In this document: positions 1-64,000 of the stretch, in pieces
Numbering within the stretch: position 1 is the first letter of the stretch
How the letters are laid out: each line of letters begins with the position of its first letter
Assembly (NCBI GenBank): GCA_011364965.1
Contig: RDOB01000003.1
Coordinates: 192,001-256,000 of the forward strand
Source of the DNA: Candidatus Heimdallarchaeota archaeon
GTDB lineage: Archaea > Asgardarchaeota > Heimdallarchaeia > Hodarchaeales > Hodarchaeaceae
Reading direction: 5' to 3'
Length of the DNA stretch: 64,000 nt
Program-made: the position numbers and the translations under genes
The notes under the pieces: model-generated
Databases searched by the model: none
What the model was told of the DNA's origin: nothing
What the model saw: the letters and a program-made list of their open reading frames with translations, nothing else

Positions 1-23
1 AAGATTTCATTTATTAACAACCT

Positions 24-431
24 TCATTTTTTCTTTTGATCGGTAATTTCTTGGTACCAATTATATACAAACGAATGATAATCAAAGTATGTATCAATCA
101 TCTCCTCGATCATATCTTCACCTTTCAAAGTAATAGTATAAATTCTCCGGGGTAAACCAGGAGAATCATTATCATCAGCAAGGATTGAAGAAATTAATCC
201 ATCCTTTTCCAACCGACTTAATAAGGGATAGATAGTCCCAGCTTTTAATTCAATACCAGTCTCTCGAATGAGTTTGATAAGACCATATCCATGAGCTTCT
301 TCTGTACGTAAGCGAATTAACATCAGTATCATTAGCTGAAGAAGCCCACGTCGAAGATCACGTTCCCAACTTTTAGTGATAGCAGATCTAGGACGAGGGT
401 TTGTCATAGTTCGATTTTTGTCTTCAGACAT
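24..431 (-). CDS. PadR-family transcriptional regulator
   Basis: RRGLLQLMILMLI...HGYGLIK...GTIYPLLSRLEKDGLI...RRIYTIT.KG is the PadR wHTH signature. Confidence 0.93.
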   Translation of the reverse strand: MSEDKNRTMTNPRPRSAITKSWERDLRRGLLQLMILMLIRLRTEEAHGYGLIKLIRETGIELKAGTIYPLLSRLEKDGLISSILADDNDSPGLPRRIYTITLKGEDMIEEMIDTYFDYHSFVYNWYQEITDQKKK

Positions 432-516
432 GGGATTCCTAGCCTATGTTGGAATTCGATTGGAATGTATGTGAGTTACGAGGAGATATTATATGTTTCA
501 AACGCTGTTAGTGCAC

Positions 517-541
517 CTATATATCGGTATACATTATATAG
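517..541. promoter_or_regulatory. Inverted repeat CTATATA-N11-TATATAG upstream of PadR; candidate autoregulatory operator
   Basis: Perfect 7-bp arms, extended imperfectly by GCAC/GTGC, 86 bp upstream of the PadR start. Confidence 0.45.
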
Positions 542-631
542 TTGTGCTTTATAAATTGCACGATTCATCCATCTATAACGGATGTAATGCATATCATTTG
601 ACGAATGGTCAGCGATGGGACTAACATTGGA

Positions 632-1735
632 CTAGGGATTAAAAGAGACGACCTTATAGGGAGGGAGGAACGCAAAATATTTCTGAATAATGCCATCCGC
701 TTTCGCAAATTGGCTTATTTCGCCCGAATCTAGCGTGGGGCCAAAAAGCTGCACAAATTCTCTTGTAAATTCTTTCAATGCTGACTGAATTAATTTGGAT
801 GACCGATCTGCTATCAAAAATCCCACTACATTTTGACAAGCTTCGAAAATAAAGAGATAGTTATCAGTTTGAATGTATCTGATCCGCTCTGCGTCTGAGA
901 TGACATTTTGGACAAATTGAAGGTTAGCAGTCATCAGATGAGGAATAAGGGTATTACTATCAGGACCCAGTTTTTTCGCTTCGAAAAGAACATCAAAAAT
1001 CGATAACCCTAGATTCATGTTCATAACAGACAAGCGGTAAACATTGAAAGGCACCATTCGCAAAACGCGCTCATCCCGGATAATTGAAACTAAAGCTAGC
1101 AAGACTCCGAGAGCAATTGTAAACATTTCTATCCCCCAGATAGCTAATGAGATTTTTGATGCTATTAAAAACGCAGGGCCTAATATTGGCAACAAACAAC
1201 CGACAAAGAGTAACAATGAAGATTTCAAGAGCTCAGAACGAATGAATGGAATAAATTGAAGTATTTGATAACTTACGACCACCCCTGCTAGGAATAGATC
1301 TACTCCAAAAACTATCCGAGAAAAATCTGCTAAATATGGACCAATTACTGGATCCCACCAGACCGTATCTGGTATAAAAGCTAAGACAATTCCATTCCCT
1401 GCTCCTAAAGCTGCAAGAATTAAGATTGAATTTGATGGCTTTTCGAATCGCAATGCTTCTAAGAAGAAGATTAAGGTACAGACTATCAAGCATAGAAAGA
1501 GAATGGACGTACGAAAAATGAAATCCATTTGTACGGGATAATTTGTTCCAATTAAATATAAAATGGCATGAGAAAGGAAAAAAGGCACTAAAAAAATATG
1601 TATTAGTATCAGGTAGACTAATGGAAGGGATTTAATCTTTCTGTATACTCGTAATGCAAAAAAAAGGTCAATAAGAGTTAATCCTAATGAGACCAAGGCA
1701 ATAGCTGTATATTGGAACTCATTAGGTGAAAGCAT
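632..1735 (-). CDS. 7-TM membrane protein with C-terminal longin/roadblock-like domain
   Basis: Seven hydrophobic segments followed by a ~140-aa soluble domain (PFNVYRLSVMN..GLSIF...FAFLPPY); paralog of 43333..44430. Confidence 0.7.
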   Translation of the reverse strand: MLSPNEFQYTAIALVSLGLTLIDLFFALRVYRKIKSLPLVYLILIHIFLVPFFLSHAILYLIGTNYPVQMDFIFRTSILFLCLIVCTLIFFLEALRFEKPSNSILILAALGAGNGIVLAFIPDTVWWDPVIGPYLADFSRIVFGVDLFLAGVVVSYQILQFIPFIRSELLKSSLLLFVGCLLPILGPAFLIASKISLAIWGIEMFTIALGVLLALVSIIRDERVLRMVPFNVYRLSVMNMNLGLSIFDVLFEAKKLGPDSNTLIPHLMTANLQFVQNVISDAERIRYIQTDNYLFIFEACQNVVGFLIADRSSKLIQSALKEFTREFVQLFGPTLDSGEISQFAKADGIIQKYFAFLPPYKVVSFNP

Positions 1736-2067
1736 GTGAAAAACTATGAGTGCTTCTCTATTTAAGATTTCGATTTACATTATTGATGCAATTTAATTAA
1801 GATAAACCGTATAAAATAAGATTTCTTACCTTAAAAGGCCAATTTTTGGTCTGAAAAAATCAGAAGCTAGATTTCTAATGGCATCGATAGAATCCAAACC
1901 AGAATTAAAGCTATTATTATCAATTGAAGCATTTAAAGGGATAGATTCAATGATATTGGAAGTTGAGTTGTAGTTCTATTCCGTAATAATAATTCTCTTA
2001 AATAAAAAATTTTATTTGAATTACAAAGAATATACTTGAATTTTTAATTGTGAGGAAGTAAATAAAT

Positions 2068-2316
2068 ATGTCTTATTGTCCAAATTGCGGTACTGAAGTA
2101 GGAGGAGCAAAATTTTGTCCAAACTGTGGAGCTGCTCAAGGAAGTTTTGAAGGTTCAGGGCCAAGAGGCGCCACTAGAGAACCACAACATGTATATGTTT
2201 CTACTCGTCATCAATATGATGATGGGATTTGTTTACTACTTTGCTGTTGTTTGAGTCCAGTAGCTGCTATTATCTACTACTTGCTAGCAGAACATCCCGA
2301 TCAACGTTATGATTAA
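2068..2316 (+). CDS. Small double zinc-ribbon protein with Cys-rich C-terminal membrane segment
   Basis: YCPNCG and FCPNCG, then GICLLLCCCLSPVAAIIYYLL; GAGGA upstream. Confidence 0.8.
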   Translation: MSYCPNCGTEVGGAKFCPNCGAAQGSFEGSGPRGATREPQHVYVSTRHQYDDGICLLLCCCLSPVAAIIYYLLAEHPDQRYD

Positions 2317-2354
2317 TAATAATTAGTACATTTTATCATTTAGTACTGAAAATT

Positions 2355-2888
2355 ATGGCAAATACAAAACTCAATAGACTTAAGGGGTTCATTCGCTATT
2401 CTCTAGCGCATCACCCAATTTGCTGGCAGTATAGAAATCATCTAATTAAATTTAAAGGATGGTACTTTTGCTTAGGATGCACAGGGTTCTATAGCGGCTT
2501 TCTCGCTGGTATAGTTCTGATCTTTGGAGGTTTATTTAGTAAGATTTCTTGGATAAATCTCATCTTCATCGCAATCATCTTTTGGATTCCCACTATACTC
2601 AGATTAGTAAATATTAAGTATTTCAACACCCCTAAAAGGTCACTAAGACTAATTTTTCGTTTTCTATTAGGAATAGGTATTGCTTTAGGTATTTATTCTA
2701 TTTTTTTTGCTCCTACACCTCTCTTACAAATTATTCAGATATTAATTGGCCTTCTATTCTATGGTATTATCACTGTATATCGCGTAAGGAATGGCCCCCA
2801 AGAATGGAATCGCCTTTGTGAAACATGTACATTTACAAGGAACAAATCTTGCCCAGGTTTGAGTCCATTATTTATTTGGAGAACTTAA
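2355..2888 (+). CDS. Membrane protein with metal-binding Cys/His motifs (DUF2085-like)
   Basis: LAHHPIC...FCLGCTGFYSG, 4 TM segments, C-terminal CETC...CPG. Confidence 0.6.
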   Translation: MANTKLNRLKGFIRYSLAHHPICWQYRNHLIKFKGWYFCLGCTGFYSGFLAGIVLIFGGLFSKISWINLIFIAIIFWIPTILRLVNIKYFNTPKRSLRLIFRFLLGIGIALGIYSIFFAPTPLLQIIQILIGLLFYGIITVYRVRNGPQEWNRLCETCTFTRNKSCPGLSPLFIWRT

Positions 2889-3287
2889 AATTACACAAAT
2901 TAGTCAGCTTTCTGCTTTCGGTTCCCAATAACTCTAAAAATTTTGGAATTAATTTTGAAAGATGAACTCCTCCTAAAATTTAATCTAAGACTATAATGTA
3001 TAAATGGAAAATTGTTCATTTTATCCCTACGATTATATGTCAATAAATCCACTTTGGTTTCATTTTCATCATAAATGCTTCTAATTCCTAAAAAAGAACG
3101 AAATATGGCTTTTCCGCCTTTTAGATAAACATTTAAATACTAATATTTTGTTTTCTAAGCAGGGAATATTTAGAAATCTATAATCAAGAGAAAAGACTTG
3201 ATGTAAAATAATATAGACATCTGTCTTCAAAATATCTAAAAGTACCAAAAATAAGGAAAATATATCGTAAAAGAGCTTGAAATCGAA

Positions 3288-4355
3288 ATGAGTAGGAATT
3301 CTCGTAAAAAATCCCCAAATAAGACAATTACTGAAATTGATTCGACTCTAAAAGAGCCGTTAGATATTGTTAGAGATGTAAAGACTGATACGAGACTGGT
3401 TAAACTCCAAAAGATGGTCGGACGTACGACTTTCACCGAATCCAGAAATCTAGCTACATTAATCCCCTGTGAACGATTATACTTAAAATTTGAAGGAAAT
3501 AATCCAACTGGAACCCAAAAGGATCGTATAGCGGTAGCTCTTGCTAACAGCTGTGCTAAACTTCCATATGGAGGAATTACAACTGCTTCATGTGGCAATT
3601 TCGGAGCTGCAATCGCATATGCCTCGAATTATTATCGCATTCCCGAGATTCACATTTTTATCCCTCGAAATTATCATGTTCCCAAAAGTAGATTGAAGAT
3701 TATCAATGATAGTAATGCAATTATCCACTTGGTAGATGGAACTTACGAAGAAGCGGTGATATTATCCTCTACCATGGCACGAGAGAACAATTGGTTTGAT
3801 GCAAATCCAGGAATGAACGGTACATCGGAAATAAGTATTAACGCTTATGCTGAAATAGCTTTTGAGATAATTAGTGACTTACGTCGGGCACCTGATTATG
3901 TTCTATGTCCAGTTGGAAATGGTACCACTATTGCAGGCATTCATCTTGGATTCAAGAAACTTTTTGATTCTAAAAGAATTCCAAAACTCCCTAAAATGGT
4001 TGCATGTAGCACTAGACGTGGAAATCCAATAGTAAAATCGTATAAAATGAAAAGTCGAATTATAAAAGACCTGACACCACAAGACATTGTAGAGACCAAA
4101 ATTAACGAACCTCTCACCAATTGGCATTCGTTTGATGGACAAGAGGCTTTAGATGCTTTATATGAATCCGGAGGTTTCGCTGAAACTGCTAGTGAAACAA
4201 AGATGCTTGAATTTACTCGTAGTCTTAGAATTGAAGAAGGATTGAATGTACATCCCGCTTCTGCTTGTACACTTGCGGTATTAGCTAAAACCACTAGTAA
4301 TAATGTAATGCTGAAAGGTACATTTATATGCATCCTAACTTCAAGATATACTTGA
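3288..4355 (+). CDS. PLP-dependent enzyme, fold type II (threonine synthase-like)
   Basis: LKFEGNNPTGTQKDR (PLP Lys), ASCGNFG, PVGNGT. Confidence 0.88.
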   Translation: MSRNSRKKSPNKTITEIDSTLKEPLDIVRDVKTDTRLVKLQKMVGRTTFTESRNLATLIPCERLYLKFEGNNPTGTQKDRIAVALANSCAKLPYGGITTASCGNFGAAIAYASNYYRIPEIHIFIPRNYHVPKSRLKIINDSNAIIHLVDGTYEEAVILSSTMARENNWFDANPGMNGTSEISINAYAEIAFEIISDLRRAPDYVLCPVGNGTTIAGIHLGFKKLFDSKRIPKLPKMVACSTRRGNPIVKSYKMKSRIIKDLTPQDIVETKINEPLTNWHSFDGQEALDALYESGGFAETASETKMLEFTRSLRIEEGLNVHPASACTLAVLAKTTSNNVMLKGTFICILTSRYT

Positions 4356-4456
4356 AATCTCGAATCAAAGACAGTAATTCTTTCCTTTAACTGTCTAATA
4401 AACAAATAATTGGAAAGAATCTCTCAGTTTTTACTCTACTTCATTAACAAAGAAAA

Positions 4457-5602
4457 TCAATTAAACCTAAATTCCTTTTTCTTTACAGTAATTTTTTCTA
4501 TTCTCTCAAGATCCAGTTCAATCCCAAGTCCTACGCTATTTTGAGGAACATTAACCATCCCATTTATAGACTGAATTGGAGGATCAATAATATCTTGTAA
4601 AAATAATGTGTCGCTACCACTAGAATCACTAGGATAATTGTATTCATCTTGTGCCTCTAAAAATAAGTTAACCATTCCACCAATACCAGTTTCGAGCATA
4701 CCTCCTCCCCAGCAACCAATTTGATTTTCAGAACAAAATTTGGCAATCTTTACTGCATCTGCTATCCCACCAACTCGGGTTACTTTAATATTAATACATT
4801 GACATGATTTTATATGATATGCCCGTTTTGTGTCAGCGAATGATGTGATCGATTCATCTAAGCATATTGGTGTCTTTAATTCCTTTTGTAATCTACTATG
4901 ATTCACGAGATCATTAAAGGCAAGTGGTTGCTCTATCATCATCAAATTGAATTGGTCTAATTTTTTAAGGTGATTCATATCTTCTATAGTATATCCACCA
5001 TTTGCGTCAACCATTAAAGGTAAATTATCACCATATTCTTTTCTTAATGCTTCTAGAGGTATAGTATCCCAGCTATATGGCTTAATTTTAATTTTAATTC
5101 TTTTATAACCAGCATTCATTGAATCCGTAACTTCTTCAAATAATTGATTTATATCGTTGTTATTTGGAATTCCCAAACTGATTCCCACAGGAACACTCGT
5201 TCTTTTACTTCCAATAAGCTTCCCCAAAGAACAATTTTGCTGTTCGGCCTTTAATACCCAATAAGCCATTCCAAATCCACCTTTAGTGATGGGATGGCCA
5301 CGAATAGGATGAAAAATTTGTTGAAATTTAATAGGATCGGTTAATTCTCTGCTTTTTACCTTTTTTTTTAGTAAAGGTAACATAAAATCATTTAAAATAT
5401 GCCATCCTGTCATAGTTGTTTCATAACAATAAGAAGGATCATATGTTAATGGTATTTCTCCCCATCCAGATAAGCCTTCCTCATCGATAAGCTCCACTAA
5501 AATAGATTCATTATGAGTTTGTACGCCAAAACTCATATAAAATGGTTCAATTAAAGGTAAACGTACCTCACGTAAAATGACCTTGTTTAACATCAATACC
5601 AC
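4457..5602 (-). CDS. menC: o-succinylbenzoate synthase / N-acylamino acid racemase (NSAR/OSBS, enolase superfamily)
   Basis: KIKIK, DANG, EQP, LDES, NIK, GGMLETGIG; no men genes nearby, so a racemase role is likely. Confidence 0.85.
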   Translation of the reverse strand: MVLMLNKVILREVRLPLIEPFYMSFGVQTHNESILVELIDEEGLSGWGEIPLTYDPSYCYETTMTGWHILNDFMLPLLKKKVKSRELTDPIKFQQIFHPIRGHPITKGGFGMAYWVLKAEQQNCSLGKLIGSKRTSVPVGISLGIPNNNDINQLFEEVTDSMNAGYKRIKIKIKPYSWDTIPLEALRKEYGDNLPLMVDANGGYTIEDMNHLKKLDQFNLMMIEQPLAFNDLVNHSRLQKELKTPICLDESITSFADTKRAYHIKSCQCINIKVTRVGGIADAVKIAKFCSENQIGCWGGGMLETGIGGMVNLFLEAQDEYNYPSDSSGSDTLFLQDIIDPPIQSINGMVNVPQNSVGLGIELDLERIEKITVKKKEFRFN

Positions 5603-5678
5603 AACTTACGAATAGTAAATAATTTTAAAAAGTTTTAGATTTCTTTCTAAATAGATAAACATAACTGGGCAGATTATT

Positions 5679-6734
5679 TTGGAAAACTATTTAGATTCTA
5701 AGAAATTTAAGGGCACAATTTTGGCGAAAAAAAATGATGAAATAGTTTTTGCTCGAGCAACAGGTTTTGCTAACTTATCTTTTCATGTTCCAAACAACAT
5801 GGAAACTATATATGGTATTGCTTCTATTGGGAAGTTACTCACCGCTATAGGTATTTTATTTTTATTAAAAGAAAAAAATATGAGAACAACTGACGCCATA
5901 TATCCATATTTAGAGATGCTTGATGCTGATATACCGAAACCATTAACTTTTCACCATTTACTGACACATACAAGTGGAGTCGAACGTTATTACACAATCG
6001 ATCCATATTTCCACGACCAGACATCTGGGAACCAAGATCAATGGAAAACATTCTGGAAAAAACACCCTAATTTCTTATTACAAACACCAATTGATTATCT
6101 CCCTTACTTAAATGATGTAGATTTCTTTTATCCAATTGGTGAGACTTTTTACTATACCAATACATCTTATATTTTACTTGGTATTCTAATTCAAGTCCTA
6201 AGTGGGCAAACATATAGTGAATATGTAACACACCGAGTAATAAAGAGGCTTAAATTAGAAAGAACCTTGTTTTTGGCTTTTGATGAAGTATATGAAAATG
6301 TTGCAGAAGGATATACACCCTTTTATCATCAAGGGATTATTAAAGGGTGGAAAAAGAACATTTATCGATTACCTATTGTTGGTTCGGCAGATGGTGGGAT
6401 TTTTAGTAATGTTTATGATTTAGATAAATTAATCAGTGAACTAAGAAATAAAAATGGCATACTATCTGATATTACCTATGATATTCTCCATCCCCACGTT
6501 CTAATGAAAAATGAGGAATCATGGAAATCCTTTTATGGTTATGGAATTACTATGATGTATCATGAAGGGGAGCTCTTTCGATATGGATTAGCAGGAGGGG
6601 ATTTTGGAGTGGCTGCTGGAGCTTATTATTACCCTAAAGAGCAATTATCTATAATTATATTATCTAATTATAATACGAGTGATGATAATTGGATGTTTAA
6701 CAAGGAATTTCATATGCAGTTCTTAGATCTTTAG
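5679..6734 (+). CDS. Serine hydrolase, beta-lactamase/D-peptidase family
   Basis: SxxK (ASIGK), LLTHTSG, YxN (YTN), GSADGGIFS; no signal peptide. Confidence 0.9.
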   Translation: MENYLDSKKFKGTILAKKNDEIVFARATGFANLSFHVPNNMETIYGIASIGKLLTAIGILFLLKEKNMRTTDAIYPYLEMLDADIPKPLTFHHLLTHTSGVERYYTIDPYFHDQTSGNQDQWKTFWKKHPNFLLQTPIDYLPYLNDVDFFYPIGETFYYTNTSYILLGILIQVLSGQTYSEYVTHRVIKRLKLERTLFLAFDEVYENVAEGYTPFYHQGIIKGWKKNIYRLPIVGSADGGIFSNVYDLDKLISELRNKNGILSDITYDILHPHVLMKNEESWKSFYGYGITMMYHEGELFRYGLAGGDFGVAAGAYYYPKEQLSIIILSNYNTSDDNWMFNKEFHMQFLDL

Positions 6735-7252
6735 AATCGACATTCCATTGTAATATCCCCTTTTTCATCTTCATTGATAACCTTAAATCCAAATTTCTCG
6801 TAATAGGTTTTCAGTAATATCCCACGTTCTGTAGATAATTCAGTATCCAATTTAATCCCCGTAAATCCATTCATTTTTGTCCAATTAATAAGATATTTCA
6901 TAATCGAGGCACCAATCCCTTTTTTAGCAATGATTGTAGCGATTGTATCAAGGTAGAATAGATTAGAGTCACTATTAGGTTCTCTATAACCTAGCAGAAC
7001 CGCAATAGGATCTCTTCCCTTTATAACAAAAAAAAATAATCTTTTTGAATATTGAAACCTAGTTTGAAGCTCTTCTTTTGTATAGCGTAAATCCTCTCTG
7101 AAATCAGCTCTCTCAATGTTAAAATACCAGTTCATAAATTTCTTTGTCAAACGATCGGGAAAAATTAGTTTCATTGGAGTTTGTAGCTTTTCCTGCAGCT
7201 CTATTTCTAAATTCTTCCAATAAGAAGGATTAATGTTTGTCATCTTGATCAT
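6731..7252 (-). CDS. GNAT-family N-acyltransferase
   Basis: YLDTIA...KKGIGASIM, YYEKFGF. Confidence 0.85.
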   Translation of the reverse strand: MIKMTNINPSYWKNLEIELQEKLQTPMKLIFPDRLTKKFMNWYFNIERADFREDLRYTKEELQTRFQYSKRLFFFVIKGRDPIAVLLGYREPNSDSNLFYLDTIATIIAKKGIGASIMKYLINWTKMNGFTGIKLDTELSTERGILLKTYYEKFGFKVINEDEKGDITMECRF

Positions 7253-7320
7253 TTAAATAAGATTATTTTAAAAAATTCATATAAAACCATATTAAATTGA
7301 AATCTGAATTTAAAGGATTA

Positions 7321-8316
7321 TCAGATTTCTAGTTTGTATCTTTTACAAGCGGATTTTATTAATCGTAAAATTAAATCATTATAAGGATAACCACTTTTAA
7401 TAGCCATATAAGGATAAAATGAGAAATCTTTATTTTCTAAGTCAAAATCCATTCCAGGCAATGGATTTATTTCAAGAGTATAAATCTGGTTATTTTTATC
7501 CATCCGAAAATCAATTCTAGCGAAATCTTTTATATCTAGAACTTTACAAATATTCAGAGATGTGTCAACAAGTTGCATAGATAACTTATCTGTAATATTC
7601 GCTGGACAAATGTAGTGATCTAGATCATCGTATGTAGTTTTAGCGCGCTGACCAAAAACTCCACCAACTTCTGAAGGTAATTGAGAAAAGTCAATTTCCA
7701 AAATAGAGAGAACCTCAAATTCTTCATTAATTCCCCCAATTACACCAACACTAAATTCTCTTCCTTGGATAAATTCTTCGACTAATATTGGTTGTCGATA
7801 AGTTGCAAACATCTCATTTAGTTTTGTTGTAAGTTGTTGATTATTGTGTACTACATTGTCTTCATTAATTCCTACCGAAGATCCCTCTTCATTTGGCTTT
7901 AGAATAACTGGATTAATCATTTTATAATTTTTAAGATCATCTAAAGTCTTAACGGTAAAGAAATGTGGAGTAGGAATCCCGTGATAAGAAAGTATTTTTT
8001 TTGTCCAGGCTTTGTTTAAACATACTGCCGTTGTTAATACATTTGATCCAATATATGGAATATTAAGCATTTCAAGCATTGCGGGGACATGAGATTCACG
8101 ACTGTCTCCACGTAAACCCTCAGATCTATTAAACACCAGATCGGGTTTAGCTAGTTGTAGATTTGCTACAAAATCTTCATCAGCTTCTATAAAAGAATAT
8201 TCATGACCATTTTTCTCAATCGCATTCCTTATCAATTCAATTGTATGTGGTGGATCATATTCAACTTGAAATTCAGACTCATCCAGTCGGGTATTCACAC
8301 ATAAAGCAATTTTCAT
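7321..8316 (-). CDS. D-Ala-D-Ala ligase-like ATP-grasp enzyme
   Basis: LEMLNIPYIGS, LKPNEEGSSVGI, EEFIQGREFSV, ARIDFR, LEINPLPG. Confidence 0.9.
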   Translation of the reverse strand: MKIALCVNTRLDESEFQVEYDPPHTIELIRNAIEKNGHEYSFIEADEDFVANLQLAKPDLVFNRSEGLRGDSRESHVPAMLEMLNIPYIGSNVLTTAVCLNKAWTKKILSYHGIPTPHFFTVKTLDDLKNYKMINPVILKPNEEGSSVGINEDNVVHNNQQLTTKLNEMFATYRQPILVEEFIQGREFSVGVIGGINEEFEVLSILEIDFSQLPSEVGGVFGQRAKTTYDDLDHYICPANITDKLSMQLVDTSLNICKVLDIKDFARIDFRMDKNNQIYTLEINPLPGMDFDLENKDFSFYPYMAIKSGYPYNDLILRLIKSACKRYKLEI

Positions 8317-8356
8317 TTTGTAACGCTCAATTTTATTATAGTTTTATAATTTATCT

Positions 8357-9730
8357 CTACATTTCAAATAAATTAATTTCTTCACGGAATATTGACATTA
8401 ATTCATTTTTGTACTCTTTAGGAACCGAGATGCTATCATAGATCTTGATAAAAGTATTAAATAATTCATTTTCACGATCTTTCGCTTCTTGATATAATTT
8501 ACTCTCTTTAAATTCCATAACCAAAGGTGAATTATTTCCCCTTTTAGCTGCTAGATAGAAATTAAAAAGCTGTTCATCGCGGCCTAGTCCTGTATTTGCA
8601 TAGGTTAAGGAGGAACTACCTCCAAATAAAGTAAAAAGGTTCTTATTTTGCTTAGAAAGCATATTATGTGTCAATCCAATAGCTTTCGGATCCATACCTC
8701 CTGCAATAGAAAGAAGAAACATCTTTGCACAAACTGAACATTCATGACACCATCTATATTCTTTTCCTGCTTCTGTACTTGTAAAACAACTCATCTGATA
8801 ATCAGCATATTGTGAATAACGTCTAATAAGTATTCGTTGAATAAAAATGTCCATCAGTGGTTCAATTAGACTACCTGTTCGAACTGTTCGGCCTGTAAAT
8901 AATTGAGTGATTTGATCAATATGAGAAGTCCATACATGTGTTTGATCATAACAGGGATATATCCTCCATTTCCCCTCTTCATCAAAATATGTAGCTGCAG
9001 TTGATTGCTCATTCCCGAAAAGAATGTACTTACCTTTAAATGCATAAGCAAATGGGATCAAAGATAACGCATATTCAGTGTTTTGAAGACCCCAGCCAAA
9101 TTCGGACTCAGGGAGACCAAGAAACGTGTAATTCCGTAATTTTCCTGTCTCATGTATTAAAATACTTAATTCTTTATTGAATTCCTTTTGAAATCTTTCT
9201 CCTAAAAGAGTTTTATGTTTTTGTTCATATTTGAGACTATCTTCAACGATATAAATCATCTTTGGATCTAATCCGAGTTCTTCTGCTAAAGCAAATGTTA
9301 GAAGTGAATCTTTCCCAAAACTCATAGATACCAAAGCTCTATAACCATCTTCAACAGGATAATGACCTGGATATAATATATCAGACTCCTTATAAATGAA
9401 ATCTAATGTTAAGAATTTTCGTACCACTTCATCCGTATTCGTTCCATCTACCTCAGTATTAGAGGGGATGTCGAAAATAAAATTTTGGAAAAGATATGGT
9501 TCTAATATTGGACGAGATGTTGAAAATTTTATTCCTGAAACTCCTGGCAATACCATGGGTAAGTGCATTGTTGCAATTAGTGCAAGATTGTCCTTGAAGG
9601 CATTTTTTACAGATTTAGGAACAGAAGACCAAACATTTTGAGGGTATTGTGTTGAAAATTCATTATTATTAAAAAACAAGCTTAATCCAGTATCGTTAAG
9701 TTTTACATCAATTTCTATAATATTTTTCAT
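8357..9730 (-). CDS. Adenine-nucleotide alpha-hydrolase (PP-loop) protein, MurL-like peptide epimerase
   Basis: SFGKDS PP-loop, GNEQS, SLIEPL, MSC, RWCHECSVC; motif order and ~450-aa length resemble MurL. Confidence 0.6.
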   Translation of the reverse strand: MKNIIEIDVKLNDTGLSLFFNNNEFSTQYPQNVWSSVPKSVKNAFKDNLALIATMHLPMVLPGVSGIKFSTSRPILEPYLFQNFIFDIPSNTEVDGTNTDEVVRKFLTLDFIYKESDILYPGHYPVEDGYRALVSMSFGKDSLLTFALAEELGLDPKMIYIVEDSLKYEQKHKTLLGERFQKEFNKELSILIHETGKLRNYTFLGLPESEFGWGLQNTEYALSLIPFAYAFKGKYILFGNEQSTAATYFDEEGKWRIYPCYDQTHVWTSHIDQITQLFTGRTVRTGSLIEPLMDIFIQRILIRRYSQYADYQMSCFTSTEAGKEYRWCHECSVCAKMFLLSIAGGMDPKAIGLTHNMLSKQNKNLFTLFGGSSSLTYANTGLGRDEQLFNFYLAAKRGNNSPLVMEFKESKLYQEAKDRENELFNTFIKIYDSISVPKEYKNELMSIFREEINLFEM

Positions 9731-9788
9731 CGCAGGATACCAAGTACTTGGTGAATCAATGAATAGGGATTAGTAGACAGAACTAAAA

Positions 9789-10703
9789 TTATCCTTTATA
9801 CCTCTTTGCCATCTCAATTATATGGCTTACCCTCCAATCTTCAAAATGAAACCCTTCACCCCCAGTAACTGTATCCGTGGAAGTTACATCTGGGAATCTT
9901 TCTTTAAGCTCCTCTTCTATATTTCTAATCATTTTTATGTTTGGAGCAAAGAAGCTTAAAATAACTACGGGCTTTTCCACAACTATCCATCCAACCCAAA
10001 AGTTCTCAGTGAAAGCTCGCATCGAATTTTGAAAAAATTCTATCTTATTCGATTCCAGTTTCAACGTGCAGAAGATTGTGAATATAATTAATTCTTCGGA
10101 TGAACCAGGAGACAATATTGTCGAGAAATAAATGAGCTCTGTTCTAGAAAGACGATCCAGTCTTTTCTTCAATGTTCGAGTTGAAATTTGAGTTCGTTCT
10201 GAAAGGGTTTGTAATGGCATTCTACCATTATTTCTTAGTTCAGTAATTATTTTATAATCTGCAGGAGCGATTTCAGGTTTATCGCTTATTGGTTTTGATA
10301 ATAACAAGAAAATTTCAACTTTCTCTACATATGAAATAGACTTTAGCCAATTCTCAAGCTCTATAACTTCTGAGCTTGATTTATATGTAAAAACAGCGAT
10401 TAGTTTATTCCCGATCCCCACACCAACTGTGAAAACTAGCTCATGGTTACCAATAATATCCACTACTTCTTCTAAGCGTTCTGCCGCATTAGAAACGTTG
10501 ATTCGCGCAAGTCCAGTTTCTTCGCCTAGAATTCCAAAGCTCAATTCACATGAATATCCTTTGATAACACCCTCTTTTTCCAATTTATTAACGCGCTTTT
10601 TTACAGCATTGAGACTCAATTTTACATTTTTGGCAACAGTAGAAAAAGGCATTCGGCTACTTGAATGAAGTAATTTTATAATTTCAAGATCCTTTGAGTC
10701 CAT
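9789..10703 (-). CDS. Tandem (double) Lrp/AsnC-family regulator
   Basis: Two HTH-AsnC units (MDSKDLEIIKLL...; ADYKIITELRNNGRMP...). Confidence 0.88.
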   Translation of the reverse strand: MDSKDLEIIKLLHSSSRMPFSTVAKNVKLSLNAVKKRVNKLEKEGVIKGYSCELSFGILGEETGLARINVSNAAERLEEVVDIIGNHELVFTVGVGIGNKLIAVFTYKSSSEVIELENWLKSISYVEKVEIFLLLSKPISDKPEIAPADYKIITELRNNGRMPLQTLSERTQISTRTLKKRLDRLSRTELIYFSTILSPGSSEELIIFTIFCTLKLESNKIEFFQNSMRAFTENFWVGWIVVEKPVVILSFFAPNIKMIRNIEEELKERFPDVTSTDTVTGGEGFHFEDWRVSHIIEMAKRYKG

Positions 10704-10849
10704 CTGAATTTCTATCCAAGGTTATGATGGGAATCAAAAGAACTTTTTCTGGTTTTTGAATCCTAGAGTGCAAAATTGGGAAGCTAAATTTCGTCCCATA
10801 TGAGCTTTTCTTCACTTTAAAATGTCAAAACGTTTAAATTAGTAATTAA

Positions 10850-11140
10850 TTGTTAATTAAATTAAAAATAATTCATGAGATGGAAACTATGAAACAAGAA
10901 AAAAGATTAATTCCCCAGAAAATCGCTTTGGAATTATGTGAGGAAGTTCGTATTAAAAACCAGAAACAAAATTGGCCTTTTGGCATCGGGAAAATGCAAT
11001 GCCATTTCTGTTGGTATTTTGGGAGGAAAGCCTATAATGCAGGTAACCCAGAGAAATTATGCGCGTTCGGTGCAGATAATAATCGTGGGTGTTGGCAAAT
11101 CAACAAATTGTTTGATACTAGGATGTATTCACAAAGCTAG
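10850..11140 (+). CDS. Small Cys-rich hypothetical protein (true start probably a later ATG)
   Basis: C-x20-CHFC-x16-C-x9-C pattern; divergent from Lrp. Confidence 0.6.
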   Translation: MLIKLKIIHEMETMKQEKRLIPQKIALELCEEVRIKNQKQNWPFGIGKMQCHFCWYFGRKAYNAGNPEKLCAFGADNNRGCWQINKLFDTRMYSQS

Positions 11141-11236
11141 AAGTTAAGATGGAATTCAAGGATTTGGAGCTAATAAAGCATATTGAAATATAAATTTCTT
11201 ATATAAATTTCTTATACAAAGAGTTATTGACTGCGA

Positions 11237-12472
11237 TTGACCAAAGTCCTAAAATTAAATAGTCCTCCCCATAGATTGGTGACAATTAAAGTGAATAATA
11301 CTTATAATTTTGATCAAGTAATCGATCGTCGAAAAACAGATTCAATTAAATGGAATGATGAATTTCTAAAAGAATATTTCAAAGGAGAAAACCTTCTTCC
11401 ATTATGGGTTGCAGATATGGACTTTCGGGCTCCTCAACCAGTAATTGATGCTCTTGTGGCACGAGCAAAACATGGAATTTTTGGGTATGGAACTGCAGGT
11501 TGGCCTGAGTATTTTGAAAGTGTAATTTCATGGTTTTCTAGACGATATAACTGGAACATCAAAAAGGATTGGTTTGTTCATGCCCCTGGAATTGTTCCAG
11601 CGTGTTATTATATAATTCAGCGATTCAGCCATCCGGGGGATAAGATTATCATTCAAAATCCTGTGTATTATCCCTTTGCATCTGGAATCATATCAAACGG
11701 GAGAATTGTTGCCTCTAACGACTTGAAACTGGAAAATGGTAGATATACAATGGATTTTGAAGACTTGGAGAAGAAAGTTAAAGATCCACTTACAAAAATG
11801 ATAATTTTATGCAGTCCCCATAATCCTGTTGGGCGTGTGTGGATAAAAGAAGAATTAGAACGGTTGGGAGAAATTTGTTTTAGTAATGGAGTCTTAATAG
11901 TTTCAGATGAAATTCATTGTGATTTGACCTATCCCTCCATCAAACACACCATTTTTGCATCTATTTCGGAGGAACTCGCTCAAAATACCATCACATGCAC
12001 TGCAGGGAGTAAAACCTTTAATCTTGCAGGTTTGCATCATTCAAATGTCATAATTTCGAACTCTAAATTAAGAGAAGAATTTAAAACTCAATTAAGAATA
12101 AATGGCTTGATGACACCAAACATTTTTGGAACACACGCCTTACAAGCTGCGTATAGTAAATGTGAAGATTGGTTAGACGCTCTGATGGTATATTTACAAA
12201 AGAATTTAGAATTTTTAAAGAAGTTTTTAAGGAAGAACTTCCCACAAGTGAAAATTATTGAACCTGAGGGTACATATTTAGTTTGGATGGACTTCAGAGA
12301 ATTAAACCTATCAGGAAAAGATCTTCAATCCAAGTTAATTGAAGCCAAGGTTGCACTTGATCCAGGACACATTTTTGGATCTGGAGGAGAGGGATTCATG
12401 CGCATCAACATTGCTTGTCCCCAAAGTACTTTAGAGGAATCATTGAATCGAATAGTAAGGGCATTTATTTGA
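11237..12472 (+). CDS. MalY/PatB-family PLP C-S lyase (cystathionine beta-lyase-like)
   Basis: LPLWVADMDF, LCSPHNPVGRVW, SDEIH, SKTFNLAG. Confidence 0.93.
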   Translation: MTKVLKLNSPPHRLVTIKVNNTYNFDQVIDRRKTDSIKWNDEFLKEYFKGENLLPLWVADMDFRAPQPVIDALVARAKHGIFGYGTAGWPEYFESVISWFSRRYNWNIKKDWFVHAPGIVPACYYIIQRFSHPGDKIIIQNPVYYPFASGIISNGRIVASNDLKLENGRYTMDFEDLEKKVKDPLTKMIILCSPHNPVGRVWIKEELERLGEICFSNGVLIVSDEIHCDLTYPSIKHTIFASISEELAQNTITCTAGSKTFNLAGLHHSNVIISNSKLREEFKTQLRINGLMTPNIFGTHALQAAYSKCEDWLDALMVYLQKNLEFLKKFLRKNFPQVKIIEPEGTYLVWMDFRELNLSGKDLQSKLIEAKVALDPGHIFGSGGEGFMRINIACPQSTLEESLNRIVRAFI

Positions 12473-12482
12473 TTAAAAGTGT

Positions 12483-14360
12483 TTATGCAAGTGGTAGGAC
12501 AACTTCAACCTTTGTGCCTATTTTTAGAATTTTATCTCGATATTCAATCAGATAATATCCTTGAGAAAATTCAACAGCTAAATTGAGCATCACATATCCT
12601 AGCCCAGTCCTTATATCGAGATTTTGAAGTGGATCTTGTAAAATTTCCCTCATTTCTTCCTGAATGCCCAAACCATTATCAGAGAATGATATATGTACAA
12701 AATTAGGTGTTCTTTCTTCAAGCTCAATAACAAGTTCCTTTTTAATGGTAGCATTATATATTAATGCATTCAACCCTATTTCAACAAATGAACTTTGTAA
12801 TATCGGATTATACCGCACCTTTATAGGTTTTGAGAGAGTATTTCTTAATATAATGTCTTTTTCCTCGTTCTCTTTAAGGATATAATCAATATTAATCTGT
12901 TTTACAACTTCTTTCATTAATGATTCAAGATCCATTAAATTCTCTTTGACTGAATCACTAGTTAAAAATCTTAATTCTCCTATTTGGTGTATAAGATGAC
13001 TTATTTTCTCAATTTTTTTATAGGTTGTATTCAAAAACTGAGGGTCTTTCTTTGATTCCTGCAATTCTATGGCAAAAAAATGCCCCTGTAGTGCATTTCT
13101 AAGATCATGACCAATGATATTGAACAAAATGTCAGCTCTACGCTTCTCTGAGAGAAGTTGTTCTATTGGAGGGGAATAACGCAAAACTGCAACCCCAAAG
13201 ATTCCAAACGCTGCAATAAACACGATAAGAATGAATACAATGAATATTAGCCCATTTGTTAATAAATATTGCCCGGCACTCTGTTCCCATATCTCTGCCA
13301 AGTCCTGAGCTATTTCTGCTATTTCAGCTTTCTCTACAACAATAGTTAGTATCATATTCGGATCTTTGATATGCTGGAAAACAATTAATTTTTCTTTGAT
13401 TTCACCATTTGTTGTCAAGAGCATCGCTGTGAAGTTCCCCTGCGGATTTTCAATAATATAGTCCAATTTATCAAGAAGATCCGTGTTATTAATGCTGGAG
13501 AGGTTTTCAGCCTGTATTAGTTCATCATATCCGCGATGAATAGAGGTGATATTAGATTTAACGAGGATATTTAGTGATGGGTCAATTAAGATAGCATAAC
13601 CACTATTTTTATACTCAATAGCAGAGATTCGTTCACTGATCGACTCAAATGATAGGTCAATGCCCAATACACCAAAAAAATCGGAATTATTGAAAAAAGG
13701 AATAGATAATGTAGCTACTAGCCGATTAGCTAAAGCATCTGTATATATAGACCAGAACGTTCCATTCTTTTCTTTCGCTCCAATATACCAAGGTCTTTGT
13801 CTTGAATCGAATTCTGAGCTTGGAGTAATCTCTGTGAGATTTACATAAGGAAAAAACCTGTTAACACCAACCTCTGTTCCTAAATACACCTGATAAACTG
13901 ATGGGGAGTTCACAAAGGAAGAAAAATAAATTCCTATAGATGAAAAGACAGATAATGTTTGATTAACTGTATTATTAAGAGAAACGAAACTAGGAATGAA
14001 TATGTCTCCGATTCCGACGTCCGAAGAGAGACCCCAAGCTCCTCCAGGGAATTGCTTTATTAAAGTCCATCGATCATCTTCTATAGGACTTAATAAGAGA
14101 TTTTGCACAAAACATCGTAGATTAAGAATTTCACTGTTATAGCTGGCAAAATAAGTCTCTAGAATTCCTGTTTCAGCATATACACGGTATTTCAATTCCG
14201 ATTGAGCAGCAGAGAATGCCTGATCTTTTGCGATCTCAGTAGCTTGATTCGAAGTTTGGTTGATTAAATGAAAACCAATTATTGTCGCAATAAGTAGAGG
14301 TATAATTGCCAATATTCCAAAGATGGCTATGATTCGTGGAGAGATCTTACGATAATTCAT
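12483..14360 (-). CDS. Membrane sensor histidine kinase with dCache domain
   Basis: TM-dCache (FDSRQRPWY...Y.D...GID)-TM, H-box GHDLRN, DNGLGI, TGLGY. Confidence 0.88.
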   Translation of the reverse strand: MNYRKISPRIIAIFGILAIIPLLIATIIGFHLINQTSNQATEIAKDQAFSAAQSELKYRVYAETGILETYFASYNSEILNLRCFVQNLLLSPIEDDRWTLIKQFPGGAWGLSSDVGIGDIFIPSFVSLNNTVNQTLSVFSSIGIYFSSFVNSPSVYQVYLGTEVGVNRFFPYVNLTEITPSSEFDSRQRPWYIGAKEKNGTFWSIYTDALANRLVATLSIPFFNNSDFFGVLGIDLSFESISERISAIEYKNSGYAILIDPSLNILVKSNITSIHRGYDELIQAENLSSINNTDLLDKLDYIIENPQGNFTAMLLTTNGEIKEKLIVFQHIKDPNMILTIVVEKAEIAEIAQDLAEIWEQSAGQYLLTNGLIFIVFILIVFIAAFGIFGVAVLRYSPPIEQLLSEKRRADILFNIIGHDLRNALQGHFFAIELQESKKDPQFLNTTYKKIEKISHLIHQIGELRFLTSDSVKENLMDLESLMKEVVKQINIDYILKENEEKDIILRNTLSKPIKVRYNPILQSSFVEIGLNALIYNATIKKELVIELEERTPNFVHISFSDNGLGIQEEMREILQDPLQNLDIRTGLGYVMLNLAVEFSQGYYLIEYRDKILKIGTKVEVVLPLA

Positions 14361-14482
14361 GTTTTACAGGTCTTCTTATTTTTTTTTTAATATTAGCTTA
14401 GCCATTGATTTTATCCCTTTTAATTATTCGCGATTTAAAGCAATAAACACCAAATAAAATCTATAGATTCAAAAAAAATTAA

Positions 14483-15019
14483 TTATTCTTTTTTGTATAT
14501 TTGAATTCCATTTATCAACTCTAAAAATGAGAATCCGTGAATCTGCAAAAGAGCTTTTAGAGATTTATTAAAGGACTTAATTGCTATTTTTCCATCAGCT
14601 CGACATACTCGAGCAATTTCGTTTAGCACCTGCTCCATTAGAGACCGATCTCTCAACATTCTTGGCAATCCAAAGAAAAATACAAGATCTATACTGTCCT
14701 CAGGAACTGGAATATCCTTTGCATTTGCTAAATATACCTCCACGTTCGAAATATTTGATTTTTGTAATTTCTCTTGAACTTTACTAATCGCTAATGGATG
14801 GATATCTATTGTGGTCACTTTCCCTGTTTTAGTTACAAGATTACTGGCTGGAATTGTAAAAAAACCTGGTCCACATCCAATTTCAAGAACATTTTGTCCT
14901 TTAGCTAATCCTGCATCAATCAGGGTCTTTTCAGGATTTGAAAACTTTCTACGAAGAGGATTGTCGTGAATAAAAGCCATTATTTGGAACGCCCAATTTG
15001 AACTTGTCTTCTCGAGCAT
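14483..15019 (-). CDS. Class I SAM-dependent methyltransferase
   Basis: VLEIGCGPG motif I. Confidence 0.9.
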   Translation of the reverse strand: MLEKTSSNWAFQIMAFIHDNPLRRKFSNPEKTLIDAGLAKGQNVLEIGCGPGFFTIPASNLVTKTGKVTTIDIHPLAISKVQEKLQKSNISNVEVYLANAKDIPVPEDSIDLVFFFGLPRMLRDRSLMEQVLNEIARVCRADGKIAIKSFNKSLKALLQIHGFSFLELINGIQIYKKE

Positions 15020-15092
15020 TATTATAGCCCTCTTTACAGAAACTAAATTAATTTCAAGTAAACCATGATTTTCCTAAAAAGATAGTAAAGAA

Positions 15093-16229
15093 TTAATCCT
15101 TCCCAAATCGAGTAAAAAGGATAATTCCTATAATTGTCACAATTAAACAAAAGATACTGACTACTAAGACATCTATGAGTATAGTTTCACTTAGTGCTGG
15201 CGCACCACGTAGGAAAAGGGATGTTAAAGCATCAGTAACATAAAAGCTGGGAACGAGTCGACCAAGATCCTCAGAGATAGGTACGAATGTTCCAAGAAAC
15301 ATTTGAGGAAGAATAAAAATGAAACTGACTCCTGTTGCAGCACCAGGACTATTAACTATGGTTGCAGTTATTAATCCAAAACCTATATTACATATAACCA
15401 GAAGTAGGACGAGTACAAAAGCTATGAAAAATCCTAAGAATTCAGTTTTTGGAGTAAAACCCATAATTCCCGCCATTATAAAGATAATACTGACTTGAAC
15501 AATGGCAAGAAGAGTATTAGCAAATATAGTGCTAGTAATAATTTCAGATGGAGTTGTAGGCGTCACTTGAATCCGATTCAACAATCCAGTAGCTCTTTCT
15601 TCCGTGAAGCTCTCTGCTATGATCATTGTTGTGAATATCGCAGCAAATGCAAACATTCCAGGAGCCATAAAGTCAAATTGCGTAAAATGTTCAGCATCAA
15701 CTTTTTCAGCAGTACCCAATTGAATAGGCTGAGGAGTATTTGAAAAATCTTCTCCATAAAGTGTTTGCATTATTATTTGCTGAATTAGAGGAGGAATAGC
15801 ATTACTTACAATTAGAGATCCTTCATCCACATATAAATCAACTGTTGCATTATACCACGAACTAGGTGTTATTGGATCTGCCCAGAAGGAATCGCAGCTT
15901 TGACCGAAGTTCGTGGGGATAATAACTACCGCGTCGACTCGTCCTTGTTGAAGATCAGAAACTGCAGTACCAATATCGTCATAGCTTGAAATACTCATTA
16001 CTTCGCTATCTGAGAGATTGGTTTTGAACCAATCTGACCAATCCGAATTATCAAGATCTACCACTCCAATACTATAGGTCGTTTCTCCAGTTCCAAATGA
16101 TCCAAAAGCTAAACCAAATGCAAGAGTAAGAATCAGGGGAAATATTAATGTTAAAAATAAATATCCAGGAATTCGAATATTCTTCTTGAGTTCTTTCTTT
16201 GTTAATGCTGATAATGTCTGTATTTTCAT
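15093..16229 (-). CDS. ABC-2 type exporter permease
   Basis: 1+5 TM topology, GVVDLD, EERATGLL. Confidence 0.9.
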   Translation of the reverse strand: MKIQTLSALTKKELKKNIRIPGYLFLTLIFPLILTLAFGLAFGSFGTGETTYSIGVVDLDNSDWSDWFKTNLSDSEVMSISSYDDIGTAVSDLQQGRVDAVVIIPTNFGQSCDSFWADPITPSSWYNATVDLYVDEGSLIVSNAIPPLIQQIIMQTLYGEDFSNTPQPIQLGTAEKVDAEHFTQFDFMAPGMFAFAAIFTTMIIAESFTEERATGLLNRIQVTPTTPSEIITSTIFANTLLAIVQVSIIFIMAGIMGFTPKTEFLGFFIAFVLVLLLVICNIGFGLITATIVNSPGAATGVSFIFILPQMFLGTFVPISEDLGRLVPSFYVTDALTSLFLRGAPALSETILIDVLVVSIFCLIVTIIGIILFTRFGKD

Positions 16230-16234
16230 ATACT

Positions 16235-16981
16235 TTACACCTCTTCTCGAATTTTCCTTCCTGTAATCTTAATAAATACCTCTTCTAAATTCTCTACATT
16301 ATGCTCAGCGAGAAGGGCTTTAGGAGTGTTTAATGCTATTAATTTTCCGTTATCAATTATCCCAACACGATCGCAGAGAGCCTCTGCTTCTTCAATATAA
16401 TGCGTTGTGAGGATAACTGTTTTTCCTTGGGTTTTCAAGTCCCTTATAAACTGCCATACAGCACGACGAGATTGAGGATCCATGGCCACGGTTGGTTCAT
16501 CTAGAAATGCAATATCTGGATCATTAATCAAAGCCATCACAAGACTAATTCTTCTAATCATTCCTCCACTATAGTCCCCTGCTTTTCGCTTAGCATCTTC
16601 TCCCAATCCTATTTTCTCGATAAGATCCTGTGCGCGGTTTTTAAGGATGTTTTTCGGCATATGATGTAAATTCCCAAATAATTCCACATTTTCTTGGCCT
16701 GTTAGATAGGTATAGTATGCAGGTTCCTGAGGACAGACACCAATTATCGATCTTAGGTGTCTTGCGTCTTTTAGAACATCATATCCCCCCACAACAGCTT
16801 TTCCAGAGGTAGGTTTTAACAAGCCAATAAGAATATTGATAGTAGTAGTTTTTCCAGCACCATTCGGCCCTAATAAACCGAAAAGTTCCCCCGCATTCAC
16901 TGTAAAACTTAAATCATCAACTGCTGTAATACTTGAGAATTTTTTTACTAAATTTTGGACATTAATGCCATTTGATTTCAT
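16235..16981 (-). CDS. ABC exporter ATP-binding protein (DrrA-like)
   Basis: GPNGAGKTT, YSGGM, LDEPT, TTHY. Confidence 0.95.
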   Translation of the reverse strand: MKSNGINVQNLVKKFSSITAVDDLSFTVNAGELFGLLGPNGAGKTTTINILIGLLKPTSGKAVVGGYDVLKDARHLRSIIGVCPQEPAYYTYLTGQENVELFGNLHHMPKNILKNRAQDLIEKIGLGEDAKRKAGDYSGGMIRRISLVMALINDPDIAFLDEPTVAMDPQSRRAVWQFIRDLKTQGKTVILTTHYIEEAEALCDRVGIIDNGKLIALNTPKALLAEHNVENLEEVFIKITGRKIREEV

Positions 16982-17423
16982 CTACTCACCCATAATTTCG
17001 TTTTTCTTTTCCTTCTAGCAAAATCGCTTTGAAAGAGTGCTCAAAATTTCTAACCCTTTGCTATCCATCAAGAAATTAATATGTTCTTTAAGAAGGAGCG
17101 AAAAAGAATTTAGTATTAATGGTAAGGATTGTGGTAAAAAAATTTTTAAAAAAGTTTTAGTACCGAAAAAAAATTAATAATTATATTTTTGTTAAATTGA
17201 GAGCAATAAATTCAAAAAACAGCCAAATGATCCTAGCTAAATGTTTTTTTCTAGATTTATTTATTAGAAGATAAAAGAGTAATAAGATCAAGATAATTTT
17301 TGCATTATCAATGAGAAGAATGGATGAGGGAGAACCGTTTAATCAACAAACTAGATTTTTATGAGAGCAAAATTAACAATTCTAAGTAATTTGGGTTCCT
17401 TTTCAGATTTTAAACTCAGGAAG

Positions 17424-17704
17424 ATGAAAATCATGTCTGCCAATCCCCCGAATGAAATAAATCCAGATTTAAATCTCTCAGATTATAAAATTACTAATAA
17501 GGACGCTTCTGGCTTATTATTGCAATTTTAAGTATTTCAAGTCAAATTGCATGGATTGCAGAAAATGCATGGTTCAATGCCTTCGTTTTTGATGCTTTAA
17601 TACCTGACCCTCAACCTGTTGCAATGATGGTTTTCTTTAATGCGATTACTGCAACTGTCACCATTTATATAATGGGAAGTCTCAGTGATGAAAAATATGA
17701 ATAA
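17424..17704 (+). pseudogene. Truncated, frameshifted N-terminus of an MFS transporter
   Basis: Read manually: MKIMSANPP...KITNK, then a frameshift to RFWLIIAILSISSQIAWIAENAWFNAFVFD...PDPQPVAMMV...MGSLSDEK, stopping at MFS motif A after TM2. Confidence 0.7.
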
Positions 17705-17848
17705 ATCTCTGTGAATCTTTTGGTAAGTCCAGCAAGAATACCGTGATATTCGTAGATTGGCACGTTCCAACTTATTCCTTCTTCTGCTTTTAGAATAGCG
17801 AGTTATAAAGTAAATATCACCCTGCATAGATGATTTTATAAACTCAGG

Positions 17849-18451
17849 ATGAATACTATGATTATGCGCAAGCCATTAATTACTACATTCAAAAAAGAGT
17901 TGTCATTAGAACAACGTGAAGAATTACTCAGAGTATTGAAAGCCCGTTTTGAGGAAAACATGAACCGCCATAAAGGTCTTGAATGGGCAAAAGTACATGC
18001 TAAGCTGGAAGCAAATACTGAAAAACTGTGGTCACTCAATGAAATGGAAAGAACTGGCGGTGAACCAGATGTTGTTGGTTATGATAAAAAAACAAGCGAA
18101 TACATTTTTTATGATTGTTCTGCGGAAAGTCCTAAAGGCCGAAGAAATGTTTGTTACGACCGTGAAGGGCAGGAAGCGAAGGAAAAGCGAGGGGTGCATC
18201 CAGAAGGTAACGTTATTGATATGGCAACGACCATGGGCATTGAGCTTTTAACGGAAGAGCAATATCGAGAGTTGCAGAAACTTGGAAATTTCGATACGAA
18301 GACGTCTAGCTGGGTGAAAACACCTTCTGATATTAGAAAACTCGGCGGTGCCATCTTTGCTGATCGCCGTTACGGCAATGTCTTCGTGTATCATAACAGT
18401 GCGCCTTCTTTCTACGGCGTTAGGGCGTTCCGTGGTTCGCTAAGGGTTTAA
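17849..18451 (+). CDS. DUF4256-family protein
   Basis: LKARFEENMNRH, EMERTGGEPDVV, DCSAESPKGRR, FDTKTSSW, FRGSLRV. Confidence 0.85.
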   Translation: MNTMIMRKPLITTFKKELSLEQREELLRVLKARFEENMNRHKGLEWAKVHAKLEANTEKLWSLNEMERTGGEPDVVGYDKKTSEYIFYDCSAESPKGRRNVCYDREGQEAKEKRGVHPEGNVIDMATTMGIELLTEEQYRELQKLGNFDTKTSSWVKTPSDIRKLGGAIFADRRYGNVFVYHNSAPSFYGVRAFRGSLRV

Positions 18452-18625
18452 ATTTTGTTATCTAATATTTTCAATCCCATTCTTAGTGTATTATTTTCAT
18501 TGAATATCCTAGAGTAACTTACAATTAAAAAGTTCACAATAAACTCTATTTTCCAGAAAATCCGATTTATGGAAAATTTATCACTATTTTAAACAATTTA
18601 TCATTTATTTTGGAAACTCACACTA

Positions 18626-19045
18626 TCAATGATTACTAAATTCCAAAGAGAGGGAATTAATGCAGTATCTTAAACCACCCATTTCTTTAGGACCATCATT
18701 AAAAACATGTCCAAGATGACCTCCACAGGTTTTACATAATACTTCTTTTCTGATCATGCCATGGGAAGTGTCTTTTCGGGTGATGACAGTACCTTCCTCA
18801 TTATTGGCAAAACTTGGCCATCCGCAGTTCGAATGGAATTTCTGATCTGATTTGAAAAGTACAGTGCCACAACCTCCACATTTATATTCCCCTTGCTCAA
18901 AATGATTCCAAAATTTGCCTGAAAAAGCCTGCTCTGTACCAGATTGTCGTAAAACAAAAAATTGCTCTGGTGCGAGTATTTTTTTCCATTCATCATCAGT
19001 TGTTGGGATTTTTTTATCTTTTTTCATTTCAATTTGATTATTCAT
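18626..19045 (-). CDS. msrB: Peptide-methionine (R)-S-oxide reductase
   Basis: GTEQAFSG, CGWPSF, HLGHVFNDGP, RYCINS, two CxxC. Confidence 0.97.
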   Translation of the reverse strand: MNNQIEMKKDKKIPTTDDEWKKILAPEQFFVLRQSGTEQAFSGKFWNHFEQGEYKCGGCGTVLFKSDQKFHSNCGWPSFANNEEGTVITRKDTSHGMIRKEVLCKTCGGHLGHVFNDGPKEMGGLRYCINSLSLEFSNH

Positions 19046-19061
19046 GGTAAGTGTTTAAATC

Positions 19062-20417
19062 TCACTCTAAATTTCTCGTAGGATTATAATAAAGAATAGG
19101 GATTACGCATGGGAAGAGATCTGAGTTAATTGAATCACCACTTAGTAGATAAGGAGTATCAACGATATTATCGAAATCTAAATCTGGTTCGGTCCAATCG
19201 TTCCAATAATTAAATGAAATATTATTTTTCAATCCTAAATTGGTCCTATCTAGACCTTGGGATGTTCCAAGTGTCTCTGTTGGGTTGTTACTAATAAAAT
19301 TATTTCGATAAATGGTATTATTGCTGCTTAGTTCTAAAAATAATCCTAATTGAACAGAATGAACAACCAAATTTTGGTATATTACACAATCATTCGTGTT
19401 TAGAAGAGTGATTCCGCCAATTATGCTTTGAGAGATTGTATTTGCTATAATGGTACAATTATTAGAGTGTGATTCCAGATAGATTCCAAAATTATTTCCT
19501 ACAAATTGATTTTCAATTATCGTTACATTGTGTGAAAAGGAGAGGCCCAAGCCATAAATATCATTAGAAACGTTATTCTGCTTCACCAAGCTGTGAGGGG
19601 AATATCTCACGGTAATACCTTGGGTTCCAAAGCCCTCAATTCGATTAAACGTAATTTTGCTATAGGGTGAATCACTAATGGCGATAGAATGTGCATATTG
19701 ATTCCTTATTATTGAATTGTTTGTAATAGTATAGTATGAAGATCGGCCTACCTCGATACCTGCATAAGCGCTTTCATATACAGCATTTAATTGGATAATT
19801 GTGCCTTTCGACTCTGTTGTGTAAATACCATAATGTCCACTATAATTTACTGTATTTGATTGGATTATACAATTATTAGATTTTAAATGAACAGAAATTG
19901 CATCTTGTCCTGTATGTACAACTGTATTTTTACTTAAATTGCAATTTGGAGAATTCTCTATCCAAATCCCCACTTTTCTAGTATTTGAAACAGAGTTATG
20001 AGTAATCAATCCCTCATTCACTTGACTAAAAAAAATCCCATTTTCACTAGCACCTTGTATAGAGTTTGCTTTGACTTCAACATTTGAAACATTCAATAGA
20101 TATAAGCCATATGAACCATTAGTTAGAATATTTCCTTCAACACGAAAATAAACCCGTGTGTGCTGAATATCAATTAACTTTCCAGACGGTGCGGATAAAT
20201 TCAAACCCATAATTATATATGGGGTTTCTTTTGAGCCACTACCAAGCCACTCTTCTTCCAGAGCAACTGATTTAAATTCATTATCCCCCCTTATTGAAAT
20301 CTGGTCTTGAACTGTTGCATCGCTATCAGGCAAAGATATTAAAAAAATTATGAGTCCAACAGACATCGTCATTAGTAATATTATACCGATTCCAATTTGA
20401 ATTTTTCTAAAAATCAT
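19062..20417 (-). CDS. Membrane-anchored NosD/CASH parallel beta-helix protein
   Basis: N-terminal TM, GSGSKETPYII, repeated N-I-x-N..GI strands, NYWND...D.PY tail. Confidence 0.85.
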   Translation of the reverse strand: MIFRKIQIGIGIILLMTMSVGLIIFLISLPDSDATVQDQISIRGDNEFKSVALEEEWLGSGSKETPYIIMGLNLSAPSGKLIDIQHTRVYFRVEGNILTNGSYGLYLLNVSNVEVKANSIQGASENGIFFSQVNEGLITHNSVSNTRKVGIWIENSPNCNLSKNTVVHTGQDAISVHLKSNNCIIQSNTVNYSGHYGIYTTESKGTIIQLNAVYESAYAGIEVGRSSYYTITNNSIIRNQYAHSIAISDSPYSKITFNRIEGFGTQGITVRYSPHSLVKQNNVSNDIYGLGLSFSHNVTIIENQFVGNNFGIYLESHSNNCTIIANTISQSIIGGITLLNTNDCVIYQNLVVHSVQLGLFLELSSNNTIYRNNFISNNPTETLGTSQGLDRTNLGLKNNISFNYWNDWTEPDLDFDNIVDTPYLLSGDSINSDLFPCVIPILYYNPTRNLE

Positions 20418-20681
20418 GTTTACTCTTCTTCTATTTATAATTTGGATTTTAAAAAATAAATCCTTTGTATAGGAGATAAGAAAATAAACTCTAACTTATT
20501 TTTAAATTCCTTTCATGTCTTTGGATAAATATTTAACAATTTATGAAATTTAGAAAGGAATCTTTAATTAAAAAAGCTATGATGATTGTATATTGCTAGG
20601 AATGTTTTTATTTTAAATGAGGATTGCATAGAGAATCCATATTTCATGGATTAATGAATAAAGGTGAACAAGATGGATACT

Positions 20682-20702
20682 ATTGGAGGAGACTCCTCCA
20701 AT
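20682..20702. other. Perfect 21-bp palindrome/hairpin ATTGGAGGAG-A-CTCCTCCAAT
   Basis: 10-bp perfect arms, 3 nt after the DUF2804 stop codon. Confidence 0.7.
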
Positions 20703-20705
20703 TCT

Positions 20706-21731
20706 TTACCACCGCCAAAATATGTCTTCAGCATGGCCAAGCAAATTAGAAATTTGGATTTTTTCACCATCATCGAGAACTACTTCTCCGTGATACAAAC
20801 CATGCAGGATTGACGAATTCAAGTAAATAATCCCAAAATTCAATTTCTCACGGAAAGGGAGAATGGGAGACAACTCCATTTCAAATCGATTGTCATTTGA
20901 AGTAAATGTCCACGATTGAGTAGGATCGCGATTTTGATGGTGAAAAGTTACTTCATCGAGTTTATGGGCTTTACCATCGTAAAAAATTATGTTTTCGGTA
21001 TGTGTTGATAAATCTCCAAATCCATAGCCAATATTAAATGCAACTGGAACCCCATCTAGTAATCCACAAGCAGAACCCCATAACCAGTGAGTTTTATAAG
21101 GCCAAATCCCTCGGCCCCAATCCATTAAGCCGAAAGAGGATTCGGGTTCAAATGAATATTCTTGGTTTCCTATTTGAAGAGTTCCTGTGGCTGGCATGAA
21201 ATTAATTTTGTGATTATAATAAAATAGACGTGAATCTTGTTCATATCCAGTTACAACAACCGTATTATCCATCTGAGGCTTATCAGTGAGAGTAATATTC
21301 CCTTTTATGCCTTTCTTTCGGAAAGTAGGATCATCAATTGATAAAATTCTTTGATTACCTCTTTTTTCAATAGTAGCTTGAAATTTATTTGTGGGAAATT
21401 CTACAATACTATCATCAAGAGAACTACGAGGCAGTAATTTAGAAAGAGTAAAGAATTTGAATATACCTCTTCCATCTCGCTCTTTATGTTTGAAATCTAA
21501 CCAAACATAACTCATCTGCGTAAGATATCCTATGTCTCCAATTGTGAGTTGGAATCCAAAATCCTTGTTTAAAATCGAATAGTGATCCCATTCTTTAATT
21601 CGAGTCCATTTTTTCCCAATGTTTTCTTTATTATACTTTAAGATAGGCTTTCTAGCCCATCCACGTTGTAATAGTGATCCATCTTCTTTAAAAAGGTTCG
21701 AACTTTCGATTATCTCATTTTGCAGTCCCAT
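20706..21731 (-). CDS. DUF2804-family protein
   Basis: GWARKP, RIKEWDHY, DWGRGIWPY, GYGFGD, GHAEDIFWRW. Confidence 0.85.
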   Translation of the reverse strand: MGLQNEIIESSNLFKEDGSLLQRGWARKPILKYNKENIGKKWTRIKEWDHYSILNKDFGFQLTIGDIGYLTQMSYVWLDFKHKERDGRGIFKFFTLSKLLPRSSLDDSIVEFPTNKFQATIEKRGNQRILSIDDPTFRKKGIKGNITLTDKPQMDNTVVVTGYEQDSRLFYYNHKINFMPATGTLQIGNQEYSFEPESSFGLMDWGRGIWPYKTHWLWGSACGLLDGVPVAFNIGYGFGDLSTHTENIIFYDGKAHKLDEVTFHHQNRDPTQSWTFTSNDNRFEMELSPILPFREKLNFGIIYLNSSILHGLYHGEVVLDDGEKIQISNLLGHAEDIFWRW

Positions 21732-21767
21732 ATATACTTCCTCAAAATTGGTGATTGTTTCTGATAT

Positions 21768-22644
21768 TCAGTCCATATCTAATAGTTCAGATTTAATTTT
21801 AGAAAATGATCCTTTTATCTCTCTTTGCCAAGCTGGTAACTTTACCCTTTCATCAAAAAATGCTCGTTGGAAGACTCCTTCTATGAATCCGATTCTCTCT
21901 TCACCGTAACCCAATTGTAGCAAATAGTGTAAAAACTCTAGAAAAAATGGGTTAAATTTGACTGAGTGTGTTTTGGTCAAAAGGATCTACCTCAAAACAA
22001 AGATTTCTAGTTTCATCTAGAGGAGAAAATTAGAACTGATGAAAACGAAGAATATTAAAAAGGTGTTGAATAAGAACGCGAAGAATCAATTCTTCATATA
22101 TTAGATAGGAGGATCATCATGAGTACCTACAACTTGGAGTTTAAATTTTTATAAAGGGGGAACTAGAAAAATAAACACTAGCCTAAATGCAGCTGTAAAA
22201 CTAGCTACTCAAAAATTTGAATCTATTAGTTAAATTCCACCATTAAATAGATTTGAAACTCTGCCAGTAAAATATTTTCACAATTAATAGATTTTCTCAT
22301 ATCGTGTAAAGGATGTTTTCTTTATTAAATTTTTGAAGGTTTAATCTTTATCCTCATCAAGATTACTTCTAGACTTGGGATTGAATAATCTCATCCCTTT
22401 TTTAGGGTTAAATACACTAAGTAGATAGATAAATAACATCCAAATATTATATCTTAAGTAGTGTGATTGGACCATCATATTTAAGAATCCGTGTGAGAAT
22501 TTCATCAAAATTAAAGGAATTAGGATCATTTTTATATATGAATTCATCATTAGATTTAAAAAAACAGCTCTCTGAAAAACACAAGGTTACTCCTGTTATA
22601 TCATCAGAGATTTGTTCAGGAATGCAATATGCAGGTTGACTCAT
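21768..22644 (-). pseudogene. Probable heavily degraded gene of unknown function
   Basis: Protein-like 5' fragment with a GGTGA RBS (22447..22644) and 3' fragment (21768..21980), separated by stop-rich sequence. Confidence 0.35.
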
Positions 22645-23039
22645 TAGCGATTATCACCTTTTTTTTAGTAATTTCTCTTCTTTCTTATAATTTTTGAACC
22701 GAGAGGTAGATTTCTAAGAATTATTGCAGTTATCAATAAAAATATGAAATCTAATGTGCTGAAAACCGTTCAAATGCTTTAGAATATAAGGAGGATGGAA
22801 AAGGAACAAATAATGTTTCTTTTTTTGCTTTATATATCAATAGTTTTGATTATTAGAAATTTTTAACTCTTAATATGTTACATTTGACTTCCTAATACTC
22901 ATGTACGTCTAATTTCCTAAAGATTATAATCAATTTCCTCAATCACAATTCTGTAGAATATATAAATAGACTGAATAGAATGCCCTGATTTAGCCTATAA
23001 AAGCTTTGATACGTTTTTCGGTCCATAAGAGGAATTATT

Positions 23040-23726
23040 ATGAGTGAAGTATTAATAAAAACTGATTTTTTGGGAAAAGATTATGTTACAGGTGAAGTTA
23101 CCGTCAATGCTCTAAAAGAAGTCAATTTGAGTGTAGAGAAAGGAAAATTTGTTGTAATCATTGGACCTTCTGGATGTGGGAAAACAACCTTGTTAAACCT
23201 AATTGGTGGAATTGATAGACCTTCAGAAGGATCGATAACTGTCGGTGCTAAAGTGATAACCAATATGTCTGAAAAAGAGTTGACTGGATTTCGGAAAGAA
23301 GATATAGGTTTTATTTTTCAATTTTATAATTTAATTCCTGCACTAAATGCTCTGGAAAATGTTGAATTATCAGCTAGACTGAAATTTCCCAAGGATGCAT
23401 ATGAAAGATCTCTCGAAATGCTTAAAAGAGTAGGATTGGAAGAAAAAATCAATAAATACCCATCTCAACTTTCAGGTGGTGAGCAGCAACGAGTTGCTAT
23501 TGCTCGTGCTTTAGCCAAAGAACCAAAAGTTGTATTAGCCGATGAACCAACTGGAAATCTTGATTCTAAAACAGGTAAGGCAATTATTAATTTAATGTTG
23601 GATATATGCAGAAATCAGAAAACAACATTCTTAATTGTAACCCACGATGTGTCAATTTCGGAACTCGCGGATCAGATAGTTCATTTACAGGATGGGCAAG
23701 TTATCAAAACTTCAGCTATCTTTTAG
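23040..23726 (+). CDS. ABC ATP-binding protein, LolD/MacB type
   Basis: [26 protein letters not shown]. Confidence 0.95.
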
Positions 23727-23746
23727 GATCCAAATAAGGTGGTTAT

Positions 23747-26185
23747 ATGACACGTACACGATTCTTATCACTAAAGAAAGTTTATCGAGATATTTTTCGG
23801 CACAAAAGTCGTACTTTTCCTATACTTCTATTAATAGTATTTGGAACTGCTTTTGGCATTGCATTCCTCCAAATGGGTGTAAATTTAAAATTAACAAATG
23901 ATTCAATTAATGAATCAATGGAAATGGGAGATATCTGGTTTGGGACGCGTCCATTTGATAATAGTGTTTTCAATGCAACCTTAATTGATAAATGGAATCA
24001 AACAGGGTTTATTGAAGCTGTACAGGCACGGATATTTATTACTGGATATGTTTTGCTTCCTGATGATGTTAAAATTCCTGTTGATATCATTTCTCTACCC
24101 AATTCGACTAGAGCTGCTGTTAATGATATAATAATACCTGAAAACACCTATTTTACGAATTTTCCTGAAATAAAAGATGGAGCATATGTTTCTGAACCCT
24201 ATCTTCCTCAATTCGGTTGGAAGCAAGATCAAACACTTCAAATTCAAACAACAAGTGATGGGAATTTGAAAAATTTCACTCTCACAATACTCGGAGGACA
24301 ATTTAGTGCAGAATATCCATTCAGGAAAAGTGATTACTCTAAACTTAATTTAATCTCCGATCTTATTATTAAACTCAACATCTATGTTCGTGAGGATTAT
24401 CTCCAACAAGAATTGTTTAATGGTCTTCCAGTTTATAACCAAATTGTTTTAAAGCTAAAAGACTCAAACAAGATCCAATCTATCGTTGAAGAAGTATCTG
24501 CATCCAGATTTTCAAAAGAATATATTTTCACAGTATCAGAGTTTCCACGATTTCTCAAAGATATGCCCACAATGATCGAGTTAATAGGTTCTGTGTTTGC
24601 TGGATTTATTCTTTTGTTAGCTTCCTTTTCAATATATTTAACGGTGAATCGATTTATAGAAGAAGAGAAACCTCAAATTGGAGTCTTAAAAGGACTGGGA
24701 TATGGAAATGAATATGTTCTACGACAATATCTTCTTTACGGAGTTTTTTTCGCAATAATTGGTATAATTCCTGGAATTATTCTTGGATATATCTTAGACT
24801 TAGTAATTGTTCTAATGATCTCTGAAATCATGTTTTCCTGGCCTTTTACTGTCCAAATAGTTACGCTGGAGTTTATTTTAATAATGCTAATCTCAGTTTC
24901 CATTACAACAACACTCGCTTGTTTTCTATCAGCCCGTACTGCAGTTAAAATTTCTCCCCAAGCAGCAATAAGACCAAATATTTCACTTACTCTGAGCTCG
25001 AAATCTAAGATCGAGAGAATACTTGAATTGATTTCCCGAAAGCGACTACTTCCTGAAATAAAGTATTTCTTACGTGTTGTCTTTCAAAAACCCAAGAAAA
25101 CTATTTTTTCACTTACAGCACTGAGTAGTGCAGTTGCTTTATTTGTCATGATGACCAGTTTCGTAGTTGCGATAAACAGCGGAACAGATGCAGTATTAGA
25201 AGCTGAATTATGGGATTTGAATTTTGAGCTCTCTCGTCCAGTAAGCTTCCAAAATGTTAAAAATAATTTAATGAGCAATGTAACCTTAACTGATTTTGAT
25301 ATTGAGCCAGCATTCACAGATTTTGCGAAAATTAAGGTAGAAAAAGACTTGGAAATTTGGACTAATATCATATTCTATGGTATTCGGACAAATACCTCTA
25401 TGAAAGATTTTGAGAGGAATTTATTCTCTCAAAATAATTCACTGATTATATCACCCGATATAGCAAAAATATTCAATATTGAAGAAGGAGAATCCTATTC
25501 ACTAATTGGACGCAATAATACAGAGGTTACAATAGTAGTACAGACAATACTGACTAAAAATTCCTTATCGGGCTTTTTTGTTCCTCTAGAGTTAGCCATG
25601 ATTTTATCATTTGGAGATTTGAGCTTAGAACAAGCAAATATTTTATTAGTAGCCTCTGATAATCCAGCTGCTCTTTCAGAGGTGAAAGATATATTAGAGG
25701 AAGAGGATTACGTTCAGAACGTGATCACCGTAGATTCTTTAGTGGCATCTATTCGCTCATTCATTGATATAATGATCATTGGCTTTCTACTATTTGAATT
25801 CGGAGCTGCACTAATGGCTGCTATTATTATATTTGGGATTATGTCTATAGCCACAGCAGAGAGGAAGAATGATTTTGCTGTAATGAAAGCACTGGGTATT
25901 AATAACAAGCGTATATATCAAATATCATTTACTGAAACTTCAGTCTTAACTATTATAGCAGGAGTAGTTGGATTCATTTTAGGGATCTTATTAGCTATCA
26001 CTCTTACTGAGTGGATTAAAAACATACTCTCAACGACAATGGCGCCTATTTCCACTTCAATAGTAGATTTCATCATAGCTCTCATTTTTGCTTCCGTTAC
26101 GCTTTACTTAGGGCAATTCATGGCTCTTAGAATCGCCTTGAAACAAAGTATTTCAGAAGTTACGAAGGATAAACTCTTTGCTTAG
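23747..26185 (+). CDS. FtsX/MacB-like ABC permease (duplicated)
   Basis: Two FtsX repeats (IGVLKGLGY; FAVMKALGI). Confidence 0.9.
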   Translation: MTRTRFLSLKKVYRDIFRHKSRTFPILLLIVFGTAFGIAFLQMGVNLKLTNDSINESMEMGDIWFGTRPFDNSVFNATLIDKWNQTGFIEAVQARIFITGYVLLPDDVKIPVDIISLPNSTRAAVNDIIIPENTYFTNFPEIKDGAYVSEPYLPQFGWKQDQTLQIQTTSDGNLKNFTLTILGGQFSAEYPFRKSDYSKLNLISDLIIKLNIYVREDYLQQELFNGLPVYNQIVLKLKDSNKIQSIVEEVSASRFSKEYIFTVSEFPRFLKDMPTMIELIGSVFAGFILLLASFSIYLTVNRFIEEEKPQIGVLKGLGYGNEYVLRQYLLYGVFFAIIGIIPGIILGYILDLVIVLMISEIMFSWPFTVQIVTLEFILIMLISVSITTTLACFLSARTAVKISPQAAIRPNISLTLSSKSKIERILELISRKRLLPEIKYFLRVVFQKPKKTIFSLTALSSAVALFVMMTSFVVAINSGTDAVLEAELWDLNFELSRPVSFQNVKNNLMSNVTLTDFDIEPAFTDFAKIKVEKDLEIWTNIIFYGIRTNTSMKDFERNLFSQNNSLIISPDIAKIFNIEEGESYSLIGRNNTEVTIVVQTILTKNSLSGFFVPLELAMILSFGDLSLEQANILLVASDNPAALSEVKDILEEEDYVQNVITVDSLVASIRSFIDIMIIGFLLFEFGAALMAAIIIFGIMSIATAERKNDFAVMKALGINNKRIYQISFTETSVLTIIAGVVGFILGILLAITLTEWIKNILSTTMAPISTSIVDFIIALIFASVTLYLGQFMALRIALKQSISEVTKDKLFA

Positions 26186-26252
26186 AAAAAATCTTCTATG
26201 ATATCCATAGACCTTTAAAAAAGATTTGAAATTTCAAATCCACCTCGAATTA

Positions 26253-27626
26253 TTAATGTTTTATATTATTAGTTGGAGTAGCTAGGATATTATAATCGGA
26301 ATAGATATATATTAACCCTTTAGGATTTTCCTGGATAAATTTATCCACAAAATTTCTTAAAGTTAGTTGAGGGTCGAAACCAGCCTTCAATGGTTGAACA
26401 CGAAAAATATCTTTGAGTAAAGATGAATTCATTTCAGAATAAACGTATAGTTGACCTTTGGTCAGTTGCAGTACTCGGAATATGTCTACTGCGTTTTGTA
26501 TCCCAATTTCAAACGTGGTTGAGCTACATTTTTCTTTAATAATCCATTGCATAGCTTCTAAATACGGCTTGTTTTGGACTTCTCGCATGGTATTAAGATA
26601 GTCTTGGGGCCCAACTCCCTCAACACATCCTGCAAGGAGAACAATGCATCCACCCTCTTTAACTGCATGACTAGCAGCATTAATGCCTTTTCCTGCTTGA
26701 TAGAAATTGATTGATGGCTTTGATATTATTACAAGATCAGCTTTTTCCGAAATCTGCACATCACGTATTATGGACAAGGCTTCTAATGCATTATCATGAA
26801 TGGCAATAGGATTTCCAGCCTTAATACTGATAAAATTTCCAGATTCCATGATAGAATCAATAACAAAAACAGAATGTCCTACTGATTCCAATTTCAATAC
26901 AATATCTCTAATATCTTCTATGCAAATATTCTCCTTAATATTCCCCATTCGGCATTCAGATTTAAATCCAGTTGTCATATCAAATATTCGTGAGTGATTG
27001 ACCCGAACAGTGTTTCTTGAGCTCACTCCAGGCACAAAGAGTTTTACACTTCCTGCTACTCCAGCAAAATAATGATATTCACTATCGCTTAGGGGAATGA
27101 TAATACTACTATCTAATGCTCGTTTATCTATCTGAATAGGAGTTTCATGTGAAGAAAAACCCATTTGAATATGATTTATCATGTCATCACAGTTGTGAAC
27201 CCAGATTTTATCCTTCCATCTATCAAATAATGCCCCCAATATATGAGATCGAATCCGAGTGTCTGTTGGAGGAGTATGAGTCCCAGTGGCTATTAGTAGC
27301 CATATATCTTGTTTATCTACTCCGTAACCTAAAAGAGCTTTCTCTAAATATGGGAGAAGAGCTCTTGTGTGTATATTTGGACGCGTGTTATCATCAATTA
27401 AAATCACAATGGGTTTCTTAGTTTTACGATATTTTAAATGAACAAGTTCTTTAAGATTAGGAGAATCTATGGCATTTTCTATTGCATGTTTAAATGCTAA
27501 AGGAAGATTATTTAAAGGAGCAACTCTGGGAATTTTCAGATATTTATAGTTGGCATTCCGAGGAATAAAATGTGAAATTTGTGTTGCCTCGTAATAAATT
27601 GGAGTATCTGCAAAATTTTTTATCAT
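26253..27626 (-). CDS. LarA-family nickel-pincer racemase/epimerase
   Basis: DDNTRP, ATGTH, HYFAGVAGSVK, NHS, YQAGKG. Confidence 0.85.
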   Translation of the reverse strand: MIKNFADTPIYYEATQISHFIPRNANYKYLKIPRVAPLNNLPLAFKHAIENAIDSPNLKELVHLKYRKTKKPIVILIDDNTRPNIHTRALLPYLEKALLGYGVDKQDIWLLIATGTHTPPTDTRIRSHILGALFDRWKDKIWVHNCDDMINHIQMGFSSHETPIQIDKRALDSSIIIPLSDSEYHYFAGVAGSVKLFVPGVSSRNTVRVNHSRIFDMTTGFKSECRMGNIKENICIEDIRDIVLKLESVGHSVFVIDSIMESGNFISIKAGNPIAIHDNALEALSIIRDVQISEKADLVIISKPSINFYQAGKGINAASHAVKEGGCIVLLAGCVEGVGPQDYLNTMREVQNKPYLEAMQWIIKEKCSSTTFEIGIQNAVDIFRVLQLTKGQLYVYSEMNSSLLKDIFRVQPLKAGFDPQLTLRNFVDKFIQENPKGLIYIYSDYNILATPTNNIKH

Positions 27627-27742
27627 ACTAAACCGACAACCGAATAAAATTCCTAAAAGTTTTAAGATTTATTTATACACGTCTCTAAGGCACTAAATTA
27701 GAAACAGCATTCTGAAATAAGTGGATCCATTATGAATTTAAC

Positions 27743-28315
27743 GTGGGAAAAAGAATGGTACGAGCTTTTATTTGTGTGGAAATTACAGATAAAGAAGTTT
27801 TGACTGTAATAGGAAATATTATTACTCAATTAAAAAGAATTCAAGGTGTTAAACCAGTAAAACCAAATCAAATGCATTTAACTTTAAAATTCCTAGATGA
27901 GATCACAGAAAAGCAGATTCATCAAATCAAAGAAATTCTAAATTCATGGCAAGATGAGAAGTTTGAGCTTTCACTTGAAGGGATTGGATGTTTTCCAAGT
28001 CTAAAAAGAATAAGAGTGATCTGGATTGGAATTAAAGAGGGTAAAGACACTTTGATTCGATTTGCAACAAAAATTGATTCAGAATTGGGAAAAATCGGAT
28101 TCCCAAGAGAAACACGGTCTTTTACTCCTCATTTAACTCTGGCACGTATCAAATATTTAAAGAATCATGACAAACAGGGATTAATTAGATTGATTCAAGA
28201 ATTTGAACAGATAAACGCTGGAAAACAAATTATTCAGAAGATTATCTTGATGAAAAGCACCCTCACTCCGAGTGGGGCTATATACGAAGTTCTTCATTCA
28301 GTATCCTTAAGTTAA
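27743..28315 (+). CDS. thpR: RNA 2',3'-cyclic phosphodiesterase (2'-5' RNA ligase)
   Basis: RAFI, HLTLKFL, PHLTLAR, STLTPSGAIY. Confidence 0.95.
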   Translation: MGKRMVRAFICVEITDKEVLTVIGNIITQLKRIQGVKPVKPNQMHLTLKFLDEITEKQIHQIKEILNSWQDEKFELSLEGIGCFPSLKRIRVIWIGIKEGKDTLIRFATKIDSELGKIGFPRETRSFTPHLTLARIKYLKNHDKQGLIRLIQEFEQINAGKQIIQKIILMKSTLTPSGAIYEVLHSVSLS

Positions 28316-28387
28316 AATTATGAATATAGTCCACTCTCTGAAAAATGCTTGAAAGAGTATGAATCCCGTATTGGATCACTTAAAAAT

Positions 28388-28558
28388 CTAATTTTTCCTA
28401 TCTTTTTGCGCTACTGCTGAAATAGATTGACTGTATGCCAATTTCCTACAGTCATTACACAAATGTTTGCTTGGATCAGTAGGATTAGGATGAACCTCTA
28501 CACTTGGGGATTCTATGCGGCCACAGCGGTCACATGAATAACGTTTCCCGATTTTCAT
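28388..28558 (-). CDS. 56-aa zinc-finger microprotein (not in ORF track)
   Basis: MKIGKRYSCDRCGRIESPSVEVHPNPTDPSKHLCNDCRKLAYSQSISAVAQKDRKN; two CxxC motifs. Confidence 0.75.
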   Translation of the reverse strand: MKIGKRYSCDRCGRIESPSVEVHPNPTDPSKHLCNDCRKLAYSQSISAVAQKDRKN

Positions 28559-28780
28559 AAATCTCAACCGTCTTACGATTTTATTTGTTTGGATGTAATA
28601 ATTTTCATATACAACCGAAATTACATTATCAACCTGTATAAAGCAAAATAGTCTTTTAAAGAATTTCTAGAAAAACTTTTCGGTCTTTCCCCAATACCTA
28701 TTTGAAGCACCATTTTGTAGAGCGATAAAAGCTAACCCAAGATCTCCATTAGGTACTAATCTTCTGTTGGATGAAATAAT

Positions 28781-29710
28781 ATGTCTGAAGCCACTTCTGA
28801 TCTGAAATATGATCTTATCCGTAAAACAGTCAAACTAAGTGCATATTTCGGCTACAGATTAGAAGCTAAAGGTATACAAAATCTTATAGCTAATTTAGAC
28901 ATATTTCGAGGTGGCTCCATATTCGCTGGTAATCATGAAAGTGTTATTGACGCGTTTTTAATGGGATTGGTGGTTCCAAAGGAACTCAAGTCAAAGCGTA
29001 TCTATTTCTTAGGAAAGAAAAGCGCTCTCTGGCGTAACAGATTTTGGGGGCAGCTTATGGATTATTTTGGTGTAATCCCAGTAGAAAAACGTGGAAATCA
29101 AGAAGCGGTCAAAAGAGGCATTGAAGTATTAACACGAAAACAGGCTTTAGGGATTTTCCCCGAGGGTCATATCCGATATTCACGTAAAACCTTAGAAGGA
29201 AAGGTGGGTGTAGCGAGATTTGCATTTGAAACTGAATCACCAGTTATTCCAGTAGGGATAATCGGTACAGATGGTGTACTACCATATGGAGGCAATTGGC
29301 CAAGTTTAGGAAAGAAAGTTTCACTCGCGGTTGGGGAGCCAATATTTTTGGCAGACTGGTATGACAAAAAGGATATGTACGATCCATATGCCTTACGAGC
29401 AGCAACTGATTTAGTAATGAATCACATTCGTAAGCTCTCATCTGGGTATGGAATTCGAGTTGAAGATGCGTATAAACTTCGGTGTATGGAAGGAGTCCAT
29501 CAGATTGTAACTCCTAGAAGATTGGTCCCAATAGAATTTCAAAGAAAAAGAAAGACCCTCGCAGATTCTTTTGAAGACTGGCTAGGCAGTGTTCCTCAAA
29601 CTCAACACGAAAAACAAATCAATAAATCAAAAGACAAATTTCCTGAGGTTCAATCTGCTTCAGGAAACACTACAAATGAATTCTTAGCTTGGTTGGATGA
29701 TCAACTATAA
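28781..29710 (+). CDS. plsC: 1-acyl-sn-glycerol-3-phosphate acyltransferase (PlsC/LPLAT family)
   Basis: NHESVID (HxxxxD), FLGKK, IFPEG, VIPVGI. Confidence 0.88.
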   Translation: MSEATSDLKYDLIRKTVKLSAYFGYRLEAKGIQNLIANLDIFRGGSIFAGNHESVIDAFLMGLVVPKELKSKRIYFLGKKSALWRNRFWGQLMDYFGVIPVEKRGNQEAVKRGIEVLTRKQALGIFPEGHIRYSRKTLEGKVGVARFAFETESPVIPVGIIGTDGVLPYGGNWPSLGKKVSLAVGEPIFLADWYDKKDMYDPYALRAATDLVMNHIRKLSSGYGIRVEDAYKLRCMEGVHQIVTPRRLVPIEFQRKRKTLADSFEDWLGSVPQTQHEKQINKSKDKFPEVQSASGNTTNEFLAWLDDQL

Positions 29711-29914
29711 TTGTTGATTACATTACCAATTTTCTCCTTAAAAACGCATAATTTTCTTTTGGGTATTTATTTATGTTCAATCAGAAAAATAATTAGATAA
29801 ATACCATCTAATATTGTACAGAATTGTAGTCTTTGGTTTAAAATTAAAAATTAGTCCACATTTTCGATTTTCTACATTATTATGTAAGATGAGTGAAATT
29901 GAAATATAAGTTTA

Positions 29915-30256
29915 CTACATTACCCTCTTTAATTTTAATAAATCGGTAACACTACCTTTTATCTTCAATTTACCTGATGTGAAGGCTTCCATGGCCTTAA
30001 TTTCTTTATTCACGACCCCAAGCCATGTTTCAGGATCTGTAATTATAAGTATGTCGTAATTAGCTGATTTATCAATTGGACCTTCCTGTAATTCACCTGC
30101 TTTTCCTTTAGATAGCTGAGTTGTCCAAGTTTTATTGAAATCTGCAAAGGAAAATCCAACTTTTTTATCCCAATTTTTGAAACGTTTCTGATTATCTTCT
30201 TTAGAAAGTTTTGAGAGAATTTTATTTATTCCTTCGATTACTTCACTTTCGGACAT
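29915..30256 (-). CDS. SCP2 sterol/lipid-binding domain protein
   Basis: AMEAFTSGKLKIKGSVTDLLKL. Confidence 0.9.
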   Translation of the reverse strand: MSESEVIEGINKILSKLSKEDNQKRFKNWDKKVGFSFADFNKTWTTQLSKGKAGELQEGPIDKSANYDILIITDPETWLGVVNKEIKAMEAFTSGKLKIKGSVTDLLKLKRVM

Positions 30257-30364
30257 TTTTATTCCTTACCTCAAATCTATCGAGCGTTATATTTGGTTAG
30301 ATTTTAGTTTTATATATACCTGTCCAGGATTAATTCTTAAGCTACCTAATAATTTATTTGCAAT

Positions 30365-31765
30365 TTGCTTGTCTCAGAGAAAATTATACAGGAAATGTTA
30401 AGAATGCTGAAAAGAGAAGATATGGAACAATATATTGATAAGAATCTTCCTATAGCCTTAGAGAATCTATTTGAACTAATTAGAATCCCAACAGTAACAG
30501 CAAAGGGTGGGGAACATTCCTCTGAAGCATTGGAGGTATTATCTCGTATATTTATGCAGTTGGGCTTTCATACAACGATATTTAAAACAACAGGACAACC
30601 TATTTTTACTGCTTCATTAGATATCAGAAAAACAAAAACCCTGCTATTTTATGATCATTATGATGTACAACCTGCAGAACCACTGGATCTATGGGAAAGT
30701 CCACCGTTTCAACCCGAAATACGTGATGGAAAAATCTATGGACGAGGGGTGGCCGATAATAAAGGTGAAATAATAGTTAGAGCAGCTGCTGTTAAAATGG
30801 TGCAAGATCTGAGGGGAGAATTACCTGTGAATGTAAGATTTTTGATTGAAGGTGAGGAAGAGGTTTCTAGTCCAAATTTAGGAGAGTTTGTAAAGAAAAA
30901 CCTGAACTTTATAAAAGAGAGTGATGCATGTATTTGGGAATTTGGTGGAAAAAATGCCACAGGACAAAAAGAAATATGGGCAGGTGTAAAGGGAATTTGT
31001 TATGTCCAGTTGAAGACATCAGGACCAAAAAAGGATCTTCATTCAGCACTAGGAGCAATAGTAGAAAATCCTGCAAACCACTTGATTGCAGCGCTTGCTT
31101 CATTACGTGATGATAAAACAGATGAAATTCTGATTAAAGATTATTATAAAACAATTCTACCTCCAACGAATTCTTTACTTACTGCAATAGAAAAAATAGC
31201 TGAAGAATTTGATACTGAAAAACAAAAGAAGGAATGGGGAGTCCAAACGTTCATTCAGGATCTTCAGGGTTTAGATTTACTTAAAAAATATTATTTAAGT
31301 CCGACATGCACAGTTTGTGGAATATGGGCTGGCTGGCAGGGAGAAGGAGGAAAAACAGTACTTCCGTCAACTGCCCACGCAAAATTAGATTTCCGTTTAG
31401 TCCCGGACCAAACTCCAGAGGACGTAATAACCAAACTAAAGGCGCATTTCGCTGAAAATTCTTTCAATATTGAGATTGAGTGGTATGAAGGCTATCCACC
31501 AGCTTACACACCATTGACGGATCCTTTTGTAAAAATAACAGAGAAAACCTTTATTGAAATTTATAAGCACAAACCTATGATTCATCCGTGGAATGCAGGA
31601 TCAGGACCACTTTATCTTTTTGCAGATCATGTACCAGTGCTATCGATTGGAGTGGGGCACGCAGGGAGTAATTCTCATTCTCCCAATGAAAACGTAATTC
31701 TTGAAGATTTTAAACAAGGACAAATTGCAATAGCACGATTAATGGAGAATTTTAGTCGGGTCTGA
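30365..31765 (+). CDS. M20-family metallopeptidase/deacylase
   Basis: YDHYDVQP, YGRGVADNKG, EGEEE, HSPNE. Confidence 0.93.
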   Translation: MLVSEKIIQEMLRMLKREDMEQYIDKNLPIALENLFELIRIPTVTAKGGEHSSEALEVLSRIFMQLGFHTTIFKTTGQPIFTASLDIRKTKTLLFYDHYDVQPAEPLDLWESPPFQPEIRDGKIYGRGVADNKGEIIVRAAAVKMVQDLRGELPVNVRFLIEGEEEVSSPNLGEFVKKNLNFIKESDACIWEFGGKNATGQKEIWAGVKGICYVQLKTSGPKKDLHSALGAIVENPANHLIAALASLRDDKTDEILIKDYYKTILPPTNSLLTAIEKIAEEFDTEKQKKEWGVQTFIQDLQGLDLLKKYYLSPTCTVCGIWAGWQGEGGKTVLPSTAHAKLDFRLVPDQTPEDVITKLKAHFAENSFNIEIEWYEGYPPAYTPLTDPFVKITEKTFIEIYKHKPMIHPWNAGSGPLYLFADHVPVLSIGVGHAGSNSHSPNENVILEDFKQGQIAIARLMENFSRV

Positions 31766-31768
31766 ACT

Positions 31769-32227
31769 ATGAATTATACGTACCCCAAAATGATCCATAC
31801 CTCAGATGGGATTATAAAAACGCAGAATGGAAAAATTGTGCTCATTAAACGTGGATATGAACCATTTAAAGATTATTGGGCTTTACCTGGTGGAATAGTT
31901 GAAGAAAGCGAATCGGTCGAGGAAGCACTAATCAGGGAGATGAAGGAAGAAGCTGGAGTTTTAGTTATTCCGAGGGAAATCCTAGGTGTTTTTTCTGCGC
32001 CCAATCGTGATCCACGAGGAAGAGTTATTTCTACGGTTTTTATTTGCGATTCTGAGAGTGACCAATTTCATGCTGGAGATGACGCAAAAGAGCTTCAGAT
32101 TATTTCATTAGATCAAGTTCATACAAAGAAATTAGCATTCGATCATAAATTCATATTAGAATGCTATTATAGGTGGATTGAAATTAAAAGCACATTTTGG
32201 TCTTATAAATTTAATCCAACGGACTAA
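31769..32227 (+). CDS. Nudix hydrolase (ADP-ribose pyrophosphatase-like)
   Basis: Nudix box GGIVEESESVEEALIREMKEEAG, RDPR, LAFDH. Confidence 0.93.
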   Translation: MNYTYPKMIHTSDGIIKTQNGKIVLIKRGYEPFKDYWALPGGIVEESESVEEALIREMKEEAGVLVIPREILGVFSAPNRDPRGRVISTVFICDSESDQFHAGDDAKELQIISLDQVHTKKLAFDHKFILECYYRWIEIKSTFWSYKFNPTD

Positions 32228-32309
32228 AAGCTTTAAGAGAGTTCAAAAATTCCCTCTTGGGAGTTTTTAGTCCCAAAGAATTTAGAAAATCTCTAATCAA
32301 GAGGAATTT
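32221..32309. terminator. Nested inverted repeats between convergent genes; candidate bidirectional terminator
   Basis: GGACTAAAA/TTTTAGTCC, TTGGGA/TCCCAA, AAATTCCCTCTTG/CAAGAGGAATTT. Confidence 0.4.
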
Positions 32310-32348
32310 ATCTGTAGAATAAGAAATGGAAAGAAACGAAAAATATTA

Positions 32349-34166
32349 TTATCGTTTCCTTCGATTTGCTATAGTGATGACTAGAAGAAAGAGGAATATA
32401 TTCGTAAAATTAAATCCTGGAGACAAATTTAACGTAGGTTCAGGATTTGAACTAGTAGGTTCTGAACTCGTATCACTCGAGAAATTTCTATTAGTTAGTT
32501 TAATAAGGAAGTAGTCTAAATATTCATCTTCGTTTGTAGCGGCAAGTTGTCCAGAGGTTAACTCCAGTCGATATAAAGCTCCTCTATCTTTAGTCCAGCG
32601 AAATTCTAGGTAGGCATCATATCCGAGTCCCATTTCTGCATAATCTAGATCAATACCAATAGAGTCACCATAATCGACATATGGTTGATCCGCTGTGAAT
32701 ATTCTTGAATATGTTAGATTGTGAATTGGTATAAAGAATATGTACGTTCCAGTAGTTCTATAATAGATATTATTTACCCACACTTCAGCAGTTACAGTTT
32801 CCATACTCATATTTACAACTTTTAAAGTGAGATTATCACCACTATAGAATATTAGAGGTTCATATTCAAAGTCTTCAAAACCTGTCCTAAACCAGCTCCC
32901 AAGATCTAATCCAGTTGCATTCCCTGTATAAGTAATCTCATATTCAAATATATCTCCAGGGGATACTCCCCATATCTTTGTTGGGTCAGGAATTTTAGGT
33001 TCAGAGGATCCTGAGGGAGTGTATTGTCCTTCACGGATGAGTATATTATCAAATGCGACATGAGCGTTATAAACTCCAAACCCAATATTTCCTGCCATAC
33101 GCGCAGGAATTGAAAACTTTCCGAGAATTATATTATTCCAATATATCTTGAAATTGGCATCAGTATCAACTATGATTGTTATATGACCCTCCATTGGAAA
33201 AGGAGAAATTTTTGTACCAAGCTCATGCTCGTCCTCGTCTACGCGAACAGAGTACCAAACATCACCCTCCTTATAAAATTCAATAAAACGTCGTCCATTT
33301 GGCTCAGATGTTAATTCAAACGAAAAAATTGAAACTCCTGAAAACCATTCATTAACCAAATAATCAAATTCAATTGTAACATTTTGTAAAGCAAAGGACA
33401 CATCTGCAGTGCAAGCTGACCATATTTCCCCTTCCCAAAAACCGTTCAGCTTTCCATTTTCAACGTACCAATCGGGATTAATTTGAGTATACAAAGTCGA
33501 ATTAACCGTGGTATCACTCCATTGATCATAATTGTCACTAAAGATAATATTTGGATCTAAGTTAAACCAACTATAAGGATAAACATATAATTCGTCAAAT
33601 TTTACTTTAGAATAATCATATATGCCAAATCCGATTGTCCCTAGCCTTGGAGTCTCTACAGGGGTTTCAATCGCAACAGGAAAGTCATTAATTGAAAGAT
33701 AAAGACAACCTTTGCTGGTAGTTATGTGAACATGATTCCATTGATTAAGAGGCATTGAATAATTAAGGTTTATCCATCCTAATCCTGTTTCGATAATATG
33801 ATTTGCCCAGGGTTCAGAACCAATTTCAACACGAGTATCATTGATATAATCTAAGAAAAAATGAAATTGCTCAGATCCATATCCTCCTATTATATAAGCA
33901 TCAAAAGTCACAGTGTACTCTATTTCATCAAAGAAGGGATTAGAGCAAATAAATTCATCCCATACACCGCTAGTTCCAATTCCTTCTAGGAAACTATCTT
34001 CAACAGTCCAATTACCATTAACTGAAGTCCAAATTCCATTTAAACCATTAAAACCCTCGTAAAAAAGTATATCACTAGCACTAGAATTGTGAATTGGAAT
34101 TAAAAAACAAAATATTAAACTAAATAATAAAATCTTATGAATATGCTTTCTTGAATCCATTTTCAT
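32349..34166 (-). CDS. Secreted surface protein: two ConA/DUF1080-like beta-sandwiches plus PGF-type C-terminal anchor
   Basis: Signal peptide; two repeats ending G.IGFG.Y...V.FD; S/T linker; SPGF-TM-RRKR tail. Confidence 0.75.
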   Translation of the reverse strand: MKMDSRKHIHKILLFSLIFCFLIPIHNSSASDILFYEGFNGLNGIWTSVNGNWTVEDSFLEGIGTSGVWDEFICSNPFFDEIEYTVTFDAYIIGGYGSEQFHFFLDYINDTRVEIGSEPWANHIIETGLGWINLNYSMPLNQWNHVHITTSKGCLYLSINDFPVAIETPVETPRLGTIGFGIYDYSKVKFDELYVYPYSWFNLDPNIIFSDNYDQWSDTTVNSTLYTQINPDWYVENGKLNGFWEGEIWSACTADVSFALQNVTIEFDYLVNEWFSGVSIFSFELTSEPNGRRFIEFYKEGDVWYSVRVDEDEHELGTKISPFPMEGHITIIVDTDANFKIYWNNIILGKFSIPARMAGNIGFGVYNAHVAFDNILIREGQYTPSGSSEPKIPDPTKIWGVSPGDIFEYEITYTGNATGLDLGSWFRTGFEDFEYEPLIFYSGDNLTLKVVNMSMETVTAEVWVNNIYYRTTGTYIFFIPIHNLTYSRIFTADQPYVDYGDSIGIDLDYAEMGLGYDAYLEFRWTKDRGALYRLELTSGQLAATNEDEYLDYFLIKLTNRNFSSDTSSEPTSSNPEPTLNLSPGFNFTNIFLFLLVITIANRRKR

Positions 34167-34291
34167 ACCTCTCCAACCTACAGAGGTTGATTTCGCGTTT
34201 TCATAGATTCATTCCTATAAAAACTAGCTAGATTTGACTCTCCGCAGATAGGAATAATCTAATGAGAATTAAAAAAAATGGATAAATTAAA

Positions 34292-34353
34292 ATTACATAT
34301 TTTTGCTGATTACATATTTTCATTATAAATCAGTACAATACTCAAAGATGTAA
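34292..34353. repeat. Two direct copies of ATTACATATTTT plus an inverted near-copy upstream of the wHTH-MinD/ParA operon
   Basis: 34292-34303 and 34309-34320; AAAGATGTAA at 34344-34353. Confidence 0.5.
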
Positions 34354-34479
34354 AATAGTGTTTAGATAATAAATTGCTTATTATCGCGGGAAATATTCAA
34401 TTGTGAGCGTCAAGGATAATCTTAGCTCAACAATGCACATGCTTAAATATCAGTTCATTTTTAAAAGTCTCGTATAAAA

Positions 34480-34896
34480 ATGACAGACCAAACGGATCAA
34501 CCAAGCAACAAATTGCTTCAAGATATACTTCTAGAGTTGAAGAAGATCAATACTCAATTAGAGACTATCCAACTTGAACTTCAGCATGAAACAGATAGAA
34601 TAGAAGAGCAGTTTCCAAAATTGGATATACATTCTACTCCTCCTTCCAGTTTAAATATATTAAACATACAGGAACAGAGACCTGGTATTTTTAAGACATA
34701 TAAGACGATTCAAAAAAAAGACAATTGGATCTCCGCGACTGATGTTAGTCAAGAAACAGGTAGAAGTAGGGGATTGGAATCTCGTTATCTTAACTATCTT
34801 GCCGAAAATGGTTTTATAACCAAGAAAAGAGTCAGATTATCTGATGAAGAAAAAGCTACAGCAGTAGTTTACAAGTATATTGAGGTGAATGAGTAG
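34480..34896 (+). CDS. Coiled-coil plus winged-HTH protein
   Basis: Heptad N-terminus; SATDVSQETGRSRGLESRYLNYLAENGFITKKR. Confidence 0.8.
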   Translation: MTDQTDQPSNKLLQDILLELKKINTQLETIQLELQHETDRIEEQFPKLDIHSTPPSSLNILNIQEQRPGIFKTYKTIQKKDNWISATDVSQETGRSRGLESRYLNYLAENGFITKKRVRLSDEEKATAVVYKYIEVNE

Positions 34897-35706
34897 ATGC
34901 AAACAGTTGCTTTTCATAGCTACCGAGGTGGGGTTGGAAAGACACTTCTCTCTGTGAATACTGCAGTTCAACTAGCAAAATTCGGTAAAAAAGTATGCTT
35001 AGTGGATTTTGATTTACGTGCTCCTTCACTCCAATCATACATTACTTCTGAATCAGTCTTTTCCCTTGACCAGAATGATTTTGTTTCATTCACGGAATTC
35101 TTAATTGGGAAAGGAAGTCCAGAGGAGGTAATAAATCCCACAAAATTAGAGAATTTCTATGTTGTGGTTTCAGATATCGAAATTCTACAGAATAAGTCCC
35201 AAACTCGTTCTAAGTTAACACAACATGGAGAAGGACGTATTTTAGCTAAATTATTTGAATTCATTCGGTACTGTAATTCGCAAGAATTCGAATTCTTGAT
35301 AATTGATTGCATGCCTGGAGTTACATATCGTTCACTTGATGCTCTTGTGGTATCTGATAAAATTATGATAATAACTAGACCTGTAAAATCTGAAATCACT
35401 GGTTTGGGATTAGTTATATCAGAATGTTATTCGAAACTGGATGATACAAAATTCTATGCGATTATGAATCAAATTGAGACTATTCAAGATTTAAAAAATC
35501 AACCCAACCAGATGGATTTGAAAATTGCTCAAGATAATCTTAAAGGCATTGCTTCCACTTTAAAGAATAATAATTTGGAAATAGATATCTTACATTCCTT
35601 TCGTAGAGTACCGTTCGTTACAGAACGTATTTATGTATTGTTAGAGGACCCCCATCCATTCACTAAAGAAATTCAGGAATTTTGTCAGAAATTAATTTCA
35701 TTATGA
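34897..35706 (+). CDS. MinD/ParA-family ATPase
   Basis: HSYRGGVGKT, LVDFDLRAPSL, IIDCMPG. Confidence 0.9.
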   Translation: MQTVAFHSYRGGVGKTLLSVNTAVQLAKFGKKVCLVDFDLRAPSLQSYITSESVFSLDQNDFVSFTEFLIGKGSPEEVINPTKLENFYVVVSDIEILQNKSQTRSKLTQHGEGRILAKLFEFIRYCNSQEFEFLIIDCMPGVTYRSLDALVVSDKIMIITRPVKSEITGLGLVISECYSKLDDTKFYAIMNQIETIQDLKNQPNQMDLKIAQDNLKGIASTLKNNNLEIDILHSFRRVPFVTERIYVLLEDPHPFTKEIQEFCQKLISL

Positions 35707-35707
35707 T

Positions 35708-37159
35708 GTGAAAAGGGCGATGAGTAAACGAAAAGGGCAAGAAATTTTTGAAATTCCTTCAGAAGAGGATTTAGCAGAATATATCCATAAAGGAAAGAAA
35801 GTTATTCAGCATATAGAGGAAGGAAAAACTCCAATTTACTTTAAACCAAAAAGACAACATCCAAAAATTACTTTTACAATTATTTTCATTCTAGTACTCT
35901 CATCGAGTGTAATAATAATGGTTCCAGCCATGATTTCAATTTTCTCCTCGATCAATCCATCTACAAATCAGACAACTACTCAAACCACATATACTACTCA
36001 AACAACGATTCCTTCAGGAGAAGACCCAGTTACGCTTTCGCAATCTGTAAACCAATTAGAAACTTTCTTATATCAATTTATCCCTGAAAACTATTCAAAT
36101 TTTGCACCATTCATGGAAAATAATTCCATTAATACATCCAAACGCATAACATTTCAGGAAATACTCGATTTTATCTGGTTATTAAGTCAAGATCGAGATT
36201 CAGAATGGAGAGATCTAGGGAGAAATTTATTATATACTGAGTACAGAATTTGGGAAAATACTTCAATTGAGACAGAATCGCTTGATTTAAAGGCACATTC
36301 TCTAAGAGCACTCTTATCTTACCCTCAAAAAGAAGTACCTTTAATTGGTACAGAAAAATCCTCTTATGAAAATAGATGCTCTTTATTATGGAATTCTATT
36401 AAAGAAGCTGTGGATATTACTTCCAATACAATTTCATTTCAAGAGAATGTTAGTATAAGGATTGCAGATGAACAAATAATATTTTTAGATATTTTATGTG
36501 CTGGTACTACCCATGGAGAATTGTTTAATTACAATGAATTGCAAGGGTATGCAAAAAATATTTTAGAGACCTTAGATGAGATTATAACAAATATAAATGG
36601 CATTCCAGAAGATTTTTTTTCGAATTTAACAGAATTCAATCCAATATATTCCTTTAAGGATCAGGGGCATTTATTCTTAGCTTTACATGCCTTAGATCAT
36701 AGTTTTGATCTTGGTAGCTTAGCTCAAAGTCTTATTCAGAGGTTAGATTCCTTCATCTGGAATTATCTAACTCGAGTAGATTGGAGTTGTAATTCTTACT
36801 ATAATAATACTTCCCATAAAGGTTCTAATGTATTAGCTTCATATGACCAAGGTTTAATGATAAGAAATCACATCTTGATGGACAGACTATCGAGTGCAAA
36901 TTATACTGCAAATACTCTTCGACAAAAATTATCTATGTCAAATGGAGGATATATAATTTCAAACATAAAAAATTCCTCTGCGTATTTAATCGATCAAGTA
37001 CAAATCCTAGTGGCATTTAAAGAGTTAATAGAATTGAAAAACGCGCATGAATCCACTACAGGACCATCTATGGCATCCTTCTGGGGATTACAACCGATTC
37101 TAATTATGATTATTGGATTATCCATTAAAAGGCTTAGGGAGCGAAAAAGAAAAAGGTAA
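35708..37159 (+). CDS. Membrane protein with large helical extracytoplasmic domain, anchored near both termini
   Basis: TM at about residues 54-78, Thr-rich linker, C-terminal hydrophobic helix plus RERKRKR. Confidence 0.7.
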   Translation: MKRAMSKRKGQEIFEIPSEEDLAEYIHKGKKVIQHIEEGKTPIYFKPKRQHPKITFTIIFILVLSSSVIIMVPAMISIFSSINPSTNQTTTQTTYTTQTTIPSGEDPVTLSQSVNQLETFLYQFIPENYSNFAPFMENNSINTSKRITFQEILDFIWLLSQDRDSEWRDLGRNLLYTEYRIWENTSIETESLDLKAHSLRALLSYPQKEVPLIGTEKSSYENRCSLLWNSIKEAVDITSNTISFQENVSIRIADEQIIFLDILCAGTTHGELFNYNELQGYAKNILETLDEIITNINGIPEDFFSNLTEFNPIYSFKDQGHLFLALHALDHSFDLGSLAQSLIQRLDSFIWNYLTRVDWSCNSYYNNTSHKGSNVLASYDQGLMIRNHILMDRLSSANYTANTLRQKLSMSNGGYIISNIKNSSAYLIDQVQILVAFKELIELKNAHESTTGPSMASFWGLQPILIMIIGLSIKRLRERKRKR

Positions 37160-37171
37160 AAATAGAAAAAT

Positions 37172-38479
37172 TCATGCAGCTGCTTTTGCTTTCTCAATTT
37201 TTGCCTTTTCTCTTTTTAATTCGTTCGCTAACTTGTGCTCACGTGCTTGCATACCATAATGAATCCATAGAGCGAATGAACGATACCAAACGTGGGCAAA
37301 TTTACCAAATGGAGCAAGAATTACGAGTTCAATTATGAAAATCATGTGTAGAACAAAAACCCAGTATCCAAGTTCTGCTGGAATGAAAGTTAGGTAGTAT
37401 GAGGCCGTTAGAATGAATCCTGTTAATCCTATCATGAAAAGATTAAATAGAAAAATCCAATCGCATGTAAGAGAATGCTCATTATATCGAAGACTTTTCC
37501 GATATCGACTCAAGCCTGCTAAAGTCACTCCTACCATTAATGCGATCCCACTTATAATCCCTATAATACGGATAGGATATGTTACTGGCACATATCCATT
37601 AGGAATAGACCCCAAAAAATTATCTCGTAACATATTTAGGATTGTTGCTACACCCAAGCCGAAAAAACCCCACAAAATCAATAAATGCATGATCCAACGA
37701 TAAATTATAAACTCTCTACGCTTTCGTTTATTTAATGCTTCAAGAGTACATTGCAGTTGTCGATATTGACCAAATATTTCTTTAATAATCACAGCAATTG
37801 CTTGTTTTACCATTATAATTGGAGAGAAAATTAAGTGGAACACGGTGTTTAACTTTTTATCATTTTTACGAGTATTTCGGGCAATTTCAAAACCTTGAAT
37901 AAAATTAGAATCATATTCTTTAGATATTAATCGATACATGTTTATTATTGATAATCCGATAATTGCTATCAAAATTAGAGCTATCCCAATTCCGATGATC
38001 TCGATTACTATTTTGGGCACTAAATTGAAAATTATTATTGGTCTTTCACTAGAAATGTTAGTTGGATTTCCAAAGACACCAAATAGAAAGAGAGATATTA
38101 AAAATATAATTCCCATCGCTGCTATTCCAAACAAAGGATTTGAATTGAGGAGTTTAGCAATACCAGTCACTTCATACTGACTCATAGCCCAACGTCGAGT
38201 AGCCATCATAAATTCACCAGGTTCTGCGTTACGAGGACATGTTTCAGTACAATCATTACAGTACGAGCATAACCACATTAAGCGATTTCCAAGAAGCTTA
38301 TTTTTTAATCCCACCTGTGCATATCTTATTAATGTGCGAGGAATACCTTTTTCAGTTCCTTCCTCGGATATAGGACAAATAGCAGTACAATTTCCACAAT
38401 TAAAACACGCGTCGACAGAAAAGTCTTTTGTTGAATATGTTTTTATCTCTTTCAACGTTTCTGGATTAATTAATGTCAC
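37172..38479 (-). CDS. QmoC/HdrC-HdrE-like membrane protein (2x[4Fe-4S] plus heme-b TM domain)
   Basis: CFNCGNCTAICP, CSYCNDCTETCP, MHLLILWGF, LHMIF...PFGKFAH. Confidence 0.88.
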   Translation of the reverse strand: MTLINPETLKEIKTYSTKDFSVDACFNCGNCTAICPISEEGTEKGIPRTLIRYAQVGLKNKLLGNRLMWLCSYCNDCTETCPRNAEPGEFMMATRRWAMSQYEVTGIAKLLNSNPLFGIAAMGIIFLISLFLFGVFGNPTNISSERPIIIFNLVPKIVIEIIGIGIALILIAIIGLSIINMYRLISKEYDSNFIQGFEIARNTRKNDKKLNTVFHLIFSPIIMVKQAIAVIIKEIFGQYRQLQCTLEALNKRKRREFIIYRWIMHLLILWGFFGLGVATILNMLRDNFLGSIPNGYVPVTYPIRIIGIISGIALMVGVTLAGLSRYRKSLRYNEHSLTCDWIFLFNLFMIGLTGFILTASYYLTFIPAELGYWVFVLHMIFIIELVILAPFGKFAHVWYRSFALWIHYGMQAREHKLANELKREKAKIEKAKAAA

Positions 38480-38494
38480 TATTTTTATACCTCT

Positions 38495-38827
38495 TTATCC
38501 TTCATCCATTTTCTTCTTTTTAGGTTCCTTGGGGATTAAAACCCACTTGGGATACTGTCCATCTTTTAGATTAGACTCTGTAGCAGTACCATATTTCCGC
38601 ATACTAGTCAAATGCCAGTGAATTATGTTAGAGGCAATTTTTGTTTCCTTAGCGATCATAGGAACTGTTTTAGCTTTGTTAGGATCTAAATCACTCCCTT
38701 CCAAGACTGCTCTGATAGCTTTCTTAATTTTATTACTTTCTTTGACACGATCATTTAAAGCTTCAGGGACGGGTCCTCGTCGTTGACGTATTAGGTCTTG
38801 GGGTTTTATATTATTTTGTTTGTTCAT
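38495..38827 (-). CDS. Small winged-helix protein within the hdr operon
   Basis: KTVPMIAKETKIASNIIHWHLTSMRKYG. Confidence 0.8.
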   Translation of the reverse strand: MNKQNNIKPQDLIRQRRGPVPEALNDRVKESNKIKKAIRAVLEGSDLDPNKAKTVPMIAKETKIASNIIHWHLTSMRKYGTATESNLKDGQYPKWVLIPKEPKKKKMDEG

Positions 38828-40878
38828 AACTTCACATCCTCTACAAAAGCTTTTATCATCTCTTTAATAGCCCCTAATTTATACCCCCGTACATCAATAG
38901 CACCAGGTGTGGGGCATACAGCTACACATGCGCCACAGCCTTTGCAAAGTGCAGCATTAACTTGCGCGTGTTTAATAGTTACTCCATTAATAATAGTATC
39001 CACCATCTGAATCGCACCCATATACTCACATTCATTTACACATAAACCGGTACCATTGCAAATTTCAGGATCCACCAATGCCACAAAAGGTTCTAATTCC
39101 GTGAAATTTTTGGCTAGAATTATTGCACCTTTAGAAGCAGCTGCGCTAGCAGCAGCTGATGTTTCTGTAATATCCATTGGAGCTTGAGAAGTGCCAGCTA
39201 GCATAATACCAGGACTAGCCATTTCTATTGGTCTTAATTTTGGGTGAACTTCCAGTAAAAATCTATCAGATCCAATAGGAACTTTCATTTGGTTGATTAA
39301 CGTTTTTTGATTACTTGGTACCATTCCAACCGCTAAAATCACAAGATCAGCAGGAACTTCTAGTTCTTGACAAAATGTTAGCTGATCTTTTACTTTTATA
39401 TGAACTCTTCTGTCTCTTAGAGAGTTTGACGGTTTTACAACTTCAGGTAAAGATGTAGAGTTATACTTTAGGAAAATTACTCCATTTTTTGAAGCTTTTT
39501 CATAATAATCCTCTTCAGTAAATCGCGCATAAGTTCGGATATCTCGATAGATGTTGTAAACATTAGTTTCAGGAAAACGCTCCTTTATTTCATTAGCAGC
39601 CTGTAAACTCGCAGAACAGCAAACACGCGAGCAATATTCATTTAACATACCATCACAATTTTGACCAGGTTTAAAATTTCCATCAGCTTGACGACTTCCA
39701 ACACAGTGTATGATAGCAACAGAATGAATCTCTCTACCATGCCACTCAAATTTTTTCTCGAAAATACCTCCTGGAGACATCATTCTAACAAACTGGGGGA
39801 GAGTGATTACATTAGGATGGACTTCCCACCCAAATTCGCCATTGTAGGGAATGTAATGATCAAAACCAGTTGCTAGGATGACAACCCCCGCCGTTAAATG
39901 TATTAAATCGCTTTCTGATATTTCTAGTTGTATTCTTTCTGTATTTTCTAGTGCCTCTTTACATTTTCCACAGCGAGTACAATAGTTCCAATCGATTGAG
40001 TCTATTTGTGGATAATTACCTGGTTTAGCACTTCCAATCGCTTTCCGTGGAATTCCACGAAAGTCATATTCGTTGGGAATTATCTCTGGACAGGCATTAG
40101 CTGCAATACGTAATTCTCGTGGATCTAATTTTCCAATAATTCCTCGGGAACCAATCTCCTTCAAAGACACATTGAAATTTCCAATATAACCTGTGAATTC
40201 GACAACTTCTGTATTTAAACGTAGAGTTATTAGTGAGTTAGATATTATTTCTTGAATCAAACTATTTAATAAATCTGCAGCCACTTCTCCTGTTGGGTAT
40301 ATTGTATCAAGAGAGGCCATTCTACCGCCTAAGTAAGGTGATTTCTCCACTAATTCGACTGGAATTCCTGAGGCAGCTAATTCTTTCGCAGCTCGTAACC
40401 CCCCTACTCCACCACCTAGTACAAGGGCTTTTTTCCGAGTAGTGATTTTAATGCTCTCAAGGGGATCGAGTTGCATTGCTTTTGCGACTCCACCACGAAT
40501 TAAAGACACAGCTTTCCGAGTTGCTTCATCTGGTTGATGAGAATGCACCCAAGAGTCTTGCTCTCGTATATTTACCTGTTCATAAAGAAATTCATTGAGT
40601 CCTCCCCGACGAGTGGCACCTCGGAACGTCATTTCATGTAAACTTGGGCTACAGGAAGCTACCACTACACGATTAACCTTTCCAGCCTTAATATCTTCTT
40701 CAATTAATTCTTGACCTGCATTGGAACACATGAACATGTTACGGCGGCTAACAACTACGTTAGGATATTTTTCTAATTCCTGACGTACTTTCTCTACATC
40801 AACAATGTCGGAAATATTGCCACCACAGTGACAAATGTATACGCCAACTTTAGTTTCTTCTTTTTCACTCATGTTCAC
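38824..40878 (-). CDS. hdrA: Heterodisulfide reductase subunit A-like (QmoB-like) flavoprotein
   Basis: GVYICHCGGNI, GGGVGG, HCVGSR, YCSRVCC, C-terminal ferredoxin. Confidence 0.93.
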   Translation of the reverse strand: MNMSEKEETKVGVYICHCGGNISDIVDVEKVRQELEKYPNVVVSRRNMFMCSNAGQELIEEDIKAGKVNRVVVASCSPSLHEMTFRGATRRGGLNEFLYEQVNIREQDSWVHSHQPDEATRKAVSLIRGGVAKAMQLDPLESIKITTRKKALVLGGGVGGLRAAKELAASGIPVELVEKSPYLGGRMASLDTIYPTGEVAADLLNSLIQEIISNSLITLRLNTEVVEFTGYIGNFNVSLKEIGSRGIIGKLDPRELRIAANACPEIIPNEYDFRGIPRKAIGSAKPGNYPQIDSIDWNYCTRCGKCKEALENTERIQLEISESDLIHLTAGVVILATGFDHYIPYNGEFGWEVHPNVITLPQFVRMMSPGGIFEKKFEWHGREIHSVAIIHCVGSRQADGNFKPGQNCDGMLNEYCSRVCCSASLQAANEIKERFPETNVYNIYRDIRTYARFTEEDYYEKASKNGVIFLKYNSTSLPEVVKPSNSLRDRRVHIKVKDQLTFCQELEVPADLVILAVGMVPSNQKTLINQMKVPIGSDRFLLEVHPKLRPIEMASPGIMLAGTSQAPMDITETSAAASAAASKGAIILAKNFTELEPFVALVDPEICNGTGLCVNECEYMGAIQMVDTIINGVTIKHAQVNAALCKGCGACVAVCPTPGAIDVRGYKLGAIKEMIKAFVEDVKL

Positions 40879-42230
40879 TCCTCCGAATTAGAAGTCTCTA
40901 CATTATCTATCTTAGGTATGCTCCCCAACGATAAAATGCTAGCAGATTCCTTTTGTCGTGCCTTAAGATAATTTGAAGTTTTAATTGCAGCTGCAGATCC
41001 TTCTACTATTGTATCCACAATATCTTTTGGCCCTAATGCAGTTCCAGCTGCTATTATTCCTTCCATACTTGTAATTACTGGATCGAGTTTTAATTTAGGA
41101 CTTTGAATGAAACCATCCTTATCTTGTTTAACAGGGAAATTACCTGTCGGACAACTCCCTTGTGTTAATCCTAAGCTCAAAACTACTAATTCATACTCGA
41201 CTTCAATTTTACCCCCCGAGTCTCCAATGTTCTCGATGGAGAGGATTAAATTATGCGTTTTGGGATTCTCACGTATTTCTCCAACTTTTCCTTTGACAAA
41301 TTCGACTCCCATGGCTTTAGCATTCTGGTAAAATTGTTCATATCCCTTACCAAATGCACGAATATCCATATAATAACAAGTAACTCCCACTATGGGTAAT
41401 GAACCCATTATAAGCATCGCTTGTTTGATTGTATACATACAACAAATGCGACTACAATAAGTACGATCCACAGACGCGTCTCTCGACCCAGCACAATGCA
41501 CATAAGCAATGTTCATAGGAATTTGATTGTCTGAGGGCCTTCTAACGCCTAGATATGGACCATTGGGAGCTAGCAGCCTTTCAGCTGCTAAAGAGGATAT
41601 TACATTCAGATACTTTCCACCACCCCATTCAGCTTTCTCTCCAAGAGGTGTGAGTTCATATCCAGTAGCAAGGATAACGGACTCAGCTTCTATTTCTACA
41701 TTTTGATCTTGTTGTAAATAATCGATTGCATCTGCAGGACAGACTCGATGACAAGTTCCACACGCTATACAGTTTTCTAAATCGAGTAACGCAATTTGAG
41801 GAATTGCTGTTTGAAAAGGAATGTAAATTGCTTTTCGAGCTCCTAAAGCCATTTCAAATTCAGAAGGAACTTCAACAGGACATGCAAATTCGCATTGACG
41901 ACAGCCAATGCATTTATTTTCATTGACCAATCTAGCTTTTTTAATTAGATTTACTTGAAAAGAACCCGATTCATTTTCATGGTAATTTGTGACTTCGCAA
42001 TAAGTCCAAACAGTAATATTTTCATGATGAGCAGCGGAACTCATCTTTGGTGTAGTAATACAGGACGCGCAATCTAAAGTCGGAAAAACTTTTGATAATT
42101 GAATCATTTTCCCTCCAATACTTGGTTCTTTGTCGACTAGTAGAATCTTATATCCTTGGTCTGCCAAATCTAGAGCTGCTTGTATGCCTGCGATACCTGC
42201 TCCTATTACAATTGAATCATAAGTTTCCAT
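40875..42230 (-). CDS. hdrA: Heterodisulfide reductase subunit A-like flavoprotein (short)
   Basis: GAGIAG, KVFPTLDCASC, two ferredoxin motifs, HCAGSRD, YCSRICC, GPKDI. Confidence 0.93.
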   Translation of the reverse strand: METYDSIVIGAGIAGIQAALDLADQGYKILLVDKEPSIGGKMIQLSKVFPTLDCASCITTPKMSSAAHHENITVWTYCEVTNYHENESGSFQVNLIKKARLVNENKCIGCRQCEFACPVEVPSEFEMALGARKAIYIPFQTAIPQIALLDLENCIACGTCHRVCPADAIDYLQQDQNVEIEAESVILATGYELTPLGEKAEWGGGKYLNVISSLAAERLLAPNGPYLGVRRPSDNQIPMNIAYVHCAGSRDASVDRTYCSRICCMYTIKQAMLIMGSLPIVGVTCYYMDIRAFGKGYEQFYQNAKAMGVEFVKGKVGEIRENPKTHNLILSIENIGDSGGKIEVEYELVVLSLGLTQGSCPTGNFPVKQDKDGFIQSPKLKLDPVITSMEGIIAAGTALGPKDIVDTIVEGSAAAIKTSNYLKARQKESASILSLGSIPKIDNVETSNSEE

Positions 42231-42254
42231 TTATAATTACTCCATTAAGAGTAC

Positions 42255-42731
42255 TTAATTCTCCGTCTCAGCAGACGTTAATGGTGGACTTCTAAAAACC
42301 TCTTTCGCTGGTTCCAAAGTTCGCAAAAATGTATCCATTGTAGAGATTTCTTTAACGACATGCTTTGCACAGACAGTGCAAATTGCGGTTAGCTTCAAAC
42401 GTTGCGGTTCTAGTCCACATTCATCTTTCATACGTTTCATAACTTTATTTATTCGGCGAGATAAACGATGAAAAGCTCCTGAATAAGGACACTCTTCCCC
42501 ACATGACATAACTAAGATACCATCGATTCCGTAACGAAAACTGTCTAGATAAAAATCCTCAGGAAAAATAACAGGGGAAGGAACGCGGATTACATATGAA
42601 TTAGGAGGGTAATTCAAATGCTGTTGCCCCGCATTATCGACTCCAGGATACGAACACGCAATTGTTGTTATCACAAGGATTTTCGGAGTGTATTCTGTTC
42701 TAACAACCGTGTTAACTGCGGTAGAAGACAT
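42255..42731 (-). CDS. mvhD: MvhD-type [2Fe-2S] protein
   Basis: ACSYPGVD, IRVPSP, GIDGILVMSCGEECPY, ICTVC; start moved to ATG 42731 to avoid overlap with tusA. Confidence 0.88.
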   Translation of the reverse strand: MSSTAVNTVVRTEYTPKILVITTIACSYPGVDNAGQQHLNYPPNSYVIRVPSPVIFPEDFYLDSFRYGIDGILVMSCGEECPYSGAFHRLSRRINKVMKRMKDECGLEPQRLKLTAICTVCAKHVVKEISTMDTFLRTLEPAKEVFRSPPLTSAETEN

Positions 42732-42741
42732 TCTAATAGCC

Positions 42742-43008
42742 CTATTTTTTACGTATGATATAATAACGGTCATAACCGTCGTCTTCGACATACCCGAGGA
42801 ATTCATGTTTTGCAAACTTAGCCCATGCAGGAATATCATTTCGTGTTCCAGGGTCAGAAGACCAAACCTCTAAAACTTCGTCAATAGCTACTTTTCCGAT
42901 GGCTTTCTTAGTTTCCAATAATGGGCCGGGGCAAGCAGAGCCTCGTGCGTCAACTACATGATCAGATTCTTCAGGAACATCATTTCCAAGATTAGTTTGT
43001 TCAGTCAT
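42742..43008 (-). CDS. tusA: TusA/SirA-family sulfur carrier
   Basis: VDARGSACPGP, DIPAW. Confidence 0.92.
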   Translation of the reverse strand: MTEQTNLGNDVPEESDHVVDARGSACPGPLLETKKAIGKVAIDEVLEVWSSDPGTRNDIPAWAKFAKHEFLGYVEDDGYDRYYIIRKK

Positions 43009-43332
43009 TTAAATCACCAATTCTAATTCAGTACATAGCATTAAGAAACACTCTAATAGAGATAAAATGTATATATACATTGATTCAAATAAACCATGTG
43101 CATGGATGACTTTTAAAGAAAAATTTCTTATGAATTATGCTTAACCATTGTTAATAGCAATTAATAATAGAGTTTTTTTTAGTCAGCTCATTAATTAAGC
43201 AACGTTAACTAGATGCTGTTTAAAAAGAGGCTAAAATTAATGTTCTGAGATTTTAATATTGGGGGAAAATCTTAAATTTGCGAATATATTTTCAACGATA
43301 GCGATTTCAAATCCAAATAGGCTGGTTCTAAT

Positions 43333-44430
43333 ATGATTCTAACCTTTGAAGTGCTCGTTGGCTTTTTAACTTCTGCTTTTATACTAATTGCTTTTTCTAT
43401 CGCCCTGTTACGATATTTAAAATTAGGTTATCGTCCTCTCTTGTTTCTCGCCCTTCAATGGCTCGGAATTGCACTGTGGGGATTATTTACTGCTATCTCC
43501 ACCTTTATTTTAGAGAATGGAGACACTCCTAATATTCTCTTTTTTCCTCCTCTTCAGCTTGACTGGACTCTTGCTGATCTCCTCGGTTTTATAGGATATT
43601 TTATCACAATTCCCACTTTATTTCTCTTAATCTTCTTCTTGGATTCGATCACTCGAACATCTATAGAACCGGTTAAAATGCTTATCGGAGGGATGATTGC
43701 TGCAACTCTGATCATCACCGGATTAGTACCGGGTCAAGGTGCAAAAAATGTTACGATTTATACCTATTATGCGCAAGCTATATACTATATGTTTTGGATT
43801 CTCCTGTGGTTGTATTATACTTTCAAAATATTCCTAAGCAGTCCGCAGAACTTGAAAAGATATTCTGCTATTGTATTAATAGGAAGTATCATTATTTTTC
43901 TAGATGCTTTTTTGACAGTAACTCGTTTAAATCCACCTGAATCAAATTTAAGCATGTTTTTGATGGGATCAGGAGCTTTAATGATCGTAATTCCATACAG
44001 CTTTCAAACAAAGTTATTATATATTTTACCATTCAAAGCTACGCGTTTAATAGTAATTAATGACAATGGAATACCACTGTTCTCTCATAGTTGGGTGAAA
44101 GGAACTGATCCTTCAGGAGAAGTGTTATTTAGTGGAATGATGAGTGGAATCAGCGCCATTCTGAACGAATCATTGAAGAAAGGCTTAGTACGGGAAATAG
44201 CATTAGACGAGTCAAAGTTACTTATCGAAACGGATAAGAGATATTCAATAATTTTCGTTCTCCAATGTACCAGAACATCAACTTCATTATCAGATGCCCT
44301 TCATTTATTCTCAGAACAATTCATCTTAAATTTCAAGGAGTATTTATCAGGTTCCTTCATCAACACAGAGAAATTTAATGCATCAAAACTTGTTGATGAG
44401 TGTTTTCCGTTTCTACCGGATTATAACTAG
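43333..44430 (+). CDS. 7-TM membrane protein with C-terminal longin/roadblock-like domain
   Basis: 7 TM; LPFKATRLIVINDNGIPLF...LFSGMMSGI...FPFLPDY. Confidence 0.75.
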   Translation: MILTFEVLVGFLTSAFILIAFSIALLRYLKLGYRPLLFLALQWLGIALWGLFTAISTFILENGDTPNILFFPPLQLDWTLADLLGFIGYFITIPTLFLLIFFLDSITRTSIEPVKMLIGGMIAATLIITGLVPGQGAKNVTIYTYYAQAIYYMFWILLWLYYTFKIFLSSPQNLKRYSAIVLIGSIIIFLDAFLTVTRLNPPESNLSMFLMGSGALMIVIPYSFQTKLLYILPFKATRLIVINDNGIPLFSHSWVKGTDPSGEVLFSGMMSGISAILNESLKKGLVREIALDESKLLIETDKRYSIIFVLQCTRTSTSLSDALHLFSEQFILNFKEYLSGSFINTEKFNASKLVDECFPFLPDYN

Positions 44431-44456
44431 AGAAAAAGGAAGGTATGATAGGTAAT

Positions 44457-44970
44457 TTACTTCCTAAATACTTTTTTGATTTCTTTTAGAGGTACATCAA
44501 ACACTTCATTATGGGGGGGGAGGGGTTCAGAATAAAAAAACTCTGGCAATCTATCATGAGCTTTGGTAAATCCTACTCTTTTATTAAACTCAAGTTTCTT
44601 CTTTAATATCTTCATTCCATAAGATACTGGATCTAATTCTTCTAGTTCTAACATCGCTTTCCCATTGTCAATCATTCCTTCCATTGCAGATGGTATATCT
44701 AGGAGTGCATATACAGTAAAGAAGCAATATCCTATAGAATCAAGAAAAGCAGTAAAGGCCTGATACTGGGAGCATTTGTATCGTAATAAAACCAGGAGCA
44801 GCAATAAATTTATTATTAGGTCCCAAAGGTTCACACAAAAGGATCTACTTCATCTACAATTATTGTAGATGTTAATCCTCTTCCCCCTAAGTGTATATAT
44901 TCTTCGGGTAATTCTTCCCAATTTACAGTTAGTTTTGTCATATTTACCCTTACGATCTGATTCAAGTCAT
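44457..44970 (-). pseudogene. Aldehyde:ferredoxin oxidoreductase remnant with large internal deletion and frameshifts
   Basis: N-terminus (QIVRVNMTKL...LGGRGL...EVDP/CEPLGPNNK) joined directly to C-terminus (DSIGYCFF...DRLPEFFYSEPLPPHN). Confidence 0.85.
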
Positions 44971-45073
44971 AATACCTCTATAAAATGAGCTATGGTTCAT
45001 GAGCTGTGAGTATCCAAATATCTTCAGTAATTTAAACAACATATTATCTATTGGAGAGGAAAAAGAGTAGATC

Positions 45074-45751
45074 TCAAGGTTCAATTATTAATTCTTCTAA
45101 TTTTGTGATTACTTGTACATAAATCTCGTCGATATCAGGAAAATCAAATTTCGCGTTTTCTCTTTTAATTAGGATAAACGGAATATAACTCCGCAATGAC
45201 GCGTATAAATCTGATGGAGAATCACCGATATAAATAACGTCGTCTTTAGATAAATTTAACTTCTTCAAAGTGATTTCCAACCCACTAGGGTGCGGTTTCG
45301 GCTCAATCATCTCTTCTAATCCAGTTAAACATTCAAAATAGTCAGTCAAATTAAATGTTGCCAATATTTTTGAGGCTACATATGATTTGTTATTAGTTAC
45401 GACAGCTAACCTAAATCCATATTTTTTTAATAAGATCAGTACCCTATGAACGTTTGGGAAAAGGGATACATTTAAAGTAATTTTATCAACAAAATAATTA
45501 TCTATTAGTTTTGTTAACCGATCTTTTTCCCTAGCATTGAATTCTAAGGAAGGGAATAAGCAAAGTAATTGACCTTCAGTTGAGAATGCAACGATTTTTT
45601 CAATAATAGATGGAGCGGGGATTTCATATTTTTCCCTTCTAAGAATCTCTTGGAGTGCAATTATCCACCCTTTTGTACTATCTACGAAAACTCCATCCAA
45701 GTCGAAAATAATTGCTTTCAGTGATTTTCTATGCTGCAAAGGACCTTTCAT
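45074..45751 (-). CDS. HAD-superfamily phosphatase
   Basis: FDLDGVFVDS, VTN, KPHP, IGDSPSD. Confidence 0.92.
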   Translation of the reverse strand: MKGPLQHRKSLKAIIFDLDGVFVDSTKGWIIALQEILRREKYEIPAPSIIEKIVAFSTEGQLLCLFPSLEFNAREKDRLTKLIDNYFVDKITLNVSLFPNVHRVLILLKKYGFRLAVVTNNKSYVASKILATFNLTDYFECLTGLEEMIEPKPHPSGLEITLKKLNLSKDDVIYIGDSPSDLYASLRSYIPFILIKRENAKFDFPDIDEIYVQVITKLEELIIEP

Positions 45752-45782
45752 TGGAAATCAAGAATAGGAATGATAATAGGAA

Positions 45783-46601
45783 TTAACGAACTTGCTGTAC
45801 TGCTTCCATGAATTCCCTAACACGTTTAATATCGACGTTTTTCCAAGTATCACCATTGAATTTCAAGCTCGTACCGACAATAACTCCATCTGCTACCTCG
45901 AGCTGTTTTATAATATTATCTTTTCTCGCGCCTGTGTTCACAATTACTGCCGCGCCTAATGAATTTGCTTTTACGGTTTTTAGCTCATCAAGTTTAGCTT
46001 CCATGCCAGTCATGGGTCCTGAAACACAAAGTGCATCGGCAATACCAACAAATACCGCTCCTTTGGCAATCAATGCTAATGAGCGTTGATCCAAAGGATG
46101 AGCGAATTCTGCATTCACAATACCAAAGATTTTGATATCATTTGCTCCGATAGCCTTCCTATATCGTAACGTTTCAGCACCTGGAGCGTTCAAGAACCCC
46201 ATATCCCCTGCAAATGCCCCAGTAAATACTCCCCTTACAAATTTTGCTCCAGTGGCTTTAGCTACTGCTAATGCTGAAATAGGATCCCACATTATGTCAA
46301 TACCGTATGGGATTGATATTTCAGATTTTAATTCCCCAATTACTGCAGCCATGGATGCAACAACTACTTGGTTTACTCCAGTTGCATAAGGACGATCCCC
46401 TTCATTGCAGAAGAGAAGGCCGTCAATCCCTCCTTCTTGCAAAGCTAATAAGTCTTGTTTGGCACTGGAAAATATTTTTCCCATTCCTTCTTCTTCGTTG
46501 AACTCAGGTGTATAGGGAAGAGGAGGAAAATGAACCATCCCAATCACAGGTTTTTTTACATTAAAAATTTCATCTAAACATGTCATTTCTAAACCCTTCA
46601 T
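45783..46601 (-). CDS. BtpA/SgcQ-family TIM-barrel protein
   Basis: KPVIGMVHFPPLP, NEGDRPY, ADALCVSG, DGVIVGTSLK. Confidence 0.92.
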   Translation of the reverse strand: MKGLEMTCLDEIFNVKKPVIGMVHFPPLPYTPEFNEEEGMGKIFSSAKQDLLALQEGGIDGLLFCNEGDRPYATGVNQVVVASMAAVIGELKSEISIPYGIDIMWDPISALAVAKATGAKFVRGVFTGAFAGDMGFLNAPGAETLRYRKAIGANDIKIFGIVNAEFAHPLDQRSLALIAKGAVFVGIADALCVSGPMTGMEAKLDELKTVKANSLGAAVIVNTGARKDNIIKQLEVADGVIVGTSLKFNGDTWKNVDIKRVREFMEAVQQVR

Positions 46602-46852
46602 ATCATAATACTATTTTCTATCTTAATTTAAATGATGTTAGATTTCTCATAACTTTAAAGAAAAAAAATAAAATATTCTCCAACAGAAATAACGCAAAGT
46701 TCCAAACATTTAGAACTCTCTGTTCTTTTTCAAAGGAGAGGTTTTTTATAGAATAAAAACTGCTATACTCATATAAATTCAGATCTGAAGTCTTTTAAGA
46801 AATCAAAAATCAAATTCATCACCTAGAAGTATGAAATACCCAGGGAATTATA

Positions 46853-47278
46853 ATGCAAGAAACTGAATTTAAAACTAAATATATATCTGTTAAAACTCTT
46901 AATGCAGGGGAATATTACGATGTAACTGATGAACTTAGCACATTCGTAAAGGAAAGTGGCATACAGAAAGGTATACTTATAGCTTATAGTTTGCATACTA
47001 CAACTGGATTGGTTGTAAATGAAGGTTCTGATCCTGGGGTAGGAAAAGATGTTTCTCAAGTTTTATGGGAACTTATACCTGAAACAAGACAATGGAATCA
47101 CACAGAAGAAAGCCCTCTGGATTCAGCTGCGCATGTGAAAGCTCAAATGATAGGAAATTCAATAATTCTAGGAATTGATCAGTCAAGGTTAATACTTGGA
47201 ACTTGGCAAAGAGTATATTTCATCGAATATATTGAAGCCAGAGAGAGAAAAGTCTTTGTAATAATCTTTGGAAAATGA
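46853..47278 (+). CDS. YjbQ/UPF0047-family protein
   Basis: HTTTGLVVNE, AAHVKA, LGTWQRVYFIE. Confidence 0.92.
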   Translation: MQETEFKTKYISVKTLNAGEYYDVTDELSTFVKESGIQKGILIAYSLHTTTGLVVNEGSDPGVGKDVSQVLWELIPETRQWNHTEESPLDSAAHVKAQMIGNSIILGIDQSRLILGTWQRVYFIEYIEARERKVFVIIFGK

Positions 47279-47493
47279 GAAAAGAGAGTTTCTCTCCAAA
47301 AATATTTGATACGAACAATATCAGAATAACCTCTAACAAACTTTACCCATATTTGATATCTAAGTTTTAATAAATAGCTGAATATTCTACTTCTTATTGT
47401 TAAATCTGGGAAAATCATGTCAGAATACGTGCGCTTGTGAATTAACTAATCAATTTTCCTAAATATATTTGAAAAAAAAGAAGGAAAAACCAA

Positions 47494-47940
47494 ATGGACA
47501 TTTTTGTACTGAAATCTAAAGCTAAGAATAAGCGTGAAATAGTACATGAATTATTTTCATTACTCTTTGAAAGTGGATATGTAAAGGAAACCTATGAAGA
47601 GGCAATTCATAAGCGCGAACTTGAATTTCCAACAGCTTTAGAGCTTCAGGGATCATTTAACGTTGCAATTCCGCATGCAGAGACGGAATACGTTAACAAA
47701 CCAGCTATCGCATTTGGAATCCTAGAGAATTCGATAGAATGGGAAAGCATGGAAGACCCCGATGTATTAATCCCCGTACATCTAGTGTTTTTGCTAGCAA
47801 TTAAAGTTCCTGAACTTGTTGTACCCAATCTTAAGGCTTTGTCAGATAAGATTTTCAGTAAACCAGATATTGTTGCTGAATTAAGGAATTCAAACGATTT
47901 TGACCGAACAAGAAAAACTCTTGTAGGTTTATTAACTTAA
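47494..47940 (+). CDS. PTS enzyme IIA (Fru/Mtl/Gat type)
   Basis: RELEFPTAL, VAIPHA phospho-His. Confidence 0.92.
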   Translation: MDIFVLKSKAKNKREIVHELFSLLFESGYVKETYEEAIHKRELEFPTALELQGSFNVAIPHAETEYVNKPAIAFGILENSIEWESMEDPDVLIPVHLVFLLAIKVPELVVPNLKALSDKIFSKPDIVAELRNSNDFDRTRKTLVGLLT

Positions 47941-47974
47941 AAACCATCAAAGAAAAAAGATTGGAGTCATAATC

Positions 47975-48247
47975 ATGCCTAAGGTTCAATTCACTGCGAT
48001 TTTAAAAAACCGAGTAGGGTTACACGCGCGACCTGCCGCGCTTTTCGTTAGAACCTCCAAAAAGTATCAATGTGAAATTTTTGTAGAAAAAGAGGGCAAC
48101 AGGGTTGACGCAAAAAAAATCCTGGGGGTTCTAGGGCTAGGAGCAAATAAAGACGACAAAATAACAGTCTATCTCGATGGACAAGATGCATTAGATGCCA
48201 AAGAAGTTCTACTCGAGATGATCGAAAACAAATTTGGCGAAGAATGA
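47975..48247 (+). CDS. ptsH: Phosphocarrier protein HPr
   Basis: GLHARPAA (His17). Confidence 0.95.
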   Translation: MPKVQFTAILKNRVGLHARPAALFVRTSKKYQCEIFVEKEGNRVDAKKILGVLGLGANKDDKITVYLDGQDALDAKEVLLEMIENKFGEE

Positions 48248-49992
48248 GTTGTAAGAGAATGAAAATAGTAGTTGGTATTCCTGCTTCTGAAGGGATAGCG
48301 ATAGGTAAAGCACTTGTATATGAGCGGGAATCCAATAATGAAATCGATACTTTACAACTTAGCTCTTTAACTCCAAATGATGCAATAAAACGATTTCAGG
48401 AAGCAATATCTATTTCAATCAGTCGGTTAGGAAAATTAGCTCGAAAAACTGAAGTTGAAATTGGTCCAAATGAAGCTGCAATATTTGATGCACAAATTCT
48501 AATATGTGAAGATGATGATTTTCAGCAAAGTGTGATTAAAAAAATCAATCAAGGAATTCCGATTGACAAAGCAATATGGATTGTTGTCGATTTCTATATT
48601 TCAAAATTCGCGGAGATGGACAACGATTATTTTAAAGAACGTGCACTTGATATTCAAGATGTAGGAAATCAAATCATAAAAGCACTAACAGGTAGTAACC
48701 CCAACGCGTTAATGGAATTAACGGAAAAGAAAATCATTGTATCACGAGTTTTGACACCATCTGATACAGTAGAATTGCCAAAAAAATATGTTTTAGGATT
48801 TCTAACAGAATTTGGAGGACCTACCTCTCATGTTGCAATTATTGCACGAGCTCTTAATGTACCCGCTGTTATCGGTATCCCAGAGCTTACACACCAGATT
48901 TCTCAAGGAGATTTATTAATCATAGATGGAACAAATGGTCACGTAATAATTAATCCTGATACTAAAACCCTTGGAAAATATGCAGTTCAACAAAAAAAGA
49001 TGGTTCAAAACCAGCAGGAGCTTCAAAAATTTGCTAAAATTCAAGCCAAAACTCAAGATGGAAAATTAATAAAGATTCAAGCGAATATTGGTTCAGTAGA
49101 TGAGGTATATCGTGCAATGGATCATGGTGCTGATGGTATAGGGCTATTAAGAACGGAATTTCTGTATCTAGAAAAAAAAGACTTACCGACGGAAAACGAA
49201 TTATTTGATACCTTTAAAGAAATATTAAGCGCGATGCGTGAGAAAGCAGTAATCCTTCGAACCCTTGATATCGGGGGAGATAAAGATATCCCTAGTTTAG
49301 TTTTGCCAAAGGAAGAAAATCCTTTTCTAGGATTACGGGGAAGTAGGTTTATTTCAGATGCTCAGTTGAGACGAATAATAATAACTCAAGTGAGAGCTGC
49401 ATTAAGAGCGTCATCATTTGGAAATTTAAAGATCATGTTTCCAATGGTTAGTACTCTGAAGGAAGTTTTAGATTTAAATACTCTCGTGAATGAATGTCGA
49501 TCAGATTTACTTGCTAATGGATATAACATTGCCACGTCTGTAGAAATAGGGATAATGGTTGAAGTTCCTTCCATTGCATTATGCGCAGAAGCAGTAGCGC
49601 CATATGTAGACTTCTTCAGTATAGGTACAAATGATCTTACTCAATATGTCCTTGCTGCTGATCGTACCAATGAAACCATTGCATACCTTTACGATCATTT
49701 TCATCCATCTGTTTTTCGGTTAATCCAAATTGTAGTTAATGCTGCTCACAAATATGGAAAATGGGTTGGAATATGTGGAGAATTGGCAAGTGAATCATTA
49801 GCTACTCCAATATTATTGGGTTTAGGTATTGATGAACTTTCTATGAATATTAATTCGATTCCGAAAATAAAAAGGCAAGTCACACGTCAATCTATGAATA
49901 AATCCAAAGAAATTTTGAAAACAGTATTAGATTTACCAACTTCAAAAGATGTGAGGAAATTTTTATCACAAAACTCTATTAATGACATATAA
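48244..49992 (+). CDS. ptsI: PEP-protein phosphotransferase (PTS enzyme I)
   Basis: TSHVAIIAR, GLLRTEFL, RTLDIGGDK, SIGTNDLTQY, GICGE; ATGA overlap with ptsH. Confidence 0.97.
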   Translation: MSCKRMKIVVGIPASEGIAIGKALVYERESNNEIDTLQLSSLTPNDAIKRFQEAISISISRLGKLARKTEVEIGPNEAAIFDAQILICEDDDFQQSVIKKINQGIPIDKAIWIVVDFYISKFAEMDNDYFKERALDIQDVGNQIIKALTGSNPNALMELTEKKIIVSRVLTPSDTVELPKKYVLGFLTEFGGPTSHVAIIARALNVPAVIGIPELTHQISQGDLLIIDGTNGHVIINPDTKTLGKYAVQQKKMVQNQQELQKFAKIQAKTQDGKLIKIQANIGSVDEVYRAMDHGADGIGLLRTEFLYLEKKDLPTENELFDTFKEILSAMREKAVILRTLDIGGDKDIPSLVLPKEENPFLGLRGSRFISDAQLRRIIITQVRAALRASSFGNLKIMFPMVSTLKEVLDLNTLVNECRSDLLANGYNIATSVEIGIMVEVPSIALCAEAVAPYVDFFSIGTNDLTQYVLAADRTNETIAYLYDHFHPSVFRLIQIVVNAAHKYGKWVGICGELASESLATPILLGLGIDELSMNINSIPKIKRQVTRQSMNKSKEILKTVLDLPTSKDVRKFLSQNSINDI

Positions 49993-50004
49993 TATTCTCA
50001 GTTT

Positions 50005-51075
50005 TTATACAGCTTCTCTTTCTTTTTTCCTCTCAAGGGCAGCTTTCTCTTTATAGTAAGTTCTCCAAGAAAGAGCCTCAAGTTCTTCCGCGACTTGGGA
50101 TGTCTCCCATAATTTTTCGAATTTGTCTAAAGCCCGCGCTCTTTCATTTTTTCCTGTTAATTTAACTAAATTGACTGGACTGGAAAGATCGATTTCTTCT
50201 AATATGTGATCTGTAACCCAAACATCATTATCATCCAAAATAATAAAAGTTTGTTTGATTAATCCTGCTTCTGCTTTTCTAACTAAGATATCAACCCCGA
50301 TACGCCTCCAATCTGCACATCTTTTTAAATAACTCTTAAAATCACCTGCTATTTGACTTGCAATAATTTTAATGGCTGGTTTGCCTCCCTGAAAACCTCT
50401 CAAACCATCATAAAAGCCTAGTCGCCCTATAGAGGTCATAATGGATACTTTCGTGGCAGGAGTCATCAATGTATGAGGAGTTGAATACATTAATTGATAA
50501 CCAGAACTTCTCCTTCCCATTAGACGTAAACCTCGGTAGTCATCATGGATTAGTTGAAATGGATACTCTTTTGGATTAAATTCGCCATTAAGTGCTAAAG
50601 GTAATAATTGTTGAATCAAATCGTCAGCTACATCCTTAAAATTCTTTAATTGCCCTTTATTCTCGTCAATATATTCATGATTCATGTTGCGATGAAAATA
50701 CATTATCGAGCCAGCAATTATAATGAAAATTAATATTGGAAAGATGAAGAATGGATTTGCTAGCAATTCATCAGCCCAATCAAACATATTCCAGAATGAA
50801 GAAAGAAGGATAAAAACAAAGAAAATGAAGACTGCAATTGCTAAAGACTGAGTTGGAGAGATGATTCTATCTAGAAGGGGAAAATGACCGGGTGGATTAA
50901 GGTTATCGACTGTTTTTAAGGTTTGTTTGACCTCAATTGGAAAATAATTTTCTCCACTGGTAGCTAACGCATTTATTTCCTTCTCTGTAGGAAAATGTTT
51001 CCGCCATTTATCTAATAAATAGATGAATTTAATAATATCTTCGTGTGATTTTGATTCAAATGTCATAATTGGCAC
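50005..51075 (-). CDS. Hypothetical 2-TM membrane protein with possible PLD-like C-terminal fold
   Basis: Two TM segments; FIILDDNDVWV...FEKLWETS; no HKD motif. Confidence 0.55.
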   Translation of the reverse strand: MPIMTFESKSHEDIIKFIYLLDKWRKHFPTEKEINALATSGENYFPIEVKQTLKTVDNLNPPGHFPLLDRIISPTQSLAIAVFIFFVFILLSSFWNMFDWADELLANPFFIFPILIFIIIAGSIMYFHRNMNHEYIDENKGQLKNFKDVADDLIQQLLPLALNGEFNPKEYPFQLIHDDYRGLRLMGRRSSGYQLMYSTPHTLMTPATKVSIMTSIGRLGFYDGLRGFQGGKPAIKIIASQIAGDFKSYLKRCADWRRIGVDILVRKAEAGLIKQTFIILDDNDVWVTDHILEEIDLSSPVNLVKLTGKNERARALDKFEKLWETSQVAEELEALSWRTYYKEKAALERKKEREAV

Positions 51076-51125
51076 ATCAAGGACTTTAATAAGAGAAGAA
51101 TTCTATCCAAGGTCAAAGGCCTGTC

Positions 51126-52202
51126 TTAGCTATTAGGATGGATTATTGTACGTATACTTTTTAATTCAGCGATTTCTTGAAATCCAACTTCCAGTTCTTC
51201 TAAAGGTCGAACCTTTGTTATAAGTTTACTCACATCGATCCGTTTATTTGCAATCAGGTGTCCAGCTTTGTAATAATCGCTAAGAGACCCATAACCAAAG
51301 GATCCTGTGAGTATAATTTCTTTATAATGTAAATCTCGCGGATCTATTTCTATTTTTACTCCCTTAGGAAAGCCTGCAAAGGAAATAAACCTCCCATGAG
51401 GAGCTAACATTTTTATCCCTTGCTCAGCTGCTTTTGCATTGCCAGTAGTATCAAAGACAACATCTACTCCGTCTTCAGTGATATCAAAAATGAACTTAAG
51501 TGGATCAGATTCTTGAACATTGAGGACATCAGAAGCTCCAAGCTTTTTTGCTATTTCAAGACGTTCATCTATCATCCCAGTAACTGTTATCCTATTAACC
51601 CCATAAACGTTGGCAAGTTGGATATGCAGTAATCCAATTCTCCCTTCACCTAAAATCACAATATTATCCGTAATTTTCACTTTTCCCTGCTCAAAACTTC
51701 GTATTACACATGCAAAGGGTTCAATGAAGGTTGCTTCATCATAACCTATTGATTCCTCTAATGGTATTAAATTCCAAGTCGGGACTCTAACAAATTGAGC
51801 AAAAGCACCATTGATCGGTTCGATTTCCTCCGTACCGTAACCAATGACAGATAATTGTGTACATAAATTAAATTTCGACTGCACACAATATTTGCATTGA
51901 AAACAAGGCATATCAGGGTTAGCACTAACTCTATCGCCTATTTTGTACCCCTTAACTTTTTCACCTAGGGAAACAATTGACCCAGAAAATTCATGTCCAA
52001 GAATGATGGGAAAAGAACAAGAAGACACTCCAGTATATTTCTTAACATCAGTAGCACAAATTCCAACAGATTCTACTTTAATTAATACTTCATTATAAGA
52101 AGGACGAGGTGTATCCACTCTTTCAATTCTTACATCTTTAGGTCCATAAATTAGACCTGCTTTCATTTGATCAGGGATCATCCAAATCACATTCAGACTC
52201 AT
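51126..52202 (-). CDS. Zn-dependent polyol(-phosphate) dehydrogenase (MDR family)
   Basis: GICATD, GHE, CFQCKYC..NLC, Rossmann GEGRIG. Confidence 0.92.
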   Translation of the reverse strand: MSLNVIWMIPDQMKAGLIYGPKDVRIERVDTPRPSYNEVLIKVESVGICATDVKKYTGVSSCSFPIILGHEFSGSIVSLGEKVKGYKIGDRVSANPDMPCFQCKYCVQSKFNLCTQLSVIGYGTEEIEPINGAFAQFVRVPTWNLIPLEESIGYDEATFIEPFACVIRSFEQGKVKITDNIVILGEGRIGLLHIQLANVYGVNRITVTGMIDERLEIAKKLGASDVLNVQESDPLKFIFDITEDGVDVVFDTTGNAKAAEQGIKMLAPHGRFISFAGFPKGVKIEIDPRDLHYKEIILTGSFGYGSLSDYYKAGHLIANKRIDVSKLITKVRPLEELEVGFQEIAELKSIRTIIHPNS

Positions 52203-52825
52203 TTAGAATTCTCGAGGACTTTCATCCATAAAATTGTTCTTGCTGTAGTTTCTAATGATTCCAGAGCATAGAAAGTTTTCATAAGACTCTTTCCTGCGAC
52301 TAGAACACCATGTTTTTCAAGCAAGCAGGCTATTGCGGGTTGATTCGGAGGAGGGTACAAACCTTTCTCAACTGATTTAAGGGTTTTTGCGGCAATCTCT
52401 GCTAAATCCTGAGTTCCAGGAACGCGATAAGGAGCGACTGGCACAAATCCGACTTCTTCTTCAGCAAAGGTTGTAGCTGCTTCGATTGCCATTCCCATGG
52501 TTGCAAAAACCATTGTATTAGGTGAATGCGCATGAATAACTGCATTAACGTCTTTTATGTCCCTATAAACTGTCAAATGCATTGGTGTTTCACTTGATGG
52601 ACGATTTCCACGGGGTCCTTCAATAATCTCGCCCTTTTTGTTGATAATAATGAAATCTTTTCCCCGAATGTCACCAAAACAATAATCTGCAGGTTTTATT
52701 AAAAAAGTATCATTATCAAGTTTTACGCTAATATTTCCACCTGTACTATAGGTGAGTCCTTTTTCATAAATCTGTCGACAAACTCTAGCCATGTCCTGTT
52801 TAAGAGTTAATTGCTTTTTTGTCAT
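52199..52825 (-). CDS. Class II aldolase/epimerase (FucA/AraD family)
   Basis: GGNISV, PSSETPMH, HAHS, HGV; start moved to ATG 52825. Confidence 0.9.
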   Translation of the reverse strand: MTKKQLTLKQDMARVCRQIYEKGLTYSTGGNISVKLDNDTFLIKPADYCFGDIRGKDFIIINKKGEIIEGPRGNRPSSETPMHLTVYRDIKDVNAVIHAHSPNTMVFATMGMAIEAATTFAEEEVGFVPVAPYRVPGTQDLAEIAAKTLKSVEKGLYPPPNQPAIACLLEKHGVLVAGKSLMKTFYALESLETTARTILWMKVLENSK

Positions 52826-53012
52826 GGAAATACCACCTATGGGGATTCTTTTGAATATATTGATTATCCGAAAAGATTCAGTGTAATAATATGAAAGTAA
52901 TCTAACAGAAGTAACAGAACTAATCCTCAATTACCTAATATTTATCCAGTTTGATCAAAGAATAGATTAAACAAGCTATAAATCAATTTTATAAGGAAAT
53001 ACTGAGTTAAAC

Positions 53013-53339
53013 TCATTCTCCCTGTAGAACATTCAATATATCTTGTTCTAATTGCTCTTTATTCATACCAGAAAGAAATGGAATCGCATTAAGAATCGGA
53101 ACGCCATTGATTGTCCTTTTTCCATCCTCTGTTGTTTCCCCAGAGACCTTGGTGCTAGATACTATAAGATCATATTTTTGAAAATTGGTTTTGGACTTTA
53201 CCTCAAACGATTTACATTGATTTACATCAGCTGGGATTTTGTTCGCTTTACATAATTCTTTAACTTTTGTTGCGACAACAGTAGCAGTTGCGATTGCAGT
53301 TCCACAAGCGACCAATATTTTCTTAACCATATAGATCAT
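53013..53339 (-). CDS. PTS enzyme IIB, galactitol family
   Basis: ILVACGTAIATAT phospho-Cys loop. Confidence 0.92.
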   Translation of the reverse strand: MIYMVKKILVACGTAIATATVVATKVKELCKANKIPADVNQCKSFEVKSKTNFQKYDLIVSSTKVSGETTEDGKRTINGVPILNAIPFLSGMNKEQLEQDILNVLQGE

Positions 53340-53514
53340 TCCTCTTTATCGACTCTTTCATTCACGCATTCTTTGGAATAAATTAGTCCTTTTAATAACT
53401 ATCAATGAAATATTCTGATCCAGTTTAGACAAATATATTATTTTACTATAAAAAATATCCGTAACAAAAATTTGAATAGTTCTGCAGACTTCTCTAAACT
53501 TGGCTAGAAGAATT

Positions 53515-53549
53515 AAAAAAAAAGAGGGGAGGGGGAGCGTTTTTACGCT
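53515..53549 (-). terminator. Hairpin plus pyrimidine/U tract after the IIC gene
   Basis: Minus strand: AGCGT-AAAA-ACGCT, CCCCCTCCCCTC, then T9. Confidence 0.6.
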
Positions 53550-53560
53550 TGGATCAATTT

Positions 53561-55138
53561 TCAGGTGTGGATCTTTTCCTCAGAAATTCGTGTAGGTTCG
53601 TCTTTAAGCTTGAGCCAAAGAAGGATGTAACCAATCCACCATAAAATATCTATGGCAAACCAAACGATATACCCACTTGAAGTAAAGACGTCAGTCCAAG
53701 CAGACATCTGGAAGAGTGGGAATATAAGAAGAATCAGCATCCAATGAACACTGTTGCTACCCGCATCTAACGAAGTGATTGTTAAACCAGTTTCGCCAAA
53801 GTAGAAACCAGTTAGGTCGAAACCAGCAATTCCTCCGGCTGCGGTCATCAATGGGGCCATGATACCTGCAGTATACAAAATAACTATCAATTGTATAGTG
53901 CCTGAAATGACTCCACGAACGATATTTCCTTTGGATGGCATGACAGCAAGAACCGAGTAGAAAACCATACCAGCTAAATCGGCATAGGGCAAAACTATGA
54001 TTCCGAATGGTGCTGGAAGCAGACTAAAGATGACAGCCAACAAAATCGATATTGGAATCATAAGAAGAGCAACAGCAATAACAGCTGGATACCCAACAAT
54101 GATGGCCATATCCATTCCAATAATAAACTCACGGCCAGGATATTTTTGAGTGATATAGTCTCGAATACCCTCGGAGAGAGGAATCAATCCTTCCATCAAA
54201 ACAGCAACCATCTTAGGGATCAAATACATAACAGCTGCGGAAGTCATTGCTACATTAGCAATTATGACTAAGGTATCCCAGAAAGTTGCGAAATCCAATA
54301 ATCCGGGAAAATAACCTAAAAACCCAATGAGACCTCCAATGACAAGTCCAATGAAGATAGGTTCACCAATGAGACCCAATCTCTCTTGAACTGTTTCTGG
54401 ATCAGCTTTTACGTCTCCAAGTCCAGGAATCTTTTTGATAACTTTATCAATTCCAAAGGCGTATGGAGCCATCATAGCATTCCCGTGTGGTAACGAAATT
54501 CCTGGAAGATTAAAGTTCTCAGGATCAGCCATACATGGAGCAATCCAATCTGAGATTTTATATGCCATTATACAATGTATAATCGCAAAAACCATTGCCA
54601 AGAAGTAAGCCATTAGCTCACCCATGTGAGGTTGGACTACCACATATGTTAAGGCTGCTGTAAAACCAAAAGCCCAGTAGTTCCACAAGTCTACATCTAG
54701 AGTCTTGGTACCTAAGGGAATTGCTTTTCCAGCAATATTTAGAGTTCTATTCCCTAGTGCTAACATGATAAGGTTCACAAGGAAACATACGATGATAACT
54801 CCAAAAGCTGTCGGCATAGCCCACGTAATACTGCTCGCTAAACCCCAACCAGCATCAATAGCTGTTAAGGTAACACCTGTTTGTTCCACGAACGCTGCAG
54901 TGGCTGGACCAATCGCACCCATGAAAACATCAAATGCGAAAGTGAAAATCCCAATGAAACCAATTCCAATAAGAATTCCACTACGGAGTGACTTTGAAAA
55001 TCCCTGTCTAAAGATAAGACCAAGGATTAAGATAATAATTGGCATGAAAATAACTGGACCAGCAGCAAAAAGGAAATTGATCGGGCCACTAATCAGATTG
55101 TTCAGAGCATCAAACAATTCTGCTTGCATTACTACCAA
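53561..55138 (-). CDS. PTS enzyme IIC, galactitol (GatC/SgcC) family
   Basis: IGIGFIGI, IDAGW, TKTLDVDLWNYW, EGLIPLSE, IGMD, LPYADL. Confidence 0.93.
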   Translation of the reverse strand: MVVMQAELFDALNNLISGPINFLFAAGPVIFMPIIILILGLIFRQGFSKSLRSGILIGIGFIGIFTFAFDVFMGAIGPATAAFVEQTGVTLTAIDAGWGLASSITWAMPTAFGVIIVCFLVNLIMLALGNRTLNIAGKAIPLGTKTLDVDLWNYWAFGFTAALTYVVVQPHMGELMAYFLAMVFAIIHCIMAYKISDWIAPCMADPENFNLPGISLPHGNAMMAPYAFGIDKVIKKIPGLGDVKADPETVQERLGLIGEPIFIGLVIGGLIGFLGYFPGLLDFATFWDTLVIIANVAMTSAAVMYLIPKMVAVLMEGLIPLSEGIRDYITQKYPGREFIIGMDMAIIVGYPAVIAVALLMIPISILLAVIFSLLPAPFGIIVLPYADLAGMVFYSVLAVMPSKGNIVRGVISGTIQLIVILYTAGIMAPLMTAAGGIAGFDLTGFYFGETGLTITSLDAGSNSVHWMLILLIFPLFQMSAWTDVFTSSGYIVWFAIDILWWIGYILLWLKLKDEPTRISEEKIHT

Positions 55139-55419
55139 ATTAATTCACCGTAAACGGTTTTTTTGTGCGTTATTAGAATTTGAGAAAAATTCATCCTCAA
55201 ATTGCAGATCAATGATTGATGAACCGATCTTATATAAATCTATCTATATCAAAATGCTTTTAGAAGCGTTAGAACTGTCTAATACCCTCTTCACTCACAT
55301 AGAAAATAACGATTTATACACAGAAGATTTTAATTACTATGTATTGATAATTATGAAGTAAGCTAACTAAAATTATAGCTTACACTAGAAATTTCCAGCC
55401 TTTTTAAGTTTCACTCTGA

Positions 55420-56088
55420 TTATCCAAAACCACCTTCTCGCATTATTTGAATAGACGAACTTGAAGCAATCCGTGATGCCCCAGCTTTAATCATAGCAAC
55501 TGCATCTTCAAAATGTCGAATCCCTCCTGCAGCTTTTACTTTTATTCTATCACCTACTGTTTGATGAAGCAACATTATGTCATGGACTGTTGCTCCAGCA
55601 GGAGCATATCCTGTACTAGTTTTAACGAAAGCTGCTCCAGCATCAGCAACAGCTATTGCTGCTTTCCTCTTCATTTCATCAGTTAAGTAAGCAGTTTCTA
55701 TAATGACTTTCACTCCAACATTTTGTGAAACTTTGATTACCGCTTCAATGTCTTTCTGAACGACATCCCACTTACTTTCCTTAATAGCGCCAAGATTTGC
55801 AACCATATCAATTTCCGTTGCCCCATTAGTTATACATTTCTCTGCCTCCCATGCTTTCCACTCTGAAGAAATAGCACCAAAGGGAAAAGCAATACAGGGG
55901 TTAACATGAATTTCGGTTCCTTTTAACAACGATGTTGCAAGCTTTATGTGGACAGGATTCACTGAAAGCGCTGCAAAATTCCATTCTTTCGCCTCACCGG
56001 CCATTCGAATTACATCTGATTCCCCAAAAAAAGGTTTAAGGGCTGAATGATCCATATATTTAGCAAATTCTTTTTTTGTAAATTTCAT
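55420..56088 (-). CDS. deoC: Deoxyribose-phosphate aldolase
   Basis: MDHSAL, EIDMV, KVIIET, FVKTSTG, KAAGGIR. Confidence 0.93.
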   Translation of the reverse strand: MKFTKKEFAKYMDHSALKPFFGESDVIRMAGEAKEWNFAALSVNPVHIKLATSLLKGTEIHVNPCIAFPFGAISSEWKAWEAEKCITNGATEIDMVANLGAIKESKWDVVQKDIEAVIKVSQNVGVKVIIETAYLTDEMKRKAAIAVADAGAAFVKTSTGYAPAGATVHDIMLLHQTVGDRIKVKAAGGIRHFEDAVAMIKAGASRIASSSSIQIMREGGFG

Positions 56089-56102
56089 TTATCCTCATCT
56101 AT

Positions 56103-57341
56103 TTAATTAATTTTATACCATTTGAGAACCTTTTCAACAGCATGGATTATAGAATCTAAATCGTTCCGATTTAAACTAGGACTACAACCAGTTAACCAAA
56201 TAGCACGATCTGAATAATTAGCTGCTTCAGGACACATTTTGCTATAATCTACAAGACTTAATCCTGTATAGTAATGACAATCCCATGGACACTTCGTGGT
56301 TCCATAAATCTGATGATTCTGATAGAATGGCTGTAAATTATCTGGCAAAACTGGTGCATCACATAAAATACCTTCAGATCGAATGGCCTTCACGATTTCA
56401 TCTCGCGAAGCGCAGAATTGTTTCAATTCCAGTAAAAGGGTGTATTTCCACCACACTCCTTTGCCATAATTAGGTTCTTTTGGAATTTGAAGTCCATCTA
56501 TTTCTAAAGATTCCAACTGTTTCGAAAGAAAAGCAGCATTTTCACGCCGTATAGAAATATTATTTTCAATTCGTTTTACTTGTCCTACTCCCAACGCTCC
56601 CATTAGTTCTGTCATTCTATAATTATATCCTAATCCATCAAAATAATCTCCTTTACCAGGAACTTTCGCAAAATTACCGTAGTGTTTTGCTTTGTCCGCT
56701 AAGAATTGATCATCAGAAACAAGAAATCCTCCTTCGCCTGTGGTAATGATTTTATTCCAAACTGTTGAGAAACTACCAAAAATACCAAGAGTACCAACCT
56801 TGCAATTTTTATAAGATGCCCCCAAGGCCTCAGCGGCATCCTCGACAATTGGAATGTTATATTGCTCCCCAATTTCGAGAATAGGATCCAAATCAGCGGG
56901 AAGTCCCCATGTATGAACAACAGATATTGCTTTAGTTCGGGAAGTTATTTTTTTCCGAACATCTTCTGGATTAATGAACCCAAACTCAGGATCAACATCA
57001 GCATAGATTGGAATGGCATTTTGATATAAACTTGGGGTACCACTAGAGATCCATCCGAGTGGAGAACAGATAACTTCATCTCCAGGACCAATATCCAGCG
57101 CAATTAAGGAAAGATGCATAGTACTCGTTCCATTATTAGCTAATACTATGTATTTACTCCCAAGATAATCCTTAATCATTTCTCCAAACTTATTTGCCCA
57201 TATACCATGAGTTTGGACAAGCTTTCGAGATTTAAGCACTTCCAGGACATTTTTTGATTCTTCTTCTCCTAGATTTACCTCAAATAATGGTAAGGGATCT
57301 TTTCTTACAGGCACTCCTCCATGGAGAGCTAATTTTTCCAA
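56103..57341 (-). CDS. DegT/DnrJ/EryC1/StrS sugar aminotransferase
   Basis: NNGT, EDAAEALG, NKIITTGEGG, GYNYRM. Confidence 0.93.
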   Translation of the reverse strand: MEKLALHGGVPVRKDPLPLFEVNLGEEESKNVLEVLKSRKLVQTHGIWANKFGEMIKDYLGSKYIVLANNGTSTMHLSLIALDIGPGDEVICSPLGWISSGTPSLYQNAIPIYADVDPEFGFINPEDVRKKITSRTKAISVVHTWGLPADLDPILEIGEQYNIPIVEDAAEALGASYKNCKVGTLGIFGSFSTVWNKIITTGEGGFLVSDDQFLADKAKHYGNFAKVPGKGDYFDGLGYNYRMTELMGALGVGQVKRIENNISIRRENAAFLSKQLESLEIDGLQIPKEPNYGKGVWWKYTLLLELKQFCASRDEIVKAIRSEGILCDAPVLPDNLQPFYQNHQIYGTTKCPWDCHYYTGLSLVDYSKMCPEAANYSDRAIWLTGCSPSLNRNDLDSIIHAVEKVLKWYKIN

Positions 57342-57529
57342 TTTTTCATCAAATCCTTAAAATTAAAAATTAAAACTCAAATAACATCAGTCAATATTAG
57401 TAATTATCGTAACAAAATTACTAAACTTTTTGTTTTTGAAGTGATATTATTGTTAATGAGAACCAAAATCAATCTCTGCTCTCATTTTTTCCAAATAAAG
57501 ACAAATTTAAACTTCACCATCAAATGAAA

Positions 57530-58561
57530 CTAAGATAAATCATCTAGATAACTTTTGGAATTATATTCATCAAGTGCTTCGTATCCACGAGCAACTATTT
57601 CTGTTAAATAGCACACTTGGTCTGCCTGTTCTAGTAAGCTTGACAATAGCCTTGCTAGAAACCATGTAGGTTCATCAGAAGACTCTTCAGAAATAATAGC
57701 CAACATAGGTTGAACTTGGTATTTCTTATTCTTCACTTCTTCGTGTGTGGAAAGAGCTTTAGAAATATCTTTGTTGAGGAAAGCTTTAATTGCATCATCA
57801 AGGAGTTCTATGAGTTTATCAGAAATTTCACGAACCATCGATTCAGTTTCAGGGGTAAGAAATGAAGCTTGAAATTTCCCAATTCGCTCTGCTAGTTCAC
57901 GACAGGAGCGACCAAGGACTTCACCTTGATACACAACAATCTGGTAATTTAAACATTCGAAAGGATATAGGTTCAATTCCTCTAAGGGGTCTTCGAGTGA
58001 TTGTTGTAACAGACGAACAGTAAAATAATATACACGGTCTACCTCAGAGTATCTTTTAATGATTCGGTCTTTAATTTCTTCATCTTGAGTAAAAATAGCT
58101 GATATAGCATCATCCAACATAGAAAATGAAAGAGCATAGATTTTTCTAAGAAGAGTTTGAAGATCTAAGACTGATGTAGCTATAAATTGAATTTCTAGTT
58201 GATTAGGGGCCTCACGTATTATTTCAAGACCGATTTGATGCCGAATCTCTTCACGAATTTTATCTGGATCTAAAATTTTTTTCTTTCCTTCTGTAGGAAC
58301 CACAATCATTGTATCAAAACCTGTAACATAGCGTGCAAGAATCTCTAGCTCTATTTTTTCATTTTCAGAAATAGTTGTACTTTTTCTAGGTTGAATCCTA
58401 GGATTACGAGGATAGAGTAAAAGGTATGTTTCATTTTCAATTCGAATTCCAATTTCATCTTTAGCTTCCAAGCCATTCCGCTCAATCCATTCACGAGGAA
58501 GACTTACAAGATATGTACGAGCTCCAGTGAGCTGTAAACTACGGGTGATATCTTTTGGCAT
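57530..58561 (-). CDS. AbrB-PhoU archaeal regulator
   Basis: RSLQLTGARTYLVSLPREW, YVTGFD, PhoU repeats. Confidence 0.88.
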   Translation of the reverse strand: MPKDITRSLQLTGARTYLVSLPREWIERNGLEAKDEIGIRIENETYLLLYPRNPRIQPRKSTTISENEKIELEILARYVTGFDTMIVVPTEGKKKILDPDKIREEIRHQIGLEIIREAPNQLEIQFIATSVLDLQTLLRKIYALSFSMLDDAISAIFTQDEEIKDRIIKRYSEVDRVYYFTVRLLQQSLEDPLEELNLYPFECLNYQIVVYQGEVLGRSCRELAERIGKFQASFLTPETESMVREISDKLIELLDDAIKAFLNKDISKALSTHEEVKNKKYQVQPMLAIISEESSDEPTWFLARLLSSLLEQADQVCYLTEIVARGYEALDEYNSKSYLDDLS

Positions 58562-58639
58562 CGAAATAACAACCTAATAAGCTAGATATACATTCAACAT
58601 CTGACTTAATCAAAGTTAATATATAATTCCATCTAGTTT

Positions 58640-60076
58640 TTAAGTCGAGTAATAAACGGGTAAAGAGAACTTAAATGTAGATCCTTTATCTAGTCCATCA
58701 CTTCTTACTGTAATTATCCCTTGGTGACTCTCAACGATTTTTTTACATAAATAAAGCCCAATTCCAGTCCCTTTTGAGGAATATTTGGTAGGAATCGTTA
58801 TAAACTGATCAAATATTTTCTCAAGATTGTTCTTAGCAATCCCAGCTCCGTTATCTTTCACATTGATAACAATTTTCTTTTTCTTAAGAGTAACGCTTAA
58901 TTCAATTTTCCTAGTATCCTTTGGGGTATTATTAACTGCATTATCTACTAAATTGGCCAACACCTGACTAATTCGATCCTTATCCATTTCCACAAGTATT
59001 TTTCCATGATGATCACATGAATGAAATATGAAAGATGACCCCAATAGGATTTGAAAGCTCAAAACTTCCCCTTGCAAGAAATCACAAAAATCTACAACCT
59101 CTTTATTTAGTTCAAATACTCCACGTTCAAATTTATAAATATCAGAGATACCTTTGGTTAGGATTTCAAGCTTCTTGATATTCCTGCCAATAATATCGAC
59201 AAATTGGTTTTCCTTCAATTCAGGATGAATTAGTTGAATAGCATCAATGGCTCCTTTTATACTACTGATTGGATTTTTCAGTTCATGAGTAGCTATTTCA
59301 ATAAATCTTTGACGCTGCTGCTCAAGTTCAACTCTCATAATTTCAACTTTCTTCCGGTCAGTAATATCCAAAGCAGTTGTTAAAAATACTTCTTCATTTT
59401 TAAAATGAACAATCTTCTCAGTATTAGTTAAAATACTGTATTCAGACCCATCTGGTTGAATCCTTTGTAGTTCTACGTTTTTAACCCTTCCTGAAATTCT
59501 TAATTCCTTCATAAGCTGTTCTCTTTGATTTGGGTCAGCATAAGTATTCAGTAGATTAACTTCATTAGTATCAAGATCAGTTAATCCCATTATTTCTAGC
59601 ATTTTTTGATTGCAGGTCAATATTTTTCCTTCTTCATTAGAAGTACCAATTCCAATTGGAGCTGACTCAAAAAGAAGTCTATAGAGATCCTCCGCTTCTT
59701 TTCGGTCTGTTATATCTAAAGTTAAATTCAAAATATACGGTTTATTATTTAATTTAGCCAATTCGATATTTGTTAAAGTATAACAGGTAGTACCGTCCTT
59801 TCTCTTCCGTTGAATCTCCAAATTCACGACTCTACCTTTCTCCAATAATTCTCGTAAGCTTTTCTCTCTATCCCGCACATCCAAGAACGTATCTCTCATA
59901 TCAACTTGTTTTAACTCAACAGGTGTATACCCTAAAATTTCTGCAATTTTTTTATTATAAAAAATAACATTACCCTCGAAATCAGAGATACCAATTCCGA
60001 TAGGAGCCTGTTCAGTAATAAATTTGTACAGTGCGCCTGTTTCTATGAGAGACCGAACCTCATCACTATCATACAT
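58640..60076 (-). CDS. Cytoplasmic PAS-PAS histidine kinase
   Basis: Two PAS/PAC domains (DITDRK), HELKNP, NLVDNA, DNGAGI, GTGIGL; start taken at Met51 of the ORF. Confidence 0.9.
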   Translation of the reverse strand: MYDSDEVRSLIETGALYKFITEQAPIGIGISDFEGNVIFYNKKIAEILGYTPVELKQVDMRDTFLDVRDREKSLRELLEKGRVVNLEIQRKRKDGTTCYTLTNIELAKLNNKPYILNLTLDITDRKEAEDLYRLLFESAPIGIGTSNEEGKILTCNQKMLEIMGLTDLDTNEVNLLNTYADPNQREQLMKELRISGRVKNVELQRIQPDGSEYSILTNTEKIVHFKNEEVFLTTALDITDRKKVEIMRVELEQQRQRFIEIATHELKNPISSIKGAIDAIQLIHPELKENQFVDIIGRNIKKLEILTKGISDIYKFERGVFELNKEVVDFCDFLQGEVLSFQILLGSSFIFHSCDHHGKILVEMDKDRISQVLANLVDNAVNNTPKDTRKIELSVTLKKKKIVINVKDNGAGIAKNNLEKIFDQFITIPTKYSSKGTGIGLYLCKKIVESHQGIITVRSDGLDKGSTFKFSLPVYYST

Positions 60077-60151
60077 ATGATATTTTACACTGTATAGGAA
60101 TTTAAATATACGTAAATATCTCGAATTTTCGAACCCTGTGGACATAAGATA

Positions 60152-60923
60152 ATGATCTACATTTTCATGATAATTGACTTCATTTTTTGCCTCATCATGA
60201 TCAGTATTTATATCATTAAATACCAAGGCCTAGCAATAGAGATCTATCAACCTGGTGCAGCTTGGACACGTGCATTAATTTATTTTGCCTTTTGTAATCT
60301 ATTCTCTGCGCTTACTGGAACACTAAAGAGTCTTTTAAGCCAACCATTTGTCACTAATGAACAATTAGAAGACCCTATATGGATTATATTATGTGGAATT
60401 TGTTTTATTTATATTTTCTTCCATATTGGATCATGTGGGCTCGAATGACATTCACATTCACCGTAAATATTACATCGGTTCTGAGATAATATTTGGTCTA
60501 CTATGGGGAATCAGTGAGGGGCAAATTCTCCTATCTTTCTATCATATATGGAGCTTGACTTCAATGCCTAAATTAATGGTCTTTTTATGTTCCTATGTAT
60601 GTATGGGAACGTGGTAATATTTTATTCAAGATTATTTCTGGGATGTGAAAGTTAGTCCAGAACATGATACCCCAAAATCAATTATGCTAAAAACGCTTAT
60701 TTCTCATATTCCGAATATAGCAATTTGTTTCCTTTTTTTAGTTTTTTATAATAATTACTTAATATTTGTAGCTACTCAGACATTTGCATTGATTGCTTCG
60801 TCCATCTTTCAGAAATTTCCCGCACCGTGGGCTAAAGAGGAATTTCATGTTCCAATGGTTAAACTTGGGCTATTTGGTTTTCAAAGAGGAGCTGGTTACC
60901 AAGAAAAAGTTAGAATGTATTAA
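60152..60923 (+). pseudogene. Disrupted membrane protein (2 frameshifts plus in-frame stop)
   Basis: The three ORF pieces join as ...IF/FPYWIMWARMTF/HRKYYIGSEIIFGLLWG...GTW*YFIQDYFWDVKVSPEHDT... Confidence 0.75.
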
Positions 60924-60924
60924 A

Positions 60925-61455
60925 TTAGGTAAAATTCCACAGTACATCATCTAAATGAAACTTTTTGCGACTATATTCTAAATCGTGCTTAGAGAATCCC
61001 TCCTCGACGGAGGAAAAGCAGATTAAAGTCTTTGTTCGAGCAACACCTTCCATTTCAGTAATCTTAAGCAAGTTCAGTTCTAAAGAATCAAGGTTCCGAG
61101 TTTTCATTTTGAAAATCACATCATCTTCACCAGCAATATGATGAAACTCCAAAATCTCAAGTTCGTCCATACGGGTGAGGATTTCCTGATAAGTGAACTC
61201 CCACACACGACGAGTACGATCAAGACGGATTAAAACAAAAGCTGTAATCTGTTTGCCAAGAAGTTTCTCATTAAGATGAATAGAATATCGAAAAACATTA
61301 TTAGCTTCGAGTTCTTTCAAACGCTTTTGAAGAGTAGAGCGAGGGGTTTTTAAATGCTCAGCTAGCTCGGATTGGGTCATTGAGGGGAATTTATGTAGTA
61401 ATTCGAGCATCTTTCGATCACGAGAAGTTAATTGAAAGGAATCATCAACAACCAA
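60925..61455 (-). CDS. Lrp/AsnC-family regulator
   Basis: N-terminal HTH; RAM domain HHIAGEDDVIFK. Confidence 0.92.
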   Translation of the reverse strand: MVVDDSFQLTSRDRKMLELLHKFPSMTQSELAEHLKTPRSTLQKRLKELEANNVFRYSIHLNEKLLGKQITAFVLIRLDRTRRVWEFTYQEILTRMDELEILEFHHIAGEDDVIFKMKTRNLDSLELNLLKITEMEGVARTKTLICFSSVEEGFSKHDLEYSRKKFHLDDVLWNFT

Positions 61456-61489
61456 GATTCTTCAACAACTTTTTACTAATTATTAAGCC

Positions 61490-61615
61490 GTGGCGTGTGG
61501 CCACATATAAACCCTTTTCATGGCAAATTGCCATTAAAAAAATTTTTTTTGCGTCTTAACTCATTTCAAGCATAAATCTATCAATTTTTCTAAGTATGCT
61601 TTGGCCTTTGGCCCT
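61490..61615. promoter_or_regulatory. Three 15-bp TGGC-N5-GCC boxes and a BRE/TATA in the divergent Lrp/aminotransferase promoter
   Basis: GTGGCGTGTGGCCAC (61490), ATGGCAAATTGCCAT (61520), TTGGCCTTTGGCCCT (61601); minus-strand GAAAAGGG-TTTATAT between boxes 1 and 2. Confidence 0.75.
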
Positions 61616-61666
61616 CTCAATCTATATATAGTTTCCCACTCGTGAGGGTCTTGGAGCTAGGAATAA

Positions 61667-62968
61667 ATGAATACAACAAATATAAGTTCGAATATTACCG
61701 ACTCGTCTGATTCGTTCCCTTTTGCCGATTGGGTGAATTTTATTAGAGAAAGTGAGATCCGACGTCTTTTACGCTTCTCTCCTCAATACTATTTTGCGGG
61801 AGGTAAGCCAGGGGTCATTCCTGTTAGTACATTTCATCAAATTATTCGAAATATTATATTAGAAGAAGAGAAAGCTTTTCAAAAAAATGATCTCTCTTTT
61901 TTGAATAATTACAACTATGGTAGGTCAGAAGGTAATCCTGTATTGCGTCAGGTATTATGTACTCGTTTGAAAAAACGTGATGGCTTAAGAAACATTGAAA
62001 TTTCTGATGTTGTTTTAACAAATGGTTCTCAACAGGCACTCTATGCAATTTGTGACACCATAATTCGGCCTGGAGACATCATTTTAGCAGCCCGACCCAC
62101 CTACTTGGGATTTCTTCAACCTGCAGAGAAAATGGGAGGAAAAATCGTTACAATTCCATCAGATAATCAAGGTTTAATCCCAGATTTCATACCATCGGTT
62201 TTTCAGAAATGTTTAAGCCAATTAAGTCATACCCCTAAATTCCTCTATATAGTTCCTTATTCTGACAATCCGAAGGGAACAACGCTCCCAGAGTCTCGTA
62301 AAAAAACTCTAGTTGACTATGCTTTTGAATATGACTTTCTTCTTGTAGAAGATATGGCATATAAAGAAATTCAATTTGAAAATCCATCAATCTCACCGAT
62401 GAAGAAATGGGATCCAGAGAATGAGAGAATTATTTATCTTTCCACATCCACCAAGGAAGCTGCTGCATTTCGTATTGGATATAATGTCTTCCCCACTTTT
62501 CTCAAGAATGAAATCATCAAAGCGAAGGGAATTTATGATTTATGTTCCTCAGAATGGGTACAAGCGATTTTAACTGAATATTATTCAAAACATATTGACA
62601 AAGCTCTCCCTCAAATAAAAAAGGAGTATAAATTGCGTCGTAATGCTATGTTGAAAGTGATTACAGAGTGGAAATTGGGAAATTATACGCATCCAACTGG
62701 GGGATTTTTCATATGGTTTGAATCAGATGATAAAACATTTAATAGCTCTGAATTTCTTGACTATAGCTTGAAACATGATGTTTCCTTTGTCCCTGGAGGC
62801 AGTTTCTTTGCGCAAGCAGGTTTGGAATATACCAGTGATAATCTGATAAAGGAATCTATACCAAAATTGAATACAATGCGCTTGGGCTATTCACTTCTTC
62901 CTCCAGATCAAATTGAGAGGGGTATGAGTCATTTAGGAGAGCTATTGAATAAGTATCTTAACTCATAG
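61667..62968 (+). CDS. PLP-dependent class I aminotransferase (LysN/MAT-like)
   Basis: SEIRRLL, TNGSQQAL, PTYLG, NPKG, EDMAY, STTK, GGFF, MRLGYS. Confidence 0.92.
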   Translation: MNTTNISSNITDSSDSFPFADWVNFIRESEIRRLLRFSPQYYFAGGKPGVIPVSTFHQIIRNIILEEEKAFQKNDLSFLNNYNYGRSEGNPVLRQVLCTRLKKRDGLRNIEISDVVLTNGSQQALYAICDTIIRPGDIILAARPTYLGFLQPAEKMGGKIVTIPSDNQGLIPDFIPSVFQKCLSQLSHTPKFLYIVPYSDNPKGTTLPESRKKTLVDYAFEYDFLLVEDMAYKEIQFENPSISPMKKWDPENERIIYLSTSTKEAAAFRIGYNVFPTFLKNEIIKAKGIYDLCSSEWVQAILTEYYSKHIDKALPQIKKEYKLRRNAMLKVITEWKLGNYTHPTGGFFIWFESDDKTFNSSEFLDYSLKHDVSFVPGGSFFAQAGLEYTSDNLIKESIPKLNTMRLGYSLLPPDQIERGMSHLGELLNKYLNS

Positions 62969-63094
62969 CCTTCTATTTTTTTTGTTTTATCTTACTAGAT
63001 TTATACGTTATCTAAAACTATCATAAATTATTTAAGGATTTAGTTTAATCCTTCTGCAAATTTCGCTATGTTCGAGATAAAGGAAGTTTAATAC

Positions 63095-63940
63095 ATGTGC
63101 AACTATTGTTATGAACACACACGAAAAATCTGGTACCTACAAAAAGAATCATTTGATATGCGATCTGGAAGGTTTATGAAAATCCTTCCTGGTCGTATTC
63201 GTGAATTATGGTATGATTTTTATGCCCCAAGACTCCAGAATTTAGTCGATAGTACTACTGGAGATATTGGAGCCAACCCTGACCGAAAACCATACACTGG
63301 TTTGACAAAAGCCTTTTATAATTACTTTGCTAAAAACTATTTGGGCGGACAGGTCGTTACTTCCCTCGACGACATGATGCGGGTTCTAGATCTAGCAGAA
63401 GACATTTATGTTTCGTATTGTTCCTGTAAAAAGACTGCAGGAGGAGGCGAAGATTATCGCTGCCTTTTTTTGAATCACAATGCGCGATTTCAACGCAAAA
63501 AAGAGATTAAAGGGAAAGCACCCGAACATGGCCGATTTATAGATATTGAGGAAGCTAGGGAGATGGTGGTTGATCATCGCAAAACAGGTCATTATGGAAC
63601 AGTCCTCTGGGGTTTAAGACCAAAAGTGGATTGCATCTGTAATTGTGATCATTATTGTGCAGGGTTATATACTCCTGAAATACGATGGGGATTATTGCCC
63701 TCTTTCACAACTAGTATTGTTGTAAATGCCGATAAATGCGACCCTGATTGTACTATATGCCAAGGAATCTGTTATGCGAAAGCTATTGAAAAAGAGAAGG
63801 GGCAACAAGTCATTGCGGTAAACCAAGAGAAATGTATCGGTTGTAATCTTTGCATAGAAAAATGTCCTTATGGAGTTTTTGATCAACAGCCTAGAAAGGT
63901 CTACTATGATGCTACAATCGGAAAAAAAGTTGAAACTTGA
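63095..63940 (+). CDS. Multi-[Fe-S] ferredoxin-domain protein
   Basis: MCNYCYEH, CSCK, ICNCDHYC, C-terminal CxxxCxxCxxxC and CIGCNLCIEKCP. Confidence 0.85.
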   Translation: MCNYCYEHTRKIWYLQKESFDMRSGRFMKILPGRIRELWYDFYAPRLQNLVDSTTGDIGANPDRKPYTGLTKAFYNYFAKNYLGGQVVTSLDDMMRVLDLAEDIYVSYCSCKKTAGGGEDYRCLFLNHNARFQRKKEIKGKAPEHGRFIDIEEAREMVVDHRKTGHYGTVLWGLRPKVDCICNCDHYCAGLYTPEIRWGLLPSFTTSIVVNADKCDPDCTICQGICYAKAIEKEKGQQVIAVNQEKCIGCNLCIEKCPYGVFDQQPRKVYYDATIGKKVET

Positions 63941-64000
63941 TCATTCTTAAACCAAAAAATGGATATTATAACCTAAGGGAAATGATGGGTTATTTTGTAA

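Follow-up and report, generated by a model that had tools for sequence, protein, structure and literature searches.

The 64,000-nucleotide stretch of DNA analysed here (the window) encodes two members of a protein family in which a seven-helix membrane domain is followed by a longin domain in the same polypeptide. This 7TM-longin family is real, widespread and uncharacterised, and it looks like a signalling device. Its architecture joins two domain types that are each already known, a 7TM sensor of the prokaryotic type and a longin of the eukaryotic type, in a combination that is new. We found no published description of this architecture, including in the literature on Asgard longin and roadblock proteins, and the family is unnamed in both Pfam and NCBIfam; "7TM proteins" figure among the Asgard signature families reported in a 2026 preprint. 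What was established computationally comprises the two folds, the membrane topology, the existence and range of the family, its kinase-fused relatives and a predicted dimer. On balance, we lean towards the reading that the first copy, P0001, works as a dimer: a seven-helix sensor that acts, via its conserved inner face, on a pair of longins, which in turn dock or regulate a soluble partner.

P0001 (367 aa) is encoded by a single, intact ORF whose ATG start codon is supported by an alignment with 18 orthologs. The proteins most closely related to it carry the names Hodarchaeum mangrovi, Hodarchaeales and Heimdallarchaeota, which points to an Asgard archaeon as the source; the genome comprises 2.97 Mb in 16 contigs and is 87% complete, and the window corresponds to C11:192001-256000. 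Orthologs of P0001, 28 in number and at 49-64% identity, occur in Hodarchaeales-type genomes. The features of the window that bear on the argument are the following, with their basis in brackets.

632-1735, minus strand: P0001, 7TM-longin copy 1, whole gene (ORF and translation, 28 orthologs, AlphaFold2 model)
1058-1735, minus strand: seven-helix membrane domain, P0001 residues 1-226, N-terminus outside and C-terminus inside (model helices, K+R per loop, Z 14-16 to GPCR-fold proteins and rhodopsins, hhalign)
1457-1474, minus strand: LIFFLE at the cytoplasmic end of TM3, P0001 residues 88-93 (conservation, and shared with copy 2)
1331-1363, minus strand: beta hairpin in the outside TM4-TM5 loop, P0001 residues 125-135 (model strands 125-128 and 132-135)
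647-1051, minus strand: cytoplasmic longin domain, P0001 residues 229-363 (domain-only model, structural matches)
857-892, minus strand: longin strand beta3 and flanks, P0001 residues 282-293, a predicted two-fold dimer contact (homodimer prediction)
43333-44430, plus strand: P0002, 7TM-longin copy 2, a paralog of 365 aa (BLASTP, family profile, tree placement)
44014-44427, plus strand: longin domain of copy 2, P0002 residues 228-365 (longin-domain profile A3, E 4e-44)

The two copies align end to end by BLASTP at 23% identity (E 2e-10). A profile built from the orthologs of copy 1 alone detects copy 2 at E 7.5e-13, and P0002 matches the family profile at E 4e-94. The first-pass annotation had proposed that three motifs are shared with the ORF at 43333-44430, and all three are present in this full-length alignment: LIFFLE and LIFFLD at the end of TM3, PFNVYRLSVMNMNLGLSIF and PFKATRLIVINDN-GIPLF, and FAFLPPY and FPFLPDY. 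Another full-length copy lies at C11:396252-397457, which brings the source genome to three, including the two in the window.

The family extends far beyond this genome. An exhaustive search of 1.84 billion representatives returned 212 clusters at E <= 1e-3, mostly of 340-385 aa and with the same architecture, and all the named clusters are Asgard (Lokiarchaeota/Promethearchaeota, Sigynarchaeota, Kariarchaeaceae and Hodarchaeales). The family profile has a match at E <= 1e-8 in 282 of 301 sampled Asgard genomes, including 90 of the 90 high-quality ones, and many of the sampled genomes have at least six matches. A word-indexed protein search with the family profile retrieved only the orthologs and one Lokiarchaeota member. 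The earlier proposal of a signalling "family" thus holds in the sense that the architecture recurs in many clusters and genomes and is not a one-off. P0001 falls in a divergent subfamily in which every member with a name belongs to Hodarchaeales or Heimdallarchaeota, and the tree places P0002 in the main body of the family.

An AlphaFold2 model of P0001, computed from an alignment of 65 family members (pLDDT 92.0, pTM 0.88), contains membrane helices at residues 4-34, 37-62, 67-96, 102-120, 137-164, 167-192 and 202-220. A hydropathy scan is consistent with them, so that the seven helices first read from the sequence are borne out by both approaches. The TM4-TM5 loop is predicted to form a beta hairpin (strands 125-128 and 132-135), in which G132 and P133 are invariant among the P0001 orthologs and G132 is kept in 70% of the family. 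Among 112 family members, the mean number of K+R residues is 3.3, 1.5, 2.7 and 1.6 in the inside loops and 0.05, 0.13, 0.56 and 0.54 in the outside loops. Basic residues are therefore concentrated in the loops after TM1, TM3, TM5 and TM7, which places the N-terminus outside and the C-terminal domain in the cytoplasm.

Conservation follows the same polarity. Sequence is kept more strictly in the longin than in the 7TM part, with a column identity of 38% vs 24% across the family and an identity to the closest ortholog of 74% vs 58%. The positions of the membrane half that are conserved family-wide lie mostly on its cytoplasmic face: D/E93 (91%, counted in 87 non-redundant family members), E98 (89%), K/R104 (75%), P166 (89%), K/R170 (92%) and P222 (92%). 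Among the charged positions of the membrane domain, conservation is highest at E93, the last residue of LIFFLE, which is invariant in 19 orthologs. No conserved polar residue was found within the membrane core in the family alignment. A variable outside and core combined with a fixed inner face and output domain fits what is expected of a receptor family.

As modelled, the 7TM part of P0001 is a generic GPCR/rhodopsin fold, and the fold alone does not make a GPCR. The structural matches of the whole model span 200-220 residues of the 7TM part and include a designed GPCR-like fold (Z 16.1), FZD1 (Frizzled-1, Z 16.0) and Ste2 (Z 15.5); the sodium-pump rhodopsin KR2 matches at the same level (Z 15.5), rows within 1 Z unit being ties. 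Pfam scans of 65 members identified no GPCR family, even at E 0.1. The description of the protein as "GPCR-analogous" is thus sound at the level of a generic 7TM fold but not beyond, as microbial rhodopsins match equally well. Membership of the microbial rhodopsins themselves was considered and rejected: TM7 (202-220) is without lysine in P0001, and there is no conserved TM7 lysine family-wide.

Comparisons with prokaryotic sensor modules are more informative about the membrane part. In one profile-profile comparison of hydrophobic profiles, at an identity of only 9%, hhalign aligned the membrane part with genuine HisKA_7TM regions taken from Asgard histidine kinases, in register from TM2 to TM7 (probability 92.4%, E 5.4e-7, 190 columns); the score was 48.7, whereas reversed profiles gave 17 and none of the 20 block shuffles exceeded 32.8. 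The Pfam HisKA_7TM model (PF16927, cut-off 28.6 bits) matches neither P0001 nor P0002; its best E value is 3.7e-4, in 2 of 65 members, and it stays below the Pfam cut-off in every member, so the putative homology to sensor modules rests on this one comparison of hydrophobic proteins. At E <= 1e-6 the same model finds nothing in the source genome, yet it finds true kinases in sister genomes. Weak Pfam matches to HisKA_7TM and 7TMR-DISM occur in 3 of 65 family members. In a shape search of the ESM Atlas, the first three hits were Asgard clusters with the same architecture as P0001, and these were followed by bacterial His_kinase/HATPase and GGDEF proteins, matched in their membrane parts (TM 0.51-0.52, 216-221 residues, rmsd 3.0-3.3 Å). 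The profile relationship and the shape matches to kinase and GGDEF membrane modules add support to the signalling reading, and the 7TM part appears to be a distant relative of the HisKA_7TM input module rather than a member. Like the HisKA_7TM (PF16927) and 7TMR-DISM proteins, P0001 has a seven-helix, N-out input module with a cytoplasmic domain directly after it, and some of its 7TM-longin relatives end in HisKA-HATPase_c. It differs from them in having a longin after the membrane in place of a kinase, cyclase or phosphatase, with nothing after the longin. As a side observation and a lead only, the language-model neighbours of P0001 carry HisKA_7TM.

The C-terminal domain is built in the model from strands 232-239 and 244-251, helix 263-279, strands 287-289, 294-300 and 303-309, helices 314-334 and 340-353 and a short final strand, 360-363. 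The beta-beta-alpha-beta-beta-beta-alpha-alpha order that had been noted from the sequence was recovered by DSSP in two independent models, with the short last strand in addition; folded alone, the domain reaches a pLDDT of 80. Its comparison with 48,161 solved chains gave 23 best matches that are all longin-fold (Z 9.1-12.0, 108-129 residues aligned), led by Sec22 (Z 12.0, rmsd 2.9 Å, 120 residues), VAMP7 (11.6) and Fuzzy of CPLANE (11.1), followed by synbindin (11.0), AP-3 sigma (10.8), sedlin (10.5), SRX and BLOC-3. The Lokiarchaeota longin 8yqg reaches Z 8.4. Foldseek agreed with a longin fold, all 10 of its matches at E <= 1e-3 being longins (AP2 sigma, E 3e-5). Sequence models were far less responsive: Pfam Longin (PF13774) gave 12.0 bits against a cut-off of 26.2, Fuz_longin_1 reached a best E of 6.7e-4 in 2 of 65 members, neither copy had a match above the cut-offs in Pfam or NCBIfam, and PDB sequence searches with full-length and domain profiles gave nothing significant. 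With Pfam longin models below threshold and strong matches to solved structures, the modelled domain is filed as a longin by fold and not by any curated model. Three phenylalanines of the longin (F323, F327 and F354) are about 100% conserved family-wide.

The domain had originally been called longin-like, with longin and roadblock domains taken together, and of these two the structure and Foldseek searches uphold the longin whereas the topology speaks against the roadblock. Roadblocks begin at rank 24, with Z 7.1-8.9 over only 92-103 residues. A roadblock/LC7 domain of the MglB or LAMTOR kind was rejected: no helix precedes beta1, the TM7 linker coming directly before it, and there are two C-terminal helices. 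The longin SNAREs Sec22, VAMP7 and Ykt6 are, like P0001, membrane-attached longin proteins, and they include its best structural matches. In P0001, however, the order is the opposite, with the membrane part ahead of the longin and built from seven helices instead of one, and the identity is 12-16%. Neither a SNARE motif nor a coiled coil is present, P0001 ending 4 residues after the domain.

Prediction of the full-length homodimer gave a score of 0.43, against 0.00 for the best of 3 controls, with runs that share at least 77% of contacts and a partner pLDDT of at least 76. The pass mark is reached by 20 of 30 proteins solved as one-chain pairs and by 1 of 23 solved as single chains, counts that are only approximate because our own alignment was used. 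The predicted interface consists of beta3 with its flanks (282-293) and TM4 (100-121), and residue 288 sits on residue 288 at an expected error of 1.6 Å. Residues E283, I285, I288, T290, D291 and N292 of beta3 are invariant among the P0001 orthologs. Edge-strand pairing is the usual form of longin and roadblock dimers; the dimer pass may therefore stem from the model's memory of solved dimers, and the prediction shows likeness, not binding.

The source genome has 23 ORFs with this type of longin. Members of the same longin clade are fused there to two tandem MFS transporters, a RagA-like GTPase (L020), V4R, a MinD/ParA-type ATPase, HerA and TPR proteins, and one paralogous longin lies 10 nt after a Rab-like GTPase. 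These fusions and the 10-nt neighbour link the longin clade to GTPases and other P-loop NTPases, and the clade is a general-purpose module with no fixed output. The capping of the MFS transporters by this clade would agree with P0001 being a transporter, a channel or a structural membrane anchor, whose longin only dimerises or binds trafficking- or coat-like proteins. The top structural matches, which are SNARE and adaptor longins, and the lack of conserved signalling-type neighbours among family loci are compatible with such a role. We nevertheless consider it quite improbable: the membrane core is devoid of conserved polar residues, the 7TM part aligns with sensor input modules and not with transporters, kinase-fused relatives exist, and the protein stops just after the longin with no SNARE-type extension.

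If P0001 is instead a sensor with a dimeric longin output, as we favour, its partner might be a small GTPase. The first-pass annotation went further and suggested that the protein is wired to small GTPases, which is not supported as written. No GTPase was found near either copy in the window, the nearest being 39 kb from copy 1 and 29 kb from copy 2; for the third copy in the source genome the distance is 10 kb. A crude scan of the surroundings of all 58 GTPase ORFs revealed no longin-Arf-7TM cassette in this genome; the single seven-helix neighbour, on C5, proved to be an M50 peptidase. Of 39 family loci (about 28 genera), 8 have a GTPase at a distance of up to 6 kb, which matches the chance rate, a fraction of about 0.23 being expected from the density in the source genome. 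Seven of the 30 top-scoring family loci have a GTPase next to them; these seven are from one genus, and the GTPase is encoded on the opposite strand, next to two 7TM-longin genes in tandem. As a rule, Asgard GTPase genes do not share operons with longin or roadblock genes (Tran et al. 2024, PMC10933270), so that absence from the neighbourhood counts little either way.

The corresponding proposal is that the longin dimer acts as a membrane-tethered GEF, GAP or anchor for a Rab-, Arf- or Rag-like GTPase, making P0001 a receptor directly coupled to a GTPase switch. GTPase-holding longins (Fuzzy-Inturned/Rab23, Mon1-Ccz1/Ypt7, the TRAPP core and SRX/SR-beta) are among the best structural matches, the source genome contains about 58 small-GTPase ORFs, including Gtr1/RagA-type ones, and the paralogous longins fused to L020 or following the Rab-like GTPase point the same way. 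So do the tandem 7TM-longin pairs of one Lokiarchaeia-type genus, which adjoin a Rab-like GTPase in all 7 genomes, and a third paralog type found 42 and 633 nt from a GTPase in two genomes of this genus. The predicted beta3 dimer would also have the usual geometry of a GTPase-binding platform (Tran et al. 2024, PMC10933270). However, besides the distances of the three copies and the chance-level adjacency across the family, the adjacent GTPases are on the opposite strand and restricted to single genera, and longins also act without GTPases, in SNAREs and adaptor subunits. The link appears indirect, what carries it being longin precedent and the paralogous longins fused or adjacent to GTPases, and we regard this proposal as possible but somewhat unlikely.

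A kinase is the other partner to be weighed. Some Lokiarchaeia-type members of 625-640 aa have the order 7TM-longin-HisKA-HATPase_c, and a search for kinase-fused proteins returned 42 clusters, each with both kinase domains. These members form one clade (support 1.0) nested among stand-alone members, and the kinase was therefore probably joined onto a pre-existing 7TM-longin module, as judged from the tree. PAS, GAF or HAMP domains usually occupy the position between membrane and kinase, and in the fused clade the longin sits in this transmitter-domain position. At the loci of two orthologs, P0010 and P0018, with 51% and 49% identity to P0001, a gene for a soluble PAS-PAS-HisKA-HATPase kinase lies about 100 nt downstream and in the same orientation. 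The view that the family "replaces a kinase output" is only half right: the stand-alone P0001 ends after the longin and has no histidine-kinase core, but the fused clade has a kinase after the longin, and the two orthologs precede a PAS kinase. Given these two arrangements, the longin looks like a transmitter or docking domain, one that may partner a kinase as readily as a GTPase. Two further relatives were seen in passing, one with a 320-aa tail that has a sub-threshold winged-helix match and another with the same 7TM and kinase and no detectable longin.

P0001 could accordingly be pictured as the sensor half of a split two-component system, in which a soluble PAS histidine kinase binds to the longin and has its autophosphorylation controlled by it, as would happen in cis in the fused relatives. 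The source genome has 7-10 histidine-kinase-type genes, and many longin fusions with two-component domains, along with heavy domain shuffling of such proteins, have been described in Asgard archaea (Liu et al., bioRxiv 10.1101/2020.10.19.343400), in keeping with the fused clade and the two kinase-linked orthologs. Yet no kinase gene adjoins the two window copies or the close orthologs P0004, P0008 and P0015, the PAS kinase is not directly downstream in a third ortholog, and only 1 of 39 family loci has a kinase at a distance of up to 6 kb. Fusion and adjacency each represent one evolutionary event, and the family is far more widely spread than its kinase links, which makes this picture an unlikely one for P0001. 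Apart from the PAS kinase of one ortholog subgroup, the neighbourhoods of 9 family members contain no conserved partner; a zinc-ribbon neighbour shared by the window and one ortholog locus differs in orientation and size and was read as coincidence.

The dimeric sensor that we prefer would work in three steps. The input would be received by the seven-helix module, as in prokaryotic histidine kinases and cyclases, through its variable core and outside loops, and would probably be a small molecule or the state of the membrane. The conserved cytoplasmic face (D/E93, E98, K/R104 and the TM5-6 loop) would relay it to the C-terminal longin. Two longins would then pair through their beta3 edge strands into a platform just under the membrane, which would dock or regulate a soluble signalling protein. 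Sensing, the passage of the signal through the longin and the identity of the partner are the parts that we infer. One of the approximately 58 small GTPases is the leading candidate for the partner, tentatively and with less than even confidence, and a soluble histidine kinase, which has roughly as much support, comes next. That the stand-alone 7TM-longins in general are receptor-coupled regulators or anchors of Asgard small GTPases seems to us rather unlikely.

Were it true, a sensor-longin-GTPase switch would already have been at work in archaea related to eukaryotes, as a possible forerunner of the Rag/GATOR/LYCHOS logic, and it would explain how Asgard GTPases reach membranes; with a GTPase as partner, P0001 would offer a tangible example of GTPase switching under signal control at the membrane of an archaeon. 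If the partner is a histidine kinase, the longin would do the job that PAS and GAF domains do elsewhere, and the "eukaryotic signature" longins of Asgard genomes would have to be reread. In either case, the family covalently joins a eukaryote-type longin to a prokaryote-type membrane sensor, and its defined soluble domain (P0001 residues 229-367) is directly usable as bait.

The Asgard longin and roadblock proteins described so far (Tran et al. 2024, PMC10933270; 8yqg; Liu et al. 2020/2021) belong to the same phylum and domain superfamily as P0001. Asgard genomes encode dozens of small GTPases as well as longins and roadblocks, and little has been learnt so far about the native regulators of these proteins and their membrane links (Tran et al. 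2024, PMC10933270). Reported Asgard fusions of longins include those with GTPases, with V4R and with two-component domains (Tran et al. 2024, PMC10933270; Liu et al. 2020/2021). Longin fusions of the reported kinds are also seen in the source genome.

Compared with eukaryotic systems, P0001 shares the longin fold of the GTPase platforms Mon1-Ccz1, the TRAPP core (Bet5/Trs23) and Fuzzy-Inturned (Z 8.9-11.1), and their paired longins resemble its predicted edge-strand dimer. These platforms are, however, soluble multi-subunit complexes that are recruited to membranes, whereas the longin of P0001 is covalently tied to a polytopic membrane domain. LYCHOS/GPR155-GATOR1 and SLC38A9-Ragulator follow a similar logic, in which a polytopic sensor works with longin or roadblock proteins that control small GTPases, and LYCHOS is itself among the 7TM structural matches of P0001 (Z 14.5). 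The likeness to these lysosomal nutrient sensors is a resemblance of logic: in the Rag-linked sensors of eukaryotes the sensor and the longin are separate polypeptides, unlike in P0001, where they are one.

The two window genes for 7TM-longin proteins (a seven-helix membrane domain followed by a cytoplasmic longin domain), copy 1 (P0001) and copy 2, lie in a setting that includes the following features, the first three being the neighbours of copy 1 in order.

Window 24-431 (-), PadR-type regulator
Window 2068-2316 (+), zinc-ribbon membrane protein
Window 2355-2888 (+), DUF2085 membrane protein
Window 44457-44834 (-), 125-aa ORF adjoining copy 2, matching an aldehyde ferredoxin oxidoreductase C-terminal model
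Window 58655-58984 (-), HATPase_c domain belonging to a histidine-kinase ORF (529 aa)

The regulator is on the same strand as copy 1, 200 nt downstream, and the zinc-ribbon gene is divergent from it; none of the three neighbours is conserved beside the copy 1 orthologs examined. The match of the 125-aa ORF is restricted to positions 262-348 of the model; this ORF probably represents the remnant of a gene. The HATPase_c domain is ~14 kb away from copy 2.

In other genomes, histidine kinases stand beside 7TM-longin genes or are fused to them.

L084:5211-6650 (+), soluble PAS-PAS histidine kinase 3' of a P0001 ortholog
L086:4746-6212 (+), soluble PAS-PAS histidine kinase 3' of a P0001 ortholog
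L076:1224-3101 (+), L077:1274-3157 (+) and L079:434-2356 (-), 7TM-longin-HisKA-HATPase_c relatives, Lokiarchaeia-type genomes
L078:1259-3289 (+) and L080:1197-3059 (+), two further architectures among the 7TM relatives

At both ortholog loci the kinase gene follows the 7TM-longin gene on the same strand, ~100 nt on; genes for an ABC ATPase and for a protein of 570 aa lie upstream. The Lokiarchaeia-type fusions (625-640 aa) account for 42 clusters in the protein collection and form a single clade nested among stand-alone 7TM-longin members. One of the two further architectures has a 320-aa tail after 7TM-longin, with a sub-threshold winged-helix match; in the other, the same 7TM leads into HisKA-HATPase through an unassigned 150-aa segment in which no longin match was found.

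Small GTPases and further longin proteins are encoded at these loci.

L037-L042 and L035 (one genus), tandem 7TM-longin pairs with a Rab-like GTPase
Own genome C5:9796-13576 and C5:17229-18134 (L059:3797-7577 and 11230-12135), Gtr1/RagA-type GTPases
Own genome C11:146431-149843, two MFS transporters with C-terminal longin (L006, L011), ~42 kb before the window
Own genome C11:153287-154621, Rab-like GTPase and longin protein (L060)
Own genome C11:567823-571458 (-), one-strand run of three genes, the last being L020

The tandem genes, lineage-specific duplicates, are separated by 20-60 nt, and in all seven genomes of the genus seen, they converge with the GTPase gene, which is encoded on the other strand at a distance of ~35 nt. 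Of the four C5 GTPases, three are confident (301-334 aa) and one, of 312 aa, matches more weakly (E 9e-6). A single minus-strand run holds three of the four, together with an M50 peptidase and two proteins that have no assignment. The transporters (553 and 545 aa) are adjacent and co-oriented, and both end in a longin of the 7TM-longin type (E 8e-21 and 6e-12 with the family's longin-domain profile). The clearest GTPase-longin operon of the genome is L060, where the gene for a 184-aa Rab-like GTPase is separated by 10 nt from the next one, which encodes a longin protein of 256 aa that matches Fuz_longin_1 weakly. Finally, the three-gene run encodes, on one strand, a 462-aa fusion of a longin with a RagA-like GTPase, a histidine kinase of ~510 aa and a 217-aa Rab-like GTPase, an arrangement that suggests cross-talk of two-component signalling with GTPase signalling.

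Follow-up and report, generated by a model that had tools for sequence, protein, structure and literature searches.

A bacterial-type galactitol-family phosphotransferase system in a genomic island of Hodarchaeales, with a putative dehydrogenase-aldolase route for polyol breakdown

Introduction

Which carbohydrate would an archaeon take up through a bacterial-type sugar phosphotransferase system (PTS), and do all the genes clustered with such a system serve one pathway? These questions are raised by an island in a Candidatus Heimdallarchaeota genome, located in a stretch of 64,000 nucleotides that was analysed as a whole (contig RDOB01000003.1, positions 192,001 to 256,000; the window). A sequence-only reading of the window had proposed a single undescribed pathway, in which an amino- or deoxy-polyol is imported and phosphorylated, then transaminated, oxidised and cleaved by an aldolase.

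Results

Gene content and phosphorelay

Profile searches gave strong Pfam and NCBIfam matches for the named genes at the positions in Table 1, and the gene inventory of the sequence-only reading is thereby borne out. The gene order AbrB-PhoU, DegT, (DeoC), IIC, IIB, aldolase, Zn-dehydrogenase, 356-residue protein, followed by EI, HPr, IIA, YjbQ and then by BtpA, is kept in at least five species, with 47-83% protein identity between species.

Table 1. Features of the island, with window coordinates.
Feature	Coordinates	Strand	Remarks
Whole island	45074-58561		~13.5 kb; EI, HPr, IIA, IIB, Gat-family IIC and catabolic/regulatory genes
AbrB(SpoVT)-PhoU fusion regulator	57530..58561	-	first gene of the island; PF04014 and PF01895
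DegT promoter region	57342..57529	-	conserved element and inverted half-site
DegT/DnrJ/EryC1-family PLP aminotransferase, 412 aa	56103..57341	-	PF01041, 275 bits
DERA (deoxyribose-phosphate aldolase)	55420..56088	-	TIGR00126, 241 bits, cut-off 117
IIC promoter and leader	55139..55419	-	TATA-like box, hairpin/palindrome, GGTG site
PTS EIIC, Gat family, 525 aa	53561..55138	-	PF03611, 205 bits
PTS EIIB, GatB-like	53013..53339	-	PF02302; GatB model 72 bits
Aldolase-operon promoter region	52826..53012	-	TTCTGTT..ATTACT element
Class II aldolase-fold enzyme, FucA-like	52199..52825	-	PF00596, 162 bits
Zn-dependent medium-chain dehydrogenase, polyol/threonine dehydrogenase type	51126..52202	-	PF08240 and PF00107
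Conserved 356-aa membrane protein	50005..51075	-	no Pfam or NCBIfam match
Enzyme I (PEP-protein phosphotransferase)	48244..49992	+	TIGR01417, 609 bits
HPr	47975..48247	+	PF00381; His in GLHARPA
EIIA, Mtl/Fru/Gat type	47494..47940	+	PF00359; His in AIPHAE
YjbQ/UPF0047 protein	46853..47278	+	PF01894 and TIGR00149; upstream of IIA-HPr-EI, same strand
BtpA/SgcQ-family TIM-barrel protein	45783..46601	-	TIGR00259, 256 bits
HAD-IA phosphatase-like hydrolase	45074..45751	-	PF13419; variable accessory gene

The EI of the island is the only one in the genome; it is full length with all three domains and exceeds the TIGR01417 cut-off of 342 bits. Phospho-acceptor motifs were read from the translations of HPr (GLHARPA), EI (GGPTSHVAIIAR), IIA (AIPHAE) and IIB (VACGTA), with the histidines of the first three and the cysteine of IIB in place, and the IIA histidine and IIB cysteine align with His62 of Escherichia coli GatA and Cys9 of GatB, respectively. 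The claim that all five components retain their phospho-acceptors consequently stands for these four but not for IIC, which has no such residue. HPr carries a lysine at the position of a Ser46-type site and lacks that site. As shown by the retained motifs, the predicted phosphorelay of EI, HPr, IIA and IIB is complete and catalytically intact, with one membrane IIC. The latter has a C-terminal extension of about 60 residues that is missing from bacterial homologues (450-470 residues), scores 314 bits against TIGR00827, under that model's cut-off of 542, and shares 33% identity with SgcC and about 32% with GatC. The best named matches of IIA and IIB are GatA and GatB. All three EII proteins, the aldolase and the Zn-dehydrogenase score under every NCBIfam equivalog cut-off, and sequence names no substrate for them.

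Accessory genes and erosion of the island in congeners

In the congener G063 a clean deletion runs from inside DegT to the spacer between IIA and YjbQ, and DegT through IIA is gone as one block. BtpA, YjbQ and AbrB-PhoU are intact in congeners with a deleted PTS: YjbQ, 67-71% identical among congeners, is kept in G063, three congeners without the PTS have BtpA orthologues, and AbrB-PhoU, 81-83% identical among congeners, still adjoins BtpA in species without the PTS. Erosion of the island in G058, G060, G062 and G063 shows that it is dispensable. Co-inheritance inside one genus may stem from few evolutionary events.

BtpA scored 250 bits in the family search and shares 41% identity with E. coli SgcQ, and its AlphaFold model (pLDDT 93) resembles phosphate-binding (beta/alpha)8 barrels. 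Homologues with about 50% identity occur in DeoR-BtpA-FGGY kinase-SDR operons in Thermotogota, Chloroflexota and a third bacterial metagenome scaffold. On an uncultured contig whose IIC is sister to those of Hodarchaeales in the IIC tree (the sister contig), BtpA lies within an sgc-type PTS module together with YjbQ. The HAD gene was found beside the island in G000 only, plus a partial copy at a contig end in G057, and is missing from the other loci; it does not belong to the conserved gene set. The 356-residue membrane protein is a cluster member missing from the earlier inventory. Its N-terminal domain is helical, two helices cross the membrane, and its C-terminal domain may be PLD-like; Foldseek gave weak matches only, to TrmBL2 and PLD-fold proteins. 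Congeners share 47-62% identity in this protein, and a search among 1.84 billion proteins yielded only four cluster representatives at E<1e-10.

The DegT-DERA branch

DegT has the lysine of the ...NKIITTGEGG motif, and the lysine motifs FVKTSTG and VKAAGG are readable in DERA. A DegT orthologue (at least 69% identity) was found only in the seven IIC-bearing congeners, and its presence matches that of IIC exactly across 22 species. The island DERA is a second copy, 43% identical to the housekeeping copy on contig C16. Linkage of DegT, DeoC and SgcQ to the PTS was found throughout the Hodarchaeales clade, as the sequence-only reading would have it; the island lacks DERA in G069 and G070. Judged by this distribution, DegT and DERA are Hodarchaeales additions co-inherited with the PTS.

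Cross-species alignments revealed an element, T(T/C)TGTT(G/A)-N4-TAATTACTAA, about 63 nt before the DegT start codon and preceded by an inverted half-site AACA(G/A)AA. The same element, TTCTGTT..ATTACT, lies upstream of the aldolase gene, and it was seen at both genes in five species, though it is short and was spotted by eye, and its genome-wide statistics are partly circular. It persists in the deletion remnant of G063. Because the element is shared, DegT-DERA and the aldolase operon may be under common control. A TATA-like box, GATAGATTTATATA, is present in the IIC leader, and after it come a conserved hairpin or palindrome, ATTTGAG..CTCAAAT, and a GGTG site; RNAalifold predicted nine pairs, seven of them with compensatory changes.

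Among solved structures, those closest to DegT are aminotransferases of nucleotide sugars, for example perosamine synthase, and NtdA (4k2b) was matched with 97 bits. Its nearest outside relatives (about 40% identity) are located in sugar-catabolic clusters, next to sugar ABC transporters, SDRs, HpcH aldolases, RpiB and a GntR regulator, which makes a catabolic DegT credible.

Could the PTS, DegT, Zn-dehydrogenase, class II aldolase, DERA, BtpA, YjbQ and HAD then form one linear pathway of import, transamination, oxidation and cleavage, as proposed from the sequence alone? The tight linkage of DegT and DERA to the PTS across the clade, the promoter element in common with the aldolase operon and the catabolic neighbours of the DegT clade elsewhere agree with this, and DegT enzymes specific for sugar phosphates, such as NtdA, do exist. 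However, BtpA, YjbQ and AbrB-PhoU outlast the PTS deletion, the HAD is variable, DERA is dispensable in two species, and the sister contig and the bacterial modules, in which the core alone recurs, are without DegT. A single pathway comprising all genes is therefore unlikely, and that part of the earlier proposal was not upheld. It is just as doubtful that DegT and DERA, perhaps with AbrB-PhoU, BtpA and YjbQ, are unrelated hitch-hikers from glycan or nucleoside metabolism beside a plain polyol PTS-dehydrogenase-aldolase module. That module does occur by itself in bacteria and on the sister contig, the best solved DegT relatives act on nucleotide sugars, and linkage within a single genus can be inherited by descent; yet the perfect match of DegT with IIC over 22 species, the cis-element common to DegT and the aldolase, the extra, island-specific DERA beside the housekeeping one and the loss of the block as a unit in G063 all count against it.

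The dehydrogenase-aldolase core

The metal site of the aldolase is intact (PSSE, HAH and KHG), and its best solved relatives are fuculose-phosphate aldolases. The top NCBIfam score was for 3-oxo-tetronate-4-phosphate decarboxylase (115 bits, cut-off 250), and the L-ribulose-5-phosphate 4-epimerase subfamily model gave 106 bits. The class II aldolase fold also serves epimerases, decarboxylases and dehydratases, which counts against the explanation preferred below. The start codon is probably near 52825 and not at 52930, since the alignment to most orthologues begins only at residue 33-44. The start of the Zn-dehydrogenase gene overlaps the aldolase stop codon; the enzyme is 26% identical to GatD (147 bits, cut-off 550), and among its PDB relatives are sorbitol, xylitol and threonine dehydrogenases.

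IIC-IIB-aldolase-Zn-dehydrogenase is the only unit that recurs beyond Hodarchaeales, in Clostridium sediminicola, an Erysipelotrichaceae MAG, a Spirochaetia MAG and the Enterococcus avium group, and likewise on the sister contig. Searches of the 87%-complete genome gave no match to GatY-type aldolases (PF01116), RPE (PF00834) or transketolase (PF00456). Since these enzymes were not found and the core recurs in bacteria, the likeliest route predicted from the sequences would lead from a polyol phosphate via a ketose 1-phosphate to DHAP and an aldehyde, and not along the E. coli galactitol route.

With E. coli gatYZABCD (TC 4.A.5.1.1) the island shares the EII family, separate IIA, IIB and IIC proteins (identity 37% for IIB, with its active Cys aligned, and 29% for IIA, with its active His aligned) and a Zn-dehydrogenase gene after the transporter genes. 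In contrast, its IIC is distant, its dehydrogenase is not orthologous to GatD, a FucA-like class II aldolase takes the place of the GatY/GatZ tagatose-bisphosphate aldolase, and EI and HPr are encoded in the island itself. The view that the system is not simply one for galactitol thus held up, given the low identity to GatD and the GatY-type aldolase not found. An ordinary galactitol or pentitol PTS, with the aldolase-fold enzyme acting as an AraD/UlaF-like 4-epimerase or in a tagatose-type route to the pentose-phosphate pathway or glycolysis, is very improbable: the GatA and GatB matches, the score with the epimerase model and RPE genes nearby on the sister contig speak for it, but the poor GatD score, the enzymes not found in the 87%-complete genome and the equal distance of IIC from GatC and SgcC speak against it, as does the SSE motif of the aldolase, which we take to be of FucA type in place of the Asp of AraD.

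Host and origin

The contig (C11, 631,821 bp) has a uniform GC content near 35%, and the island lies about mid-contig, at 237-251 kb. Five of the 43 Ras-family GTPase matches of the genome are on this contig, at 88, 153, 266, 386 and 568 kb, and flank the island on both sides; the genome also has two Snf7 genes. MAGs under the names Ca. Hodarchaeum mangrovi, Hodarchaeota and Heimdallarchaeota carry orthologous loci with the same gene order. The contig belongs to Asgard (Hodarchaeales) and is neither bacterial nor chimeric, in keeping with the archaeal origin suggested earlier, and the rarity of the PTS assumed for archaea holds within Asgard, a true EI being present in only 15 of 400 genomes.

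The IIC tree recovers the Hodarchaeales sequences as a single clade (support 100), sister to the IIC of the uncultured contig (support 99), and this pair is nested among sequences from Bacillota, Myxococcota and Spirochaetota. The surrounding bacterial IICs are mostly from Bacillota, with about 40% identity, and a second Asgard family (f24) is on a separate branch. The tree shows a single origin of the sampled Hodarchaeales IICs nested among bacterial ones, which fits one old acquisition. A bacterial binning or assembly artefact, or a decaying non-functional relic, is scarcely credible: the close outgroup homologues, all bacterial, and the ongoing loss of the island in several congeners speak for it, but the 632-kb contig is uniform in GC and has Asgard signature genes to either side of the island, the island was assembled independently in at least six MAGs from different studies, and the ORFs are all intact with catalytic residues, which at 50-83% interspecies identity points to purifying selection.

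Discussion

The best overall explanation, which we hold with slightly better than even confidence, is an acquired Gat-family PTS with a Zn-dehydrogenase-aldolase core, a DegT-DERA branch and archaeal regulators. A bacterial-type galactitol-family (Gat, TC 4.A.5) PTS would have been acquired horizontally and domesticated in the Asgard genus around Ca. Hodarchaeum. The gene content strongly suggests that a polyol-like carbohydrate is imported and phosphorylated by IIC and IIB, that the Zn-dehydrogenase oxidises the resulting polyol phosphate, giving a ketose 1-phosphate, and that the FucA-like aldolase cleaves this to DHAP and an aldehyde. Such a two-enzyme route would be independent of pentose-phosphate enzymes, of which those sought in the genome were not found. 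Less certainly, DegT and the second DERA may form a Hodarchaeales-specific branch under common control, probably acting on a by-product or variant (aminated, 2-deoxy or both) of the same substrate class to yield carbonyl intermediates, which would go on to glyceraldehyde-3-phosphate and acetaldehyde; an amino- or deoxy-polyol would be a plausible candidate substrate. With similar reservation, AbrB-PhoU and the lineage-specific membrane protein may be archaeal regulators or sensors that replace bacterial DeoR/PRD-type control. BtpA and YjbQ could be remnants of sgc-type PTS modules or partners of them, acting on a phosphorylated sugar without strict dependence on the Hodarchaeales PTS.

In the orphan E. 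coli sgcXBCQAE-sgcR cluster, too, a BtpA/SgcQ gene accompanies a Gat-family EII, and the sister contig unites both module types, plus YjbQ. Unlike sgc, the island has no SgcE (RPE), SgcX (M42 peptidase) or DeoR regulator, and its BtpA gene is divergently transcribed and outlives the PTS. Gat-family polyol or pentitol modules of Bacillota (C. sediminicola, E. avium group, Pelosinus) share the core IIC-IIB-(aldolase)-Zn-dehydrogenase, with a DeoC-like gene in some Pelosinus loci, but protein identity to the island is 27-42%, and DegT, BtpA, YjbQ and AbrB-PhoU were not found within 10 kb. The Bacillus subtilis NtdA/NtdB/NtdC kanosamine pathway combines a DegT-family aminotransferase, a dehydrogenase and a HAD phosphatase acting on phosphorylated, not nucleotide-activated, sugars; being biosynthetic, distantly related and without PTS or aldolases, it may serve as a lead only. 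Haloarchaeal systems (the Haloferax volcanii fructose PTS, DhaKLM) are, like the island, bacterial-type EI/HPr relays in an archaeon after horizontal transfer. Their EII is of the Fru and not the Gat type, 1-phosphofructokinase and class II FBP aldolase act downstream, and the host phylum is another. For the H. volcanii PTS see Pickl et al. 2012, as cited in PMC7997004.

The Hodarchaeales island combines a bacterial-type PTS with unusual breakdown enzymes and archaeal regulators. It would thus be a rare, testable case of complete bacterial-type sugar PTS uptake in the closest archaeal relatives of eukaryotes.

Gene content and phosphorelay of the island

All genes named in an earlier sequence-only reading were recovered by ORF calling and profile searches. 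YjbQ, IIA, HPr and EI, encoded on the plus strand, converge on the minus-strand gene row that runs from AbrB-PhoU to a 356-residue membrane protein. The components by which a phosphotransferase system (PTS) is generally recognised, namely EI, HPr, IIA, IIB and a membrane IIC, are all predicted to be encoded, and this is the single PTS of the genome. The PEP-utilisers_N, mobile and C-terminal domains were all found in EI, whose catalytic histidine is readable in a GGPTSH motif. The phospho-acceptor motifs of EI, HPr (containing His15), IIA and IIB are unbroken in the translations, and the IIA histidine aligns with GatA His62 and the IIB cysteine with GatB Cys9. The claim that all PTS components retain their phospho-acceptors thus holds for these four proteins but not for IIC, which has none.

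Genes of the PTS island, with window positions and supporting matches
Feature	Position	Strand	Evidence or remark
AbrB-PhoU	57530-58561	-	ORF calling and profile match
DegT	56103-57341	-	PF01041, 275 bits
DERA (DeoC)	55420-56088	-	TIGR00126, 241 bits (cut-off 117)
IIC	53561-55138	-	PF03611, 205 bits (cut-off 24)
IIB	53013-53339	-	profile match; VACGTA
Class II aldolase-fold enzyme	52199 to ~52825	-	profile match
Zn-dehydrogenase	51126-52202	-	profile match
Conserved 356-residue membrane protein	50005-51075	-	not listed in the sequence-only reading
EI	48244-49992	+	TIGR01417, 609 bits (cut-off 342)
HPr	47975-48247	+	profile match; GLHARPA
IIA	47494-47940	+	profile match; AIPHAE
YjbQ	46853-47278	+	profile match
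BtpA	45783-46601	-	TIGR00259, 256 bits; diverges from YjbQ
HAD	45074-45751	-	diverges from YjbQ, as BtpA does

A 125-residue ORF (window 44457-44834, minus strand) partially matches aldehyde:ferredoxin oxidoreductase C-terminal domains (PF01314 positions 262-348). A stretch 68% identical to it also adjoins the island in genome G069, there as part of a 586-residue ORF whose best match in the window's own genome lies on another contig (C16, 37% identity), so that the 125-residue ORF looks like a gene fragment.

Host assignment

The window occupies 192-256 kb of a 631,821-bp contig with a GC content of 34.6%, as in the remainder of the 2.97-Mb MAG, and the GC content of the island is unremarkable. 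Ras-family GTPase matches number 43 in the genome, five of them on the island's contig, where they flank the island on both sides; among 14 control genomes only Methanosarcina acetivorans gave a match. Two Snf7/ESCRT-III genes are present in the genome, and public orthologous loci were found in Ca. Hodarchaeum mangrovi, Ca. Hodarchaeota, and Ca. Heimdallarchaeota B3_Heim and TM2S.58. A search of the MAG for archaeal 16S rRNA found none. The uniform GC content, the Ras-family GTPases, the Snf7 genes and the named Hodarchaeales loci together reject a bacterial or chimeric contig and confirm the Asgard taxonomy that had been supposed.

Distribution and origin of the permease

Among 400 Asgard genomes searched, IIC was found in seven of the 22 species of the window's genus (77-83% identity) and, at ~38% identity, in two genomes of an unrelated family. 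A true EI, defined as a match above the curated cut-off, is present in 15 of the 400: members of the window's genus, members of another Asgard family (f24), and three further families with one genome each. Of these three lone genomes, one has an EI-HPr-DhaM-DhaL-DhaK-MIP system and another a different EIIC-GAT-family system. The PTS is thus rare in Asgard archaea, in line with the rarity noted for archaea at large, and the different systems in other families indicate several gains. In a published survey of transporters, which covered strain MK-D1 and four phylum-level MAG sets as five Asgard proteomes, PTS proteins were absent (PMC7997004). Literature searches turned up no publication on a PTS from Heimdall- or Hodarchaeales archaea, and the island proteins had already been named by NCBI's automatic annotation.

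Two further Asgard lineages carry their own EI and HPr with EIIC-GAT-family permeases (loci L171, G007:C15:82000-100000, and L019-L021, genomes G285 and G286); neither system is related to that of the Hodarchaeales clade, suggesting that they were acquired separately. Within the same GTDB class as the window, an EI-HPr-DhaM(EIIA-Man)-DhaL-DhaK cluster adjoins a MIP channel (L170, G055:C1:220000-238000). No sugar EIIC was found near this cluster, which is predicted to be a PTS-dependent dihydroxyacetone kinase system.

The best IIC match outside Hodarchaeales (50% identity) lies on an uncultured 77.7-kb contig, here called the sister contig; the remaining outside matches, at no more than 42% identity, are all bacterial, mainly from Bacillota, followed by Myxococcota and Spirochaetota. 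A quick maximum-likelihood search, in which deep nodes are weak, placed nine Hodarchaeales IICs in one clade (support 100) with the IIC of the sister contig as its sister (support 99), the pair being nested among bacterial Gat-type IICs and the f24 Asgard IICs branching apart from the Hodarchaeales clade. This topology fits one old acquisition of IIC from bacteria, which would have been followed by vertical descent and repeated loss.

A transferable permease, dehydrogenase and putative aldolase core

The core of the island recurs on the sister contig as IIA | IIC-IIB-aldolase-Zn-dehydrogenase. The same contig (ENA ERZ23499022 scaffold_37, 51-78 kb) holds three Gat-family EII sets within ~26 kb: the second belongs to an sgc-type module (IIA-IIC-IIB, ribulose-phosphate 3-epimerase (RPE), M42 peptidase, BtpA, amidohydrolase and YjbQ), and the third Gat-type EII comes with another Zn-dehydrogenase. 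It also bears a cupin-type PGI gene and a stand-alone AsnC/RAM-domain gene, a hint that the contig may be archaeal. Across 74 bacterial loci the IIC-IIB-Zn-dehydrogenase arrangement occurs often. It is joined by a class II aldolase gene in Clostridium sediminicola, in the Enterococcus avium group and in one MAG each from Erysipelotrichaceae and Spirochaetia, and a DeoC-like gene is added in Pelosinus loci; DegT, BtpA and YjbQ occur in none of the 74. The sister contig and the bacterial recurrence together indicate that the transferable unit consists of a Gat-type EII, a polyol-phosphate dehydrogenase and a class II aldolase.

The permease belongs to the EIIC-GAT family (TC 4.A.5) and is equidistant from E. 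coli SgcC (33% identity) and GatC (~32%). A plain galactitol system, which had been raised as an alternative, is disfavoured by several observations. The galactitol-specific NCBIfam cut-offs are missed (TIGR00827, 314 bits against 542; GatB model, 72 against 95; GatA model, 51 against 139), the Zn-dehydrogenase is not a GatD orthologue (26% identity; GatD model, 147 bits against 550), and a GatY-type aldolase (PF01116), as in the E. coli-type GatY/Z tagatose-bisphosphate aldolase, was not found in the 87%-complete genome; nor were ribulose-phosphate 3-epimerase (PF00834) or transketolase. The island resembles E. coli sgcXBCQAER in that BtpA, 41% identical to SgcQ, adjoins a Gat-family EII, but lacks counterparts of SgcE (RPE-like), SgcX (M42) and the DeoR regulator.

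The closest solved relatives of the aldolase-fold enzyme are fuculose-1-phosphate aldolases. Its PSSE, HAH and KHG motifs are present and retain the predicted Glu/His metal site (one glutamate and three histidines in this fold), and its SSE motif is of FucA type; the AraD epimerase has an aspartate at this position. The protein scores below all NCBIfam equivalog cut-offs, with decarboxylase and epimerase models scoring similarly, and for this reason action as an epimerase, decarboxylase or dehydratase stands as an alternative to aldol cleavage. With the enzyme as an aldolase, the simplest working model is that a polyol would be taken up and phosphorylated at C1, the polyol phosphate oxidised at C2 to a ketose 1-phosphate, and this cleaved to DHAP and an aldehyde.

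Conservation and erosion of the island

The full order (AbrB-PhoU, DegT, DeoC, IIC, IIB, aldolase, Zn-dehydrogenase and 356-residue protein, then EI, HPr, IIA and YjbQ, then BtpA) is found in three further genomes (G057, G061 and G073) with 47-83% protein identity. In G069 it is kept from DegT onward; the contig starts just upstream of DegT, leaving AbrB-PhoU unassembled. The island lacks DERA in G069 and G070. The order from AbrB-PhoU through DegT, DeoC, IIC and IIB to the aldolase was also found in a more divergent Hodarchaeales lineage (IIC 65% identity). The HAD gene beside the island is not conserved among species, and a comparison of the flanks across species showed differing gene content without synteny, so that no insertion site or mobility gene can be defined.

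DegT orthologues (at least 69% identity) occur in exactly the seven IIC-bearing species, the best match elsewhere reaching at most 37%. The island DERA is an additional copy, 43% identical to the housekeeping enzyme. The island is also eroding in several congeners. G058 retains AbrB-PhoU through IIB and has no EI; G060 has no PTS, and AbrB-PhoU is followed directly by BtpA (L163, C45, locus 7841-8050); in G062 BtpA alone remains. G063, also without a PTS, retains AbrB-PhoU, the DegT promoter with ~55 DegT codons, the IIA-YjbQ spacer, YjbQ and BtpA (L164, C114:8851-9373), a clean one-block deletion from DegT through IIA. In congeners without the PTS, BtpA, YjbQ and AbrB-PhoU are intact (75-82% identity). 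These patterns indicate that DegT and DERA follow the PTS core, while BtpA, YjbQ and AbrB-PhoU persist without it. The proposed linkage of DegT, DeoC and SgcQ to the PTS is largely borne out in IIC-bearing relatives, most exactly for DegT, which matches the IIC species one for one; BtpA also outlives the PTS in three congeners.

Candidate regulatory elements and the 356-residue protein

The element T(T/C)TGTT(G/A)-N4-TAATTACTAA precedes DegT by ~63 nt and the aldolase gene by 62-112 nt, each in five species; at DegT the inverted half-site AACA(G/A)AA comes before it. Genome-wide the pattern, which was derived from these very sites, is rare, with 13 matches, three of them in the island. This is moderate evidence that DegT and the aldolase operon may form one regulon. 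The motif TTTTGTTACG, which precedes both DegT and IIB in the window, was rejected: with one mismatch it gave eight matches against 5.8 expected, and its occurrence upstream of IIB is not conserved in other species, only the longer element holding in the cross-species alignment. In the IIC leader (window 55139-55228, minus strand), a TATA-like box and a GGTG site flank a conserved hairpin or palindrome, ATTTGAG..loop..CTCAAAT, with counterparts at L076:9911-10000, L079:9911-10000, L080:7599-7688, L081:6944-7033 and L077:1939-2028. Seven of its nine pairs show compensatory changes (RNAalifold), and it may act as an operator or as a regulatory element in the RNA.

The gene for the 356-residue protein invariably closes the aldolase-dehydrogenase operon. 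The protein contains two transmembrane helices as well as an IILDDxxVWV-type motif, yields no Pfam, NCBIfam or PDB sequence match, and is lineage-restricted, with four cluster representatives among 1.84 billion proteins. One distant homologue gives a sub-threshold PLDc_2 match. The structure model is of moderate confidence (pLDDT 67), and Foldseek matches to TrmBL2 and PLD-fold proteins all have E > 0.01; given such weak matches, a TrmB-like sensor is a guess. A 111-residue ORF after the Zn-dehydrogenase on the sister contig was compared with the N-terminal domain of the 356-residue protein and is unrelated.

DegT and DERA

The family domain of DegT and its PLP-binding lysine in an NKIITTGEGG motif predict an aminotransferase rather than a dehydratase. 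Its nearest relatives outside Hodarchaeales (~40% identity) are sited outside polysaccharide loci. In two of three settings an HpcH aldolase gene is a neighbour: on an Anaerolineae-like contig together with a GntR regulator and RpiB, and in Bathyarchaeia together with a sugar ABC transporter and an aldo-keto reductase. An SDR and a class III aminotransferase adjoin the relatives in Bathyarchaeia and on a third contig, where a fucose-isomerase-like gene is also present. A DegT clade of 410-440 residues was seen in carbohydrate-catabolic neighbourhoods (L156, L157/L158 and L159) of Anaerolineae-like bacteria, Bacteroidota-unrelated uncultured contigs and Bathyarchaeia. The catabolic neighbours make a degradative role of DegT credible, and likewise the idea of an amino-sugar or amino-polyol substrate, which stays conjectural because the best solved relatives act on nucleotide sugars. 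The suggested route of import, transamination, oxidation and aldol cleavage of an amino- or deoxy-polyol is partly supported. In the island DERA, both Schiff-base lysine motifs, FVKTSTG and VKAAGG, are readable.

BtpA in PTS and kinase contexts

The structure model of the island BtpA is a confident (beta/alpha)8 barrel, like phosphate-binding barrels in general. A fold search returned only generic barrels (HisF/HisA, TrpA, DHPS, ThiE and KDPG aldolase; TM ~0.6), which are too general to point to a specific chemistry. There is no solved structure among the BtpA homologues, and a literature search on SgcQ, the BtpA family (PF03437) and PDB entries 8GYH, 7B0D and 7B0M found nothing usable. Homologues ~50% identical lie in DeoR-BtpA-FGGY kinase-SDR operons of Athalassotoga (Thermotogota), Thermogemmatispora (Chloroflexota) and a bacterial metagenome scaffold, two of the three adjoining sugar ABC transporters. 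This DeoR/LacI-BtpA-FGGY kinase-SDR operon is conserved in distant phyla (L160, Athalassotoga saccharophila; L161; L162, Thermogemmatispora carboxidivorans) and is a kinase-based counterpart of the PTS-linked context. From the two contexts, BtpA accompanies a phosphorylating step, by PTS or kinase, and a dehydrogenase; this gene company points to action on a phosphorylated sugar or polyol. In three congeners BtpA has outlasted the PTS, which speaks against its depending strictly on the island system.

It is possible, though we consider it rather unlikely as a whole, that the island encodes an undescribed PTS-dependent catabolism of a polyol or sugar that is aminated, deoxygenated or both. A degradative DegT would then act on a phosphorylated non-nucleotide substrate and feed a dedicated DERA and the FucA-like aldolase, and BtpA/SgcQ would be a new TIM-barrel enzyme that converts sugar phosphates both here and in the bacterial kinase-based operons.

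Significance

Hodarchaeales belong to the archaeal group currently placed closest to eukaryotes. The island shows that this group acquired a complete bacterial group-translocation system, which purifying selection has maintained and which has been rewired with predicted archaeal regulators. The type of PTS is known; its host lineage, the regulatory rewiring and the contexts for orphan families are what make it notable here. Testable contexts are provided for three long-standing orphans: BtpA/SgcQ (PTS or FGGY kinase, plus dehydrogenase), YjbQ, and the DegT clade of sugar-catabolic clusters. The island also suggests a polyol-type compound as a carbon source, which could aid the enrichment or cultivation of Hodarchaeales.
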